IMG/VR virus record: IMGVR_UViG_3300011116_001007
Direction: 5' to 3' (one strand)
DNA from: a virus
Taxonomy: Duplodnaviria > Caudoviricetes
Length of the DNA stretch: 64,000 nucleotides
Made by a program: the position numbers and the translations under genes. Positions 1-64,000 of this stretch are shown in pieces (the stretch's first letter is position 1; every line of letters begins with the position of its first letter). The notes below the pieces were generated by a model, which saw only the letters and a list, made by a program, of their open reading frames with translations, was not told the DNA's origin and did no database searches.

Positions 1-405
1 GCCATGTACCCTTACCTGTATATGGCCATTGTAATAATCTTGTGATTCCAATACCCGTCTACTGAACTGCTCGCGTGCCTCAATGTATGAGCATTCACTC
101 TTGCTTGCACAGTAGAAAAGTATTTCTCTGGTGAAATTGTCGGTGCCTAGTTTTTCGATGTCTGCGGATAGTTCTGTACTGGATCCATAATATTGTTGCC
201 AATCTGAATCAATTTTGCTTCGTATACGCTTTTTCTTTTTGATGCCGTTCTTTTGTTTGACTACTCGGTAAGTTGTTTTGGAGAACTTTGCCAGTTTTTT
301 GCCTATGTATTTGCGACCAGATAGATTATTTGTGATCAAGTAAACAAAACCCACACATGAGTCGGGCAATGTCTCCACTGGGGTGTTTTGATAAAGCCAT
401 GTCAT
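1..405 (-). CDS. GIY-YIG family endonuclease (3' end runs off the window)
   Basis: Hand-translated and absent from the ORF track. ATG at 405 gives MTWLYQNTPVETLPDSCVGFVYLITNNLSGRKYIGKKLAKF...RRVLESQDYYNGHIQVRVHG, open to position 1. GFVY..(10)..YIG is a GIY-YIG-type motif. Confidence 0.8.
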   Translation of the reverse strand, partial: MTWLYQNTPVETLPDSCVGFVYLITNNLSGRKYIGKKLAKFSKTTYRVVKQKNGIKKKKRIRSKIDSDWQQYYGSSTELSADIEKLGTDNFTREILFYCASKSECSYIEAREQFSRRVLESQDYYNGHIQVRVHG

Positions 406-443
406 GTTGCAGGTTGATTACTTGAGTCATATAGTTATGCCTT

Positions 444-1454
444 TTACCATGAAGTTGCGTATTTTTTGTCGACCGCAGCACTGGCGCACTTAGATTGGCA
501 TTCATACCAACGATAAGTTTCTAATTCTGTTGTCCAAAAAGTATCTGCCAGTACGTGTTCTAATGTGTGATTGTGTAGATTGAATTTTTCTGCCTGTTGT
601 TGCCATTCTTGATTGTGTGAGTATCTGTTTGCTACCCAGCAGCAGGGGAATAGTCTGCCACGGGCATCTATATATAACCCCTTGTTGCCTATTTTACACA
701 ACGGAGTAACTCCGTTTTTTGATTGTGTTTCTTGGAATAATTTAATGTTTTTTAAACTGATTGGTGTTGGTAATTTTTCAGTAAAATTCATGATCTCACG
801 TTCAAATCTATGTGTGCTGCTTACAAAACGATCACTGGGTTGCAAAGGATCATCTACTCCGTAAGACGGATACACACTACCAAATTTGGTGCTGAGTGTG
901 AGTTGGAATCGATCAACACCTAGTTGTTTTGCAAACTCTTGCATAAAGTCTAGTTTATGTTCGTTAAATTTGAAAGCAATAGCAGCCCACACAATTTGAC
1001 AGCGACTTGTAGTTCTAAGTGTTTGCAACCCTGCAATGATGCTATCGTAATTGCTATTGACTCGATAAAGGTTGTTGCTGGCATTGTCATATCCGTCAAT
1101 GCTAAAATGTACACTGTCGTTTTGATCTAGTGTTTTTCCCAGTTCTGTCCACCAGGCAAGTTTTTTGTGACTGCCGTTGGTAACAATCACAATCTCTAAA
1201 GGTCGAATGCTCTTTAGATATTGAATAATTGGCACAAGATCATGAGCATAGATAGGGTCGCCATCATCTCCACAGAATGTAATTTTCTCTACATTTGCTA
1301 ACACAAACTCAGGAGTAAAGTTTTGTTTAAAAAATTCTAAATCTAGTTCGGTGTTGATAACACCGTCAGGAACTTCTTGACGAGAACATCGTGGACAAGC
1401 CAGAGTACATTTACTGGATACCTCAATGTGAAAATGCCAAGTCGCTAAAGTCAT
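444..1454 (-). CDS. Radical SAM protein with C-terminal SPASM/Twitch-like domain
   Basis: CTLACPRC (CxxxCxxC) near the N-terminus; C-terminal CKIG...IDARGRLFPCCW...CQSKC; ATGA overlap with the gp46 stop. Confidence 0.9.
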   Translation of the reverse strand: MTLATWHFHIEVSSKCTLACPRCSRQEVPDGVINTELDLEFFKQNFTPEFVLANVEKITFCGDDGDPIYAHDLVPIIQYLKSIRPLEIVIVTNGSHKKLAWWTELGKTLDQNDSVHFSIDGYDNASNNLYRVNSNYDSIIAGLQTLRTTSRCQIVWAAIAFKFNEHKLDFMQEFAKQLGVDRFQLTLSTKFGSVYPSYGVDDPLQPSDRFVSSTHRFEREIMNFTEKLPTPISLKNIKLFQETQSKNGVTPLCKIGNKGLYIDARGRLFPCCWVANRYSHNQEWQQQAEKFNLHNHTLEHVLADTFWTTELETYRWYECQSKCASAAVDKKYATSW

Positions 1455-3214
1455 ACCAGTTCGATGTCAGTATTGTAGGATGTAAATCCGTTTTCTTTTA
1501 CAACTTTGAGTATGTTTTCTACCCGGCTGGTCAATTCATCTCTGTGACTGACCAACCAAATACTTTTGTGACGTTCACGACTCATCTTTTTCAACAATGC
1601 TAGAGCGTTCTCCACACCTTGTGTGTCCAGACCAGAGTCAATCATCTCGTCAATGAACAAGATGTTGATGGGTTGATACAAACTCTCCCACACATCGCGG
1701 AATGCCCAACTCATACTCAAGATCAATCTGTTACGTTCACCGCGACTTAAATTATCAAAGTCCAGTTCGCGACCCAGCTCTTCGATGCTCACAGTGAGAT
1801 CGTTCTGGAACTTCACAGTATGCGGCAAGCCAATGCGATCAAGATAGTGTGTGAGTCTGCTGTTGAGATAACTCAAGTTCTGATCAATGATTTTCTTACG
1901 CACAAACGAGTCTTTGCTGGTCAGCAGTTTGAGCAAAAACTCTTGATGTTCCTGTATCCTGGTGTATTCGTTTAGCGTTTCATACGAAACTGCCTGCAGG
2001 GCTTGGTTCTGCATGTCCGTGATTTGTTCGCTGTATGGATCATTTTCTGCAGATCTTGTTGCAAAATCCTTGCTTAGTGTATCCACAGTGTTCTTGTGAT
2101 TTAATGCCTGTTCTAAACTGTCATAGAACACTTTGGGCGCTGTGCCCAGATTACCAAGTTCTAACAGTTGCTCCTGATGTTCCATGCGTTGTGAATCATT
2201 GGCCAGCAGTTGCAATGCAAGTTCTTGTAGAGTCTTTTCACGCTGTGCTTTCACAGTGTCAAGACTGTTGTCGTGTATTTCTGTACCGCAAGCAAAACAC
2301 TTGTGGCTGGCAATTTGTGTGAGATCTTTTTTGATTTGATCAAGTTGTTTTTGTAATTTTGTATCGTCTGCATCAATCTGCCGGATCCAACGATTGGCTT
2401 CGTCGATGGCTTTTTTACTTGCATTGTATGTGTCAAGATTTCTGTGTGCTTGTACTTCGATTGCAATATCGATGTGTTCAAGATCAGCAATACCTTGTGC
2501 TAGTGCGTTGACATCTTCGGACTGTTTGCGTAGCCATAGTGTGCGGCGTTTTTCCAAGCTGGCAATCTGTTCTTCGATACGTTTGTTGGCTTCTTGAACA
2601 GCACGGATTCGTAGTTCTTCTGATTGTATGGAGTCTTTGGTGTCTCGGTTGAGCTCTTTGATCCGATCAGCACGTTCGCTCAATAACGTTATGCCCAGCA
2701 GTTGTTCAATGATGGTGCGTTGTTCGTTGGCTTTGAGACTCAAGAACGGCGGTGTATATGTGTTCAAGGCCACGATGTGTTGGAACATGTCGTGACTCAT
2801 ACCTAGCACACGTTCAATGGCTTCTTGTGTTTCTCTTGAATCGCCTTGCGCTTCGTCCTGTGCTGCTTGATGTTCGTCATTGACATAGAACTTGAGCACA
2901 TTGGGTTTACGACCGCGTTCAATCCTGTAACTTTGTCCGCCCACTGAGAAATCAAGACTGACCATCATGTGTTTGGCATTGGTCTTGTTCACAAGGTTGT
3001 CTTTGCGGATGTTTGATAGTGCCTGACCGTACAATGCATAGCTTAGTGCATTGATGATGGTGGTCTTGCCTGTTCCGTTACGAGAGCCATCACCGCCCAG
3101 ATCTAAGTTTTCGCCCAGTACCAGGGTGAGATCAGATCGATCAAAATCAATAGCTTGTGTGGCATTGCCCACACTCATAAAGTTTTTTACTGTGAGGGTT
3201 TTAAGATTTATCAA
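1451..3214 (-). CDS. gp46: Recombination endonuclease ATPase subunit (T4 gp46/SbcC/Rad50-like)
   Basis: Walker A GSRNGTGKTT, central coiled coil with CFAC zinc hook, signature LSRGE, Walker B ILFIDE, H-loop VSH; TTG start. Confidence 0.93.
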   Translation of the reverse strand: MINLKTLTVKNFMSVGNATQAIDFDRSDLTLVLGENLDLGGDGSRNGTGKTTIINALSYALYGQALSNIRKDNLVNKTNAKHMMVSLDFSVGGQSYRIERGRKPNVLKFYVNDEHQAAQDEAQGDSRETQEAIERVLGMSHDMFQHIVALNTYTPPFLSLKANEQRTIIEQLLGITLLSERADRIKELNRDTKDSIQSEELRIRAVQEANKRIEEQIASLEKRRTLWLRKQSEDVNALAQGIADLEHIDIAIEVQAHRNLDTYNASKKAIDEANRWIRQIDADDTKLQKQLDQIKKDLTQIASHKCFACGTEIHDNSLDTVKAQREKTLQELALQLLANDSQRMEHQEQLLELGNLGTAPKVFYDSLEQALNHKNTVDTLSKDFATRSAENDPYSEQITDMQNQALQAVSYETLNEYTRIQEHQEFLLKLLTSKDSFVRKKIIDQNLSYLNSRLTHYLDRIGLPHTVKFQNDLTVSIEELGRELDFDNLSRGERNRLILSMSWAFRDVWESLYQPINILFIDEMIDSGLDTQGVENALALLKKMSRERHKSIWLVSHRDELTSRVENILKVVKENGFTSYNTDIELV

Positions 3215-4082
3215 ACTTTACTCCGTGATGCTGTAGCATTGTAACAATTTCTTTGGTATTTGTAAACCAATCTGAATATGTATTGTGCGGAACTTCCACA
3301 CCAAACTCCACCCAGATGTAGTAGTAGATCACTGCTTGTGTGAAGAGATCATCAATATCATTGATATCAATGCTATTATGTAAATTTTTCCAAACATATT
3401 GTGCTTTTAAGAAAAATTCAAAATGATTCAAATTAGTTTGATACCATGAAGAATAGAATGCTTCAAAATTGTTTATTTCAAATTGCTGACCTAATAATTT
3501 ACTCAATGATTGGTAATTTAGCACATGATCAACCGGTATATTCAGTGTTGAATGATTTGATCTCCAACTATATCTATAGGCGTGATCTCTGAGGTATAAA
3601 AAAAACTTTTCTCGTACAGCCCAGTTTTGTGTTGGGTCGTCCCACTTGTTATCATCAGGCATGATCCATTCACCTATGGTTTGCTCACTGTGAGTCACAG
3701 CAGCCATGCATCTGGTATAAAACAATTTTGATAATAATGGCCATGACCAATCATCATAAACAACTCTAATAGACATATCAGGATGTATGACAGTGCGGAA
3801 TTCATCTGAATCGTTGTTGATTCCAGAGTCAATCAAAATAGTCGCAAACTCGGTTTTATCTTGGTCCAGCTGCTGTTTGAGTTGTTGGTACTGTACAACG
3901 TCAAATTCTGTCATTCCAAAGTATGTAGGCAATGATTCGGGATAGGAATGACTATCTCCGCCTATGCCAAATTCATAGTCAATTATTTGTCCATTGAATT
4001 TTTTACAGTATGCTGATAAAATAACATGAATAAAATGTCCAAATCCTCCTGACGGATACTGTATTGAAACAACTTTTGTCAT
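3201..4082 (-). CDS. Hypothetical protein (293 aa), AT-rich, inserted between gp47 and gp46
   Basis: Long ORF overlapping both neighbours; N-terminal YPSGGFGHF; no family recognised with confidence. Confidence 0.75.
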   Translation of the reverse strand: MTKVVSIQYPSGGFGHFIHVILSAYCKKFNGQIIDYEFGIGGDSHSYPESLPTYFGMTEFDVVQYQQLKQQLDQDKTEFATILIDSGINNDSDEFRTVIHPDMSIRVVYDDWSWPLLSKLFYTRCMAAVTHSEQTIGEWIMPDDNKWDDPTQNWAVREKFFLYLRDHAYRYSWRSNHSTLNIPVDHVLNYQSLSKLLGQQFEINNFEAFYSSWYQTNLNHFEFFLKAQYVWKNLHNSIDINDIDDLFTQAVIYYYIWVEFGVEVPHNTYSDWFTNTKEIVTMLQHHGVKFDKS

Positions 4083-5095
4083 AAATTCTGATAAATTTTC
4101 AATAGCAGTCGGTTGTCGTAGAATTCAGATTCAATGTTGGTGATTTGATCTGTCACAATCTGATCCACTGATTCAAATTTGATCTCACCTGGAGCCATGT
4201 CTGTGTCTACTGAACTATTCTTGTTGGGTATCAAGGCCATCTCTCTGAGACTGTAGTCTTTGATGTATGTTTCTTTGATAAAGTTGGCTTCTTCGTATGA
4301 AATCTCAATGTCCAAGTTTACACGAACATGCATCTTGGGTGCAAGCAATGCGGCTGCATTGTCAATGATGTTGGCTAGTCCTAACACACGATATCTAGGT
4401 TGATCGGGCCAGGCATGATACACAGGATCCTGTCCCCATTCTAAAATTGTAAGTCCTCGTTCGTCGTCGCCGGCATCAGCATAGTTGTGCGGAAAAGCAT
4501 TACCAATATAAGTGATGTTTTTTTTGGTCTGACGTTTGTGAAAATGACCGGTAAACACATGCTCAAAGTTGTTGAAGTCTTCTCGTCGCACCTCGCCGTG
4601 GTCCGGCATCTCTACCATGGCATTCATCAAGTAACCAGGCAGTTCAAAGTGCCCAAACATGTACTTGCCCTTTAGCTTGGGTATGCGTTTGTGATCATCT
4701 CCACAGAGCCAAGGAGCAATCACAACATCGCCGCTGCTAAACCAATCATTGCAGATTTCCACATTGGGCAGATGTCTGGCCCACTCTACACTTTGGATAT
4801 CACGCTTGTCGCGATAATACAAGTCGTGATTGCCTGGAATAAACAGCACTCGGTCAAAATTTGCATTCATGTGCTCCAGTGCCTGTAGACTGTAATGTAA
4901 CGTGACAATATTTAAGCTGGCACGATTGTTGTGCCAGTCACCTAGGAACATACAGGTCTCGCAGCCTTCTGCCAGGGCCTTGGCAGTGGCCCACTTGACA
5001 AAGTTTAGGCAGTCTTCATTGTGAGTGGTGCTGTTGCTTTTGAGACCAAAATGGATGTCTGTGAAAATTGCAGCTTTGCGAAATAGATTAGTCAT
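4079..5095 (-). CDS. gp47: Recombination endonuclease nuclease subunit (T4 gp47/SbcD/Mre11-like metallophosphoesterase)
   Basis: DIHFG, GDWHNNR, GNHD, GHFH phosphoesterase motifs; upstream of gp46. Confidence 0.93.
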   Translation of the reverse strand: MTNLFRKAAIFTDIHFGLKSNSTTHNEDCLNFVKWATAKALAEGCETCMFLGDWHNNRASLNIVTLHYSLQALEHMNANFDRVLFIPGNHDLYYRDKRDIQSVEWARHLPNVEICNDWFSSGDVVIAPWLCGDDHKRIPKLKGKYMFGHFELPGYLMNAMVEMPDHGEVRREDFNNFEHVFTGHFHKRQTKKNITYIGNAFPHNYADAGDDERGLTILEWGQDPVYHAWPDQPRYRVLGLANIIDNAAALLAPKMHVRVNLDIEISYEEANFIKETYIKDYSLREMALIPNKNSSVDTDMAPGEIKFESVDQIVTDQITNIESEFYDNRLLLKIYQNL

Positions 5096-5101
5096 CCTTG
5101 T

Positions 5102-5130
5102 AGTATACTACTCATCCAAGGTACTTACAA
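5102..5130 (-). promoter_or_regulatory. Sigma70-like promoter TTGTAA-N17-TATACT upstream of gp47 (possibly leaderless transcript)
   Basis: Minus strand: -35 at 5130-5125, -10 at 5107-5102, then 6 nt to the ATG at 5095. Confidence 0.55.
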
Positions 5131-6016
5131 CCGGACCGGACATGGCTTGCATGCTGTGTTTGCCAGAATTCTGTCGAGTCCACGACGGATTCAAGCCGTT
5201 CATTTCCAGAATGTCATCACGGATGTTTTGATTTTTCTTTTCTATGTTTAGGATCCTAGTGAAGCTATTGGTGATAGCAGCGGTGTAGTAGGCGAAAGGA
5301 TTCTGTGATTTGGATTCATCAAATTGCAATCCAATCTGACTCAGCTGTAGTAATGCTTGACCGCGCATTTCTTCATTGTAGGTGTATCCGCGCCAGTTTG
5401 ATCGTGTGGCATATCTTTCACACAGTTTCATGAACATGGTGGCCAGCTTGCGAGTCATTTCTCCGTGATCTTTTGAAAATTCTCCAGTTTCCAATGTGCC
5501 ACGCCAATGACTGCGCCCCACAATAAATGGAATTTTTTCATTGTCTATGCGATAGTGTTCAAATGGTGGAAAGTTCAGTCGCACATGGTTCAAACTCAAC
5601 ACTGGCACGTCTAATAGATCCGCCAATGGATCTTCGTCTTCCACGGCGTCATCTAGATCCAAGATGTCTTCCAGACGGCGACGTTTGGCTTTGGCTTCTG
5701 CTTTGGTAATTTTCTTGGGAGCCATGGGCACATGATCCCACATGGTAATGCGAAACACAATGTCTGTGTTGGGGATTTTTTTAGGATCTATGATTTCACC
5801 AGTTTCACGTTTGATGCGATCTGCTCTGTTGCGTCGTGCTTCGGCAGTGGTTCGTTGATTGATCTTGTCAAGACTGGGCAAAATAATATCAAATTGATGA
5901 TCCAGCCCACGATCACGATACCAACAATAGTTGTTTTTGCTTAGATGTATTTCTTTGAGTATATCTCTGTTGTTGAGATAGTTGACACGGGGTGCAGACT
6001 TTGGCAATAAAGACAT
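5108..6016 (-). CDS. gp55: Late-transcription sigma factor (T4 gp55-like)
   Basis: YLNNRDILKEI; RGYTYNEEMRGQALLQL..IGLQFDESKSQNPFAYYTAAITNSF resembles the gp55 sigma region 2; gp55-gp47-gp46 order as in T4; AGGAGA SD upstream. Confidence 0.8.
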   Translation of the reverse strand: MSLLPKSAPRVNYLNNRDILKEIHLSKNNYCWYRDRGLDHQFDIILPSLDKINQRTTAEARRNRADRIKRETGEIIDPKKIPNTDIVFRITMWDHVPMAPKKITKAEAKAKRRRLEDILDLDDAVEDEDPLADLLDVPVLSLNHVRLNFPPFEHYRIDNEKIPFIVGRSHWRGTLETGEFSKDHGEMTRKLATMFMKLCERYATRSNWRGYTYNEEMRGQALLQLSQIGLQFDESKSQNPFAYYTAAITNSFTRILNIEKKNQNIRDDILEMNGLNPSWTRQNSGKHSMQAMSGPVVSTLDE

Positions 6017-6037
6017 GAATTCTCCTGATATGTATTT

Positions 6038-6065
6038 ATTGTAACAGATTTAGTCAAGTTGTCAA
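6038..6065 (-). promoter_or_regulatory. Sigma70-like promoter TTGACA-N16-(TGn)TACAAT for the sigma-factor gene
   Basis: Reverse complement reads aaaggTTGACAacttgactaaatcTGtTACAATaaataca: perfect -35, extended -10. Confidence 0.65.
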
Positions 6066-6098
6066 CCTTTATATAAACTATGCCGTTTTTGCACCTGC

Positions 6099-6104
6099 TA
6101 AATA
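6099..6104 (+). promoter_or_regulatory. Late-promoter-like TAAATA upstream of the baseplate operon
   Basis: Intergenic TAAATA 16 nt before the ATG at 6121; core of the T4 late consensus TATAAATA. Confidence 0.55.
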
Positions 6105-6120
6105 AGATACAGGAACACAA

Positions 6121-7929
6121 ATGGCCAATTACAATCCCAACGACGCAGCAGCATTCAACAAAGCTCTTCAAAGTGGTCTCAGCACAGCTGACGCGGCCAA
6201 ACAGGCTGGCATTACTCCTGCGGCTGCTGCTCAGTATGCACTTGGCAGCAACAACAATCTTGGCAGCCAGAATCCCGGAATCGCTGCCACTCCAGCAACT
6301 GAACAATCTACTTTTGCCACTCAGGCAATTCCTCAAACAGCTTCTGGACAACCAGCCCAGGGCGTGCAATTGGCAGCGGCTGCAACTCCACTTCGTATAG
6401 AAGGAATCGTGGAGAGAAACGGTACCATTACTTTTATACCACAAGATGCTCCTGTTGGTACTACGCCTGGCGCCGGAAATGGCCAAGCTACAACATCCGG
6501 TCCTGCTAATAAAACTCCCGTTGCCCCGACGGACGGTGGTCGAGGTACTGGCAACATTGAACGGCCAATCGAACAAGCGCCACCATTGCCCAACAACACC
6601 GTGACACCTGTTATTGCTAATGGTCAACCCCCTGCAGCAGCACCTGCAACAACACCTGCAACAAATGTTCCAGTACCAGTGTTCAACACACCAGGTGCTG
6701 CACAAAACGGTCAAGGCGGCACAGTTCCTATCGTTGCGCCTGCACCAGTGTTCAGCACACCAGGTGCTGCTCAAGATGGTCAGGGTGGCACTGCGCCCAC
6801 TGCTGAACCAGCACCAGTGGTCACAGGGCCACGCCCTGGCACTGGATTTGGCGACGGCAATGCTGAAGACCTGGCCTTGTTCCCCACAACTGGCCCGACA
6901 CCAGTGGTCACAGGGCCACGCCCTGGCACTGGATTTGGCGACGGCAATGCTGAAGACCTGGCCTTGTTCCCCACAACTGGCCCGACACCAGTGGATGAAG
7001 AATCAGCATACCCGCCAAATCCTGTAAATTTGCCCAATGACCGCAGAATGAATGATGCTGACTACATCAATTCTTTAGAAACAGCATCCAACAAATTCAA
7101 CACTGTTCAGCAGGCCTCGATAAACTCAACTTACAAACAGCCTGGCAATGGTGATTGGCGATTCCGTATCAGTCTTGCTGAAGGTGCTGATTATCTTTAT
7201 AAGGTACCAAATAACTCAGGCAGCGGACCAAATATACTAGCACCATTGGCAACCACCAATGGAGTGGTATTTCCCTACACACCATCAGTCACCACCAGTT
7301 ATCAGGCCAAATACAACACATATGATTTGGTTCATTCAAACTATCGTGGAGTTTTTTATCAAGGCAGCGGCGTAAGTGAAATCAGTGTGCGAGGAGTATT
7401 CACTGCACAAGACACCAAAGAAGCTGAATACATGCTGGCAGTGATACACTTTTTCCGATCAGTTACCAAGATGTTCTATGGTAAAGACGAACAACGCGGA
7501 GCACCGCCGCCATTGGTGTATCTTACAGGATTAGGCGACTATCAATTCAACGCACATCCTGCTGTGGTCACAAATTTTGAATATTCTTTACCCAGCGATG
7601 TAGACTACATACGAGCCAACAACCCCAATAATTTTGGTACAGACCTATTGAATCGCCGAGCAGGAGTATTGAACCCGCCTTCCAACCCATTGAGTGCCAT
7701 TGCCACTAGACTGGGGCTGTCTGGGTTATTTCCAAATGCTGTGGCGTCTCCACCAGTCTACGGTCCCGTTACCAATTCGGTGACCAACACAGCAAAAGCC
7801 ACATACGTGCCTACCAAAATAGATATCAACATAAGTCTATTGCCGGTGCAAACAAGAGATCAAGTCAGCAAACAGTTCAGTCTTAAAGAATTTGCCACTG
7901 GCAAATTGATACAAGGAGGATTCTGGTAA
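6121..7929 (+). CDS. Baseplate/tail-tube initiator-like protein (gp48/gp54-like) with long P/A/T/G-rich N-terminus
   Basis: C-terminal GVVFPYTPSV...FFRSVTKMFYG...PPPLVYL..LGDYQF..HPAVVTNFEYSLP resembles contractile-tail tube-initiator proteins; first gene of the baseplate module. Confidence 0.6.
   Translation: MANYNPNDAAAFNKALQSGLSTADAAKQAGITPAAAAQYALGSNNNLGSQNPGIAATPATEQSTFATQAIPQTASGQPAQGVQLAAAATPLRIEGIVERNGTITFIPQDAPVGTTPGAGNGQATTSGPANKTPVAPTDGGRGTGNIERPIEQAPPLPNNTVTPVIANGQPPAAAPATTPATNVPVPVFNTPGAAQNGQGGTVPIVAPAPVFSTPGAAQDGQGGTAPTAEPAPVVTGPRPGTGFGDGNAEDLALFPTTGPTPVVTGPRPGTGFGDGNAEDLALFPTTGPTPVDEESAYPPNPVNLPNDRRMNDADYINSLETASNKFNTVQQASINSTYKQPGNGDWRFRISLAEGADYLYKVPNNSGSGPNILAPLATTNGVVFPYTPSVTTSYQAKYNTYDLVHSNYRGVFYQGSGVSEISVRGVFTAQDTKEAEYMLAVIHFFRSVTKMFYGKDEQRGAPPPLVYLTGLGDYQFNAHPAVVTNFEYSLPSDVDYIRANNPNNFGTDLLNRRAGVLNPPSNPLSAIATRLGLSGLFPNAVASPPVYGPVTNSVTNTAKATYVPTKIDINISLLPVQTRDQVSKQFSLKEFATGKLIQGGFW
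6675..6800 (+). repeat. Imperfect 69-bp tandem repeat (PVF[NS]TPGAAQ[ND]GQGGT)
   Basis: accagtgttc at 6675 and 6744; in frame, 23-aa period. Confidence 0.8.
6812..6994 (+). repeat. Perfect 87-bp tandem duplication (about 2.1 copies) in coding sequence
   Basis: caccagtgg recurs at 6812, 6899 and 6986; encodes PVVTGPRPGTGFGDGNAEDLALFPTTGPT twice. Confidence 0.95.
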
Positions 7930-8228
7930 TGGCCACCTATGATGCAACCAGTCCCTATTACAACACACCCTATGCCCAGTTCTATCTGGACAAAATGGTC
8001 AACAGACCCATACCAGCTGGCAATGACGATTTGACTTTTACTATCAATCTTACCTATCAGTATCGTCCTGATCTGTTGGCCTATGACTTGTACGGCAATG
8101 CCGGACTGTGGTGGGTATTTTATCAGCGCAATCCAAACACACTGACAAAACCACCGTTTGACTTTACAGCCAACACTTTTATATATTTGCCAAACGGTAA
8201 CACATTGAAATCAGCGTTGGGGTACTAA
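7929..8228 (+). CDS. Baseplate wedge protein, gp53/LysM-like
   Basis: YRPDLLAYDLYGNAGLWWVF..RNP motif typical of gp53-like proteins; position in the baseplate module. Confidence 0.75.
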   Translation: MATYDATSPYYNTPYAQFYLDKMVNRPIPAGNDDLTFTINLTYQYRPDLLAYDLYGNAGLWWVFYQRNPNTLTKPPFDFTANTFIYLPNGNTLKSALGY

Positions 8229-8231
8229 AAC

Positions 8232-10721
8232 ATGGCTGACAATCTAGCACCTGCTGACGCCGCAACACCACAATCGTATACCGATTCCACGTTGTTCCAA
8301 GCATTGATTGAGCCGCAGCCCAATGTGCTGGATAAATTTGCCAGCTATACATATCAGGCATCAGTGTATCTCATGACTGCAGACCAATATCGAAATTTAT
8401 TAAGCAGCGCCAACAAAACTATTCCTGACAGCCAATTGTTGTTTCAAAGCGGCGGCAAAACTGTTGGTAACAAATTTTTTGACAATGATTTTTACATAGA
8501 CAACATCACATTAGAAACTCAATTGGCTGGAAAACAAACCCAAGGGGCCCACATGGTCACTGATTTAAAATTCACTGTGACTGAGCCAATGGGAATAACT
8601 CTATTAGATCGACTGTACAATGCGGTGGCAGATTCAGCGCCGCTGGATGCTGCAGGAAATGTAAATTTCAGCGCAGTACAATATCTGATGGCCATAAGAT
8701 TTTTTGGATACGATCAAAATGGCAATTTATCAGCGCCAGGGATACCTGCAGCAGTTGGAAAAACTGCCAACCCCAAAGCGGTAGTTATAAAATATATTCC
8801 TTTCCTTATAAAAAATATCAAGTGGACTGTGGGAACCAAGTTGGTCAGTTACGAAATTGAAGGAGGCCCGGTGGGCCAAATCACCGGCGGCAGCACCTCT
8901 CGTGGTACTGTGCCATTTGACATTGAACTCAGTGCAAAAACTGTGGGAGAAATTTTGTCTGGGTCTGCCACCTATGCTGCACCCAAGGTTGATGATAGAG
9001 ATAACAGAGTTGCACGACAAGGAAATGCAGCCACCGGTGCAGCGGCACCAACTAGAACTGGTGGCCCTGCCAATGGAGGCAGTCCGTCAGCACCACCAAA
9101 CGCTGGTGCCAGTCCTGGTACTATTACATCTGGGTTGATGGATGCAATGAACAAGTTCCAACAAGATTTAGTTCAGAGGAAAGTTTACAACATTGCTGAC
9201 GAATACGAACTTGTGTTTGTTGATGCTGATGAAATAAAACAAGCACAATTAAAAGGACCCCAAAAAGATGTTGATAAAAAAACTGCATCTATGGCGCCGG
9301 GTGCTAATGCTGATCCAAAAAGTTTAGACTCCAGCAAAATACCAGCAAACACCACTCAACGAAACAAACCTATTCCAGCTGGTCAATCAATTACACAAGT
9401 GATTGACCTTATTATTAGAAATAGTTCTTACATAACCAACCAAGAAAGAGTAATCAACAATCCTGATGGATCCACAGAGGATGGATCCACAGCAATTCAA
9501 AAACCCATGTCATGGTTTTTGATCACATATTCGGCCACCCCCATTGGCGACAAAATTGATACCCAACGCAATGATTTTGCTTACAAAATAAAATACACCA
9601 TAACAAAATATGCAGTACCAAATTTTGACAGCAAGTATTTTCCAATTACCACTTTTCCTGGACTGCACAAACAATACAACTATTGGTTTACTGGGCAAAA
9701 CACATCAGTATTGGATTATTCAGCAAGTTATGATGCACTATACAATATCACAGTGAATGGCAGCAAAGTTGGCGACTCAGCATACGAACAGCGCAAGAAA
9801 TTACTGACCAGCAGCGGCAATGACCTGCCCAAGTACGCTTACAATCCGCGAAGCACTCAAGGCGTTGGCTATGGCGACGGCAAAAGCAACGAGGCCAGCG
9901 CCAATGCTGCTGAATATCTTTACAGTCCAGATACATTGAGCAGTTCCAGGCTGCGAATTGTTGGTGATCCTGCTTGGATACAACAAGGCAGCTTGTTCAA
10001 ACCCATTGATGTTGAAACCTACAAAGCCGAATCCAAACTGGGGTTTTTGCCCGACGGTACTATTTCGTTTGACAGTTCTCAGGTGCTGTACGAAATTGCC
10101 TGGCAACGTCCAGAAGATTATGATCTCAAAAGTGGACTAGCAGATCCTTATGCTAAAACCAGTCTGAAATATGGCCAACGTCTGCCATTGCAAAGCAACA
10201 TCTACAATGCTCTGAAAGTAACAAGTGAATTCCGCGCTGGGCAATTTGAACAAACGCTAGAAGGCACATTGTATTTTTACAACAAGCCCAAAGCAACAAC
10301 TACTCCTGCTGCTGCTGCCAATGCCACCGATGGCAGCGACAATAGACTTGCACGACAAGGAACTCCAACACCCGACGGCAGCGACAATAGATTTGCACGA
10401 CAAGGAACTCCAGCATTGACATCAGCTGCACAAGGTCAAACAGGTACAACGTTGGCACCCATTGGAGATCTTGCAAATCAAGCAGGAATCAGAGATCCAC
10501 AACAGCTGAGTCAGCTGGCACAACAAGTGCCTAACATTGTACCATCACAACCAGCAAGCATCCCAACCAGCGGCGGACAACCAGTGGGAACCGCTGCCCC
10601 CAATGGACAATCAGACACAAACAGTTCGCCGCCGGTGGCGGCACCTGGGAGAACAACACTGGATTCTTTACAATCAAATCCAACCAACACTCCACCTTAT
10701 TTGACAACTAGAGACGCATAA
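8232..10721 (+). CDS. Putative baseplate hub protein (829 aa)
   Basis: Lies between the gp53-like and gp5-like genes; LRIVGDPAWI motif in the C-terminal part; low-complexity linkers. Confidence 0.55.
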   Translation: MADNLAPADAATPQSYTDSTLFQALIEPQPNVLDKFASYTYQASVYLMTADQYRNLLSSANKTIPDSQLLFQSGGKTVGNKFFDNDFYIDNITLETQLAGKQTQGAHMVTDLKFTVTEPMGITLLDRLYNAVADSAPLDAAGNVNFSAVQYLMAIRFFGYDQNGNLSAPGIPAAVGKTANPKAVVIKYIPFLIKNIKWTVGTKLVSYEIEGGPVGQITGGSTSRGTVPFDIELSAKTVGEILSGSATYAAPKVDDRDNRVARQGNAATGAAAPTRTGGPANGGSPSAPPNAGASPGTITSGLMDAMNKFQQDLVQRKVYNIADEYELVFVDADEIKQAQLKGPQKDVDKKTASMAPGANADPKSLDSSKIPANTTQRNKPIPAGQSITQVIDLIIRNSSYITNQERVINNPDGSTEDGSTAIQKPMSWFLITYSATPIGDKIDTQRNDFAYKIKYTITKYAVPNFDSKYFPITTFPGLHKQYNYWFTGQNTSVLDYSASYDALYNITVNGSKVGDSAYEQRKKLLTSSGNDLPKYAYNPRSTQGVGYGDGKSNEASANAAEYLYSPDTLSSSRLRIVGDPAWIQQGSLFKPIDVETYKAESKLGFLPDGTISFDSSQVLYEIAWQRPEDYDLKSGLADPYAKTSLKYGQRLPLQSNIYNALKVTSEFRAGQFEQTLEGTLYFYNKPKATTTPAAAANATDGSDNRLARQGTPTPDGSDNRFARQGTPALTSAAQGQTGTTLAPIGDLANQAGIRDPQQLSQLAQQVPNIVPSQPASIPTSGGQPVGTAAPNGQSDTNSSPPVAAPGRTTLDSLQSNPTNTPPYLTTRDA
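10327..10412 (+). repeat. Near-perfect 45-bp tandem repeat (DGSDNR[LF]ARQGTP)
   Basis: ccga[tc]ggcagcgacaataga[ct]ttgcacgacaaggaactcca at 10327 and 10372. Confidence 0.9.
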
Positions 10722-12241
10722 TGGCACAAAACAACGCACGCAGCAGGGGAAAACCACGCAATTATAAATTTGATCGCGGTGGCATACCAGCAGAATTTGG
10801 TCCGTTTACTGGTGTGGTAAAATCCACTGCAGACCCCACACGGTCGGGACGATTGAAAGTTTACATTGAAGCATTTGCTGATGGCGGACAATCAGGGGAA
10901 GATGATCCCAACAAGTGGACCACGGTCAGTTACATGCAACAATTTGGTGGATCTACTCCGCCGCAGCCCGCCGGCGGCACCACCAGTGCTGTTGGCACGT
11001 ATCCCGGCAATGAAAACAGTTATGGCATGTGGTTTACTCCACCCGACGTGGGCATCACAGTGCTGTGTGTGTTTGTTGATGGTCAACGAGATCAAGGTTA
11101 TTATATTGGAACTGTTCCTGAACAAGGCTTAGGCAGCATGTTGCCAGCCATTGGTGCCACCAGCAATTATTCTATTGACAAAACAAATGTCAATCAACAA
11201 AAATATTTTGCCAAATCACCAATACTTCCAGTGACAGAAATCAATGTCAACAACGATGAAATTTTTAACAGTCCTACATTTTTCTCACAACGCAAACCAG
11301 TACATAGCTATGTGGCAGGAATCATGTTTCAACAAGGACTTATTGATGACACCCAACGTGGTCCTATAAACAGTACCAGCCAACGAGAAACTCCAAGCAG
11401 TGTGTTTGGTATAAGCACTCCAGGATCTCCTATCTATCAAGGCGGTATGAAGCCCAATGACATTCGTAAAAAAATCAATGATGGATCTATCACACCGGGG
11501 CAGGCACAGGTGATAGGGCGTGTGGGCGGCCATACACTGGTCATGGATGATGGAGATCTTGAAGATAAAAATGCTTTGTTCCGTCTAAGAAGCAGCAAAG
11601 GTCATCAGATTACCATGAGCGACAGCGGCAACTTTTTTTACATCACTCATGCCAATGGACAAACGTGGCTGGAATTTGGATCTGAAGGTACTGTAGATGT
11701 GTACTCTACCAATTCTATCAACATGCGTACTGCAGGAGATATAAATTTTCACGCTGACAGAGATATCAATATGTTTGCTGGTAGAGATGTGCAAATCAAA
11801 AGCACCAGACGCATGCAGTTGGAAAGCATGGAAACCATGATTCTAGATGCTCAAAAAGACATAACTGTGTATAGCAAAAATACCATTGGGGTAAAAGCAG
11901 ACGGTGTACTGACCATCAACAGTGCATCTGGCAGCTGGGGCAGCGGCAGCGAATTAATAGTCAAAGCAACTCAGATTGAACTCAATGGACCAGCAGCCGG
12001 AAGTGTTTCTACACCCAACCCCATAACCAAAACACTGTTTGATGAAGTGAAATTCAACACCAGCGCAGGTTGGGAAACCAAAACTGACGGATTGACCAGT
12101 ATCTGTAGTCGAACAACCACTCACGAACCGTATCCCTATCACAACAAAGGTGTAGATGTGCCAGTAGCATTTGAAAGTGGCTATGCAGTGCCACCGGGTG
12201 CTCCTGATGTTCCGCCAGGTGTGGCAATTTCAGCAAACTGA
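10721..12241 (+). CDS. Central spike/baseplate hub protein (T4 gp5/VgrG-like, OB-fold plus beta-helix)
   Basis: DPTRSGRLKVYI...GMWFTPPDVG..VLCVF OB-fold; GHTLVMDDG, GHQITMSD beta-strand repeats; terminal THEPYPYH. Confidence 0.8.
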   Translation: MAQNNARSRGKPRNYKFDRGGIPAEFGPFTGVVKSTADPTRSGRLKVYIEAFADGGQSGEDDPNKWTTVSYMQQFGGSTPPQPAGGTTSAVGTYPGNENSYGMWFTPPDVGITVLCVFVDGQRDQGYYIGTVPEQGLGSMLPAIGATSNYSIDKTNVNQQKYFAKSPILPVTEINVNNDEIFNSPTFFSQRKPVHSYVAGIMFQQGLIDDTQRGPINSTSQRETPSSVFGISTPGSPIYQGGMKPNDIRKKINDGSITPGQAQVIGRVGGHTLVMDDGDLEDKNALFRLRSSKGHQITMSDSGNFFYITHANGQTWLEFGSEGTVDVYSTNSINMRTAGDINFHADRDINMFAGRDVQIKSTRRMQLESMETMILDAQKDITVYSKNTIGVKADGVLTINSASGSWGSGSELIVKATQIELNGPAAGSVSTPNPITKTLFDEVKFNTSAGWETKTDGLTSICSRTTTHEPYPYHNKGVDVPVAFESGYAVPPGAPDVPPGVAISAN

Positions 12242-12242
12242 T

Positions 12243-13808
12243 ATGGCAAAATTTACATATTCATTACCAAACGGCAAGTCATTCAACGTTGACGGTGACG
12301 GATTGAATGCTGATCAAGCCAAAGCAATAATTGATCAACAATCCAGTGCAGGTTCTTTGATTGGCCTTAAACCTGGCGCTATCTTGAGTGCAGCCACGCA
12401 ATCAGTCAGTGGGTTGCCTTCTGCACAAGGTGCAGTAAATCAAGCATTGAGTGGAGTAACTGGTGCATTAGGAGCAGGAGTCCCAAGTGCTACTGGCATC
12501 TTGGGAAGTGTCTCAAAGAATTTATCAACAGCAGGCGGAGCATTAAGCGGTAGCCTAGCCCCGGGTATATCAGGGTTGACAGGAGCAATAGGTCCAGCAG
12601 TTACTAATTTGTCGGGTGAAATTACAAATAAATTAGGTGCAGTCAGCTTGGCTGGCAGTGTTGGGTCATTGGCTACCACAGCCATTGGTACTATCAATAG
12701 AACCATCGGGTCCACCGCAGTAACATCTCCAATTAACACAGCTGATTTTGTCAAACAGATTCCTGCTCTAGGCCCCATTGGCAGTATGAGCCCCAGTGAT
12801 GTCAGTGGTGTACTGGCACAATCTAAGAACATAGTAAATCAAGGTGTTAGTATCCTCAGCAATACAAACGGTGCAGGATCATTTGGGTTGAATGTTCCTC
12901 AACTGGAAACAGCAGGAATTTTAAAACCAGGAACCGCAGCATTGGCTGTTGCTTCAGGGGCTTCGTTGTCATCGGTGCTCAAAAGTCCAGCGGTGTTTAC
13001 CGGAGTCAATGGTATTAAAAACATAGATTCACTGTTGGCCAATGCTCCTTTGCAATCTACAGTGCAGCAAGACCTCATGGCCAAAGGCACTGCGGCATTG
13101 GGTGCAGTTGGCATTCCAGTGGCAAGCCTAAGCGCACAAGGTCTGGCAGGTGTGTCGCTAAGTGCAGCCAAAAGTGTGCCCGATACTGAAGCACTGCTGA
13201 AAGGATTGCCGTCATCTGCAGATGCCAAAGCACAATTTAATACTTTGGTCAAAGACGGTTCTTTTGCGGTGAACCTTGCACAAAGCAAAGTGGAGCCAGT
13301 ATTCAAAGCAGAAACTACTCCGGTTCCAGCGTCAGACACAGTGGATCGCAGTACCCTAACTAGTGCTACCAACCGGGTATTGGGCAATGACAAGATTCCT
13401 GCACCCAACTTTGCTACTGCAACTCCTGATGTTGGCGCTATATCACAAACAATACAATCAGGATTCACTGACTTTGGTTCTGCTGTTCAAAGCATAATAC
13501 CAACGTGGAACACAATCAATGAAAAATTAAAAACATTAGAGAATCAACAAGTTATATCTCAACAAGAGTGGATATCTATTGCCGGCCAACAACAAGCAGC
13601 AAATCAATCTTACTTAGATAGTTTATCAAAATACTATGTGCCTGCATCAGCTGTTTATGACAGTGCTCCTGCTGAAATACAAAAAGAATTTAAACCACTC
13701 AAAGACAAAATATTTGATTCTACTGGTGAGTTAACAGGGCTGGCATTTCCAATTATCAAACGTATTAAACAGTTGGCCAGCAAAATTTCAACCAATGTAA
13801 GTGCCTAA
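12243..13808 (+). CDS. Hypothetical baseplate-associated protein (521 aa, G/S/A/L-rich)
   Basis: Start reassigned to the ATG at 12243 (MAKFTYSLP), 1 nt after the gp5-like stop; lies between gp5-like and gp25-like genes. Confidence 0.7.
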   Translation: MAKFTYSLPNGKSFNVDGDGLNADQAKAIIDQQSSAGSLIGLKPGAILSAATQSVSGLPSAQGAVNQALSGVTGALGAGVPSATGILGSVSKNLSTAGGALSGSLAPGISGLTGAIGPAVTNLSGEITNKLGAVSLAGSVGSLATTAIGTINRTIGSTAVTSPINTADFVKQIPALGPIGSMSPSDVSGVLAQSKNIVNQGVSILSNTNGAGSFGLNVPQLETAGILKPGTAALAVASGASLSSVLKSPAVFTGVNGIKNIDSLLANAPLQSTVQQDLMAKGTAALGAVGIPVASLSAQGLAGVSLSAAKSVPDTEALLKGLPSSADAKAQFNTLVKDGSFAVNLAQSKVEPVFKAETTPVPASDTVDRSTLTSATNRVLGNDKIPAPNFATATPDVGAISQTIQSGFTDFGSAVQSIIPTWNTINEKLKTLENQQVISQQEWISIAGQQQAANQSYLDSLSKYYVPASAVYDSAPAEIQKEFKPLKDKIFDSTGELTGLAFPIIKRIKQLASKISTNVSA

Positions 13809-13818
13809 TTTTTCTTGG

Positions 13819-13824
13819 TAAATA
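13819..13824 (+). promoter_or_regulatory. Late-promoter-like TAAATA
   Basis: Intergenic, 4 nt before the gp25-like ATG. Confidence 0.5.
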
Positions 13825-13828
13825 CTGC

Positions 13829-14206
13829 ATGGCTCAAACATTCATAGGGTTCAACACCGTTAATCAAGTTAAAAAATTTACCTTGACTGATTTTCCACTG
13901 ATCAAACAAGATCTCCTGAATGCTTTTAATATCCGCCAAGGTGAATTGCCGGGCAGACCCGAATATGGCACCATATTGTGGAACTTCTTGTTTGAACCCC
14001 AACTTGAAGAATTGCAAAACAGCATGGTTGCAGAAATACAACGTGTGGCTGGGGGAGATCCTAGAGTTTATATTTCTGACATACAAATTTTTCCGCAAAA
14101 CAACGGCATACTGATACAGTTGGAATTGACAATAACTCCATCAACAGACGCTCAACGACTGGCAATATTTTTTGATATTACATCCAGACGAGCCAGTTAT
14201 ATTTAG
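13829..14206 (+). CDS. gp25: Baseplate wedge subunit (gp25-like)
   Basis: LIKQDLLNAFNIRQGE..GRPEYGT..W..LFEP...DPRV: GPW/gp25 family pattern. Confidence 0.88.
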   Translation: MAQTFIGFNTVNQVKKFTLTDFPLIKQDLLNAFNIRQGELPGRPEYGTILWNFLFEPQLEELQNSMVAEIQRVAGGDPRVYISDIQIFPQNNGILIQLELTITPSTDAQRLAIFFDITSRRASYI

Positions 14207-14234
14207 GTATAAACTACGCAGTTTTTTGTGTCCA

Positions 14235-14240
14235 TAAATA
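14235..14240 (+). promoter_or_regulatory. Late-promoter-like TAAATA
   Basis: Intergenic cATAAATA upstream of the gp6-like gene. Confidence 0.55.
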
Positions 14241-14268
14241 AACGATAAGGCACAAAAGGTCAAAATCA

Positions 14269-17200
14269 ATGGCAACAACCACTAGACAAACAGCAATATT
14301 CGGAGTCGAAGACTGGAAACAAATTTACCAGACCTACCGTGAAGCTGATTTTCAAAGCTACGACTTTGAAACTCTACGCAAAAGTTTTGTTGACTATCTA
14401 CGCCTGTACTATCCTGAAACATTCAACGATTACATTGAAAGCAGTGAATTTATTGCTTTACTAGATGTAATGGCATTCATGGGACAAGCACTGGCATTCC
14501 GTACAGATCTCAACACAAGAGAAAACTACATAGACACAGCTGAGCGCAGAGATTCAGTAGTTCAACTGGCAAATTTGGTCAGCTACACAGCCAAACGCAA
14601 CACAGAATCACAGGGTCTACTCAAAGTGTTTTCAGTTGTGACCACAGAAAATGTCACCGACTACAACGGAATAAATCTCAGCAACGTCACAGTGGACTGG
14701 GCAGATCCTACCAATCCTGCCTGGCAAGAACAATTTACGGCCATTATCAATGCCAGCTTAGTAGATTCACAACGTGTGGGCCGCCCAGGCAATCGTCAGA
14801 CCATCTTGGGTGTGCGTACAGATGAATATGGCATTAATTTGGTTCCAGGTTACTTGCCAGTGATCCCGTACAATGCTACAGTAGATGGCATCTCCATGCC
14901 ATTTGAAGCAATGTCCAGTACTTCAATGGGTGAAAATTATCTTTATGAACCCAGTCCTAGAATAAATCAAACATTTAATATATTGTTCCGCAATGATCAA
15001 CTGGGATTCAACAGCAACAACACTGGATATTTTTTCATGTTCAAACAAGGTGTATTGCAGAATCAAGATTTTAATTTACCTGAGCGTATTGCCAACCGCA
15101 CTGTGAATATCAACATTGAAGGGGTCAATCAAGAAGACCGTTGGTTGTTCCAACTTGACACAGTGGGTACAGTCAACAGAGAATGGCAGTTTACAGAAAA
15201 CGTATACTCAGCAGCGGCTGAACAAATTGGTACCAGTCTACGCCCTATATTTTCTGTGACCAGCAGAGCCAATGACCAAATTACACTGGTGTTTGGAGAC
15301 GGAGTTTTTAGCGAAATACCAGTGGGGACTTTTCGTTGCTATGTTCGTGCATCCAATGGATTGCAATACATCATCAATCCTGAAGAAATGCAAGCAGTCA
15401 GTTTGCCCATCAGTTACATCAGTCGTACTGGGAATCTTGAAACCATAACATTCACATGTGGTATCACACAACCTGTGAGCAACAGTCAAACACGTGAACC
15501 AATTGCAGAGATCAAACAACGTGCTCCAGCACAATATTACACACAGAACAGAATGGTCAATGGAGAAGACTACAATTTATTTCCATACACCCAGTACAAC
15601 TCTATTCTCAAAAGCAAAGCCCTAAACCGTGCCAGCATTGGAACCAGTCGTTATCTTGACTTGGTGGACAACACTGGCAAATACAGTAGCACCAACACAT
15701 TTGGCAGCGATGGCGGCCTGTGGGAACAGAACATATTGCCTACAATATTGTTTACCTGGAACACCAGGAATGAAATTGCAGATGTCATAACAAATCAAGT
15801 TCAGCCGCAATTGCTTGCGCCTATTGTAAAACAATTTTACTATGCAAATTTTCCAAGACAGTCAGTCAACACCGGTGCTACAGCAGCAAGCACCTGGCAA
15901 CAAAGCACTACACTGGCCAATCAGACCACAGGCTTCTTTCGCAACAGCACAGTCAGCAGCACCTGGCCCAGCGGCACTCCTATACCAGTGGGCAACGTTG
16001 TAGGCATTACCAATCCTTTTTACTTTGTCACACCGGGTGCGTTGATCAAATTTGTTTCGCCCACTGGATACTACTTTGACCGCAACAATCGACTGGTGCA
16101 AGGATCTCCTTCACGGTCGGATGAAAAACTAGAAATCTGGGCCAGTCCACTGCAAGTGATTGGTGACGGGTACAATGGTGGGCTGGGCAATTTGCCGTCA
16201 GGTGCAGGCCCTGTGTCCTTGAACAACTTTGTGCCCACAGGTGCTATTGTTGACACAATTATTCCGTTGTTTGTGACTGATTTGCCACTGGATCTAGAAG
16301 CAGCCATCAGCGAGCAAATTATTTTGTATCGAAATTTTGGACTGGGCTACGACAATGACGGCTCAGTAACAGGAACACCATATGCTTGGTACTTGATTAC
16401 CAGCACCAATTTGGACCAAAATTCTGCATGGAGCCAGACTGTTCCGGGTATTGCCGGTAACAAAGACGGAGTGAACTCAGACGCCAGCTGGTTAATACAA
16501 TTTGTCACAGTGAATCAAAGCTACACTATCACATTCCGTGGGCTGCAATACAATTTTGGATCTGTGTTGCAAACAAGATTTTTCTTCTATGAAGGGCAGA
16601 AAATTTACGACAGCCGCACAGGCACAGTGATCAAAGACTACATCAACATGCTGGCAGTCAATACTCAGCCAGATTCTACTGATCATTTGCCCGGCGATGT
16701 TCCTGTTACCATCATTGGACAACCTGTGGAAAGTGACGGGTATGTTGATGATTTCCAAGTGTTGGTCAGCTACAGAGATGCCGACAGTGACGGCATTCCT
16801 GACAACCCAGACTTTTTTACAGAAATTGTAGCACCCACTGTCAACGCCAATCAGAAATTTGTATTCCTACAACAGACCGTAGATTTTGATAATTTACAAC
16901 GTTATCTATTGGTTGAGCAAGGTCGTGTGAATTCTGATTATGCAACCATAGACGACATTGAATTGGCCAAGAGCGAATGGAGTCCAGGTCAGGTATTTTA
17001 TGCATACGATCAGGATGCATTTTATGAACTCAGTGTATCAGTGACCGGAGTACGTACTTTGGTATCTGTTTCTGGATGGATTGCTCGAGTTGGTCGACAA
17101 AGTTTGTATTATCAGTATCGTCACAACTCCCCATTGACCAACAGAATAGATCCTGGAACTACCAACATCATTGACCTTTATGTGGTACCACAGTCTTATT

Positions 17201-17736
17201 ATACTGCCTACCAGAATTGGATTAGAGACACCACAGGCACTGTGCCCAAACCAAATGTTCCTACTATTGATGAACTCAACACTGCATATCAAGGATTGCA
17301 AAACTACAAAATGATCAGCGATAATATTATTTTAAATCCTGTGACTTTCAAACCATTGTTTGGCATGAAAGCAGCGTCTGAATTACGTGCCACTATCAAA
17401 GTGATACGTGCGTCTAATTCCACTGCCAGCGTTAGCGAAATCAAAAGTTCTGTAGTGGCAGAAACAAACAACTATTTTAGCATTGACAAATGGAATTTTG
17501 GAGATACTTTTTACTTCTCTGAATTGGCAGCATACTTGCATCGCGTGCTGGGAACTATCATCAGTTCAGTGGTGTTGGTGCCATTGAACTCACAAAAATA
17601 TTTTGGTGACTTGTATGAAGTAAGATCAGCACCAAATGAATTATTTGTTAATGCAGCTACTATAGATAATATTGAAGTGATTGATGCACTTACCAGTACC
17701 AATCTACGTACAGCACCAGGCAGTGGAGTAATTTAA
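14269..17736 (+). CDS. gp6: Baseplate wedge subunit (gp6-like, 1155 aa)
   Basis: SEFIALLDVMAF...RENYIDTAERRDSVVQLA.LVSY; FGDGVF..IP; IKQRAP..Y.TQNRMVNGEDY; follows gp25. Confidence 0.85.
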   Translation: MATTTRQTAIFGVEDWKQIYQTYREADFQSYDFETLRKSFVDYLRLYYPETFNDYIESSEFIALLDVMAFMGQALAFRTDLNTRENYIDTAERRDSVVQLANLVSYTAKRNTESQGLLKVFSVVTTENVTDYNGINLSNVTVDWADPTNPAWQEQFTAIINASLVDSQRVGRPGNRQTILGVRTDEYGINLVPGYLPVIPYNATVDGISMPFEAMSSTSMGENYLYEPSPRINQTFNILFRNDQLGFNSNNTGYFFMFKQGVLQNQDFNLPERIANRTVNINIEGVNQEDRWLFQLDTVGTVNREWQFTENVYSAAAEQIGTSLRPIFSVTSRANDQITLVFGDGVFSEIPVGTFRCYVRASNGLQYIINPEEMQAVSLPISYISRTGNLETITFTCGITQPVSNSQTREPIAEIKQRAPAQYYTQNRMVNGEDYNLFPYTQYNSILKSKALNRASIGTSRYLDLVDNTGKYSSTNTFGSDGGLWEQNILPTILFTWNTRNEIADVITNQVQPQLLAPIVKQFYYANFPRQSVNTGATAASTWQQSTTLANQTTGFFRNSTVSSTWPSGTPIPVGNVVGITNPFYFVTPGALIKFVSPTGYYFDRNNRLVQGSPSRSDEKLEIWASPLQVIGDGYNGGLGNLPSGAGPVSLNNFVPTGAIVDTIIPLFVTDLPLDLEAAISEQIILYRNFGLGYDNDGSVTGTPYAWYLITSTNLDQNSAWSQTVPGIAGNKDGVNSDASWLIQFVTVNQSYTITFRGLQYNFGSVLQTRFFFYEGQKIYDSRTGTVIKDYINMLAVNTQPDSTDHLPGDVPVTIIGQPVESDGYVDDFQVLVSYRDADSDGIPDNPDFFTEIVAPTVNANQKFVFLQQTVDFDNLQRYLLVEQGRVNSDYATIDDIELAKSEWSPGQVFYAYDQDAFYELSVSVTGVRTLVSVSGWIARVGRQSLYYQYRHNSPLTNRIDPGTTNIIDLYVVPQSYYTAYQNWIRDTTGTVPKPNVPTIDELNTAYQGLQNYKMISDNIILNPVTFKPLFGMKAASELRATIKVIRASNSTASVSEIKSSVVAETNNYFSIDKWNFGDTFYFSELAAYLHRVLGTIISSVVLVPLNSQKYFGDLYEVRSAPNELFVNAATIDNIEVIDALTSTNLRTAPGSGVI

Positions 17737-20700
17737 TGGCAACCGCACGATCAGTAGATTTTCTCCCACAAATATTTCAAACTGAAACCAACAAACAGTT
17801 TTTGGCTGCCACACTGGATCAACTCACACAGGAACCCAAGTTTAAAAAAACACAAGGATTCATCGGACGTACTGTGGGTTCGGGTGTCAACCCCAATGAC
17901 AAGTATGTGGTAGAACCAACCGCAGTCAGAAGAGATTATCAACTGGAACCTGGTGTGATCAGCCTAGTGCCTGACACAAACACTATTAAAAATGCCATCA
18001 CTTATCCGGGAATCAATGATGCTGTGTCATTCAGTGGCGGGGATGGTGGTCGTCCAGATCGATTGTACGAAAGCGAATATTACAGTTGGGATCCTTTTGT
18101 AGATTTTGATTCATTTGTAAATTTCAGTCAATATTTTTGGTTGCCAACAGGACCAGATGCTGTGGATGTGGCAGCTTCTACCATTTCCACCAGTGACAAT
18201 TTTGTCGTCACTCGAGAAAATGGAATTTATACATTCTCAGGAGTAGCAGGCAGTAATCCTGTTATTGATCTAGTACGCGGCGGTAACTATACTTTTCAAA
18301 TAGCACAGAACAACAAAGAAACTGCAAATTATCGTGTGACTAATTCAGGGATTTCTGCTTATCTACTAGATGGATTACGAAATCCAACCCTCACACTGGC
18401 ACGTGGCAACACCTATGTGTTTAATTTGGTTCTCAACGGCGACTTTCCTTTCTGGATCAAGACTGCACCAGTCACCGGACTTGAAGATGTGTACAGCACT
18501 GGCGTCACGAGAAACGGTGCTCGTACTGGTTTGGTTACATTTACCGTGCCTCAAGACGCTCCGGATATTTTATATTACGCCAGCCAAACTCAGCTCAACA
18601 TGCAAGGTACGTTGAATATTGTCAACGGCACTGAAGGAACTGGTCCAGGATTTTGGATACAAGCATTTCCAGGAGTAAGTGGAAAAGATCCAAGCCAACC
18701 AAATATCAGTTCGAGAGATGTGCTGGGCGTATCTAACAATGGCACTGATCTTGGCACTGTGACATTTAATGTTCCTCAAAAAACTGCACAAAATTTTTAT
18801 TATTCATTAACACCATTTGGTGTAAATTCCAGCGGCGCATTGACTACTCCAGTTGATATGATATGCGATCTTTCATTCAATCAAGTTGACAATCAACTGG
18901 TGGACGTGTTCCTGGCCACATATGGCGGCATAGATGGTACAAAAAATCTCAATGGTCGAACTCTGGTATTCACACAGTCACTAACTGATGCTGAAGCAAG
19001 TCTGTGGCAAATCAAATATGTGACCATAGATCTACTGACCTACATCAGTCTATCCAAGCTGGCTGATATTCCAGTACTGAATAAATTCAAAGCAAGATAC
19101 GGAATCAACTACAGCAACACCGAATGGTACAAAAAAGCCAACGGAACATTTGAAAGAATTCCTTTGTTGACCGCTGCACAGGATATATTGTATTACCAAG
19201 ATGGCACAGATCCAGAAATTTTTGGGCGCATCAGATTGATAGAACAAACTGCTGATACCACGCTGTATATTGATGCTATATTAGGTAAAAAATCTTATAC
19301 CAGTGCCAATGGTGTGGTATTCAGCAATGGACTCAAAGTAAAATTTGTCGGCGATGTGTTCCCAACATCGTATGCATCAGGAACACTTGATCTGACCATT
19401 ACTGCTGCACAATCAGGCAGTAACTATCTAACTACTGAATCTACTGCAAATTTATATGTTGGTGAAAAAATCATATTCATTGACAGCATTGGCGGGGTAT
19501 CGCCAGGAACATATTATGTTCAAAGTTTAGCAGCCAACGGAACACAATTCAGTATCAGCACACAAAAAGGCGGCGGCGCATATCCATTGCAAGCAGGCTC
19601 GGCCAATGCCCGTGCTATTGCAGTCAGCGATTTAGAATATTATGTGAGCGGTGTAGGAACTGCTATTGAATTATTGCCAGTTGAAAATTTTTCTACCCCT
19701 GAATTGTACGTGGTTGATGCCAACGACAGCACCATTTATGTAGAACCCGATACAACAGATTATTTAACTATCAATCGTGCCAGTCGAGACCGCAATGCCT
19801 GGAGTCGAAGCAATCGCTGGTTTCACTCTGATGTTATCAATGCCACAGCAAAGTACAATAACACCACAGCAGTTTTTGATAACAATTATCGAGCCAAGCG
19901 TCCAATCATACAATTCCGTCCCAACATTAGATTGTGGAACATGGGTACCGACGGTAAAAATCCAGTTGATATCATTGATTTTTCACAGACTGATGCTTTT
20001 AGTAATGTGGAAGGATCTACAGGATATTCAGTTGACGGATACACATTGATTGATGGTAGCCGTGTGATATTTGCTGCCGATCAAGATCAAAATGTCAAAA
20101 ATAAAATTTATGTAGTGTCATTCATTGTTCCTGACACAGTAGCACCACTGATTGCACAACCTATAATTTCGTTAACGCCGGCGCAAGATAGTGAAGTATT
20201 GATTGATCAATGTACAGTATGTCTGTATGGCACAACATCGCCGGGAGTAACGTTTTGGTTTGATGGTACCACCTGGACTGAAGCACAGCAAAAAATATCT
20301 GTGCAGCAGGCCCCGTTGTTTAATATCTACGACACCAATGGATACAGCTTTGGTGATCAAACAAAATATCAAAGTTCCACATTTGTCGGTAGCAAGTTGT
20401 TTAGCTATGCAGTAGGCGACACCAGCATAATTGACCCAATATTGCAATTTCCGTTGCAGTACCTCAATATCAATAATGTAGGCGACATTGTGTTTGTCAA
20501 CAACTTGTACAAGGATACTTTTTTATACGTGGCAGATAATGCCAGTGTGACATTGGATATCAGTTCAGGATCAGTCAAAGAGTACATAACTCGTGCCAGT
20601 TATCAACGATTGATAGGCTGGCAAACTGCTGCCACACCAAGTCAATGTTACCAACAATTTAAATTTACCTATACTGGAACCACGCTCAAATTAGATGTCA

Positions 20701-23700
20701 AAGTTGATGATCCAGTCAACAATACTCCAGCAATCAAAATATATGTAGGATCGGTATTTCAAGCACCCAGCACATACAGTTATCTTACCACAGCAACTAC
20801 CACAACAATCACATTGAATAACACGTATGTTCCTGATGATATCATTGAAGTATTGGCACTGAGCAGTCAGACCAGTAGTTCAGCATTTTATCAGGTGCCT
20901 ATCAATTTAGAAAACAATCCATTGAATGGTAACAGTCCGGAATTCACACTTGGAACCATACGCACACACTATGAAAGCATTTGTGAAAATGTTCTCACTG
21001 TTGTTGGGCCAGTGAATGGTTCCAACAACACAAGAGATCTTGGTAATTTAGTTCCGTATGGATTGACCATCTTACAACAAAGTTCGCCATTGACATTGGC
21101 GGGATATTTTCTAAGATCTCCAGACTATAATATTTTTGCATCATTGAGTTTTGCCGACAGAGAGTACAACAAATACAAATATCAATTGTTAGATGCAGTA
21201 ACAAATCAAACCATTGGATTTGACACAATTGGTCAAGTGTTAGACACAGCTATTCAAAGTATTACTTTGGGCCGGGTTGAATCACAACCGTTCTATTGGT
21301 CAGACATGTTGCCATCTGGAGCAGTATACACAACTACCACATACACCATTGGCTATACCAATACCAGTAGTTTTGATACTGTGCAAGTTTACAATTACCA
21401 ATCAGCCAATTACTTGGGTATGAATGTTTATCTCAACGAGGTGTTACTGGTTAGAGATCGTGATTATGTTGTGGCCACTGACGGACCACGAATCAGAATA
21501 CTAGTTGACCTGGCCATTGGCAGCACATTGGTGTTACAAGAATACAGCGCCACATATGGTAGCTTTGCTCCTAATACTCCTACCAAATTGGGATTGTACC
21601 CAGCGTTTGTGCCTCAAGTGATTACTCAACGAACCAGCAATGGCAACGTACAGGTCACACAAGGGCATGACGGATCAATTACTCCGTTGTTCAATGACAT
21701 ACGAGATCAAGTGCTGCTAGAATTTGAAACTAGAATTTATAACAATCTCAAATTAGATGGAAATCCAGTTCCGTTAACAATCGACGATGTGTTGCCAGGA
21801 CAATTTCGCAGTACAGGATTCAGCTATTCAGAAATTACTGAAATATTAAATCAAGATTTTTTAAGATATGTAGGAGCAAACAAACTTGATTATCGAACAC
21901 AAGATTTTCGTGCCACAAACGAATTCACCTGGAATTACAGTAGTACCAAGAACAAACTTGACAACAGTCAAAACTTATTAGGCGCCTGGCGCGGCATAAA
22001 TCGATATTTCTATGACACTGAACAACCACAATACACTCCTTGGGAGATGTTGGGATTTAGTAAAAAACCATTATGGTGGGAAGATGTATATGGCCCTGCT
22101 CCGTACACCGGCGATAACTTGGTGTTGTGGGATGATCTAGCAGCCGGCTATGTGGCTGATCCAGTGGCACCGTATTTTCGCCCCAAATATGCACGTCCGG
22201 CCAGCACTGGCTCGATTGCTGAACCTCAACGCGGCGGCATCTGGGGTGCAGGACCATACCCTTCGCTGTTCCCAATCATACCCACCGGAGACGAAGGACA
22301 ATTACTCAGCCCGTTCAACAGTGTAATGGGCGTGTACAGCAATGCACAATTTAAGAAAAGTTGGGCACCCGGTGATGGAGGACCAGTAGAAGCTTCGTGG
22401 TGGAACAGTTCTAGTTATCCATTTGCAGTGATGCATGTGCTGGCAGTTACCAAACCAGCCAAATTTTTTGCATTGTTTGCTGACCGTGACTTGTATCGTT
22501 ACAATGAAGAATTTGGTCAATACTTGTTGAATGATCGTTATCGTTTGGATGCCAACGGCATTGAAGTTTACGGCAATGGTGTCAGTAAAGCCAGTTACAT
22601 TGATTGGATAGTTGACTATAATCGTCAATCTGGTATTAACTCCACTGACGAACTCACTGCCGATCTGGCCAATCTTGACGTGAGATTGTGTTACAGAATG
22701 GCCAGTTTTTCTGACAAACAATACATCAAATTATATACTGAAAAATCTAGTCCTAATTCTACCAATACTACATTGATGATTCCCGACGAAAGTTACAATC
22801 TATTACTTTACAAAAATCAACCATTTGATCGCACTGATTATTCTGCAGTAGTTGTACAAAATGTTCCAGGTGGATATGCAGTGTTTGGCTACAGCACATC
22901 TTTGCCTTATTTCAAAGTGCTGGCCAGTAAATCTACCGGTCAGCTACGCACTATTTCATCTGGCGGCGCCACTGTACGTGTGCCTACTTTTTACACCAAC
23001 ACAGAGGTCCGCGTACCATATGGATTTATATTTGCCAATGAAACCAGTGTGTGCGATTTTTTACTCAGCTACGGCGAATTATCAAAACAACAAGGTATAA
23101 CATTTACCAATCGTGCCAATGGTTACGTATTGGATTGGAATCAAATGTGCCAGGAATTCTTGTATTGGAGCCAACAAGGATGGGGAGAAAATGCTTTATT
23201 AAATTTAAATCCATTGGCTGCTAAACTCACGGTCACACGTGACCAAGCAGTAGTGGACAGCATAGTTGTACAAGCAGCAGATAATGTGTTGCTGGATCAA
23301 AACAATAGAGAATTACCCACACGCAATCTCAATATCACACGTATCGACAATACATTTACTTGTGAACCATTGACCACACAAACGTTGAGTTTCATTGATC
23401 TAAAGTACACCACCTATGAACACATGATTGTGTTGAATAATCAAAGTGTATTTGGAGATTTAATTTATCAACCTATCACTGGTGCTCGGCAAAATCGTTT
23501 GATCTTGGTGGCTTCTAATACAGCTGACTGGACTGGACAAATTAACACACCGGGATTTATTCTCAATCTAGATAACGTAGAAGAATGGGTTGGGTACAAA
23601 AGATATACCAAAGGTCAAATAGTAAAATACAAAAATGTGTATTGGAGCGCTCTAAACATTGTACAACCCAGCGAAAAATTCAATTTCAACGAATGGGTAC

Positions 23701-26700
23701 AAAGCGATTACACACAGATTGAATTGGGACTGTTGCCTAACTTGGCAAACAAAGCCAATCAGTTGTCCAACAGTTACAATATCAATTCTGCTAATCTTGA
23801 AAAAGACAATGACTTACTGAGCTACGGTCTGATCGGATTTCGTCCACGCCAATACATGGCTGCATTGAATCTTGACGACGTCAGCCAACTCAATGTGTAC
23901 AGACAGTTCCTTGGATCCAAAGGCACAATCCTCAGTGCAGAATTATTTTCCAATGCCAACCTTGGCAAAGAAGCTGCTGATTACAGCATATATGAAAATT
24001 GGGCAGTGTTACGGTCTGTCTATGGTGCCAATGCTAATCGCAGTTTTGTTGAATTAAGATTGGACCGTACGTATCTCAGCAGCAATCCTAGTCTAGTACA
24101 AGTGGTGTTACCGCAGCAAGTGAGTTCAGCAGATCAGCAAATATTGCTTAGTAATGTGTGGAAACAAAGTTATAAATTAACTTCACCAGATTTTCTACCA
24201 ACAACCACAATCACACCCACTGACATAGCATTGCCCACAGCAGGATATGTAAATTTGAATGACGCTGATATCACAGTATTTGATATCAATGATTTGGCCA
24301 ATATTTCTGCTAATCTTGATGCCATTGCAGTGGGAACGTCAATTTGGATAGCAAAAATAAATGACTACGATTGGAATATATATCGTGCTCAATCAGTGCC
24401 CGGCACTGTACAACATGTATGCGACAATCTAGACGGAACCAGTCGGGTGATATTCAGTCAATCACATGGTTTGTCTGCTGGTGACACATTGATAATTAAA
24501 TTCTTTGATACAGAAGTCAATGGAGTATATCAAGTGTTGAGTGTGAGTAATTTAACCACAGTAAATATTGCATTTCAGTTTGTTCAGAAACGTACTGTGG
24601 CCAATGGACTTGGCCTGGGATTCACGTTGCAGACCATGCGTGTGGCACAGGCGTCAGACGTGATCAATTTGCCATATGCAAATGATGTTGTACCTGGCGC
24701 TAAAGTTTGGGTAGATAACAACGGTGATGATCTATGGGAAGTGATACAAAAACAACAAGTGTTTGTTGACTCATCACAAATTAGTCCGTTACTGCTGGAT
24801 GCAGGTGAACAATTTGGAGTTGCTGTTGCACAGGCCACAGCAAGATTGGCTTTGTTTGTTGGCAGCCCAAAATACGGGTTTGGCGGCAGCGCCCAAAAAG
24901 GTGCAGTGTATGTTTATGTTAAAAACTCACAAGATCAATATGCTCCAGTGAGTCCGATAATCGACGCAGATGGCATACTCACACTGGACCGAACTGGAGT
25001 GCGCGGTTACGGAAATGCTGTGGATTTTGGCAATCAAACTTGGGCGGTGGCAGGTGCCAGCAAGAGCCTAGGGCCCAACAGCGAAGTCAACAATGGGTAC
25101 GCGTCGGTGATCTATCGAGATCCAGCACTGGGCCAACCGGGTGTGAATCCGTTTACCAATTGGCAGTTGTTGACTCTACCAGGAACCACAACATCAACTA
25201 CTCCGGGTGCAGGAGAGTTTGGATATTCTGTCACAATGAGTCTCGATGAACGTTGGATGTATATCGGTGCACCGGGCCTGAACACAGTGTATGCATACGG
25301 TCGTGTGGACTGGCAAGATCAGTTTGTAACCATACTTGGCACCGGAACAACCACTCAATACACCATTTCCAGCACAATACAAATAAACAACAGCAGTCAA
25401 CTGAAAGTGCTAATAGATGGGCAACTGCAAACCACCGGTTATTCAATAGATGCAGCATTTGACAAAGTCACGTTCACTACAGCACCCAATTTGGGTGCCT
25501 TGATAAAATTTCAACGCATCAATACTCAACAGCTAGATGCACAAACTTACTATGATGTGTCACAAACATCCACCAGCGGCAGCGGAACCGGTGCCAAGTT
25601 TACCATAACTCGTGTTCGCGGGGAAGTGGGACAGCCTGGCGCTACTCTCGGCGGAGTAGGTGCTACTTCTGTTGGAACAGGTTACGCAGTAGGCAATACC
25701 ATAACCATCGCTGGCGCTAGTTTTGGTGGCACAAACAATATTGTACTAACAATAACATCCATTGGCACAGGTGGCACACTTGATGGTTTTAATATTGCAT
25801 ATACTCCCCCTGCTTTGGCCACAGTATTTTCATTGAATGAATATTTCTTTACAGCCACCAATATCTATAGTTTTAGTATTGCAGTCGACGGAGTTCTTTA
25901 CAGACCCAATATTGACTATACGTTTGATACTGTCACACAAGATTTAACATTTACCGGTGCTGGCCCTGCAGCAGGCACTATAATTATTGCACGAGCACAA
26001 AGTTACTTTACCTATGTTAATTCTATCACTGCCAGTGGTCTCAGCGCAAGTGATAGATTTGGACATTCAATTGCATGTACCACAGATGGTCGACAAGTTG
26101 TAATTGGAACACCGTATAGCACACAAGACAGCAATGCTGAAGCAGGCTCTGTATACGTATTTGATCGCAATGTACAACGATTTATCTACGGCAGTGACGG
26201 ATCAACTGTGACGTTTACCTTGCTAGGAACTCCAGCAGCGCCAATCAGTGTCATTGTGAACAATGTATTCTTGACCAATCAAACTGACAGCGTGATTGGT
26301 GCGCCAAATACTTTTTATTGGAACGGTGCCAATACTGTAACAGTCAATGCTGATTTACAATACGGTGATGTGGTCGAAATTGAAACCAATCAATTTGCTC
26401 AGATACAAAAAATCACTCAGAACTCAGTGGCTAATTTTTCAAACTTTGGACAAAGTGTAGACATCTGCAGTTACAATTGCAGTTTGTATGTGGGTGTACC
26501 TCAAAGCAGCGTGCAAATTTACAAAGGTGGCGTGGTTGAACGCGATGTAAATCAAAGCCGTATATATGGTACTACAACATCAACCGTGGCTAATGCTGCA
26601 TTAACTGCTGGCAATACTGTGCGTGTGAACAACATGGATGTTGTGGTGCCGGCAGCATGGAGCAACTTAAATTCGTATTATAAAAATGATGTAGTTTATA

Positions 26701-29700
26701 ATTTGTCTGGCAGCACCTATACTATCTATGTTGCATTACAAGATGTCCCAGTAGCCACAGTATTGACCAATGTTAGTTATTGGTCTCCAGTCACAACAAC
26801 CACAGTGGCGGCCAGCGTCTATGTACGTGCATTGGCTGCACAGATAAACAGCACAGTGCCCAATGTGATTGCCACCGTTGATGTCAGTGGATATTTAACT
26901 GTGTCAGTTAAAAATAATAATTCAGCTCAGGCCTTTAACAAATTACAAGTGGCACCAGGATCAATTGGCACAGCATTTGCCACACTGGCATTCACTACAT
27001 TTGCATTTACACAAACCATAGTCAGTCCTTATCCTGTAAAATATTCTGCTTTTGGTTCAAGTATAAACATTGCAGATTCGGCCACTACCCTGGTAGTGGG
27101 TGCGCCAAACGGCACTTTGTATTTGATAACTGTGTTTGATGATGGCAATACAGACTTTGATGCTGACAGTACTACATTTATTACTACGGTAATCAATAGT
27201 GGTGCAGTGTACACATATGACTATTTGCCAAGTGCAAGTATGAGTATATCAAATCCAGGCAAGTTCTTGTTTGGCCAACAGATCAACAACAGTGAAGTAA
27301 ATGCATTAGATACATTTGGATCAACTGTCAGCTATGTTGATGGGATTTTGGTTGCTGGTGCTCCAAACAATGATGTAGGCGATAGTACGGCAAATTATGG
27401 GCGAATTTTCTTGTTTGAAAATCCCACCCGCACTCCCGCCTGGACAGTGATACGACAACAGCAACCAGTGGTAGATGTCAGTTTACTCAATGGAGTATTC
27501 ACGTACGATCGTATTACCAGTGCTACCACACAGTTCTTTGACTTTTTTGATCCTCTTCAAGGCAAAATATTAGGTGCTGCACGGCAAAATATTGATTATA
27601 TCAGCGGCATAGATCCTGCCAACTACAACATTGGCCCCAGCGGTATCAATGGTGCCACCTGGTGGGCTGGACATGTTGGTGAAGTATGGTGGGATACCAG
27701 CACAGTGCGTTTTATTGATCCCAATCAAGACGACATAACTTATGCCAGTCGACGATGGGGGCAAAATTTTCCTGGAAGTTCAATAGATATATATCAATGG
27801 ATTTTGAGCACAGTGCCTCCAGCCAGTTATACTGGTCCAGGTGTGCCGTACAGCACTTCAAGTTACAGCATCAATACTAGACTCAACCGAGACGGTATAT
27901 TTGCCACTGAATACTATTTCTGGGTGCGTGGGATCACAACCACTGCTGTGCAAGAAGGAAAAACACTCAGCGTGGCCACTGTGGCACAGTACATAGAAAA
28001 TCCACGTGCCAGTGGGATAACTTACATGGCACCAATCAATGCCAGCACCGTTGCTCTTTACAATGCTGCTGAATACATAGTGGCATCGGACACAGTGCTC
28101 AACATATCATTTGACAGAGAAGCTACGGAAAGCAACGTACATACCGAATATGAACTGATTGCCGAAGGAAAACCAGACGCATTTTTGAGCACAAACCTCT
28201 ATCGCAAATTGCAAGACAGTTTCTGCGGAGTTGATACATTTGGTAACAATGTGCCAGACGCTAATCTCAGTCCAGCAGAACGTTATGGTGTGCAATTTAG
28301 ACCACGGCAAAGCATGTTTGTGGATAGATTTGATGCTCTTAAAAATTATCTCACAAGAGTAAATGATGTACTGGCAAGATTTACAATTTCTGAAAGTCGC
28401 AGTTTCAATCTTCTCAATAGTGCAGAACCTGAGCCAAGTGCAGCCTCAGGTCAATGGAATTTGCGTGTGGCAAATTTAGAGATATTGGGATTCCAAAATA
28501 TCTATACAGTCCCAATGGGATATCGCTATTTGGTGGTAACTGACAGTAATAATCGTGGCCTGTGGACCATCTATACTGTGACAGCCAGCGATCAAGTGTC
28601 AGGCGAACGTCTATTACGATTGTCATTTGTTCAAGGATATAACACTGCTGATTATTGGAGTTATATTGATTGGTATCTTCCAGGATACAATTCCAGCACC
28701 AAGGTACTGGCAGAAGTTGCCAACAAAGCTGGACTAAGAACTTTGGAGTTGGCAGTGGGCAGCAGCGCTCAAGTTACTGCAAATTCTCAAGGTAAATGGG
28801 AAATATACTTGCTAACTGACACAGGGTGGGAACGTGTTGGATTACAAGATGGAACAATTGCATTCTCTGCAGAGTTATGGGATTACCAATTGGGTAGATT
28901 TGGTTTTGATATTGAAGTGTTTGATGCTCAATACTATGATCAAGAACCTGTAAAAGAAACACGAAAAATTATTCAAGCCATCAATGAAGAATTATTAATT
29001 AATGATCTGCTAATAGAACGTAATCTTGCTTTGACGTTGATGTTTAACTATGTGTTAAGCGAATTTGCTGCACCCGAATGGTTGGTCAAAACCAGTCTAA
29101 TTGATGTGGATCATAGAATACGTGATCTAGTACCATATCAAAACTATCGCCGCGACAATCAAGAATTTGTAATTGATTATATCAAAGAAGTCAAACCTTA
29201 TCATGTGCAACTACGTGAATTTAATCTACGTTATAACGGCGCAGATCAGTATCTAGGAAGTCTAACTGACTTTGATGTTCCAGCATATTATAATACTTCA
29301 TTGACTGTGCCACAATACACCAGTCCTATATTGTTACCGTATGAGCATGGCTCGTCAGACGTTGCTAATTTTTCAAGCGATTTACCATCCAATAGCACGG
29401 TATGGTCTGCGTTCCCGTACAATCAATGGTATAACAATTATTTGTTGACATTGACTGCTGTAAATATTGTTGACAACGGCACAGGTTATACAGAACCGCC
29501 ATTGGTAATCATTGGCAATGTGTGGACCGCCAATACAGCAGTGTCTATAAATCAACAACTGTTTTATGTTGATGGTAATGTGACCAATTTGTATACTGTG
29601 GTAGCAAATGGAACTACAGGCATAATACCTCCGACATTTACAACCAGCGGAACTCAGACTGACGGCACCGCTATGTTGGCGTATGCAGGTCTTGCTGCTA

Positions 29701-32700
29701 CTGCAACAGCAGTAATCAACAGCTTGGGTCAGGTAGTGGCAATAAATGTAACCAGTTCAGACGCAGTATATCGGTCAACTCCTGCTATATCATTTGCTGG
29801 CGGCGGCGGAGTTGGGCGAGATGCTAGAGCCTATGCAATTATAAAACCAGGCCTTGCACGAAGTTTTAAAACTACTATCAAATATGATAGATTCCAATAT
29901 TTCAGTGATGTTCAAGATTGGAGTTCCAGCGGAACTTATCAAGATGGCCAATTGGTAAGATACGATGATCGTGTATGGCAAGCTGCCAGTGCAGATTCTA
30001 CCGCAGTGGTAGGTCCTGATTTTAGTCTTGAAGATTGGACACCAATTCCGGCTCAAGATTTAACTGGTGTAAATCGCACAATGGGATTGTATGTGCCTGG
30101 AGTAAATCAACCAGGATTGGATTTGCCTTTGCTAATTGATGGGGTTGATTATCCAGGAGTTCAAGTATATGGCAATTATTTCTTAGGAACTGCTCTCACC
30201 GATGCCACTTATGCAAGCTCGTTTACAGATGCCACATTAGGCGACACTTTTTCCAGTATCAATGTTGATGGCGGCGAATTTATAGGATTGTACGAAGGGC
30301 ATGCTCCTGAAGAACTGGTCAATGGTGCAGAATTTGACACACTCGATCTGCGTGTGTACACACGACCAGGCGCAGATTGGAACAGAGATGGTCATGGTTT
30401 CCAAATGGCAGATCGACGTTATCTGTATGAAGCAGCAATTACCAACACAGTTAGTTGGGCGGGCCTAGTTGAAAATCCAGTGAACATTTCTGTAGTCAAT
30501 ACCACTACCAATTTACCATTGAGTTTGAACGTTGACTACACTGTGGATTGGGTATTACAGACTCTCACAGTGTTGACTGTGGCCGATGGGGATATCTTAA
30601 GCATCACTGCTTACGAACTTGGCGGCGGCAGTCAATTGTATCGTGACAATTTTGCAGGCACAGGTTTGCAAACTGTGATAATTCCAGTAAATGCCGCTGA
30701 AATTATAAGTTTAGCAATATTTGTCAATGGAACATTAACAAGTGGCGCTACCTGGACGCCATATGTTGCAAGTGTGGACTGGAATCAGCTGTCTAGTTAT
30801 TCGTTCAAAGACGTGGTCAATATCAATGACGGTAGTTCTGCAGAAACTTATTATCGAGCAATAAAAAATGTACCAGCCGGCGTTGAAATTACCAACGTTG
30901 CATACTGGTTGGAATTTGTACCTACGTTCGAATCAATTGTTAATTTTGGGACAGTATACAACACCACTGACGAAATTGCACTGACTGCATTTGGCGTGTC
31001 AACCATTGATGCTGGCTATTTTGTAATTGGTAGACAGTACACAATTACTCAAGTTGGAACCACTGATTTCGTAGCCATTGGAGCCGGAGCAAACACAGTA
31101 GGCACAGTGTTCACGGCCAATGGTGTAGGATCGGGCACAGGTCAAGCATCTACAACATACAGTTGGAGTGCTCCACAAACTCAATACATTGTGGCTGACG
31201 CAAATTTTGTCACATTCAAAACCACTACTTTGACCAATTCTGTTCAAGGCAGTAATCTTGCCAACATGATTGTCACACGCAATGGATTGAGATTGCAGCC
31301 GCCCGAAGGAAGAGAATGGATCAGCGATGGAAGTTCATTGTCATTTGGTCTTCCGACTCGCGGCGGCTACAGCCAGAGTATTATAAATGCCACCACAGAT
31401 GTCATAGTCTGGGTTGACGAAATATTACAACAACAAAGCATAGGTGGTGTTCCGGGCACATATAGCGTGACTCCATACGTGGCTGCCAATGACCGTGAGG
31501 TGGTGTTCAATGTGGCACCGCCAGCAGGAGCTAGAATATTGATCACAGTGACTACTCAAGCTGGATATGATTTAGTCGGCAACAGTCTACAAATTGTGGG
31601 AGGTGTGAATCTCAACGATTTATTCGCAGTGACAACTTTCAATGACACTTCGCAACTGAATCCATTGACATTGGTGTTCAATGGGCCAGTGATTACAGGT
31701 GTGGAAGTTGCGGATCCGTTTGACCCGCTGCCAAACGATCCAGCGTATAATAGTCAACCGGGCAGTTTTGATTACGCTACAGTTAACAATACACAATGGA
31801 GTTTTTCATACAGCAAAGGTGCGGCTGTGTATGACAATCAATTCTGGTTAGAACGTGCCAATGTCAGCCCATCTAGACTTTGGGTCACATTGGACGGATA
31901 TGCATTGACCAACAGCATAGATTACACAGTAGAAGGTGAATATCTAATACTAACATCGGGTGCAATCAAACCTGATCAGATAATGGTCATAACAGAAATT
32001 ACCAATAGCATTGTGCCAGATGCAATAGCATTCCGTATATTTCAAGACATGCGCGGCGTGCAGGCCACATATCGTATGACCACTGCCACTACCACAGTAT
32101 TGACACAGCCACTCAGTGCCACAGACAACATAATGTATGTGGAAAATGTATCAGCACTGGGTCATCCCAATCTTGAACTGGGTGTGTTTGGAGTATGTAC
32201 AGTGGATGGTGAACGCATCATGTACAGAGATATTGATGCAGCAACCAATACCATTGCGGGACTCATGAGAGGTACTGCTGGTACAGCCGCAGCTGACCAT
32301 TTGGTAAATGCTGCTGTGTACAATCTCAGCCGCGGTAATTTATTACAAAGCAGCTATCAAGATTACATTGTGTCAGACACCAGCACTGGAGATGGGTCTA
32401 CCACGGTGTTTTATGCACCAAGTATAAATGTCAATGATTTTGTTGACAGCAGCAGTGAAGCTCCTGCAATTGAAGTATATGTTGGCGGCACACGACAATA
32501 TGCTTACAGTGACACAACTGCCACCAGCCAATACCGTTGGTTTGTGACAGATTTTGACCCATTGGCAGTGGATTTTGTTGTAGATAACACTGTGTATCCT
32601 CCACTATTTGCCCCGGCTCCCAATGTAGAAGTCACAATATTGGTACGCCAGGGAGTGACCTGGTATCAACGCGGAGTTACCACACCCAGTGACGGAATTG

Positions 32701-32750
32701 CTCTGCAAGATACTGACACTGTTGCTGCAAGGTTTTTACGTGGTTTATAA
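17736..32750 (+). CDS. Giant baseplate wedge/tail-fibre-like structural protein (5004 aa)
   Basis: Uninterrupted 15-kb ORF directly after gp6; T/S/G/V-rich beta-strand composition; FG-GAP-like and CBM-like repeats; conserved-looking KEVKPYHVQLREF. Confidence 0.8.
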   Translation: MATARSVDFLPQIFQTETNKQFLAATLDQLTQEPKFKKTQGFIGRTVGSGVNPNDKYVVEPTAVRRDYQLEPGVISLVPDTNTIKNAITYPGINDAVSFSGGDGGRPDRLYESEYYSWDPFVDFDSFVNFSQYFWLPTGPDAVDVAASTISTSDNFVVTRENGIYTFSGVAGSNPVIDLVRGGNYTFQIAQNNKETANYRVTNSGISAYLLDGLRNPTLTLARGNTYVFNLVLNGDFPFWIKTAPVTGLEDVYSTGVTRNGARTGLVTFTVPQDAPDILYYASQTQLNMQGTLNIVNGTEGTGPGFWIQAFPGVSGKDPSQPNISSRDVLGVSNNGTDLGTVTFNVPQKTAQNFYYSLTPFGVNSSGALTTPVDMICDLSFNQVDNQLVDVFLATYGGIDGTKNLNGRTLVFTQSLTDAEASLWQIKYVTIDLLTYISLSKLADIPVLNKFKARYGINYSNTEWYKKANGTFERIPLLTAAQDILYYQDGTDPEIFGRIRLIEQTADTTLYIDAILGKKSYTSANGVVFSNGLKVKFVGDVFPTSYASGTLDLTITAAQSGSNYLTTESTANLYVGEKIIFIDSIGGVSPGTYYVQSLAANGTQFSISTQKGGGAYPLQAGSANARAIAVSDLEYYVSGVGTAIELLPVENFSTPELYVVDANDSTIYVEPDTTDYLTINRASRDRNAWSRSNRWFHSDVINATAKYNNTTAVFDNNYRAKRPIIQFRPNIRLWNMGTDGKNPVDIIDFSQTDAFSNVEGSTGYSVDGYTLIDGSRVIFAADQDQNVKNKIYVVSFIVPDTVAPLIAQPIISLTPAQDSEVLIDQCTVCLYGTTSPGVTFWFDGTTWTEAQQKISVQQAPLFNIYDTNGYSFGDQTKYQSSTFVGSKLFSYAVGDTSIIDPILQFPLQYLNINNVGDIVFVNNLYKDTFLYVADNASVTLDISSGSVKEYITRASYQRLIGWQTAATPSQCYQQFKFTYTGTTLKLDVKVDDPVNNTPAIKIYVGSVFQAPSTYSYLTTATTTTITLNNTYVPDDIIEVLALSSQTSSSAFYQVPINLENNPLNGNSPEFTLGTIRTHYESICENVLTVVGPVNGSNNTRDLGNLVPYGLTILQQSSPLTLAGYFLRSPDYNIFASLSFADREYNKYKYQLLDAVTNQTIGFDTIGQVLDTAIQSITLGRVESQPFYWSDMLPSGAVYTTTTYTIGYTNTSSFDTVQVYNYQSANYLGMNVYLNEVLLVRDRDYVVATDGPRIRILVDLAIGSTLVLQEYSATYGSFAPNTPTKLGLYPAFVPQVITQRTSNGNVQVTQGHDGSITPLFNDIRDQVLLEFETRIYNNLKLDGNPVPLTIDDVLPGQFRSTGFSYSEITEILNQDFLRYVGANKLDYRTQDFRATNEFTWNYSSTKNKLDNSQNLLGAWRGINRYFYDTEQPQYTPWEMLGFSKKPLWWEDVYGPAPYTGDNLVLWDDLAAGYVADPVAPYFRPKYARPASTGSIAEPQRGGIWGAGPYPSLFPIIPTGDEGQLLSPFNSVMGVYSNAQFKKSWAPGDGGPVEASWWNSSSYPFAVMHVLAVTKPAKFFALFADRDLYRYNEEFGQYLLNDRYRLDANGIEVYGNGVSKASYIDWIVDYNRQSGINSTDELTADLANLDVRLCYRMASFSDKQYIKLYTEKSSPNSTNTTLMIPDESYNLLLYKNQPFDRTDYSAVVVQNVPGGYAVFGYSTSLPYFKVLASKSTGQLRTISSGGATVRVPTFYTNTEVRVPYGFIFANETSVCDFLLSYGELSKQQGITFTNRANGYVLDWNQMCQEFLYWSQQGWGENALLNLNPLAAKLTVTRDQAVVDSIVVQAADNVLLDQNNRELPTRNLNITRIDNTFTCEPLTTQTLSFIDLKYTTYEHMIVLNNQSVFGDLIYQPITGARQNRLILVASNTADWTGQINTPGFILNLDNVEEWVGYKRYTKGQIVKYKNVYWSALNIVQPSEKFNFNEWVQSDYTQIELGLLPNLANKANQLSNSYNINSANLEKDNDLLSYGLIGFRPRQYMAALNLDDVSQLNVYRQFLGSKGTILSAELFSNANLGKEAADYSIYENWAVLRSVYGANANRSFVELRLDRTYLSSNPSLVQVVLPQQVSSADQQILLSNVWKQSYKLTSPDFLPTTTITPTDIALPTAGYVNLNDADITVFDINDLANISANLDAIAVGTSIWIAKINDYDWNIYRAQSVPGTVQHVCDNLDGTSRVIFSQSHGLSAGDTLIIKFFDTEVNGVYQVLSVSNLTTVNIAFQFVQKRTVANGLGLGFTLQTMRVAQASDVINLPYANDVVPGAKVWVDNNGDDLWEVIQKQQVFVDSSQISPLLLDAGEQFGVAVAQATARLALFVGSPKYGFGGSAQKGAVYVYVKNSQDQYAPVSPIIDADGILTLDRTGVRGYGNAVDFGNQTWAVAGASKSLGPNSEVNNGYASVIYRDPALGQPGVNPFTNWQLLTLPGTTTSTTPGAGEFGYSVTMSLDERWMYIGAPGLNTVYAYGRVDWQDQFVTILGTGTTTQYTISSTIQINNSSQLKVLIDGQLQTTGYSIDAAFDKVTFTTAPNLGALIKFQRINTQQLDAQTYYDVSQTSTSGSGTGAKFTITRVRGEVGQPGATLGGVGATSVGTGYAVGNTITIAGASFGGTNNIVLTITSIGTGGTLDGFNIAYTPPALATVFSLNEYFFTATNIYSFSIAVDGVLYRPNIDYTFDTVTQDLTFTGAGPAAGTIIIARAQSYFTYVNSITASGLSASDRFGHSIACTTDGRQVVIGTPYSTQDSNAEAGSVYVFDRNVQRFIYGSDGSTVTFTLLGTPAAPISVIVNNVFLTNQTDSVIGAPNTFYWNGANTVTVNADLQYGDVVEIETNQFAQIQKITQNSVANFSNFGQSVDICSYNCSLYVGVPQSSVQIYKGGVVERDVNQSRIYGTTTSTVANAALTAGNTVRVNNMDVVVPAAWSNLNSYYKNDVVYNLSGSTYTIYVALQDVPVATVLTNVSYWSPVTTTTVAASVYVRALAAQINSTVPNVIATVDVSGYLTVSVKNNNSAQAFNKLQVAPGSIGTAFATLAFTTFAFTQTIVSPYPVKYSAFGSSINIADSATTLVVGAPNGTLYLITVFDDGNTDFDADSTTFITTVINSGAVYTYDYLPSASMSISNPGKFLFGQQINNSEVNALDTFGSTVSYVDGILVAGAPNNDVGDSTANYGRIFLFENPTRTPAWTVIRQQQPVVDVSLLNGVFTYDRITSATTQFFDFFDPLQGKILGAARQNIDYISGIDPANYNIGPSGINGATWWAGHVGEVWWDTSTVRFIDPNQDDITYASRRWGQNFPGSSIDIYQWILSTVPPASYTGPGVPYSTSSYSINTRLNRDGIFATEYYFWVRGITTTAVQEGKTLSVATVAQYIENPRASGITYMAPINASTVALYNAAEYIVASDTVLNISFDREATESNVHTEYELIAEGKPDAFLSTNLYRKLQDSFCGVDTFGNNVPDANLSPAERYGVQFRPRQSMFVDRFDALKNYLTRVNDVLARFTISESRSFNLLNSAEPEPSAASGQWNLRVANLEILGFQNIYTVPMGYRYLVVTDSNNRGLWTIYTVTASDQVSGERLLRLSFVQGYNTADYWSYIDWYLPGYNSSTKVLAEVANKAGLRTLELAVGSSAQVTANSQGKWEIYLLTDTGWERVGLQDGTIAFSAELWDYQLGRFGFDIEVFDAQYYDQEPVKETRKIIQAINEELLINDLLIERNLALTLMFNYVLSEFAAPEWLVKTSLIDVDHRIRDLVPYQNYRRDNQEFVIDYIKEVKPYHVQLREFNLRYNGADQYLGSLTDFDVPAYYNTSLTVPQYTSPILLPYEHGSSDVANFSSDLPSNSTVWSAFPYNQWYNNYLLTLTAVNIVDNGTGYTEPPLVIIGNVWTANTAVSINQQLFYVDGNVTNLYTVVANGTTGIIPPTFTTSGTQTDGTAMLAYAGLAATATAVINSLGQVVAINVTSSDAVYRSTPAISFAGGGGVGRDARAYAIIKPGLARSFKTTIKYDRFQYFSDVQDWSSSGTYQDGQLVRYDDRVWQAASADSTAVVGPDFSLEDWTPIPAQDLTGVNRTMGLYVPGVNQPGLDLPLLIDGVDYPGVQVYGNYFLGTALTDATYASSFTDATLGDTFSSINVDGGEFIGLYEGHAPEELVNGAEFDTLDLRVYTRPGADWNRDGHGFQMADRRYLYEAAITNTVSWAGLVENPVNISVVNTTTNLPLSLNVDYTVDWVLQTLTVLTVADGDILSITAYELGGGSQLYRDNFAGTGLQTVIIPVNAAEIISLAIFVNGTLTSGATWTPYVASVDWNQLSSYSFKDVVNINDGSSAETYYRAIKNVPAGVEITNVAYWLEFVPTFESIVNFGTVYNTTDEIALTAFGVSTIDAGYFVIGRQYTITQVGTTDFVAIGAGANTVGTVFTANGVGSGTGQASTTYSWSAPQTQYIVADANFVTFKTTTLTNSVQGSNLANMIVTRNGLRLQPPEGREWISDGSSLSFGLPTRGGYSQSIINATTDVIVWVDEILQQQSIGGVPGTYSVTPYVAANDREVVFNVAPPAGARILITVTTQAGYDLVGNSLQIVGGVNLNDLFAVTTFNDTSQLNPLTLVFNGPVITGVEVADPFDPLPNDPAYNSQPGSFDYATVNNTQWSFSYSKGAAVYDNQFWLERANVSPSRLWVTLDGYALTNSIDYTVEGEYLILTSGAIKPDQIMVITEITNSIVPDAIAFRIFQDMRGVQATYRMTTATTTVLTQPLSATDNIMYVENVSALGHPNLELGVFGVCTVDGERIMYRDIDAATNTIAGLMRGTAGTAAADHLVNAAVYNLSRGNLLQSSYQDYIVSDTSTGDGSTTVFYAPSINVNDFVDSSSEAPAIEVYVGGTRQYAYSDTTATSQYRWFVTDFDPLAVDFVVDNTVYPPLFAPAPNVEVTILVRQGVTWYQRGVTTPSDGIALQDTDTVAARFLRGL

Positions 32751-32756
32751 ACAAGG

Positions 32757-32762
32757 TAAATA
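32757..32762 (+). promoter_or_regulatory. Late-promoter-like TAAATA
   Basis: Intergenic, 7 nt before the ATG at 32770. Confidence 0.5.
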
Positions 32763-32769
32763 AAATATC

Positions 32770-32919
32770 ATGCCAACTACAATGCCAAACAAACCAGCTG
32801 CACCAGTACCAGCACCCAGAGTAAACAAACCCAACGAAAGTGGGTCAATTTCGGTACAAGCACACATGAGGATTTATGATCCCAAAACACAAAAAACCTA
32901 TGTGGAGGGACGAGCATGA
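32770..32919 (+). CDS. Small hypothetical protein (49 aa)
   Basis: Hand-translated MPTTMPNKPAAPVPAPRVNKPNESGSISVQAHMRIYDPKTQKTYVEGRA; fills the gap and has an ATGA overlap with the next gene; below the ORF track cut-off. Confidence 0.7.
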   Translation: MPTTMPNKPAAPVPAPRVNKPNESGSISVQAHMRIYDPKTQKTYVEGRA

Positions 32920-33521
32920 TCACTCCTGGACTGTGCAAAATTGAAGGATTTGTCAAAATTCTTGACCCAAATTCAGGCGAAGTTCTAGTAGATAAAAAGA
33001 ATGCCATCCATTATGAAAACATTTCTATTGCCATGGCACAGACCTTGAGCAACAGAGACTTAGGTTATATCTATTTGATGGCATTCGGCAACGGTGGCAG
33101 TAGTGTTGATCCTACTGGGGTGATCACGTACCTGCCCCCAAATACCACAGGACAAAATGCCGATCTTTACAACCAAACTTACCAAAAAGTGGTAGATGAT
33201 AATTCCGCAGCAGACACTGATCCTGAAAACAACAAGATGACAGTGTTACACACATCTGGAAATCTATACACTGATATTTTGGTAAGTTGTTTGTTGGACT
33301 ACGGCGAACCTCCAACTCAGCAGGCCTTTGATAACTCAACCAACTTTAACGGTGAATATGTGTTTGATGAGTTGGGCCTCAAATCTTGGAACGGCTCAAC
33401 AGACAATCTTCGACTGATTACCCATGTGATTTTTCATCCAGTGCAAAAAAGTCTAAATCGTCAAATTCAGATAGACTACACGCTGAGAATTCAGACATTG
33501 AGTAATATCAATGCTGTATAA
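32916..33521 (+). CDS. Putative baseplate/tail-fibre attachment structural protein (201 aa)
   Basis: MAFGNGG..VDPTGVITY; FDELGL; LITHVIFHPVQKSLNR.IQIDYTLRI; within the tail module. Confidence 0.6.
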   Translation: MITPGLCKIEGFVKILDPNSGEVLVDKKNAIHYENISIAMAQTLSNRDLGYIYLMAFGNGGSSVDPTGVITYLPPNTTGQNADLYNQTYQKVVDDNSAADTDPENNKMTVLHTSGNLYTDILVSCLLDYGEPPTQQAFDNSTNFNGEYVFDELGLKSWNGSTDNLRLITHVIFHPVQKSLNRQIQIDYTLRIQTLSNINAV

Positions 33522-33524
33522 ATA
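33517..33524 (+). promoter_or_regulatory. T4-type late promoter TATAAATA
   Basis: Exact consensus overlapping the upstream stop codon, 25 nt before the tail-fibre ATG; caggaa SD-like sequence in between. Confidence 0.65.
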
Positions 33525-33549
33525 TTGATAACAGGAACAGGTAATTCAA

Positions 33550-35562
33550 ATGGCATATACAATTAATTTAACTAACGGTACAATTTTTGCTACTGTCAAT
33601 GATGGCACCGTTAATAACGCTAGTAGCATGACGCTGGTGGGCAAAAACTATGCTGGGTATGGTGAATTTTTAGACGAAAACTTTATTCACCTGCTGGAAA
33701 ATAGCGCAAATACCACAGCCCCAGGGTCACCACTCACAGGACAATTATGGTGGGACAGCACCAATGCATTGATGAAAGTATATAACGGTACTGCTTTCAA
33801 AGTCATGACTGGATCTACCAGCGCAGCCAGCGCACCCAGCAATGTAATCACTGGCGATTTATGGTGGGACACAACCAATTCACAATTGAAAATTTACAAC
33901 GGAGCATCTTGGATCGTGGTTGGCCCAGCTTATACTTCTGCTGAAGGCACAGCCGGTGCCATTCCTGAAACAATCACTGACTCAGGAGCCACTCCGCACT
34001 ATGTGACCAGTCTGTATGTGAACAACACCCGAGTGGCCATTGTGAGTAAAGACGCTAATTTTACTCCATCTGCTCCTACTGTTACCACATTCCCTACCAT
34101 ATACAATGGTATCACTTTGTACAATACCAGTTCTCCAGTTTATGCAGGAACAGCAACCAATGCACAATTACTAGACAGCCTAGACAGCACTGATTTCATG
34201 CGAGCCACGGCCAACACATCAACCACTGGTACATTGGCAGTTTTGAACAATTTTGGATTTACTGTGGGCAGTGCCAATGTCTTTTCGGTAACTACAACTA
34301 CCACCGATGCCAACATTAGAAGCAACATTTCTAATGGTAATCTGGTAATGCAGGCCAACGTATCTGGTAATATATACAACGTAGCAAGAATAGTGGGCAG
34401 CACTGGTGTATTTGCAGTGTCAAATGCCATGACTGCCGGTACCACTGTGTCGGCTGTGGGCAATGTGACTGGTGGCAATATTGCCACAGCAGGGCAAGTC
34501 ACTGCCACTGCCAACATCACTGGTGGCAACATTATTTCGTCTGCTGCGGTATCAGGTGTTTCTTTGGTTTCTTCGGGCAACGTTGACAGTGGTAATCTGC
34601 GTACCGGAGGACAAATCAGTGCAGCAGGCAATATTACTTCAGCAGCCAACGTAGCAGGTACGTATTTTATTGGCAATGGTTCAGCATTGACAGGTTTGAG
34701 TTTGGGCGTGAGTGTTACCAAGTTTGTGAACGGTACCAGTGAAGGTAATGTTGGCACGTCGGGCGGCAATATAAACTTCAACGTGGGTGGTGTGAGCAAT
34801 GTGGTTGTGATTGATACCACCACTTTGTACGCCAATGTGCTCAGCGCACAGAGCATTACCAAATCAGGAACCAATGCCATTGGTAATATTGGATCCAGCT
34901 CCAGCTTCTTTAACACTGTGTTTGGTAACATTTACAACGGTACTGTGGTCAGTGTAGCAGGCAATGTCACTGGTGCTAATATCAATACTGGTGGGTTGGT
35001 CAGTGTTGGAACAACTGTAAATGCCACAGGCAACATCACTGGTGGTAATTTAATCACTGCTGGTTTGGTCAGTACTGCCAGCATTACCAAAACTGGTAGC
35101 AATGCAGTGGGCAATATTGGTAGTTCCAGCAACTATTTCAATCAGGTGTTTGCCACAGCTACCACTGCACTGTACGCCGACGTTGCTGAACGTTTTGCAG
35201 CTGATGAAGTACTAGAACCAGGAACTGTGGTTGAACTGGGCGGATCACAAGAAATTACTCGCGCTGTAACTGACCTAAGTGAAAATGTGTTTGGGGTTAT
35301 CAGTACCAGGCCAGCTTACACAATGAATGGTGGCGCCGGAGAAGATTCAACTCATCCAAAAGTTGCCATGACAGGTCGCGTTCCGGTCAACGTTGTTGGT
35401 ATAATACGCAAAGGCGATCGGCTAGTAGCCGCAGGAGCAGGCCTAGCAAGAGCAGCTCAGCTGGGCGAAGCCACAGCATTCAACGTGATTGGACGCAGTT
35501 TGGTAGATAAAAATACCACAGAACAAGGTACAGTTGAAGCCATTGTGACCATCAAAAACTAA
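33550..35562 (+). CDS. Tail fibre protein with C-terminal autocleaving chaperone-like (peptidase G2-type) domain
   Basis: N-terminal MAYTIN.TNG...LVGKNYAGYGE..ENF..LLENSA, GQLWWD repeats; GNVTGGNI repeats; C-terminal YADVAERF.....EPGTVVELGG...VAMTGRVPV.V.G.IRKGDRLV. Confidence 0.75.
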   Translation: MAYTINLTNGTIFATVNDGTVNNASSMTLVGKNYAGYGEFLDENFIHLLENSANTTAPGSPLTGQLWWDSTNALMKVYNGTAFKVMTGSTSAASAPSNVITGDLWWDTTNSQLKIYNGASWIVVGPAYTSAEGTAGAIPETITDSGATPHYVTSLYVNNTRVAIVSKDANFTPSAPTVTTFPTIYNGITLYNTSSPVYAGTATNAQLLDSLDSTDFMRATANTSTTGTLAVLNNFGFTVGSANVFSVTTTTTDANIRSNISNGNLVMQANVSGNIYNVARIVGSTGVFAVSNAMTAGTTVSAVGNVTGGNIATAGQVTATANITGGNIISSAAVSGVSLVSSGNVDSGNLRTGGQISAAGNITSAANVAGTYFIGNGSALTGLSLGVSVTKFVNGTSEGNVGTSGGNINFNVGGVSNVVVIDTTTLYANVLSAQSITKSGTNAIGNIGSSSSFFNTVFGNIYNGTVVSVAGNVTGANINTGGLVSVGTTVNATGNITGGNLITAGLVSTASITKTGSNAVGNIGSSSNYFNQVFATATTALYADVAERFAADEVLEPGTVVELGGSQEITRAVTDLSENVFGVISTRPAYTMNGGAGEDSTHPKVAMTGRVPVNVVGIIRKGDRLVAAGAGLARAAQLGEATAFNVIGRSLVDKNTTEQGTVEAIVTIKN

Positions 35563-35575
35563 ACAGGAATAGACA

Positions 35576-36556
35576 ATGACTTATTCATCAGGCAGCTTGA
35601 TACAATCAGCAGACTACAACGGGTTTGTTGGTCCCACTGCCAGCGGCGGAACAGCCAACGCAAATGTCAACGATATTTGGGGTGCAGGATCAGGAGATAA
35701 AGGTTATGGGCAAACTGCTGTGTCTAACTCTAGTGTGGCTGGCACCATTACCGCTACACAATGGGCCAGCTTGGTCAACACCTTGAGCAGTTTGGGCAGC
35801 AAAACCAATACTACTATTACCACAAGAACAGCACCCACTGCTGGCGGCACAATTGGCATCTTGGCAGCACTCAACACTGATCTTACTGCGGTCACCACCA
35901 ATAGAAACAATGCAGTAAGTGTTGGCTCAACGTATTCATCTTGGACTGGCACCAATAGCAAAACTGCTGCCACATCGGGAGCAACTTGGACTATCACAAT
36001 TACCAACACTGTGACATTCGCTGATTCAGCCTCAGCTCGTTATTTTTTCAACGGCGGCGGCCTTATTTCTTTACTGAATGGTAAATCCAGTACAGGTGCA
36101 ACAGGAGATCCTCCATGGAACGCACTGGCCGCAGCCTGTGGTACCATTGTTTTTAGTGGAGCAGCAGCCAGTCATACCATTGCAGGTGTTGCATATACTG
36201 GAACTACCAAAATTGGCGGATCAGGAACCCCTACCACACTGAGCACCGCCACAGGATATTACGCATTGACCGCAGGCGCCGCTGCCACAATTATTTTCAA
36301 ACAATTTTCGGCAACTGCTCCTTACACTTCTAATTTCATACAGCACAGCGTGGCATTAAATGCTGGCGCAAACATACTGACATTTACCACACTATGGTCA
36401 GCCAGTGACGGTGATCCTATATCAGGAGGAACGGCTCCTACCGGTATTACCCCCGGCACTGCACCTTGCACTATTTGTTATTATGTTCCTCCTGCCACAA
36501 CCTACTTGCCCACTGCAAGTTGGGGAACTCCCACAGTGGCAGCCACCACAGCTTAA
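35576..36556 (+). CDS. Putative tail fibre/structural protein (326 aa, T/G/A/S-rich)
   Basis: MTYSSGSLIQSADYN; ARYFFNGGG; last gene before a terminator-like hairpin; caggaa SD-like sequence. Confidence 0.65.
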   Translation: MTYSSGSLIQSADYNGFVGPTASGGTANANVNDIWGAGSGDKGYGQTAVSNSSVAGTITATQWASLVNTLSSLGSKTNTTITTRTAPTAGGTIGILAALNTDLTAVTTNRNNAVSVGSTYSSWTGTNSKTAATSGATWTITITNTVTFADSASARYFFNGGGLISLLNGKSSTGATGDPPWNALAAACGTIVFSGAAASHTIAGVAYTGTTKIGGSGTPTTLSTATGYYALTAGAAATIIFKQFSATAPYTSNFIQHSVALNAGANILTFTTLWSASDGDPISGGTAPTGITPGTAPCTICYYVPPATTYLPTASWGTPTVAATTA

Positions 36557-36559
36557 CCA

Positions 36560-36586
36560 AAAGGGCCAATTGGCCCTTTACTTTTG
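36560..36586 (+). terminator. Terminator-like inverted repeat ending the tail operon
   Basis: Perfect 20-bp palindrome aaagggccaattggcccttt (36560-36579) followed by acttttg, 3 nt after the stop. Confidence 0.7.
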
Positions 36587-36605
36587 ATTGCGTATTGTGT
36601 ATAAT
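36577..36605 (+). promoter_or_regulatory. Sigma70-like promoter TTTACT-N17-TATAAT at the head of the modification cluster (possibly leaderless transcript)
   Basis: -35 at 36577-36582, perfect -10 at 36600-36605, then 6 nt to the ATG at 36612; no SD. Confidence 0.6.
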
Positions 36606-36611
36606 ACACAC

Positions 36612-36917
36612 ATGAACCCAGAAGATTTAATTGCTCATGCTCGCTCTAGATTCAATCACGAATCAGCTAAACGGTTACTCAAAGAAAAATATCAAGCCCG
36701 AATGCTGTTTGCTCATGCTGGAGGCATGTGGCGTGCTGGTCCTGAACTAGTAGTGTTGCTGGCCACAGTACCTCCGGGCAATGCAGTGATACTGGACTTG
36801 TACGACAATCCCATCCAGGTCAATCCTGAACAACTTCGCACCCTGGCTGTGCAATGCTGGCAAGAACAGATGAATGCCTGGTTACTAGAACACGAACAAG
36901 TGAACAAGCAACGATGA
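36612..36917 (+). CDS. Hypothetical protein (101 aa)
   Basis: Start reassigned to ATG 36612 (MNPEDLIAHARSRF); ATGA overlap with the next gene. Confidence 0.75.
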   Translation: MNPEDLIAHARSRFNHESAKRLLKEKYQARMLFAHAGGMWRAGPELVVLLATVPPGNAVILDLYDNPIQVNPEQLRTLAVQCWQEQMNAWLLEHEQVNKQR

Positions 36918-37759
36918 CAACCGGTGCATTGATATTTGCATTTAACAATGAAAAAACAGACTATGTGGCTCTGGCAGCTTGGTCAGCTGCCAACATACAT
37001 AGACATCTTGACATTCCGGTAGCAGTGGTCACAGATAACGAACATCATCCTGCACTCGCAGCGTTTGATCAAGTGATCTTTGCAGAGCCATCATCGGGTG
37101 GAACCAGGAACTTTGAAGACTACGGTGCCACTGTGACCTGGCACAATGCCGGCCGGCCTGATGCATACAATCTCACACCGTGGCATAATACCTTGCTTTT
37201 AGATGCAGACTATATAGTGGCCAGTGATCAATTGAAACACATTTGTACCAATGGTAGAGATTTACAAGCCTACACAAGATCGACAGACATACATAACAAT
37301 CAAAATTTAGATCAGTTTGGCAATCCTGCCATGAGCATGCATTGGGCCACAGTAGTACAATTTCGTAAATGCACACAGGCCCGCTACACGTTTGATTGTA
37401 TGAACATGATCAAACAAAATTGGCAGCATTACAGAGACATCTATCATATTCACAGCAGTACATACCGCAACGACTACTCGCTAAGTATAGCAATAAACTT
37501 ATTGAATGGGCATGTACCACATATCAGCAACAACTCAATTGCCGGCGCATTGGTAAATGTGTACCCCAGCGATACGCTAACACAACTACATGAAGATTGT
37601 TATCGTGTGGCCTGGACTGATTCAAATAGAAAAAAACATCATGTGGATCTAGCAAACCAAGATTTACATGCCATGGGCAAAAGAGATTTAGAGGTCATAG
37701 TTGAAAATTACACAAGAGCAAGGCTACTTAATAACAGCCTGGAACTCAGCCACAGTTGA
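36914..37759 (+). CDS. GT-A-fold nucleotide-diphospho-sugar transferase-like protein
   Basis: Start ATG 36914 (MTTGALIFAFNN); VAVVTD, TLLLDADY (DxD), RNDY, LHAMGK. Confidence 0.65.
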   Translation: MTTGALIFAFNNEKTDYVALAAWSAANIHRHLDIPVAVVTDNEHHPALAAFDQVIFAEPSSGGTRNFEDYGATVTWHNAGRPDAYNLTPWHNTLLLDADYIVASDQLKHICTNGRDLQAYTRSTDIHNNQNLDQFGNPAMSMHWATVVQFRKCTQARYTFDCMNMIKQNWQHYRDIYHIHSSTYRNDYSLSIAINLLNGHVPHISNNSIAGALVNVYPSDTLTQLHEDCYRVAWTDSNRKKHHVDLANQDLHAMGKRDLEVIVENYTRARLLNNSLELSHS

Positions 37760-38462
37760 TTACGTAGACTGCGCGAGATCATTGGTTCAAACATTAAAAC
37801 ATTGGCATCCAGATGCCAAAGTGTGCTTGGTCACGGATACAGATGTGTCTGATCGGTTGTTTGATCATGTGCAAGTAATCACACGTACCAATTTTGCCAA
37901 TCCCTATGCTGATGACTGGCAGGTGTTCTATCGATCACCATTTCGTGAAACTATTAAACTGGAAGCAGACATGTGGATTACCAGTTCAATCGATCACTGG
38001 TGGAATCTGTTTCGCAAACGTGATTTAGTGATCAGCACAGGTTGCAGAAACTGGCAAGATCAACACAGCACAGCAAGGCATTATCGTAAAATATTTGATG
38101 CAAATCATTTGCCTGATGTGTACAATGCTGTCACTTACTGGAGATTGAGTACCACAGCAAAAGAATTTTTTGATTTGACACGCAACATATTTGAGCACTG
38201 GACTGAATACCGCAAGCTATTGAAATTCCCAGATGAGACAGCATCAACAGATTTGGTCTACGCAATGGCAGCACAGATCATCGGACCCGAACTGGTAACT
38301 TTACCATTTGCTACATATCCCAAAATAGTTCACATGAAACGACATCATGCTGGTACACAAACAGAAAATTGGAAAAAAGAATTGATTTGGGAATGGGATC
38401 GCGGCAGTTTACGTGTGCAGACTTTAACACAATCAGGAGCGTTTCATTACCATGTCAAATGA
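37701..38462 (+). CDS. GT-A-fold glycosyltransferase-like protein, paralogue of 36914-37759
   Basis: VCLVTD, TIKLEADM (ExD), STDLVYAMA, IVHMK align by eye with the preceding gene; TTG start. Confidence 0.6.
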   Translation: MKITQEQGYLITAWNSATVDYVDCARSLVQTLKHWHPDAKVCLVTDTDVSDRLFDHVQVITRTNFANPYADDWQVFYRSPFRETIKLEADMWITSSIDHWWNLFRKRDLVISTGCRNWQDQHSTARHYRKIFDANHLPDVYNAVTYWRLSTTAKEFFDLTRNIFEHWTEYRKLLKFPDETASTDLVYAMAAQIIGPELVTLPFATYPKIVHMKRHHAGTQTENWKKELIWEWDRGSLRVQTLTQSGAFHYHVK

Positions 38463-38802
38463 ACCCGTAACTGAACAAGAATTTTGGAGTATCTTGGCAG
38501 CCATGCCTGAATCTCAACCAGTTTTCTTTAGACTGTATCATGATGATCGCGGGCGTGTATTATTCTACAGCATGGAGGATGTTCCAGGTACATACATTGA
38601 AATTGATGCAGAAACTTTTGCGTTACAGTCCACAAACGTCAGAGTACAAGATGGCCGCCTGGTTGAAGTGGTCTGGATGACCAGTGAAAAACTTCAACCA
38701 ATGGAAACTGGTACACCCTGCCACCCCACAGACATAACCGTAATAGTTTCACCAAACGATCCGCACACCAAATGGAGCAAAAAAACACATGAACAAAATT
38801 GA
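38452..38802 (+). CDS. Hypothetical protein (116 aa)
   Basis: ORF overlapping both neighbours; FRLYHDDRGRVLFYSMED. Confidence 0.75.
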   Translation: MSNEPVTEQEFWSILAAMPESQPVFFRLYHDDRGRVLFYSMEDVPGTYIEIDAETFALQSTNVRVQDGRLVEVVWMTSEKLQPMETGTPCHPTDITVIVSPNDPHTKWSKKTHEQN

Positions 38803-39712
38803 CACAGCAGATTTAGATTGCATTTATCTCACCTACGACGAGCCACAACGTGAAGAATTCTGGGTAAAGATCAAGAACATGATTCCGTGGGCCAAACGTG
38901 TGGATGGTGTTCGCGGGTCTGATGCAGCACACAAAGCCGCTGCTGCTGCCAGTGACACAGAACGTTTTATTTTGATTGATGGCGACAACTTGCCTTCTGC
39001 AGATTTTTTCAACAAAACATTGGAATTGCCCACAGCTGACTACGAGCAAGCAGTGTTCCGCTGGCGTGCTAGAAATCATGTCAACGGACTCATGTATGGC
39101 AATGGTGGCATCAGTAGTTGGACACGTGAATTTGTGAATGCCATGCGTACACACGAAGCCACTGATGGACGTACAGAAACACAAGTTGAGTTTTGCTTTG
39201 ATCCCTTGTACTGGGCCATGCATGATTGCTACAGCACAACATATCCAGCGCAATCACCGTTCCATGCTTGGCGTGCAGGATTCCGCGAAGGTGTAAAGAT
39301 GTGCCTGAACAAAGGTGCCAGACCCACAGTGGATGAATTTAAAAATCAAGTACTGCGTAATCTTGATCACCTGACCATATGGCACAACATTGGATCTGAC
39401 GTAGAAAACGGAGAATGGTGTATGGCCGGTGCAAGACAAGGCACATACATGACCATGCTGACCAACTGGGATTACACACTGGTGCAGGACTTTGATGCAC
39501 TGGCTGAAATTTGGGCCACGGTAAAAGATGGCCAGCCGAGAATACTAAGCAATCAACTAGGGCCAGAGATGGGTACACAGCTGGACCTGCCAATGGCCAT
39601 ATTGGAATCTGAGCAAAGTGCGTTTTTCAAATATCATTATCGATCAAACTGGTATAATCGCGGTGCTATGGTTCGAGAGATAGATGTGATCAGACAACAA
39701 GAAGGTTGGTGA
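38789..39712 (+). CDS. GT-A/GT2-like glycosyltransferase-like protein
   Basis: IYLTYDE...AHKAAA..SDTERFILIDGDN (DxD); AWRAGFREGVKM; homologous by eye to the C-terminus of 59969-63949. Confidence 0.65.
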   Translation: MNKIDTADLDCIYLTYDEPQREEFWVKIKNMIPWAKRVDGVRGSDAAHKAAAAASDTERFILIDGDNLPSADFFNKTLELPTADYEQAVFRWRARNHVNGLMYGNGGISSWTREFVNAMRTHEATDGRTETQVEFCFDPLYWAMHDCYSTTYPAQSPFHAWRAGFREGVKMCLNKGARPTVDEFKNQVLRNLDHLTIWHNIGSDVENGEWCMAGARQGTYMTMLTNWDYTLVQDFDALAEIWATVKDGQPRILSNQLGPEMGTQLDLPMAILESEQSAFFKYHYRSNWYNRGAMVREIDVIRQQEGW

Positions 39713-40614
39713 TGATTAAATTATCACCAGATAATTTAATTCAATATTTTACATTGCCTAATGTAAATACCACTGAGTCCTTGTTGGGAAAAAATCCGTA
39801 CGATATTGTCACAAGAGATTCTGACACACTACTGGTCACCATTGGGGATTCTTGGACTTGGGGCGCTGACCTTACCGCCAAACATATTGGGTTGCATATC
39901 GATCGTAATTGTGATGATAATTATCGATTAGATAATGTGTATGGCGGAGTACTTGCAGACTACTTGCAAGCAGACTTTTTAAACCTTGGCGAGCCTGGCT
40001 CTAGCAATTGGCACATAGCTCGTAAATTAGCAGAACTTGCTAACATATCACATGATCTAAGTTATCAAAAAATTATTATTATTTGCATTTTTACAGAAAC
40101 TGGTAGGGACTTCAATTCTCTCGACGATGTTACAATTGATTATCGTGATTGGTTAATTAATAATGTAGTAGATTACACAAGTTATTATGACTTTTTAAAA
40201 TTTGTAAATCAACAAATTTCAGCTAAAATAATCAAGTCTTTAACCAGTCTGAGTTCGGCATGCAAGATATACTTTGGAACCAACTTTGTAGACCCTATTG
40301 GATACGAACAATTACAAGAGTATTTTTTAGACTATTCTTGGTTAAAAATTATTTGTCAACGTAATAATCTTGCTTACATGCCTGATGCTTGTTATATGGT
40401 ATTTCCTTGGGTGATTGAAAAATTTGAATGTTTGTTTGATTTTGCACCCGAACTTGATCGTGATCAATGGTTAATTTGGATGTCAGAGTTGGCTGAGGAT
40501 GCCAATGTACGAGCAACATTATGTAAAAAAGATTCAGTAAACTTCAATCAGTTGTTGCATCCAACAGCATCAAATCATAGATATTTTGCCGAGTACCTGT
40601 TGACACAATTATGA
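39712..40614 (+). CDS. SGNH/GDSL hydrolase-like protein (AT-rich)
   Basis: IGDSWTWG block I, NLGEPGSSN block II, terminal LLHPT; ATG at 39712 overlaps the previous TGA. Confidence 0.65.
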   Translation: MIKLSPDNLIQYFTLPNVNTTESLLGKNPYDIVTRDSDTLLVTIGDSWTWGADLTAKHIGLHIDRNCDDNYRLDNVYGGVLADYLQADFLNLGEPGSSNWHIARKLAELANISHDLSYQKIIIICIFTETGRDFNSLDDVTIDYRDWLINNVVDYTSYYDFLKFVNQQISAKIIKSLTSLSSACKIYFGTNFVDPIGYEQLQEYFLDYSWLKIICQRNNLAYMPDACYMVFPWVIEKFECLFDFAPELDRDQWLIWMSELAEDANVRATLCKKDSVNFNQLLHPTASNHRYFAEYLLTQL

Positions 40615-41558
40615 TCAATCAATACACACTCAGTCTGGCCAATGATAAAATTTGGGCAATTGATCATCTGATAGGATTCTTAGTCCACAATCAAGGTAAA
40701 GATATTGTTTTACATGTTAATCCAGAAGCACACTGTCTATATTCTTGCGGACTATACGCCATATTAGAAAAGTTTCAATTTAACAGTGTGACTATTTTTA
40801 CAAACAATGTACTTGAAACTCATCCAACATATCAAATTAAATATCGTAACATCAATACATTTTTTAGTGATAGTAAAAAATACAATCTGAGTGCGTCTGG
40901 CAAATGGAATGAACAAAAAATATTTGGAGCGTTTTACGGCAGACCCACTGCCAATCGTCTTGGCATTGCCAGTTATCTATACTCAAAATACAACAATCAG
41001 AGCGAAATTCTGCTGGCATCAAGAGTTGATTTAGTTGACAGTCGGGTGACATTTGAATTGGATAAACTGTTTGAATACGACATCGACAGCATGTCGCGTG
41101 TTGCTTATCTAATTGAAAATTTTAATTTTGGTGGAATTGATTACACTCCAATGGGAAATTTGTTTACCTACGATACACCGTTAAACAGTTTGTATGAAAA
41201 TATTCTAGTAGACATCATCAGTGAACCAAATATTAAAGGAAATACATTTTTCCCTACAGAAAAATTAGTAAGGCCGGTGTTGTTGAAAAAACCATTTATT
41301 GCAATGGCTTCAAAAAATTACTTGGAGTATGTACGGCAAATGGGGTTTCATACGTTCAATGAGTTTTGGGACGAAACGTATGATGGATACGAAGGCAGTG
41401 AACGCTACTTAAAAATTTTATCATTAATAAGTACGTTGGCTTCTAAATCAAAAAAAGAATTGTATGATCTTTATAATTTCATGCAGTTTCAAATTGATCA
41501 CAATTACAATTTGATTGTTAATAAATTGTACACCAAAAAAATCACATTGATTAACTAA
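40611..41558 (+). CDS. Glycosyltransferase-like 'TEK..KP' family protein, paralogue 1
   Basis: FYGRPTANR; ISEPN...FPTEKLVRPVLLKKPFI...EYVRQMGFHTFNEFWDETYD. Confidence 0.55.
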   Translation: MINQYTLSLANDKIWAIDHLIGFLVHNQGKDIVLHVNPEAHCLYSCGLYAILEKFQFNSVTIFTNNVLETHPTYQIKYRNINTFFSDSKKYNLSASGKWNEQKIFGAFYGRPTANRLGIASYLYSKYNNQSEILLASRVDLVDSRVTFELDKLFEYDIDSMSRVAYLIENFNFGGIDYTPMGNLFTYDTPLNSLYENILVDIISEPNIKGNTFFPTEKLVRPVLLKKPFIAMASKNYLEYVRQMGFHTFNEFWDETYDGYEGSERYLKILSLISTLASKSKKELYDLYNFMQFQIDHNYNLIVNKLYTKKITLIN

Positions 41559-41563
41559 CCAGT

Positions 41564-42577
41564 ATGCCTACCACAATTTTTATAACAGGTATTGCAGGAT
41601 TTTTGGGTAGCCACCTAGCTGATCATTTTATCAGACTGGGATATCATGTCAAAGGAAATGATAATTTGATAGGTGGGTGCCAAAGTAATATTCCAGCCAA
41701 AGCAGAGTTTTATAACATCGACTGTAACAACTTGTCAGCATTGACCACTGCAATGACCAATGTAGATATTGTAGTTCATTGTGCTGCCACAGCATATGAA
41801 GGGCTAAGTGTGTTCAGCCCAAGTTTTGTAGTTAATAATGTCATGCAGGCCAGCACAAGTGTAATTTCGTCAGCTATACAAAATAAAGTCAAACGCATAG
41901 TGTATTGCAGCAGTATGGCCAGATACGGCAACCAGAAAACACCGTTTGTTGAGTCAATGACTCCCGCACCTGTTGATCCATACGGCATAGCCAAGGTGGG
42001 TGGGGAATTGATATTAAAAAATTTATGTGACATCAACGGCATTGAGTGGAATATTGCAGTACCACATAACATCATTGGTACTAGACAAAAATACGATGAC
42101 CCATTTCGAAATGTTGTTAGCATTATGATTAATCGATGCTTGCAAAATAAACCGCCGGTGATATACGGCAACGGCACCCAGAAACGATGTTTTTCGTATA
42201 TCGACGACTGCGTGTATTGCTTGATCAAGTTAGTGACTGACACCAACATCACAAGCCAAACTGTAAATATAGGCCCTGATGAAGAATTTGTGACTATTAA
42301 CGAGTTGGCTGCACTTGTGATGGAACTCACAGAGTACAATGGCACCCCGTTGTATGTTAATCCGCGACCACTGGAAGTATCACTTGCTACATGCAGTTCT
42401 GATCTTGCCAGGCAGTTGCTAGACTATAAAACATCAACAACCTTACGCGAAGCAGTAACCCAGACCATGAACGGTATAAAACAATCAGGAGTACGACCGT
42501 TTGATTACAAATTCCCAGTTGAAATTAACAACAGCTTGACTCCGATAACCTGGCATAATGAATACTTTAACAAATAA
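41564..42577 (+). CDS. NAD-dependent epimerase/dehydratase (NDP-sugar modifying SDR)
   Basis: ITGIAGFLGS (GxxGxxG), CSSMARYG, PYGIAK (YxxxK), GNGTQKRCFSYIDD. Confidence 0.92.
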   Translation: MPTTIFITGIAGFLGSHLADHFIRLGYHVKGNDNLIGGCQSNIPAKAEFYNIDCNNLSALTTAMTNVDIVVHCAATAYEGLSVFSPSFVVNNVMQASTSVISSAIQNKVKRIVYCSSMARYGNQKTPFVESMTPAPVDPYGIAKVGGELILKNLCDINGIEWNIAVPHNIIGTRQKYDDPFRNVVSIMINRCLQNKPPVIYGNGTQKRCFSYIDDCVYCLIKLVTDTNITSQTVNIGPDEEFVTINELAALVMELTEYNGTPLYVNPRPLEVSLATCSSDLARQLLDYKTSTTLREAVTQTMNGIKQSGVRPFDYKFPVEINNSLTPITWHNEYFNK

Positions 42578-43964
42578 TAAAGGTGACGAGTCTGTAGACA
42601 ACAAGAGCCGGTTCCTTAACTCTGCTGAGCAAATGGCAGAGAACCTGGGCCCTGCACTATGTCTTGCCAAATGGAAACAGGTAAGTTTACATTTGCCCAC
42701 TGGATTAAATAACAGTTGCTACCATCCGCCGTTGCACTCTATATCCGTTGAAGATATTGGCCGCAATCCGGCAGCATTACACAATACAGATCATAAAAAA
42801 CAACAACGCAAGTTGATGTTAGCAGGCGAACGTCCAGCAGAGTGTCAGTATTGTTGGAACATGGAAGATCTAAGCAAACTCAGTGATCGACATTATAGAT
42901 CAGGCGAACCCTGGGCAGCAGTGGATTTTGAAAAAATAAAAAACTCAACTGGAGATGAACAAGATGTCGTACCGTCATATGTGGAAGTCAATTTTAACAA
43001 TGCCTGTAACCTTAAATGCAGCTATTGCAGTCCGCAGTTCAGCTCTAGCTGGCAACAAGAAATTGACCGCTACGGTGCCTTTCCTACTTTGGTTCCTCAT
43101 AACGCTCCTGAGCATTTTATCGGCCACCGCAGGCCTATTCCTGCCCGTGATCACAATCCTTACGTAGAAGCATTCTGGGCTTGGTGGCCCAGTCTATATC
43201 CTGAGCTCAAGCATTTCCGAATGACCGGCGGCGAGCCGCTGATGGATCGTAATACCTATCAAGTGTTTGACTATGTGCTGGACCATCCCAAGAGTGACTT
43301 GCATCTAGCTGTGACATCAAACTTCAGTGTAGAGCCCAAACTGTCTACCAAGTATTTTGATTATGTAAAAAGATTGTGCAATACTGATATTGAACATTTC
43401 ATGCAGTATGTGAGCCTTGACTCAGGCATAGGGCCTCAAGCTGAATACATACGCCACGGGTTAGACTTTGCTCGATTGCAGAACAATGTGGAAACATATC
43501 TTCGAGACATTCCATATCGCAACAGTCTCACTTTTATTGTGACCATGAACAATCTGGCAGTGACTGGATTCTTACCATTAATGCAATGGATCTTGGATCT
43601 ACGACGCAGACATAGTCAAACATATCAACGTGTGTGGTTTGATACACCTATACTGCGACAACCTGCCTGGCAAAGCCTACAAACATTGCCCGAAAGCTAT
43701 GCTGCAAAATTGGAACAAGCCCGCGACTTTATGTTGGAGAATCTAGAAACAGACGCTGATCCGTTTCACGGATTCAAAGACTATGAGGTGCAACGACTGG
43801 AACGTGATATTGCCTGGATGCGATCCTCTGCGCCGCAGCCCAGTGCAATGGCAGACTTTGCAAGATTTTTTAACGAACACGATCGCCGCAGAGGTACTGA
43901 CTTCAAGGCCACATTCCCAGAAATGATCACCTGGTGGAAACAATGCGGTCTACATGCTAGGTAA
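42558..43964 (+). CDS. Radical SAM protein with N-terminal Twitch/SPASM-like domain
   Basis: CLAKW..NSCYHPP..ECQYCW, then CNLKCSYC and TGGEPL. Confidence 0.9.
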   Translation: MNTLTNNKGDESVDNKSRFLNSAEQMAENLGPALCLAKWKQVSLHLPTGLNNSCYHPPLHSISVEDIGRNPAALHNTDHKKQQRKLMLAGERPAECQYCWNMEDLSKLSDRHYRSGEPWAAVDFEKIKNSTGDEQDVVPSYVEVNFNNACNLKCSYCSPQFSSSWQQEIDRYGAFPTLVPHNAPEHFIGHRRPIPARDHNPYVEAFWAWWPSLYPELKHFRMTGGEPLMDRNTYQVFDYVLDHPKSDLHLAVTSNFSVEPKLSTKYFDYVKRLCNTDIEHFMQYVSLDSGIGPQAEYIRHGLDFARLQNNVETYLRDIPYRNSLTFIVTMNNLAVTGFLPLMQWILDLRRRHSQTYQRVWFDTPILRQPAWQSLQTLPESYAAKLEQARDFMLENLETDADPFHGFKDYEVQRLERDIAWMRSSAPQPSAMADFARFFNEHDRRRGTDFKATFPEMITWWKQCGLHAR

Positions 43965-45072
43965 TCACAAAGTCGTTGTGGATGAATGGGCCGAAGTTTG
44001 GGATCTCCTCAAACCCTATGCCGACGGCAGCTTCTGGCGCTGGAGTGATTTAACTCTTGATCCGTCGACTGTGTATATTGTTGGGCGAGTGGTGCTCAAA
44101 GAGAACTGGCAATCCATAACCGAATGGGCACACCAACATCCGGGAAAAATAGTGTTTTGCAATCCTGCTGAAGGATCTCAGACTATATTACTGCAACTGA
44201 AAAGATTGATGATTTCTGAGCAAATCAAATCAGGAGAAATATTGTTGCTGACCTCAGGAGATCTAGAATCTGGGTGGAACTATTGCAAGACTGATTGTTA
44301 TTTTTCCAACATTGTCGAATATCTTGAAAACATTGGCGCACACGAATCTTGGCCGCAAGTGTATCACAAAAAAAACAAACCATATGATTTTTTGTTTTTG
44401 AATGGACGCCTAAGGCCACATCGCAAATATCTAATAGATCAACTACGACAGAAGAAATTATTGGATCGAGCACTGTGGACCAACTTAGGCGAGCAAGTGG
44501 AAATGTCCTGGACCAGCACATTGTTAACCGAATCAAACGAGCCAGTTAGATTGTTGCCCGAGCAGTATGAGATACCTCGTGCCTTACCCAACATGTCAGA
44601 ATTGCCAACAGGATTTGTCAAACATCACCTGTTTGGAAACACCTGGGGCGATGCCATAGTCAATCCTGCGGCCTATGTGGACACGTCGTTTTCGTTGGTA
44701 ACAGAAACCATATTTGATTATCCGCACACATTCCGAACAGAAAAGATCTGGAAGCCCATGATCATGTGTCATCCATTTGTGGTGGCTGCCAACCGCGGCT
44801 ACTATCGAGACCTGCATAATGCAGGGTTTGAAACATTCGGCAACTTGATCGACGAGTCATTTGACCAGATTGACGATCCTACCGATCGTGCCAATAGAGT
44901 GGTTGCAGTTGTGAAAGATATATGCTATAATGGTGCTGAGGCTTTCTTAGAAGCTGCCAGAAGTGCATGTAAATACAACTATCAGCAACTTCGCGATCAC
45001 AACAAACAACAACGTGCTGCTCTGTCAGCTCAACTTGAGATTTATATAAATGCCAACACACACTATAGCTAG
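43954..45072 (+). CDS. Glycosyltransferase-like 'TEK..KP' family protein, paralogue 2
   Basis: FLFLNGRLRPHR; LVTET...RTEKIWKPMIMCHPFVV...GFETFGNLIDESFD. Confidence 0.55.
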   Translation: MLGNHKVVVDEWAEVWDLLKPYADGSFWRWSDLTLDPSTVYIVGRVVLKENWQSITEWAHQHPGKIVFCNPAEGSQTILLQLKRLMISEQIKSGEILLLTSGDLESGWNYCKTDCYFSNIVEYLENIGAHESWPQVYHKKNKPYDFLFLNGRLRPHRKYLIDQLRQKKLLDRALWTNLGEQVEMSWTSTLLTESNEPVRLLPEQYEIPRALPNMSELPTGFVKHHLFGNTWGDAIVNPAAYVDTSFSLVTETIFDYPHTFRTEKIWKPMIMCHPFVVAANRGYYRDLHNAGFETFGNLIDESFDQIDDPTDRANRVVAVVKDICYNGAEAFLEAARSACKYNYQQLRDHNKQQRAALSAQLEIYINANTHYS

Positions 45073-46105
45073 AACTTTCCCCACCAAATGGGTGTATGGT
45101 GAGTACGAAGAAAAAATACTACACAGTCTTTCAGCACAGATCGACAGTCGATTTCCTGATCAAAACAATTTAATTTTAAATTTTACCTGGCATGGGCCGT
45201 GGACTGATACCGAAGTTGACGACTATATCTCAACTGGCAAAAAGATTGATCAGTTGTTTATTGTGTGTACTGTGGATGGTTACCTAGGCACGTTGGATCA
45301 TTACATAAAACGATTAAAAGACACTGTTGGAGTTTCCACTGTGCATTGGGTGGGGAATTTTGAAAATAGTCCTTTTGAATTTAATTTTTTTGCCATAGTA
45401 TGCAGAGATCATTTCAAGAAGTACAACACACAAGATCTAATTCTGACTGATGTGAAACATGCATTTGTCAGTTACAATCGCAAACCTTATCCACACCGAT
45501 TAGAGTTTGTTCGAGAACTAGTGAATACCGGATTAAACAATCATGGCGTGATAACAATGGGTCGCAGTTTTCCCGGAGAAGACCACGGATTATTCATGAG
45601 CATAGGAGAGCGTGAAGAAGATTATGTAAAATATGGACATTGGTACGAGCCAGGAACAGAGTCAACTCCTCATGTGATTCCGCATGATCTTTTTAGCTTA
45701 CACAATTGGCCAGTGTGGCAACATCATTTTTTACATGTGACGGGAGCAACTATATTTCCTGATTATTTGCCGGTGTTTGTTAATCAGATACATTTTAAAC
45801 CCATTATTGGACTGCGTCCATTCATAATAAATGGACAGAGCAAGCAAAGTGCGTATCTCAGAAAACACGGATTCCGAACTTTTGAAAAATGGTTTCCTGG
45901 AACAGAAGTCAATACTTCACCGCCTGAGGCAGCAGAACAAAGTAAAAATCAATTGGTCAAGACCTTGCAAACCTTAGTAAAATTGTCGCCCACAGAAATG
46001 CTAGACATGTACCAAAGCATGCTGCCTGATTTGTTACACAACCGCCAGCGTTGGTTTGAGTGGGCAGATGAGCAGGCAGCGTTGGCAGAAAATATATTTC
46101 AATGA
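45050..46105 (+). CDS. Glycosyltransferase-like 'TEK..KP' family protein, paralogue 3 (divergent motif)
   Basis: FVSYNRKPYPHR; NQIHFKPIIGLRPFIING...YLRKHGFRTF. Confidence 0.5.
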   Translation: MPTHTIARTFPTKWVYGEYEEKILHSLSAQIDSRFPDQNNLILNFTWHGPWTDTEVDDYISTGKKIDQLFIVCTVDGYLGTLDHYIKRLKDTVGVSTVHWVGNFENSPFEFNFFAIVCRDHFKKYNTQDLILTDVKHAFVSYNRKPYPHRLEFVRELVNTGLNNHGVITMGRSFPGEDHGLFMSIGEREEDYVKYGHWYEPGTESTPHVIPHDLFSLHNWPVWQHHFLHVTGATIFPDYLPVFVNQIHFKPIIGLRPFIINGQSKQSAYLRKHGFRTFEKWFPGTEVNTSPPEAAEQSKNQLVKTLQTLVKLSPTEMLDMYQSMLPDLLHNRQRWFEWADEQAALAENIFQ

Positions 46106-47448
46106 ATGATTTAGAATTTAAACACACAGTATTAGACCCTCTCTCAGCCAGTTTTTGTGCGGCAAAATGGTATAACGCAACCATTTGGTTAGGAAGTGGA
46201 CAGACCACAAGTTGTCATCACCCGCCAGCCCATTTAGTGGACGTATCTATGTTATCCGCTAACCCTAAGCTACTGCACAATACTCCACAAAAGAAAGAAG
46301 ATCGTCGCAAGATGATCAACGGGGAGCGTCCCCCTGGCTGTGAGTATTGCTGGAAGATTGAAGACATGGGTCGTGACGCTGTGAGCGACCGTGTGTATAA
46401 AAGTCGAATTTATCCTATAGAGGCATTAGATGAAGCATTTGAAACTCCGGCAACTACTGACGTTAACCTACGAACCCTTGAAATTGCATTTGACCGCACT
46501 TGTCAATTTGCTTGTAGCTATTGTAACCCTGCTTTTAGTAGCACTTGGGTTAACGATATACGAAAGAATGGACCTTATAACGGACTTGTTAGTGATGGTC
46601 GGAACCATTTTACTCACACTCACGATAGCAGCCAACTTTATAAATTCGGTCAAACTAATCCGTATGTGGAAGCATTCTTCCGATGGTGGGAAACAGACCT
46701 CCATCGAACACTACAAGAACTAAGAGTCACTGGCGGCGAACCACTGATGAGCGCCGAAACTTGGAAACTGATTGATTGGTTTCGGCATAATCCTGGCCGC
46801 AGCCAAACAAGATTAGCAATCAATTCAAATTTAGGCACAGCAGTAGACTTGGATCGATTGTTAGACAGCATCACAGGATTGGAAGTGGACATATACACAT
46901 CAAACGAAAGCATAGGCTTACAAGCTGAATACATCAGAGACGGACTGGTATGGGACGACTGGGCCAACAATGTAGAACGCCTGTTGGACTCGAGAAAGTT
47001 ACGTGGTATACATGTGATGAACACTATCAATGCCTTGTGCTTGGATACATTGGATCAGTTCTTGGAATGCATAATGAACTGGAAACTAGAATACGGTCGT
47101 GATGCTGTGAGTTTTACATTGAATATATTAAGATTCCCTAGCTTTCAGTCTCCACTGGTGTTGCCTGACAACCTGCGTATGGTATATCGACAACGCCTGA
47201 TCACATGGCTAGAACATTGGGCAGGTAGTGAGTTTTTACACGAACACGAACTCAATCATGTACAGCGCCTGATAGATTATTTGGATGTGGTCAAGACTCC
47301 TCATTCAGAAGCATTTGAAATGCCCAAATTGTTGAGCGACTTCAAACAGTTCTATACACAATACGATCAACGACGCGGCAAAGACTTTGGCCTGGCGTTT
47401 CCCACATTAAAACACTGGTATGACTCAATACAAATACAACAGCAGTGA
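46102..47448 (+). CDS. Radical SAM protein with N-terminal Twitch/SPASM-like domain
   Basis: CAAKW..TSCHHPP..GCEYCW, then CQFACSYC and TGGEPL. Confidence 0.9.
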   Translation: MNDLEFKHTVLDPLSASFCAAKWYNATIWLGSGQTTSCHHPPAHLVDVSMLSANPKLLHNTPQKKEDRRKMINGERPPGCEYCWKIEDMGRDAVSDRVYKSRIYPIEALDEAFETPATTDVNLRTLEIAFDRTCQFACSYCNPAFSSTWVNDIRKNGPYNGLVSDGRNHFTHTHDSSQLYKFGQTNPYVEAFFRWWETDLHRTLQELRVTGGEPLMSAETWKLIDWFRHNPGRSQTRLAINSNLGTAVDLDRLLDSITGLEVDIYTSNESIGLQAEYIRDGLVWDDWANNVERLLDSRKLRGIHVMNTINALCLDTLDQFLECIMNWKLEYGRDAVSFTLNILRFPSFQSPLVLPDNLRMVYRQRLITWLEHWAGSEFLHEHELNHVQRLIDYLDVVKTPHSEAFEMPKLLSDFKQFYTQYDQRRGKDFGLAFPTLKHWYDSIQIQQQ

Positions 47449-48679
47449 TTTGGTACGTGCTACTGAACTCACAAACCGCGAGCAATTTTTGCTTGCCGAA
47501 TCAAAAACTTTTTGTATCTATCCTTGGATACATCTGCATGCTTACCCCACTGGAGAAGCATATCCTTGTTGCCATGCAGAAATGAAATATCCAGTGGGCA
47601 ATTGCAGAACCAATACATTGAATGAAATTTGGCAAGATAAACCCATGCAAAAACTACGGTCAGACATGTTGAATGAAACTGCCAATCCTGCATGCGGACG
47701 TTGTTACGAACAAGAACAATCAGGATTCTTTAGTGGCCGTAAAAGTGCAAATAAACATCACGGGCACCATGTTAAAAAATTAGAACAAAATCCTTTTGAA
47801 ATGACCTATTGGGATATACGATTCTCAAATCTTTGCAATTTAAAATGCCGTAGTTGTGGTCACATATTTTCAAGCCAATGGTATCAAGATCAAGCCAAAC
47901 TAGCCGGCGGCGACTGGAAAGCTCGTAATCCTGTGTTGAATTATGCAGGCCGTACAGAAACTGACATGTGGGAACAATTGTTACCTCATATAGATTATGT
48001 TGAACAGATCTATTTTGCCGGCGGCGAACCACTGTTGATGGAAGAGCACTATCGCATTTTGGATGAACTGGTTCGTCGAAAAAGATTTGACGTACGGTTA
48101 ATATACAATACCAATTTTACTCATACTGATTTAAAAGGTCAGAGTGTATTCAATTACTGGAAACAATTTGATAGCGTAGCAGTAGGTGCCAGCCTTGACG
48201 GGTCAGGGAAGTATGGTGAATATATACGCAAAGGAACAGACTGGCAGAAAGTTGAACAAAATAGAATTGAAATGTTGAATATCTGCCCTGATGTGGACTT
48301 TTATATCAGTCCCACACTCAGTATAATGAATGCTTGGCATCTGCCAGACTTTCACCGTGATTGGGTCAGCCGTGGTTTTATAAAACCACAAGATCTCAAT
48401 GTAAACATATTGCAAGATCCGTTGCATTATCGAATCGATATTGCTCCTGTGAAATACAAACAACGACTACGTGTAAAATATCAAGAACACATGGCATGGT
48501 TAGAAGGTCAGGATTCTTTGCAACGTGCTACTGAAGGCTTCAACTCAGCAATTAACTTTATGATGGCCACAGACAACACACATCTCATTGACACATTCTG
48601 GCGCAAAACACACGAACTTGATGCTATAAGAAATGAAAAACTACTAGATACAATTCCTGAACTTGAGGCATTGACATGA
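47420..48679 (+). CDS. Radical SAM protein with N-terminal SPASM/Twitch domain
   Basis: CIYPW..GEAYPCC..VGNC..LNEIW..CGRCY, then CNLKCRSC and AGGEPL. Confidence 0.92.
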   Translation: MTQYKYNSSDLVRATELTNREQFLLAESKTFCIYPWIHLHAYPTGEAYPCCHAEMKYPVGNCRTNTLNEIWQDKPMQKLRSDMLNETANPACGRCYEQEQSGFFSGRKSANKHHGHHVKKLEQNPFEMTYWDIRFSNLCNLKCRSCGHIFSSQWYQDQAKLAGGDWKARNPVLNYAGRTETDMWEQLLPHIDYVEQIYFAGGEPLLMEEHYRILDELVRRKRFDVRLIYNTNFTHTDLKGQSVFNYWKQFDSVAVGASLDGSGKYGEYIRKGTDWQKVEQNRIEMLNICPDVDFYISPTLSIMNAWHLPDFHRDWVSRGFIKPQDLNVNILQDPLHYRIDIAPVKYKQRLRVKYQEHMAWLEGQDSLQRATEGFNSAINFMMATDNTHLIDTFWRKTHELDAIRNEKLLDTIPELEALT

Positions 48680-49263
48680 ACAAAGGTCTTGCGCTAGGAT
48701 GTAGCCATACCGCCGGTGTAGGAATCAACTACTCTGATTGTTATGTAACTTTTTTAAGTCAGCACTATCAGACTACTATTAAAAATTTAGCAGTGCCTGG
48801 CGGCAGTCATGAACAAGTTGAAAGCAATCTAATAAATGAGATCAAAAATGATTGCCCAGATTTTGTAATAGTACAATGGCCAAATCCATTCCGGCGTACA
48901 ATTTGGAATGGCGAACGCTCAAATTTAGAAAATATAACAAATGCAAGTTCGGTGTTTAAGCAATTACTAAAGCTAGGGGAAAAAAATTTTTATACCCCGT
49001 GGATACAAAGCATTGTTACCTGTAACACTGTTTGCACTGTGGCCAAAGTACCAATTGTAAATATCATGTTAGAAAATCTTGAAGAACAATATTATTTAAA
49101 ATTAAAAAAAGAAGGTATTGTTTTACATGTGGATGAAAAACTTCCTGGAAAAACTTGGTTGTTTGATAGTGCTGCCAATGACAATATGCATCATAGTGCC
49201 CGGTGCCATAGAGCATGGGCCGATAGACTTGTAGGATTAATAGATGAAAATACCGCACGATAA
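48676..49263 (+). CDS. SGNH-like hydrolase/acyltransferase-like protein (AT-rich)
   Basis: LGCSHTAG, NLAVPGGS, terminal DNMHH (DxxH). Confidence 0.6.
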   Translation: MNKGLALGCSHTAGVGINYSDCYVTFLSQHYQTTIKNLAVPGGSHEQVESNLINEIKNDCPDFVIVQWPNPFRRTIWNGERSNLENITNASSVFKQLLKLGEKNFYTPWIQSIVTCNTVCTVAKVPIVNIMLENLEEQYYLKLKKEGIVLHVDEKLPGKTWLFDSAANDNMHHSARCHRAWADRLVGLIDENTAR

Positions 49264-50455
49264 ATTTTGTGTTTTGCCTTGGATCAGTATCGAAGCCAGC
49301 CCAATTGGCACAGTACGACCCTGCTGTTTAGCCGATGATGAAATTGTGGACGACAACGGTGAAAAATTTCAACTGGCCACAGCAGACTTTGCTGACATAC
49401 AAAACAGCAATCACATGCGTGATTTGCGTGGAGATTTTTTAGCAGGAAAAAAACCTCAGACATGTCGTAAGTGTTGGAATGAAGAACGATCAGGCCGCAC
49501 AAGCAAACGTATGCACACATTAGATCGTCTAAAACATGTTCTCAAAGATCAAGAGTGGACCAGTGATGCTAAACCGCTGATGTTCCTGGATCTCAAGCTG
49601 GGTAATATCTGCAATCTCAAATGTAGAATATGCGGTTCATGGTCAAGTTCTCAATTTGCCAGTGAAGAAATTGCCTGGCTGCCCCGAGAGGAACAAAAAA
49701 CTAGTCACGCTTATCAGATGCTACGAGCTGGAGCCTGGCCCAAAGAAAACACACAATTCTGGACTCAGATTGATAGTGTATTGTCTGACATACGTTACAT
49801 TGAATTCACCGGCGGCGAACCTTTCATGATTGAACAACATTTTGACATGTTGCAAGGCATAGTAGATCGTGGTATTGCAGCTCAAGTAGAAATACACTAC
49901 AACACCAACGGCACACAATGGCCCGAGCGCGGACCAGAAATTTGGCGGCATTTTAAAACAGTAGAAGTGGCATTTAGTATAGACGATGTGGGGGCCAGAT
50001 TTGATTATCAACGCACCAACGCAGACTGGGCAGTGGTGTTAGACAATATTACAAGTTTTCAATATCTTAAAGATCAACTGCCCAACTTGCGGTTACAATG
50101 CTGTTCAACAGTGAATGTGTTCAATGTGCGTTACATTGATGAACTGGCACGCTGGATAGCCCTGCAACGGTTTGACTTTGTGTACTGGAACATGATGCAT
50201 GACGCCTGGTACTTTAGCATAGCCACTTTGCCCGACACTGCAAAAACACAAATTATTGCACACCTAGAATCGGCCAATGTGCCCGATCAATACCAAGACG
50301 AATTTGAGCGCATAGTAGATTTCATGCGTAACGGAGCATCCACCGACGGATTCATGACACGTATGAAGATAGCCGATCTAGACAGAAAACGCAATCAAGA
50401 TTTACGAACAGTGGCTCCTGAATTTGCACAGATAATAGAATACACAGGTCCATGA
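49244..50455 (+). CDS. Radical SAM protein with N-terminal SPASM/Twitch domain
   Basis: CVLPW..GTVRPCC..CRKCW, then CNLKCRIC and TGGEPF. Confidence 0.92.
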   Translation: MKIPHDKFCVLPWISIEASPIGTVRPCCLADDEIVDDNGEKFQLATADFADIQNSNHMRDLRGDFLAGKKPQTCRKCWNEERSGRTSKRMHTLDRLKHVLKDQEWTSDAKPLMFLDLKLGNICNLKCRICGSWSSSQFASEEIAWLPREEQKTSHAYQMLRAGAWPKENTQFWTQIDSVLSDIRYIEFTGGEPFMIEQHFDMLQGIVDRGIAAQVEIHYNTNGTQWPERGPEIWRHFKTVEVAFSIDDVGARFDYQRTNADWAVVLDNITSFQYLKDQLPNLRLQCCSTVNVFNVRYIDELARWIALQRFDFVYWNMMHDAWYFSIATLPDTAKTQIIAHLESANVPDQYQDEFERIVDFMRNGASTDGFMTRMKIADLDRKRNQDLRTVAPEFAQIIEYTGP

Positions 50456-51459
50456 CTGTTGTATTAATGTTTCCGGCCAGTCTGACGCCCTGGCACACTC
50501 AATGCATGCTGCAAGGATGTCCATTTGAGATTTTTGATCCAGATATCGAGTACCCAACCTCAACTGTATTTTTATACAACATGTATGGTCCTTACCAGGA
50601 ATATATCAAGCAACATCTTGATCAAGGGTACCGAGTCATATATGATGCCAAAAATGAACACTATGTGAATCCTGACAAACATTGGGTGCTGGACGAATTT
50701 GTGGCACATCCAGGTCAAGGAATGTTTTTGATATCCGGACATGAGCCACAAACAATTGCTGGAGTAACAATAGCAGCCACACCTTATTGGTATTGGATAA
50801 TTGACCAGACAGAGTTTAAAAAATTTGGATACGACCAGTATCGGTGGAACCCCACATACAAATTTGATTTTTTCATGCAGATAAGCCTGCCTAGAGTCGA
50901 CAGAGACGTGCTGTATGATATAATGGCGCCTGTGTTGCATCGCGGATTACACAGTTATCGCAGTCGTGGAATATTTTTGCCCAATGATGTTGACACAACA
51001 GCAGTACCGGATTGGCAACGATATACTAATTTTGATTGGATTGATCAATGCAATCTCACCGTGATAGTGGAAACTAACATCGACGACGCTACCATAACTG
51101 GAACCAGTATAACAAAAAATGATCAGTGGTTCTTGTGCGAAAAAACTTATAAACCTATTGCGTATGGCCATCCTTTTTTACAAGCAGGCACCTGCGGCAA
51201 TTTAAATTATGTACGGCAGCAAGGATTTGAAACTTTTCCCGAACTATGGGATGAAAGCTATAGCAATTTGCCACACTACACTGATCGCGTCCGTGCTATA
51301 ATGAGTATCATCCAATCATTTGACCCTGCTGCATTGTCAATGCCCATTGTTCGAGAAAAATTAAAATACAATCAAGCAAGATTTTTTGACAAAGAGTTAA
51401 CCGCAAAATTCCTAGCAGAAACCATCACAAATCCTATTATTGAGTTTGCCAATGACTAA
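50452..51459 (+). CDS. Glycosyltransferase-like 'TEK..KP' family protein, paralogue 4
   Basis: VIVET...FLCEKTYKPIAYGHPFL..G...YVRQQGFETFPELWDESY. Confidence 0.55.
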   Translation: MTVVLMFPASLTPWHTQCMLQGCPFEIFDPDIEYPTSTVFLYNMYGPYQEYIKQHLDQGYRVIYDAKNEHYVNPDKHWVLDEFVAHPGQGMFLISGHEPQTIAGVTIAATPYWYWIIDQTEFKKFGYDQYRWNPTYKFDFFMQISLPRVDRDVLYDIMAPVLHRGLHSYRSRGIFLPNDVDTTAVPDWQRYTNFDWIDQCNLTVIVETNIDDATITGTSITKNDQWFLCEKTYKPIAYGHPFLQAGTCGNLNYVRQQGFETFPELWDESYSNLPHYTDRVRAIMSIIQSFDPAALSMPIVREKLKYNQARFFDKELTAKFLAETITNPIIEFAND

Positions 51460-52741
51460 ACCAGACACATTGTGCATGGCACCTTGGGTGCATACCTATC
51501 TCTCTCCGCAGACCGAGCGTCGCATGTGCTGTGCATCTAGAGAACCTGCACAAAATTTTGAACAATACATTGATACTGCATCAGGCACAGGTACTTACAT
51601 ACCAATCACCCTAGAACAGCATTGGAACAGTGATCACATGCGATCAGTCCGTCGCCGCATGATGGCTGGAGAACGCCTGTCTGAATGTGAAGTTTGCAAT
51701 GATCAGCTACTGAACACTGATGTTTACCGCACATATTTTTGGCAACTTTTTAAACATAAATATTCAGACGCAATGGCAGCTACCGGTAAAGATGGATTTT
51801 ATGAACCGTTGCCAGTGAGTTGGGATTATAGATTTAGTAACTTTTGTAATTTTAAATGTAGAACTTGCGGAGACATGTTGAGCAGTGCTTGGGAGTCAGA
51901 ACAAAAGACACACCGCATGGTCGACTGGAGCAATTCCAAAAACAACTGGATGCGTCCCGAAGTGCGAAAAAAGATCACTCAGTTCCAAGACAGTCAAATT
52001 GAGCAAGAGTTTAGCGATGCCGTAGAACAGCACAGAGTAGAAGAAGTATACTGGGTAGGCGGCGAACCCTTGATGTACGAACAGCACTGGCAGTACATGC
52101 AGCGCATAATAGAATTAGGGGACGGACCAAGAGTATATGCTAGATACAATACAAACTTATCAAGAGTGGATTATCGCGGGATCAACTTGTATCGCGATAT
52201 TTTGTCTGGGCTTAGGGATTGGCAGATATGTGCAAGTCTCGACGGCACAGGCCCAATTGGAGAATACATTAGAACAGGCCTTGACTATGATCAATGGCTT
52301 GAAAACTTCCGTGGAGCAATTGCAATCCAACGTCACCCACGTCAAGTCAGAATTGACTTTACGCTCACTCTGCCCGGAATGTTTGAAGTTGGCCCGATTA
52401 CAGAACTCGCTGGACAACTTGGCGTCGATGTCTTGGCCAAAGTGATCTTCTCATTCAGCCCTGACATTGTAATGAGCCCGTTGGCACTGCCTAGGCATTT
52501 GTTGCATCCGTGGTTGGATGAATTGATTGCCAAAACATCAGGTGCCATGCAGGCGGTATTGATGCAGTTAAAAAATCGACCCACTTTTGAAGAACAATGG
52601 CCGGATACCTATCAACAAAGTCTTGCCCAAGGTCGTGCTCGTGTGTTACAATTGGAACAGATAAGAACACAATCTGTAACAATGACTGATATCCTATCAG
52701 CCAGACCTGCGGTATTAAAATGGTGGATGAACATTGCTTAA
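51452..52741 (+). CDS. Radical SAM protein with N-terminal SPASM/Twitch domain
   Basis: Start reassigned to ATG 51452; CMAPW..RMCC..CEVC, then CNFKCRTC and VGGEPL. Confidence 0.9.
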   Translation: MTKPDTLCMAPWVHTYLSPQTERRMCCASREPAQNFEQYIDTASGTGTYIPITLEQHWNSDHMRSVRRRMMAGERLSECEVCNDQLLNTDVYRTYFWQLFKHKYSDAMAATGKDGFYEPLPVSWDYRFSNFCNFKCRTCGDMLSSAWESEQKTHRMVDWSNSKNNWMRPEVRKKITQFQDSQIEQEFSDAVEQHRVEEVYWVGGEPLMYEQHWQYMQRIIELGDGPRVYARYNTNLSRVDYRGINLYRDILSGLRDWQICASLDGTGPIGEYIRTGLDYDQWLENFRGAIAIQRHPRQVRIDFTLTLPGMFEVGPITELAGQLGVDVLAKVIFSFSPDIVMSPLALPRHLLHPWLDELIAKTSGAMQAVLMQLKNRPTFEEQWPDTYQQSLAQGRARVLQLEQIRTQSVTMTDILSARPAVLKWWMNIA

Positions 52742-53771
52742 TTCAATTGAACTAGATTTACGAAGTGCAGACAACAAACTGCTGACTGTGTACGTTGATG
52801 TGTACGACAATAGCCTTGCACATAAATGGCTTGCAGCATTGACTCATCTGATTGATAACGAATATCATTTGGAAAAAAATTATTGTTGGCTAGGCTGGGT
52901 TGAAAGTGCTCGCTCCGTGGAATATATTTGTACTCAAATCAATTGCAGCATACATGCAATCAACGCAGCAGGACTGGGTTATGTAATACAAGATTTTTTT
53001 ACACCATCCAATACCACTACAGACGATGGAAAAATTGATCATGCACACATGAATCAATTACATAGTTATTTTGAAGATCTGCAAGGAGTGTCTGGAGCAA
53101 TGAGTCCATATTACAACATTGCTGACAATACCACAAGATGGCACATACGTCAATTGAACTTGCTGTGTCATGAACTAGAAAGTCTGGTGTTGAGTATTCG
53201 TAAATTAAAAACGGCACCCGAATGGCGCCGACCATCACAGTTGATGTGTTGGTTACAATCTCCAAGATTCTTGCTAGAACCAGAAGACTATGAACTGTTT
53301 GGTATTGACACAATCAATCGAGAATTAGGCGGTGTATATGTAGGAGTAAATAAAGCAGTAGGAAAACATCACTGGGAAGTTTTCAATGATGAAGGACGAG
53401 ACAGTCGAGTTGGCGAACTTGCTACCAGCACACTCAGATCTCAAACTGAAGCAGCTGGCGATTTTGATATTGAGTGGGCAAATAATCCTGGCGCCTTTCC
53501 GTGGCAAATCAAAATGCTTGGAGAATTCCGCACCTGGTTGATAAAAAATGGATTTGATCCTGATGATAAAACGTTGACCATTGGACATCCTAAAATCGCA
53601 CAAGTAGATTTGGTTCGCAGTTTTGGTACCACAGATTACAGTAAAATTTGGGAAAAAATATCAGCACATCTAGATGTGTATAAAATACGAACTGGAACAG
53701 TCGAAGCTACATACGACTATCGCTGGAGCGATGAGGACTATGATCAACAACAAATAAAGGAATTGTCATGA
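52734..53771 (+). CDS. Hypothetical protein (345 aa)
   Basis: Long ORF, TTG start, overlaps both neighbours; no family recognised. Confidence 0.75.
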   Translation: MLNSIELDLRSADNKLLTVYVDVYDNSLAHKWLAALTHLIDNEYHLEKNYCWLGWVESARSVEYICTQINCSIHAINAAGLGYVIQDFFTPSNTTTDDGKIDHAHMNQLHSYFEDLQGVSGAMSPYYNIADNTTRWHIRQLNLLCHELESLVLSIRKLKTAPEWRRPSQLMCWLQSPRFLLEPEDYELFGIDTINRELGGVYVGVNKAVGKHHWEVFNDEGRDSRVGELATSTLRSQTEAAGDFDIEWANNPGAFPWQIKMLGEFRTWLIKNGFDPDDKTLTIGHPKIAQVDLVRSFGTTDYSKIWEKISAHLDVYKIRTGTVEATYDYRWSDEDYDQQQIKELS

Positions 53772-53869
53772 ACTGGATTAAAAATTTATGGAACAGAATC
53801 ACATTAGAAATTCGCTATCGTAAAAAACTACGAGAACTTCGCAAGCGCGACCCATTCATCTACAAATGA
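53768..53869 (+). CDS. Small basic peptide (33 aa) coupled to the carbamoyltransferase
   Basis: Hand-translated MNWIKNLWNRITLEIRYRKKLRELRKRDPFIYK; ATGA overlaps at both ends exactly fill the gap. Confidence 0.75.
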   Translation: MNWIKNLWNRITLEIRYRKKLRELRKRDPFIYK

Positions 53870-55344
53870 ACTATTTGGGAATATCTGCTGGGTTTCACGA
53901 TGCAGCCGTCAGCGTGATCAGTCATGACGGCAACATCTTGTTTGCTGCTCACAGTGAACGATATAGCAAAAACAAGCATGATAAAAATCTCTGTAAAAAT
54001 TTATTGTTGGATGCAATGGATTACACAGACCCTAGCCAGATTGAGTATCACTATTACGAACGTCCCTGGGTCAAGGCCATGCGACAATTACGCAGTGGCG
54101 AAGGTTTTAAATGGCCCACCTGGAATAGATTGCTAGGAAATTCTTACAATTTCTTAGACCAACCTCAAATACACACTCATGCTCATCACTTGTGTCATGC
54201 AGCCGCAGGGTTTCAGACCAGTCCCTTCGAAGATGCCACTGTAGTGGTGATTGATGCCATTGGAGAGTTTGATACTATCACTATCTGGGACGCTTGGTAT
54301 GATTTCTCAACAGGTAAAGCTGAATACAAAAAGTTGTGGAGCATGAAGTATCCAAACAGCATTGGTTTATTCTATTCGGCAATGACCAAAAGAGTTGGGC
54401 TACGACCGCTTGATGAAGAATACATTCTAATGGGCATGGCAGCGTATGGAAAACCCATACATCTAAAGGATATGATAAATCAGTTGGTGGACAGCAAAGA
54501 TATATTCACTTTCAAGCAGAATCTACACATAGGTGTTGATGAAGATTTCTTAAAAGATGCTGACAATTACAACATCGCTAGTACGTCTCAAGAGTTGGTA
54601 GAACACATGATCTCTAGAGTAATGAGCAAAGCTAGAATGATAGGTTCTAGTAAAAATCTAGTATACGGTGGTGGAGTAGCGTTGAATTGTTTAGCAAACA
54701 GATTATTGGGGAACTTTTATGAAAAAATTTGGATCATGCCCAACCCCGGCGACGCCGGCAACAGCCTTGGCGCAGCGTGTCTGGGGTACGGTGCAAAAGT
54801 CAATTGGCGTGACTGTTTCTTGGGTCATAATATTCCTGGTGATTATCCTGTTAATTCCATTCTTGATGTATTACTCACTGACAAAATTGTTGGTGTGGCT
54901 AGTGGCCGAGCGGAGTTTGGGCCCAGGGCACTAGGCAATCGCAGCTTGTTGGCAGACCCAAGAGGCAACAAAATAAAGGATCAGGTGAATGAAATCAAAC
55001 GCAGACAAAAATTCAGACCCTTTGCTCCGGTTATTCTTGAGGAGTATGTTGATCAATATTTTGATATGCCTCGTCATTGGCACAACAGTAGGTATATGCA
55101 AGTGGTCGGTACTTGCAGGAATCCTGAGTTGTTTCCTGCTATTGTTCATCACGACGGCACTAGTCGTATACAAACTGTACCCAACGATGGAAGCGGAATT
55201 CGACAACTATTGGAAAAGTGGCATTTTATGACCGGCTGCCCGATGCTATTAAATACCAGTCTAAACATACGCAATGAGCCCATGGTCAATGACCGTACAG
55301 ATGCTGATAGATTTGAAAAATTATACAAAATAAAAGTGTGCTAA
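53866..55344 (+). CDS. Carbamoyltransferase (NodU/CmcH family)
   Basis: GISAGFHDAAV, HHLCHAAAG, VIDAIGE, GGVALNC, EFGPRALGNRS, FRPFAP, LLNTSLN. Confidence 0.95.
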   Translation: MNYLGISAGFHDAAVSVISHDGNILFAAHSERYSKNKHDKNLCKNLLLDAMDYTDPSQIEYHYYERPWVKAMRQLRSGEGFKWPTWNRLLGNSYNFLDQPQIHTHAHHLCHAAAGFQTSPFEDATVVVIDAIGEFDTITIWDAWYDFSTGKAEYKKLWSMKYPNSIGLFYSAMTKRVGLRPLDEEYILMGMAAYGKPIHLKDMINQLVDSKDIFTFKQNLHIGVDEDFLKDADNYNIASTSQELVEHMISRVMSKARMIGSSKNLVYGGGVALNCLANRLLGNFYEKIWIMPNPGDAGNSLGAACLGYGAKVNWRDCFLGHNIPGDYPVNSILDVLLTDKIVGVASGRAEFGPRALGNRSLLADPRGNKIKDQVNEIKRRQKFRPFAPVILEEYVDQYFDMPRHWHNSRYMQVVGTCRNPELFPAIVHHDGTSRIQTVPNDGSGIRQLLEKWHFMTGCPMLLNTSLNIRNEPMVNDRTDADRFEKLYKIKVC

Positions 55345-56022
55345 ATGAATCATAAAAAATTTAAACTCTACGAGAAAAAAGCCTTGAAGACTGTGTACTC
55401 TGAACAAGGCGGCAGTTTTCACAATGTGGTAATTGAAACCCATGCAAAAAGTTTCTTACCAAAATTAAATGTCAACCCAGATTCACTGATTGTGGACATT
55501 GGCTGCGGCCCCGGCGAGTTCATGCAAACGGCTCGGGATCAAGGTTACAACAATCTACTTGGTGTAACCCTCAGCAAAGAAGATATCAAAGTTTGTAATA
55601 AACTAGGATTTAAAACATTGAACTCGGACATGAGTGACCTTGCACTGGATGACAACAGCGTTGATCTCATCTGGTGTAGACATGCAATAGAACACAGCCC
55701 TTATCCGTTGTTTACACTGTACGAATTTCATAGAGTGCTCAAAGATCAGGCCATGGCGTTTATTGAAGTACCTGCACCAGACAATGATCGTGTGTTCATA
55801 CATGAAAACAACCCCAATCACTACAGCATCCTGGGCGAAAGAATGTGGCAAGGATTGTTTTACAAATCAGGATTTGACGTTGTGAGTTTTCATCACTACA
55901 ACATGACCACTGAAGTCATTGTTGTTCCTGAACGGTCTTATTTGTTTGTGATTAAAAAATCAACTGAAAGTCTAGCAGAAAAATTCTTACGAGATTTTGA
56001 ACTCAAAATCTCAGACGATTGA
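55345..56022 (+). CDS. Class I SAM-dependent methyltransferase
   Basis: IVDIGCGPG motif I; DLIWCRHAIEH; EFHRVLK. Confidence 0.9.
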   Translation: MNHKKFKLYEKKALKTVYSEQGGSFHNVVIETHAKSFLPKLNVNPDSLIVDIGCGPGEFMQTARDQGYNNLLGVTLSKEDIKVCNKLGFKTLNSDMSDLALDDNSVDLIWCRHAIEHSPYPLFTLYEFHRVLKDQAMAFIEVPAPDNDRVFIHENNPNHYSILGERMWQGLFYKSGFDVVSFHHYNMTTEVIVVPERSYLFVIKKSTESLAEKFLRDFELKISDD

Positions 56023-56696
56023 CTTGGATGATTCATAACACCAAAAAGTTTTGGAATGACGAAAAATTGTGTCGTCCCTTTGCTTATTCAAACACAATCA
56101 CTCATAATTACAGTCAAAGCGATCAAGATATCTGGGTGTTGAGCATGCTGGACGGGCTACACGACGGTACCTATCTTGACATAGGAGCTGGCTGGCCCGA
56201 GCACATAAGCAACACAGCATTATTAGAACTACAATTTGGCTGGCGCGGTGTCAGTTTAGATTACCAAGATATGTATCCAGACATGTGGGCAGCAGCCGGA
56301 CGAAAATCATTTGTTAAAGGAGATGGGCGGACTGTAGATTTTGATCAGTTGTTATCAGACATGCCACTAGTGATTGATTATCTTTCCATTGATTGTGATC
56401 CAGGTCGGACCACATTTGAAATTTTGCAACGTATGCCTTGGGACCGATATAAATTTCGTTTGATCACATTTGAACACGAATGCTATGCAGAAGGGCCAGA
56501 AATCAAACATGCAAGTAGAAATTTTTTATGGTCACAAGGGTACCAGTTGGTAGTAAACAACATAAGTGAGAACGGCATTGCAATCGATTATGAAGATTGG
56601 TGGGCACACCCTGATCTAATAGATACCGATCGTCAGAGACTGCATGAATTAGTGGATGAATCAGTCAAAGACTATCGGCATTATCTTTACAAGTAA
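56019..56696 (+). CDS. FkbM-like methyltransferase
   Basis: YSQSDQD..V, GTYLDIGAG, SNTALLE..GWRG, IDYLSIDCD, ITFEH; start TTG 56019 or ATG 56028. Confidence 0.75.
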   Translation: MTWMIHNTKKFWNDEKLCRPFAYSNTITHNYSQSDQDIWVLSMLDGLHDGTYLDIGAGWPEHISNTALLELQFGWRGVSLDYQDMYPDMWAAAGRKSFVKGDGRTVDFDQLLSDMPLVIDYLSIDCDPGRTTFEILQRMPWDRYKFRLITFEHECYAEGPEIKHASRNFLWSQGYQLVVNNISENGIAIDYEDWWAHPDLIDTDRQRLHELVDESVKDYRHYLYK

Positions 56697-57724
56697 GTTT
56701 CTAATCCGCCGCGACGTCGTATATCTTGTGTACAACAACTGATGCCGCCGTCCCAGAAATAGCTATGTCGTAGCTCACTGATAATTGGTTCAATCTGGTG
56801 TTTACGGCAATAGTCAAACACTTCCTTGTTGTATGCACTAAAGATCACATGGTTCTCGTCTAGTACCAAGCAATTGACATCGAACACAGTTTCGGCCACA
56901 AAGCCAGTCCACTTGGTTAGGTAGGTGTTGACAAATTCAGTAAATTCAGCAGTAGGTGTTTGCCCTTGCACATACCATGCGCCTGGCGATTGTTCATATT
57001 TGAATTTGCCCACTTCCATAGCAGCCCAGATACTGCTGTCCCAGATCTTACACACATCCCAGCCAGGAAAGTCTGCAGCCAGATTTAAATTTACATCATG
57101 CTTGCTGCTCAACAACACTCCTGGTTTGAGAATAGCAAACACAGCATCTCCATGGCCGTCAGTGATTGCTTCATGCACTCGATACTCGGTGCCTAACACA
57201 TTGTCTATGATCCAGCGCGATTGTTCTGGTTTGAGAAAATCACTGTTGTCAAAGAACACATCACGACCCACACGCACAATACACGATGCTGATGCTTGAT
57301 TCAATATGCAGTCTGGATCCCAATGACTGCCGTGTGGATTGATCACGCTGCCCGGTTGTGCAGTTTCATACTCTTGGCATAAGCTATCTAATTCTTGCAT
57401 TGGCAGCACACGCAGCAATTGATCGCCCAGAGTGATCTGCCAATCTCTTGGAGTAAGCGGAGGCAGCGGAGCACCACCACCTTCAGTTTGATGCCATACA
57501 AAACTGTCTTTGTTGGGCAGGTCGGGCCGCCGCACACAAGCACCAAATTGTTCTATGGTCTTGGAGAGGTTGGCCAAATCTTCTTCCGTTTCAGCTAAGA
57601 TTTGTTGTAGTTGATTTCGAACTTGTGCATTTTCGATAAAATCAAAATAGTCCGGAGTGTATGCACGGCCAACGATTACTTCTTCAAGTGGTTGCCAGCT
57701 GGTATAAGAATTAATAATGTTCAT
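56687..57724 (-). CDS. Amidinotransferase (glycine/inosamine-phosphate amidinotransferase-like)
   Basis: SWQPLEEVIVGRA, TPRD, GHGDAVF (His), DGGISCCTQDIRR (catalytic Cys): pentein-fold amidinotransferase motifs. Confidence 0.88.
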   Translation of the reverse strand: MNIINSYTSWQPLEEVIVGRAYTPDYFDFIENAQVRNQLQQILAETEEDLANLSKTIEQFGACVRRPDLPNKDSFVWHQTEGGGAPLPPLTPRDWQITLGDQLLRVLPMQELDSLCQEYETAQPGSVINPHGSHWDPDCILNQASASCIVRVGRDVFFDNSDFLKPEQSRWIIDNVLGTEYRVHEAITDGHGDAVFAILKPGVLLSSKHDVNLNLAADFPGWDVCKIWDSSIWAAMEVGKFKYEQSPGAWYVQGQTPTAEFTEFVNTYLTKWTGFVAETVFDVNCLVLDENHVIFSAYNKEVFDYCRKHQIEPIISELRHSYFWDGGISCCTQDIRRRGGLETYL

Positions 57725-58889
57725 AAAGTTGAGTGAGTAAAGTATTTAATCTATCCGTTTTTTTGCTTAAAAATAACTGTTGATTGTGCTCAATGTCAGC
57801 TCGACATTGCTCAAACATTTGTGGTAAGTAAGGCCTTGCTTGTTGTATTGATGCCAATAATTTTTGCCATCTTGCAGTGGAATTGGTTTCCAAATCGTAT
57901 GAATTGTCTAGCACATGGTCAAATGTTTTGTAACCCAACTCTCGTAAGGTTTGCAAACTGCCTGCACATCCGGCTATGAAAAACATCTGACCATGTTTGA
58001 TTGGTTTAAAAGTTTTTTCAGTTAAAAAAACGCCACCACTTTGATCAGCATCAAAGTGTGTTTCCACTATGATATTACAATAGCTATTGGTATGATAGTT
58101 AGGCTCAGTCTGGCTGTGATCATTGCGTTGTTGATTTGTTAATGCGTCGGCAAAGTAAGGTGCCTGTTCTAAGAATTGTTCAGTGGCTGACCGTAACTCC
58201 ATTAGTAAATCAATCTCGATGGGATTATCGTTGTCAAGACTACCAGTTTCGCAATAACTCCAGAGGCTGTTGTTCAACAGTGATTGCCGATGTAAGTCAG
58301 CCATTATAGTAGCCCGCCAACTTTTATGCAATCTAGTCAACACTGTAAAATCGTATGGTCTTGGATCATGATGTACAGCCAGTGCTGCCACGTTCAAATT
58401 GCGTTGGTAATACCACAGTTCAAAATCAGTAAAATACACAAACCCAGGAAGTTTTGCAGCAGCAGTATTGGCACTGACAAAACGATAACAGTCAGCAGGC
58501 ATAAGGTGATCTTCGGCCAACTGATCTAGTCGGTGTTTTATACGTTCGGGGTTGTCACCTTCGTGATAGCAAAACAAAATTTGTAACCGATCTTCACGAA
58601 GTTTTTTACGAATTTCTGGAGTCAACAGTGAAAAATAATCAATAGCAAAATCAAAAAAACCCAGTGCTATTGGATAGTAAGCATTGTCGGGCAACGGATC
58701 ATTGATGTTATAGATGTTGATCCTGACACCATGATAATCGCAGTATTCCTGCAATCTCAAAGGAATTGTGCAAGGATAATGCGATTCAAATTCTCGCCAT
58801 TCCTGGGTGTACGGTTGTGCCTGCCATGTTGCCAATGCAGGATATATTTTACCGTTAATTGTCTGATCCGCAACTAAGTTCAATTCCAT
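57711..58889 (-). CDS. Glycosyltransferase-like 'TEK..KP' family protein, paralogue 5
   Basis: Start reassigned to ATG 58889 (MELNLVAD); IIVETH...FLTEKTFKPIKHGQMFFIAG...LRELGYKTF..VLDNSYD. Confidence 0.55.
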   Translation of the reverse strand: MELNLVADQTINGKIYPALATWQAQPYTQEWREFESHYPCTIPLRLQEYCDYHGVRINIYNINDPLPDNAYYPIALGFFDFAIDYFSLLTPEIRKKLREDRLQILFCYHEGDNPERIKHRLDQLAEDHLMPADCYRFVSANTAAAKLPGFVYFTDFELWYYQRNLNVAALAVHHDPRPYDFTVLTRLHKSWRATIMADLHRQSLLNNSLWSYCETGSLDNDNPIEIDLLMELRSATEQFLEQAPYFADALTNQQRNDHSQTEPNYHTNSYCNIIVETHFDADQSGGVFLTEKTFKPIKHGQMFFIAGCAGSLQTLRELGYKTFDHVLDNSYDLETNSTARWQKLLASIQQARPYLPQMFEQCRADIEHNQQLFLSKKTDRLNTLLTQLYEHY

Positions 58890-59970
58890 CCAACATCTCC
58901 TGTAGCTCTTTCCACAACACAGCTTCAAATCCGCCATTGTAAAAATGATTCCAATTGTGTTCAATGACTTCTTGCGCCATGTCAAATAGATCTTGTTTGC
59001 CCTGTGTTGGCAATTCGTCTAGGCTGCGTAACAAGCTGGCAATGCGAGCAATACGATCTTGGTCGTCGGCTTGATCATAACTTTCGTCCCATATGTGTCC
59101 AAATGTACGGAATCCATAACTACGCAAATATTCGAGACTGCCCCGGGTGCCTACTATAACAAATGGCATGCCTAATGCAATAGGTTTGAATGTTTTTTCA
59201 GTTAGATGCCATCGTCGTCCAGTGGCAACAGTTTCGGTCACTAGATATAACAAACTTTCGGCAGACTCGTCAAACAGACTCAACCAGCAACTGTGCATGG
59301 GATGATCAGACTCGTTGGCAAAATTTATAGGCAATGATTGTGCAGAAAATACTTGTTCAATGTCTGGATACTTAGATTTCAATGGTGCTATTGCATCTAA
59401 AATGTCAATATTCTCTGCCGGACATGTTGCGGGGCAAGAAATATTGTTGTTGGTCATATTGTTTTTGAATATGTGATACAACATTTCTAACCGATGTTGT
59501 CGTTCTCCGGCTATGATACGATTGGGGGATATGAATGTTTTAGTGATCTTTCGTTGTTGAATTGGCTGAATCAAAAAAGTTTTGTTGTATCCGCGATACC
59601 AATCTAATGCAGCCCATCCATGGAAAAAATAGTAATAATTTTTCCATCCGTACCGGGCACACACTGTATCCACTGTATCACTATCACGCTCGCTGGTGCA
59701 GATGGCTCCGGCACTTGTCCACTTGTAATTAATATCGTTTGTATATTCTCTAACACGGTCGAATGTTGCGGTGTGTATGTTCAAATGAATAGGCTCTTGG
59801 TCAAAAAAGAATATATAATTGTGTTCGCGTATGTCGTTTCTGCCGTACGTGATCACACTGTCAGGATCACTTCTTCCAAATGGATCACATGCTAAAATGC
59901 GGGCGCCTGGACGATTATGTTTAATCCAAGGCCAAAAAGTATTATTATAAATCTCGTCTATTCTTATCAT
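58855..59970 (-). CDS. Glycosyltransferase-like 'TEK..KP' family protein, paralogue 6
   Basis: FISPNR..ERQHR; LVTET...LTEKTFKPIALGMPFVIVG...YLRSYGFRTFGHIWDESYD. Confidence 0.55.
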   Translation of the reverse strand: MIRIDEIYNNTFWPWIKHNRPGARILACDPFGRSDPDSVITYGRNDIREHNYIFFFDQEPIHLNIHTATFDRVREYTNDINYKWTSAGAICTSERDSDTVDTVCARYGWKNYYYFFHGWAALDWYRGYNKTFLIQPIQQRKITKTFISPNRIIAGERQHRLEMLYHIFKNNMTNNNISCPATCPAENIDILDAIAPLKSKYPDIEQVFSAQSLPINFANESDHPMHSCWLSLFDESAESLLYLVTETVATGRRWHLTEKTFKPIALGMPFVIVGTRGSLEYLRSYGFRTFGHIWDESYDQADDQDRIARIASLLRSLDELPTQGKQDLFDMAQEVIEHNWNHFYNGGFEAVLWKELQEMLDGIELSCGSDN

Positions 59971-62900
59971 GTTTGATGTATTTTATTCCGGAACCCGGCC
60001 CAATTTGTTTGCACACGAGCAGGCAGTGGAGTCTGTTGAGCAAGCACAGCAGATGAGCCGCACTCGTTTTTTCTGGTTTGTAAATTACTTATCTGACTAT
60101 ACTGGTTTTGATTTTCTTTGGGAACCTGTGCCTTGGCAGGCACATCAACGACATGCCTGGTTTGATCAATATCAGATTGATGCAGGTGTGTACCTTGTGC
60201 CCAAAGATGGATATACAGACACAAACTATCATGTTGATCACGTGATACACAGACTGCCCAACGTTGATTTTTGGCACATACCCAAATGGATTGATCCTGC
60301 TAGTATAAACTATAGATGGGCTCCTAATCCTACAGATCCTCCTTACATATACGAGTTTCCTGTAGAATGGGATTGGGATAGGGCAGGTGGTCCTGAATAT
60401 AGAATTCCGGGAGCAACAGAACGCAAGTACATGGATGTGTTTGTTACTCGTACACAGTCAGATCGACAAGACTGGCAAGTACACGACAATGTAGACTGCA
60501 ACGACCCGGTATTCAACTGGCATCCAAATCCATTTGATCCACCGATGATATATGTTTTTGGCAATCAACACTGGCCTGCAGAAATACGTGCCAGTGTAGA
60601 ATATCATGTGCCTGGTGCCACTGTAAAAAAATACATGGATAACATTCGAACTGTGCGATTGCCCAGCAAGGATCAGTTCACGTGTTTATATCCTTGTAAT
60701 TTTGATTGGTCGTGGGAACCAGACCCGGGCAGCCCGCCCTACATCTATGTGTTTGGCAATCAATGGTGGTCAGCTGAAAAAATGCCCACGGTAGAATATC
60801 ACATGCTTGGTGCAACAGAACGCAAGTATATGACTCAGCCTGCATGTTTATTGCCTGCATACGAAAATTGGGTCATCCCCAGCACAGTGGACTATAACAG
60901 CGTGGATTTTTCTTGGCAACCTGATCCAGGAGACACACCATACATCTATGAGTTTGCCACACAATGGCAACCCAATGGAGGTGCTGTGTATAATGTACCC
61001 GGTGCAACAGAACGCAAGTATGTGGACATACAGCACTGTAGATTGTCTGACACAATAAACTGGACAGTACCTGACTATGTCGACCCTGACAGTGTTGATT
61101 ACTCTTGGCACCCAGACAACACAGAACAACCATACATCTATGAGTTTGCCACACAATGGCAACCCAATGGAGGTGCTGTGTATAATGTACCCGGTGCAAC
61201 AGAACGCAAGTATGTGGACATACAGCACTGTAGATTGCCCAATAAATCTGCTTTTAAATTGCTGGAATACATTGACAAATTTGATTATTCGTGGCATCCG
61301 GACAACACAGAGCCAGCCTACAACTATGTGTTTGGCAATCAGCATTGGCCAGGCACAGACATGCCCACGGTCATGTATGAAATGTCTGGCAGCACTCATA
61401 AAAAATTTGTGGATAGTCCAGTTGCTCGGCTAGGCAGTTGTATGGGCAACTGGAGAATGTTTGAAGACATTGACGACGGTGTCTGGGATTGGACCTGGCA
61501 GCCAAACCCCCAGGATCCGCCTTACATTTATGCGTTTGGTAATCAATGGAATCCACCAGAGTACAAGGTCAGCATACAGTATGAAGTAGAGGGTGCTACT
61601 GAAATCAAGTACATGGATCAACGCACACGCAGACTTCCGCAGCCGCAATTATTTGGACATAATTTAGCAGTAAGTGAGTTTGATTATTCTTGGGAACCAA
61701 ATCCGTTTGATCCACCGATGATGTATGTGTTTGGCAACCAATGGAACTCGGCTGTGCTAGAACCCACAATAGTGTACAATGCTGGCGGCACTGAGATCAA
61801 GTACGTCGATGACATCATAGCCAAAGTAGCACAAGATATGAGTGCATGGGAATCATTGGATGACATTGAAGAATTTGATTACTCTTGGAGACCTGATCCT
61901 ACGGATCCTGCTTATATCTATGTGTTTGGTAATCAATGGCTTACCCCAGAACAACGCCCTGCACTAAGATACTGTGTAGCAAACGCAACAGAAATCAAAT
62001 ACATGGATCATCCGCGAGCAAAACGTCGTGGTGATCACACACGCTTTGTTCAACATTATCCTGTGGCATTTGATTGGTCGTGGGAACCCGAACCTGGTAG
62101 CCCACCTTATAATTATGTGTTTGGTAATCAGTACTACAGTGCAGAAGTCATGCCCACGGTTGAATACCGCATGAGCACAGCCACCGAACGCAAATACATG
62201 GATATCCCTGCACAGTTATTACCCAATCGTAGCGATCATTGGCACATGCTTGTTGACTGTGAATGGGACTATACTTGGAGACCTGAACCAGGAAGTCCAC
62301 CTTACATCTATGTGTTTGGCAATCAATGGTGGTCGTCTGAAAAGATGCCCACTATGGAGTATCACATGCCCGGTGCCACAGAACGCAAGTACATGTCCGC
62401 ACCTTTGGCAAACTTGTTGATTGACATGACCAATTGGCATGTGCCCGAACATGTTGATGTAACTGACATGGATTTTTCTTGGGTCCCAGACCCAGGCGAA
62501 CCTCCTTACATATACCAGTTTGCCACACAACATCAAAAGACTGGTGGACCGCAGTATCGAATGCCCAATGCAATTGAATTCAAGTATGTGGACATGATGC
62601 GAGCCGAAGTTAAAAAAGAAGCCGCACCTGTGTTTGAAATTGATCATTTAGATAACAATGCAGGCCAAATTCCCAACGTGATCAAGAAGATTCGTTATTT
62701 TGACAACTACCGTGATACCCTGATACGCTTGGCCAAAAGTCTGGTAGGTGAATACGAGCATGTGTGGGTATGTTCCAGTATTTGTGATTATACCAACTTT
62801 GACTTTTCGTGGCACCCAGAAATCTGGCAGAGCACCATGCTGCATGTGTTTGCTAGCGATGAACAGAAATTTGGTGACACGTTCTACATGCATGTGCCTA

Positions 62901-63949
62901 GCTTTGCTGAACGCGCCGAGAAGAAACAGTTATTGGAGTGGTACAGTGTAAACTACGTGTCGCGACGTCAGGTGCCACGCAGACGCATGCCTGTTATAGA
63001 ACACAATCATGACAGTCAACTTGAAGCAGTCAAGTCAATTGAATGGGCAGGCCCACTGGCATTGTTCACTACCAACGGTGAACCTATGACTATTCCAGCT
63101 GTGAATTTATGGCGCTCAGAAACCAAAACAGTAACACCACTGAGTCTGGGAGCAGGTGCAGTTGTCGTTCCAAAGTCTGCTGTACCATACATCAAAACAC
63201 AATTGTATGATTATCCATATATTGACAAAACACATCGTAACCATCAACAAGACCCACTGTCAGACGTGATTTTCATCAGTAACGGTGAAACCATGGCTGA
63301 TACAAATTGGAATCAATTACAGTCATTATGCCCAAGAGCCAAACACAGTAATGGTGTCAATGGTAGAGAAGCTGCATACAAAACAGCAGCAATGCTGAGC
63401 AACACTCCTTGGTTTTTTGCTGTGTTTGCCAAGACTGAGGTGTTACCAACATTCAAATTTGATTATCAACCCGATCGTATGCAACAACCCAAACACTATA
63501 TTTTTCACAGCAAAAATCCAGTCAACGGGTTAGAATACGGTGCTATGAATATCAACTTGTACAATCGACAGTTGGTATTAGATACTGCACCAGGCATTGA
63601 TTTTACATTGAGTGAAGCACACGAAGTAGTTCCTATCTGTGCTAGCATATCAAGATTCAATACTGATCCGTGGGTGACCTGGCGTAGTGCATTTAGAGAA
63701 GTTCTGAAACTACAACGAGAAGTTGATCTGGGTGCCGATGTAGAGATACAGTATCGCCTTAACATATGGCTTACAACAGCACAAGGTGAGAATGCCAATT
63801 GGTGTCTGCAAGGTGCTGCTGACGCACAAACTTACTACACCGCAGTCAACGGAGATTATGAAAAACTGTTATTGAGTTTTGATTGGGCTTGGTTGCAAGA
63901 CTATTACTATAGTTTGTACCACCAACGCCCTTGGTTAGAATCTGTCTAA
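59969..63949 (+). CDS. 1326-aa Trp/Pro/Tyr-rich repeat protein with C-terminal GT-A-like domain
   Basis: 12 conserved units of about 64 aa with consensus DxSWxPxPxxPPYIYxFxxQW...YxxxGATExKYxD; C-terminus aligns by eye to 38789-39712. Confidence 0.75.
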   Translation: MFDVFYSGTRPNLFAHEQAVESVEQAQQMSRTRFFWFVNYLSDYTGFDFLWEPVPWQAHQRHAWFDQYQIDAGVYLVPKDGYTDTNYHVDHVIHRLPNVDFWHIPKWIDPASINYRWAPNPTDPPYIYEFPVEWDWDRAGGPEYRIPGATERKYMDVFVTRTQSDRQDWQVHDNVDCNDPVFNWHPNPFDPPMIYVFGNQHWPAEIRASVEYHVPGATVKKYMDNIRTVRLPSKDQFTCLYPCNFDWSWEPDPGSPPYIYVFGNQWWSAEKMPTVEYHMLGATERKYMTQPACLLPAYENWVIPSTVDYNSVDFSWQPDPGDTPYIYEFATQWQPNGGAVYNVPGATERKYVDIQHCRLSDTINWTVPDYVDPDSVDYSWHPDNTEQPYIYEFATQWQPNGGAVYNVPGATERKYVDIQHCRLPNKSAFKLLEYIDKFDYSWHPDNTEPAYNYVFGNQHWPGTDMPTVMYEMSGSTHKKFVDSPVARLGSCMGNWRMFEDIDDGVWDWTWQPNPQDPPYIYAFGNQWNPPEYKVSIQYEVEGATEIKYMDQRTRRLPQPQLFGHNLAVSEFDYSWEPNPFDPPMMYVFGNQWNSAVLEPTIVYNAGGTEIKYVDDIIAKVAQDMSAWESLDDIEEFDYSWRPDPTDPAYIYVFGNQWLTPEQRPALRYCVANATEIKYMDHPRAKRRGDHTRFVQHYPVAFDWSWEPEPGSPPYNYVFGNQYYSAEVMPTVEYRMSTATERKYMDIPAQLLPNRSDHWHMLVDCEWDYTWRPEPGSPPYIYVFGNQWWSSEKMPTMEYHMPGATERKYMSAPLANLLIDMTNWHVPEHVDVTDMDFSWVPDPGEPPYIYQFATQHQKTGGPQYRMPNAIEFKYVDMMRAEVKKEAAPVFEIDHLDNNAGQIPNVIKKIRYFDNYRDTLIRLAKSLVGEYEHVWVCSSICDYTNFDFSWHPEIWQSTMLHVFASDEQKFGDTFYMHVPSFAERAEKKQLLEWYSVNYVSRRQVPRRRMPVIEHNHDSQLEAVKSIEWAGPLALFTTNGEPMTIPAVNLWRSETKTVTPLSLGAGAVVVPKSAVPYIKTQLYDYPYIDKTHRNHQQDPLSDVIFISNGETMADTNWNQLQSLCPRAKHSNGVNGREAAYKTAAMLSNTPWFFAVFAKTEVLPTFKFDYQPDRMQQPKHYIFHSKNPVNGLEYGAMNINLYNRQLVLDTAPGIDFTLSEAHEVVPICASISRFNTDPWVTWRSAFREVLKLQREVDLGADVEIQYRLNIWLTTAQGENANWCLQGAADAQTYYTAVNGDYEKLLLSFDWAWLQDYYYSLYHQRPWLESV
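60305..62593 (+). repeat. Array of 12 protein repeat units (about 64 aa period)
   Basis: Counted by eye in the translation, from INYRWAPNPTDPPYIYEF to MDFSWVPDPGEPPYIYQF...KYVD. Confidence 0.85.
60937..61237 (+). repeat. Identical 109-bp direct repeat, 192-bp period
   Basis: accatacatctatgagtttgccac...cagcactgtagattg at 60937-61045 and 61129-61237. Confidence 0.92.
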
Positions 63950-64000
63950 ATAAGGTTGTGACAGCAACCAATCAAGATATTCGGGAATACCTTGTTCAAT
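63935..64000 (-). CDS. 3' end of a convergent gene, possibly an NAD-dependent epimerase
   Basis: Minus strand reads IEQGIPEYLDWLLSQPYLDRF-stop, resembling SDR epimerase C-termini; only 21 aa visible. Confidence 0.4.
   Translation of the reverse strand: MEQGIPEYLDWLLSQPYLDRF

Follow-up and report, generated by a model that had tools for sequence, protein, structure and literature searches.

A cassette of five N-terminal-twitch radical SAM enzymes and about nine glycosyltransferases beside the fibre genes of a giant phage

Five radical SAM proteins with an auxiliary module of the SPASM/twitch type at the N-terminus lie among about nine glycosyltransferase genes (six GT-B, two GT8-like and one GT2-like candidate) in IMG/VR record IMGVR_UViG_3300011116_001007. 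The 64,000 nucleotides analyzed here, referred to as the window, come from a giant freshwater phage, a jumbo phage of the Rak2/Atu_ph07 type with a genome of about 340 kb. We rate as about even the chance that this cassette modifies, by oxygen-independent chemistry, the sugars of a glycan that is built up in the cytoplasm, the acceptor possibly being fibre proteins encoded upstream (Table 1).

Table 1. Features of the cluster and of its upstream flank
Feature	Coordinates	Strand	Evidence
Tail-fibre-like protein, candidate acceptor	33550..35562	+	N-terminus matches PHROG 'virion structural protein'
30% Ser+Thr protein, candidate acceptor	35576..36556	+	Homologue in most related loci
Terminator-like hairpin	36560..36579	+	8-bp stem, 5 GC pairs, then T-run
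Sigma-70-like promoter	36577-36605	+	TTTACT-17-TATAAT, after hairpin
GT8-like GT-A glycosyltransferase	36854..37759	+	Profile A6 vs glycogenin E 2e-4, DxD region
GT8-like GT-A glycosyltransferase	37701..38462	+	Paralogy; profile A6 vs glycogenin
GT2-like candidate, DGD motif	38789..39712	+	Atlas cluster auto-named 'Glycosyltransferase 2-like', score 0.99
GT-B glycosyltransferase, TEK family	40611..41558	+	Paralogue of five others; family profile A3 E 4.5e-57
NAD-dependent NDP-sugar epimerase/dehydratase (SDR)	41564..42577	+	Pfam Epimerase E 3.6e-42, GDP_Man_Dehyd E 2e-30
Radical SAM A1, N-terminal twitch	42558..43964	+	NF033640 319.5 bits
GT-B glycosyltransferase, TEK family	43954..45072	+	Paralogy; profile A3 E 1.3e-100
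GT-B glycosyltransferase, TEK family, divergent	45050..46105	+	Paralogy; profile A3 E 3.2e-52
Radical SAM A2, N-terminal twitch	46102..47448	+	NF033640 289.0 bits
Radical SAM B1, N-terminal twitch	47420..48679	+	NF033640 394.7 bits; Pfam SPASM residues 32-96
Radical SAM B2, N-terminal twitch	49244..50455	+	NF033640 336.6 bits; Pfam SPASM residues 9-78
GT-B glycosyltransferase, TEK family	50452..51459	+	Paralogy; family profile
Radical SAM B3, N-terminal twitch	51440..52741	+	NF033640 277.4 bits
Conserved protein travelling with the cassette	52734..53771	+	Homologue in most related viral loci
NodU/CmcH-type carbamoyltransferase	53866..55344	+	Carbam_trans_C E 1.6e-47, Carbam_trans_N E 5.6e-37
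SAM-dependent methyltransferase	55345..56022	+	Methyltransf_11 E 5e-17
Amidinotransferase (AGAT/StrB1 family)	56687..57724	-	PDB AGAT E 1e-14, StrB1 1.5e-12, SxtG, HsvA
GT-B glycosyltransferase, TEK family	57711..58985	-	Paralogy; family profile
GT-B glycosyltransferase, TEK family, modelled copy	58855..59970	-	AlphaFold pLDDT 94, pTM 0.92

The preliminary description, made from the letters alone, had read the five ORFs as radical SAM enzymes with the auxiliary module in front, and this was confirmed by NCBIfam model NF033640 [N_Twi_rSAM, twitch domain-containing radical SAM protein], whose curated cut-off is 170 bits and which scores all five at 277–395 bits, aligning in the profile search from model positions 1–3 to 388–398 of 398. 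A sixth copy, well above the cut-off, lies just beyond the window on the same contig (G000:C1:5725-6924, minus strand). Because only three of 300 other Bacteroidota genomes sampled hold members of this family, five copies in one window are not a matter of chance. The frame of B3 opens with TTG at 51440, the ATG at 51452 being its fifth codon. A1 and A2 are 34% identical and the B copies 26–27% identical among themselves, compared with 19–25% between A and B; judged by identity, the two subfamilies that had been proposed are real. A1 is also 37% identical to the single copy of Ralstonia phage RsoM2USA, while B1 has more than 7,800 homologues in metagenomes and gave an AlphaFold model with pLDDT 86 and pTM 0.87.

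As had been anticipated, no characterized family claims these proteins. Assignments to MoaA (30.7 bits against a cut-off of 284), QueE of the Clostridial type (22.4 against 260) and NrdG2 (16.8 against 131) were rejected, as was identity with the RiPP radical SAM/SPASM maturases, whose models gave 16–24 bits against cut-offs of 340–650, with no Pfam match to RRE/PqqD. Searches of solved structures, of reviewed Swiss-Prot entries of the same architecture and of the literature found, respectively, no structure, relative or paper for a member of N_Twi_rSAM; NF033640 is so far a bioinformatic definition only.

Alignment revealed the expected cysteine-containing module ahead of CxxxCxxC, with the motifs C.AKW, SC.HPP and C.YCW in subtype A and C..PW, CC and C..C in subtype B. 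In B1 numbering the N-terminal cysteines are C32, C50, C92 and C95 (spacing C-x17-C-x41-C-x2-C) and the CxxxCxxC residues C139/C143/C146. All seven are invariant in a 30-sequence alignment and in 392–393 of 393 viral homologues; on the conservation of the first four the preliminary description had staked its reading. The GGE SAM-binding motif (G201-G202-E203) is likewise invariant in 392–393 of the 393 sequences. No second Cx5Cx3C block appears in the alignments of N_Twi proteins. The Pfam SPASM model (cut-off 21.5 bits) matches over its full length the N-terminus of B1 (49.0 bits, E 7e-13) and B2 (27.6 bits); B3 falls under the cut-off (16.9 bits) and A1 and A2 give no match. Furthermore, the N-terminal module (profile positions 5–60) aligns with a region C-terminal to the core, residues 300–356, in neighbouring canonical radical SAM/SPASM genes. 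These alignments support an auxiliary module that is N-terminal and homologous to SPASM/twitch. Each protein would have one additional predicted [4Fe-4S] site, fully Cys-ligated, within this module, which is usually C-terminal in SPASM/twitch proteins and has apparently been moved to the front by circular permutation.

The interleaved genes, described earlier as glycosyltransferase-like, proved to be genuine glycosyltransferases by comparison of an AlphaFold fold and by profile match to glycogenin. Based upon the modelled copy, the six TEK genes are predicted to have a GT-B fold with two Rossmann-like domains, the C-terminal one donor-binding; near-invariant residues of the family are R160, E246-T247 and T257-E258-K259. 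None of 71 members has a Pfam match at E 0.1 or below, and the family, which comprises about 12,800 sequence clusters, is without a Pfam model. GC content is low around the first TEK gene (34.6% for 40001–42000). With VIA-align the model gave Z scores of 8.5–11.5 to approximately 50 GT-B structures across residues 1–368, led by T4 BGT (11.5), H. pylori alpha1,3-FucT (10.8) and T4 AGT (10.4), and its AFDB neighbours are named fucosyltransferase or GT1. Membership of the CAZy GT10 fucosyltransferases was rejected, there being no Pfam Glyco_transf_10 match and a resemblance only of fold (Z 10.8 to 2NZX) and of a TEK-like motif.

Since the best structural matches include two DNA glucosyltransferases and every enzyme is cytoplasmic, one might suggest that the cassette hypermodifies phage DNA, placing sugars onto bases which then undergo radical tailoring. 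We consider this very unlikely. T4 BGT is tied with fucosyltransferases and POGLUT1 within 1 Z, and what they share is therefore no more than the GT-B fold; the cluster, which belongs to the baseplate/fibre module rather than the replication module, holds none of the enzymes that activate bases (hydroxymethylase, kinase, TET/JBP or DpdA); and a QueD-type deazaguanine gene found about 48 kb away in complete relatives suggests that DNA modification is encoded elsewhere.

The two GT8-like genes have no direct Pfam match, but profile A6 matches 19 distinct glycogenin sequences (E 2e-4 to 1e-3, positions 6–108, including D-A-D). The true start of the first is probably near 36914, and it has a syntenic homologue in RsoM2USA. 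In the GT2-like candidate D64-G65-D66 is invariant; we regard this assignment as a lead only.

The preliminary description recognized neither the phage origin nor the full cluster with its amidino-, carbamoyl- and methyltransferases. This extends from about 36.6 to 60 kb, directly after baseplate genes, a 5004-aa structural ORF and fibre-like proteins, and its genes are overlapping or abutting between 36.9 and 56.7 kb. The first candidate acceptor contains 23% Ser+Thr with repeats and travels with the cassette. Because the hairpin and promoter intervene and the enzyme cluster lacks the motif that precedes two of the structural genes, co-expression with the fibre genes is not implied. The carbamoyltransferase has a homologue in most related loci, and the amidinotransferase aligns with AGAT in three collinear stretches, including the C-terminal catalytic-Cys region (GG-x-x-C-x-T); no aminotransferase to supply its amine was found in the cluster. 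The conserved protein downstream of B3 has no family, PDB or Atlas match. No cluster protein has a credible membrane helix, nor did family searches recognize a flippase, polymerase or priming transferase in the cluster, which points to a cytoplasmic pathway.

An amidinotransferase of the StrB1/AGAT type, a TobZ/NodU-type carbamoyltransferase, twitch radical SAM enzymes and GT-B transferases, all present here, make up the toolkit of aminocyclitol pathways. The cassette might accordingly yield a small soluble sugar metabolite, aminoglycoside-like or of another kind, or shift the host nucleotide-sugar pool and so alter the host surface polysaccharide (superinfection exclusion), and its own promoter and terminator would agree with this. 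For related genes, modification of the host O-chain is favoured by Zaragoza-Solas et al. (2020, PMC7029224), and those of cyanophages have been called 'antibiotic synthesis genes' (PMC12801897). We nevertheless think such a role quite unlikely, as the cluster holds no inosose synthase, aminotransferase, exporter, resistance gene or membrane protein, nine transferases suggest an oligosaccharide over a pseudo-trisaccharide, and serotype conversion would be of little gain to a lytic jumbo phage.

Most of the 80 IMG/VR loci compared carry three to eight N_Twi copies, and genes of the GT8-like, GT2-like and carbamoyltransferase kinds often accompany them. All five orthologous groups, one of each, are present in 43 of the 80, most commonly in the order A1-A2-B1-B2-B3. 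The A1 clade (support 0.89) is represented in 62 of the 80 loci and the A2 clade (0.93) in 54; B2 has support of 0.96 and B3, a single copy per locus in 52 loci, of 1.0. These clades mark the five enzymes as orthologous groups of long standing that do not duplicate one another, and because the same gene set occurs in hundreds of phage contigs the pathway is a widespread one. In Vibrio phage K566 four N_Twi genes are accompanied by one GT4-like and two Pfam GT8 genes, and the single A-type copy of RsoM2USA is linked to two genes each of the GT8-like and GT2-like kinds. In two Bacteroidota genomes N_Twi genes are near glycosyltransferases (a methyltransferase-GT2 fusion and a GT11-like neighbour). 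One Bacteroidota locus has six PhyH/WelO5-type dioxygenases instead of glycosyltransferases, with a T9SS fibre-like protein adjacent, and in a MAG labelled Elusimicrobia most of the approximately 60 copies are joined to TPR arrays, with the TEK-family GT-B absent.

The TPR fusions suggest protein recognition. Together with the dioxygenase locus and the Ser/Thr-rich fibre-like proteins encoded just upstream in the window, they would fit radical SAM enzymes that modify protein or peptide side chains directly, for example by epimerizing, cross-linking or oxidizing fibre residues, with the glycosyltransferases acting separately or later. The solved folds nearest to the N_Twi core are also mostly those of peptide or protein modifiers (anSME, CteB, SkfB, MftC and PqqE, alongside BlsE), but this similarity is confined to the shared radical SAM core. 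We consider a direct protein target unlikely: the Pfam matches are to Radical_SAM, SPASM and Fer4_12 only, with no RRE/PqqD-type domain; the tightly packed genes leave no room for a small precursor ORF, and none of the Cys-rich or repeat type was seen; and linkage to glycosyltransferases recurs in independent lineages. The preliminary description had proposed sequential radical chemistry on one substrate, either a sugar or a cross-linked peptide. The first part is strengthened, in that five orthologous groups in fixed order fit several distinct steps of one pathway; peptide cross-linking has become less likely because there is neither an RRE domain nor a precursor-like ORF.

In the tailoring of a glycan, which we prefer, the approximately nine soluble glycosyltransferases would assemble the chain in the host cytoplasm. 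It is the gene neighbourhood that suggests radical SAM action on sugars: by analogy with BtrN, NeoN/HygY and AprD4, the five non-redundant enzymes may carry out C-H chemistry on those of the glycan or on nucleotide-sugar precursors, namely oxidation that yields keto-sugars, epimerization, deoxygenation or C-C bond formation. Further groups would be attached by the carbamoyl-, methyl- and amidinotransferases, and the most likely acceptor would be a virion fibre protein encoded just upstream. A bolder version, possible in our opinion though doubtful, is that N_Twi enzymes, these transferases and about nine glycosyltransferases make a hitherto unseen, heavily radical-tailored glycan, with guanidino- and carbamoyl-bearing, epimerized or deoxygenated sugars, on phage fibres; that this is common to hundreds of aquatic phages and some bacteria; and that N_Twi would be the first radical SAM family known to modify a glycoconjugate of virions, with a different reaction for each orthologous group.

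Few radical SAM enzymes are known to act on sugars, and nearly all of these belong to antibiotic pathways. In N_Twi, a family with a permuted auxiliary-cluster domain, five distinct enzymes are maintained among sugar-handling genes across hundreds of phage contigs. Once worked out, the product could reveal five new radical reactions, a function for NF033640 and for the large Pfam-less GT-B family, and the role of the 20-kb 'tailoring islands' beside the tail-fibre genes of large aquatic phages. Such islands have appeared in publications from 2010 onwards, but no explanation has been offered for them. Should the virion prove to be the target, phage glycosylation would here reach a complexity for which giant eukaryotic viruses have so far been the main example.

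Among known systems BtrN, NeoN, HygY, AprD4 and BlsE are twitch radical SAM enzymes which oxidize, epimerize, dehydrate or decarboxylate sugars. They share with N_Twi a radical SAM core and a single auxiliary [4Fe-4S] cluster with four cysteines (predicted in N_Twi, with a spacing which we take to be similar to that of BtrN), as well as a carbohydrate-pathway gene context including amidino- and carbamoyltransferases. Their auxiliary module is C-terminal, whereas that of N_Twi is N-terminal. Neither the N_Twi family profile nor the N-terminal module alone gave a significant sequence match to BtrN, and BlsE matches in the core only (E 5e-4). The best solved-structure match of the core is anSME, which matures sulfatases (PDB 4K36-4K39; Foldseek E 3e-5, 20–23% identity), but only the core aligns, over about 250–270 columns; anSME, whose target is a protein Cys or Ser, carries two auxiliary clusters in a SPASM domain at the C-terminus.

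Campylobacter phages CP220 and CPt10 possess a cluster with five radical SAM genes and a glycine amidinotransferase (Timms et al. 2010, PMC2853527). Theirs is also just downstream of baseplate lysozyme/PAAR genes and includes two GT-A genes, and the amidinotransferase is homologous to that of the window (E 4e-8). Unlike N_Twi, the radical SAM proteins are shorter (250–345 aa), have the radical SAM motif at the N-terminus and score at most 21 bits with NF033640. The window contains a further radical SAM gene (444-1454, minus strand), and it is this gene which they resemble (E 2e-19). Pelagimyophages and cyanomyophages have a 'host recognition cluster', a hypervariable island in the structural/tail-fibre region with GT8 and other glycosyltransferases and radical SAM cassettes (PMC7029224). 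These are T4-like phages of about 150–250 kb, treated there at the annotation level only; neither the subfamily of the radical SAM genes nor the conserved quintet or N-terminal twitch is mentioned. With respect to NF033640 as catalogued, what is new is, on the sequence comparisons, its presence in phages as five ancient, separately conserved orthologous groups.

The five radical SAM ORFs which the preliminary description had sorted into subtypes A (here A1 and A2) and B (here B1 to B3) are all present, and each scores above the curated cut-off of NCBIfam NF033640 (277–395 bits versus 170), the N_Twi_rSAM family (N_Twi), characterized by an N-terminal twitch module. They are members of this catalogued family and form a conserved phage cassette. 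The motifs quoted for the subtypes are visible in an alignment of the contig copies, and the proposed N-terminal cysteines hold up: four Cys and those of the CxxxCxxC motif are retained without change in the six contig copies, in 30 diverse sequences and in 392–393 of 393 viral homologues. The N-terminal placement of a SPASM/twitch domain is likewise upheld, Pfam SPASM matching over all 67 of its model positions in the N-terminal part of two copies. Based upon a MAG possessing both architectures, in which profile positions 5–60 of the N-terminal module align C-terminal to the radical SAM core of neighbouring canonical enzymes, we infer that this module is a circularly permuted SPASM/twitch domain. 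Because each protein has a single four-Cys set, all are predicted to be of the twitch type with one auxiliary site. MoaA, QueE and NrdG, which that description had named as competing identities, score 17–31 bits against cut-offs of 131–284; these, viperin, RiPP maturases, NirJ and AhbD were rejected, each scoring far under its family cut-off. A family-profile search of the PDB found no solved structure of the N_Twi family, nor did the N-terminal module searched alone give a PDB match. Literature searches found no paper on a radical SAM family with N-terminal twitch/SPASM, and no reviewed protein of this architecture was found.

Genes abut or overlap throughout 36.9–56.7 kb. Since Pfam and NCBIfam gave no matches for the ORFs interleaved with and upstream of the radical SAM genes, these were assigned through structure and profile routes.

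Genes of the tailoring cassette and their assignments
Feature	Coordinates	Strand	Remarks
GT8-like glycosyltransferase	36854-37759	+	matches glycogenin (GT8) through DxD region
GT8-like glycosyltransferase	37701-38462	+	matches glycogenin (GT8) through DxD region
GT2-like candidate	38789-39712	+	DGD motif; Atlas neighbour "GT2-like"
Putative SGNH	39706-40614		by eye; no PDB match
TEK-family GT-B paralogue	40611-41558	+	C-terminal block with T-E-K motif common to six ORFs
NDP-sugar epimerase/dehydratase	41564-42577	+	
N_Twi radical SAM, A1	42558-43964	+	
TEK-family GT-B paralogue	43954-45072	+	C-terminal T-E-K block
TEK-family GT-B paralogue	45050-46105	+	C-terminal T-E-K block
N_Twi radical SAM, A2	46102-47448	+	
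N_Twi radical SAM, B1	47420-48679	+	
Putative SGNH	48676-49263		judged by eye
N_Twi radical SAM, B2	49244-50455	+	
TEK-family GT-B paralogue	50452-51459	+	C-terminal T-E-K block
N_Twi radical SAM, B3	51440-52741	+	
Conserved protein	52734-53771	+	no match in PDB or Atlas
NodU/CmcH carbamoyltransferase	53866-55344	+	
Methyltransferase	55345-56022	+	
Putative FkbM-like	56019-56696		by eye; no PDB match
Amidinotransferase	56687-57724	-	related to AGAT and StrB1
TEK-family GT-B paralogue	57711-58985	-	C-terminal T-E-K block
TEK-family GT-B paralogue	58855-59970	-	C-terminal T-E-K block

The interleaved glycosyltransferase-like genes noticed earlier proved to be a genuine GT-B family (AlphaFold model, VIA-align), and the upstream pair is GT8-like by its glycogenin match. 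The model of a TEK protein (pLDDT 94) adopts a GT-B glycosyltransferase fold, for which VIA-align returned T4 beta-glucosyltransferase (Z 11.5), H. pylori alpha1,3-fucosyltransferase (10.8) and T4 alpha-glucosyltransferase (10.4), then POGLUT1, FUT9 and FUT11; its AlphaFold DB neighbours are labelled fucosyltransferase or GT1. Since the VIA-align rows are tied, the model establishes the fold and the use of a nucleotide sugar, and nothing narrower. None of 71 TEK-family members matched Pfam; the family profile retrieved 12,772 clusters (50% identity) out of 1.84 billion representatives, many of the proteins are tandem-fused (700–850 aa), and the closest clusters in the Atlas are viral without exception. 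The GC content at 40001–42000 is 34.6% versus about 42–45% around it; this dip coincides with the first TEK gene and could reflect recent insertion.

Scanning IMG/VR confirmed at least 570 stretches, and 80 loci, with 35–86% identity to B1, were kept for comparison. Most of these have three to eight N_Twi genes inside 21 kb, and many also have a pair of GT8-like genes, one or two that are GT2-like, and counterparts of the carbamoyltransferase, the conserved protein preceding it and the two fibre-like proteins of the window. When 393 N_Twi copies were placed in a tree, the five genes of the window fell in separate clades (support 0.89, 0.93, 0.96 and 1.0), B1 being the residual group, whose clade is not well supported. 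One of each of the five groups is present in 43/80 loci, A1-A2-B1-B2-B3 being the commonest order. The separate clades and the 43 complete sets argue that the five enzymes are, judged by sequence, old and non-redundant, which fits distinct steps of one pathway.

Outside this group, a minimal syntenic set occurs in Ralstonia phage RsoM2USA, composed of two GT8-like and two GT2-like genes with one A-type radical SAM gene (37% identity). In Vibrio phage K566, four N_Twi copies are interspersed with a GT4-like gene and two GT8 genes recognised by Pfam, and on a marine single-virus contig N_Twi neighbours an amidinotransferase, an SGNH-like protein (weak match, E 4.5e-4) and a carbamoyltransferase. 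Three of 300 other Bacteroidota genomes sampled possess N_Twi, each time as two to four clustered copies. These adjoin a methyltransferase-GT2 fusion and a GDSL protein at one locus and a GT11-like gene at another; at the third (L029, G081:C2:1210614-1220835) two copies adjoin five PhyH dioxygenases, a WelO5-like halogenase-type dioxygenase and a methyltransferase. Because the pairing with glycosyltransferases and sugar-decorating enzymes is repeated and independent of lineage, a carbohydrate is most likely the radical SAM substrate. BtrN, NeoN, HygY, AprD4 and BlsE provide precedent for radical SAM chemistry on sugars. Given this precedent and the fully Cys-ligated predicted auxiliary site, the reactions would most likely be oxidation, epimerisation, deoxygenation or C-C chemistry. 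The observations of the preliminary description are confirmed; its interpretation, sequential radical chemistry on one sugar or peptide substrate, stands in part only.

An extreme expansion of N_Twi paralogues is found in a 2.9-Mb MAG labelled Elusimicrobia (loci L012 and L013; G002:C126 and C22), with 92 matches, about 60 of them above the cut-off. The genes form head-to-tail tandem arrays, and most are fused to long N-terminal TPR arrays, giving proteins of 560–1130 aa. These fusions, and the nearest solved folds, which are peptide modifiers, keep alive a protein-directed role for the N_Twi enzymes beside the sugar chemistry to which their neighbours point. Obligate coupling of N_Twi with TEK was rejected: TEK genes are absent from this MAG, K566, RsoM2USA and the Bacteroidota loci, and number 0 to 5 copies among the 80 related phage loci. 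Modification of DNA by the cassette is the least likely reading, as the cluster is without a base-activating enzyme and the QueD-type gene of complete relatives lies about 48 kb from the cassette; TGT/DpdA was not detected with Pfam TGT in the contig or in complete relatives, the QueD-type gene being the sole find.

Since the cluster proteins are devoid of credible transmembrane segments, and neither a flippase nor a polymerase or priming transferase could be recognised among them, the putative glycan pathway is predicted to be cytoplasmic. The all-soluble enzyme set and its position directly after two Ser/Thr-rich fibre-like proteins (33550–35562 and 35576–36556, both +; Ser+Thr 23% and 30%, respectively) suggest that virion fibres are the glycan acceptor, this being the weakest step of the reading. 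The L029 locus also encodes a T9SS-secreted protein that bears a Peptidase_S74 chaperone domain; a common Peptidase_S74 fibre substrate was rejected, there being no similarity between this fibre protein and that of 33550–35562. Between the fibre and enzyme genes lie a terminator-like hairpin (36560–36579) and then a sigma-70-like promoter (36577–36605). A 19-nt motif, TATAAACTAYGCNGTTTTT, occurs at 6072–6090 and 14208–14226 (+), shortly before the genes for a virion structural protein (6121) and the baseplate wedge (14269), respectively; another match, on the minus strand (26682–26700), has 3 mismatches (3 matches versus 0.14 expected in all). The motif, which the tailoring cluster lacks, may serve as a late promoter in this phage group. 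A search of RNA runs gave no match to the window.

The window represents positions 7705–71704 of a 102,964-bp IMG/VR virus contig (completeness estimate 30%), and PHROG matches within it include a late sigma factor, an SbcCD-like nuclease, virion proteins, and baseplate hub and wedge. Because the wedge protein (14269–17736) shows 33–34% identity to its counterparts in Sinorhizobium phage Phosso, Agrobacterium phage Atu_ph07, Yersinia phage fHe-Yen9, Klebsiella phage K64-1 and phage RaK2, the window is identified as a piece of a Rak2/Atu_ph07-like jumbo myophage. Relatives bearing direct terminal repeats measure 337–347 kb. Right after the wedge gene, 17736–32750 (+) specifies a non-repetitive protein of 5004 aa (17.5% Ser+Thr, Cys and His nearly absent), presumably a giant component of the baseplate or of a fibre. 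The lineage is abundant, since B1 has >7800 homologues in metagenome proteins, 120 among the matches listed having 83–98% identity. A single-protein scan of bacterial genome contigs matched only phage-like contigs binned into MAGs. Two contigs (L008 and L009; 183 and 148 kb) of a MAG labelled Haliscomenobacter sp. carry the whole cassette at ~65–80% protein identity; they resemble phage contigs binned with a bacterium, and may either point to the host (Saprospiraceae) or be a mere binning artefact.

The contig bears a second mini-cluster (L115, G000:C1:3699-9158, just upstream of the window, with window 444–1454(-)), which contains an amidinotransferase paralogue (E 3e-61 to 56687–57724), a sixth N_Twi gene and a radical SAM gene of the CP220 type.

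Two published accounts provide descriptive precedents, neither of which assigns a product (PMC2853527, PMC7029224). In pelagimyophages, GT8 genes and radical SAM cassettes lie within the tail-fibre region, in a hypervariable "host recognition cluster" (PMC7029224). Campylobacter phages CP220 and CPt10 possess an exchangeable cluster that combines five radical SAM genes with one for a glycine amidinotransferase (PMC2853527). The CP220 cluster further holds two GT-A genes and follows those for baseplate lysozyme and PAAR. The amidinotransferases of this cluster and of the window (56687–57724(-)) are homologous; the CP220 radical SAM genes belong to a different subtype, to which 444–1454(-) is related.
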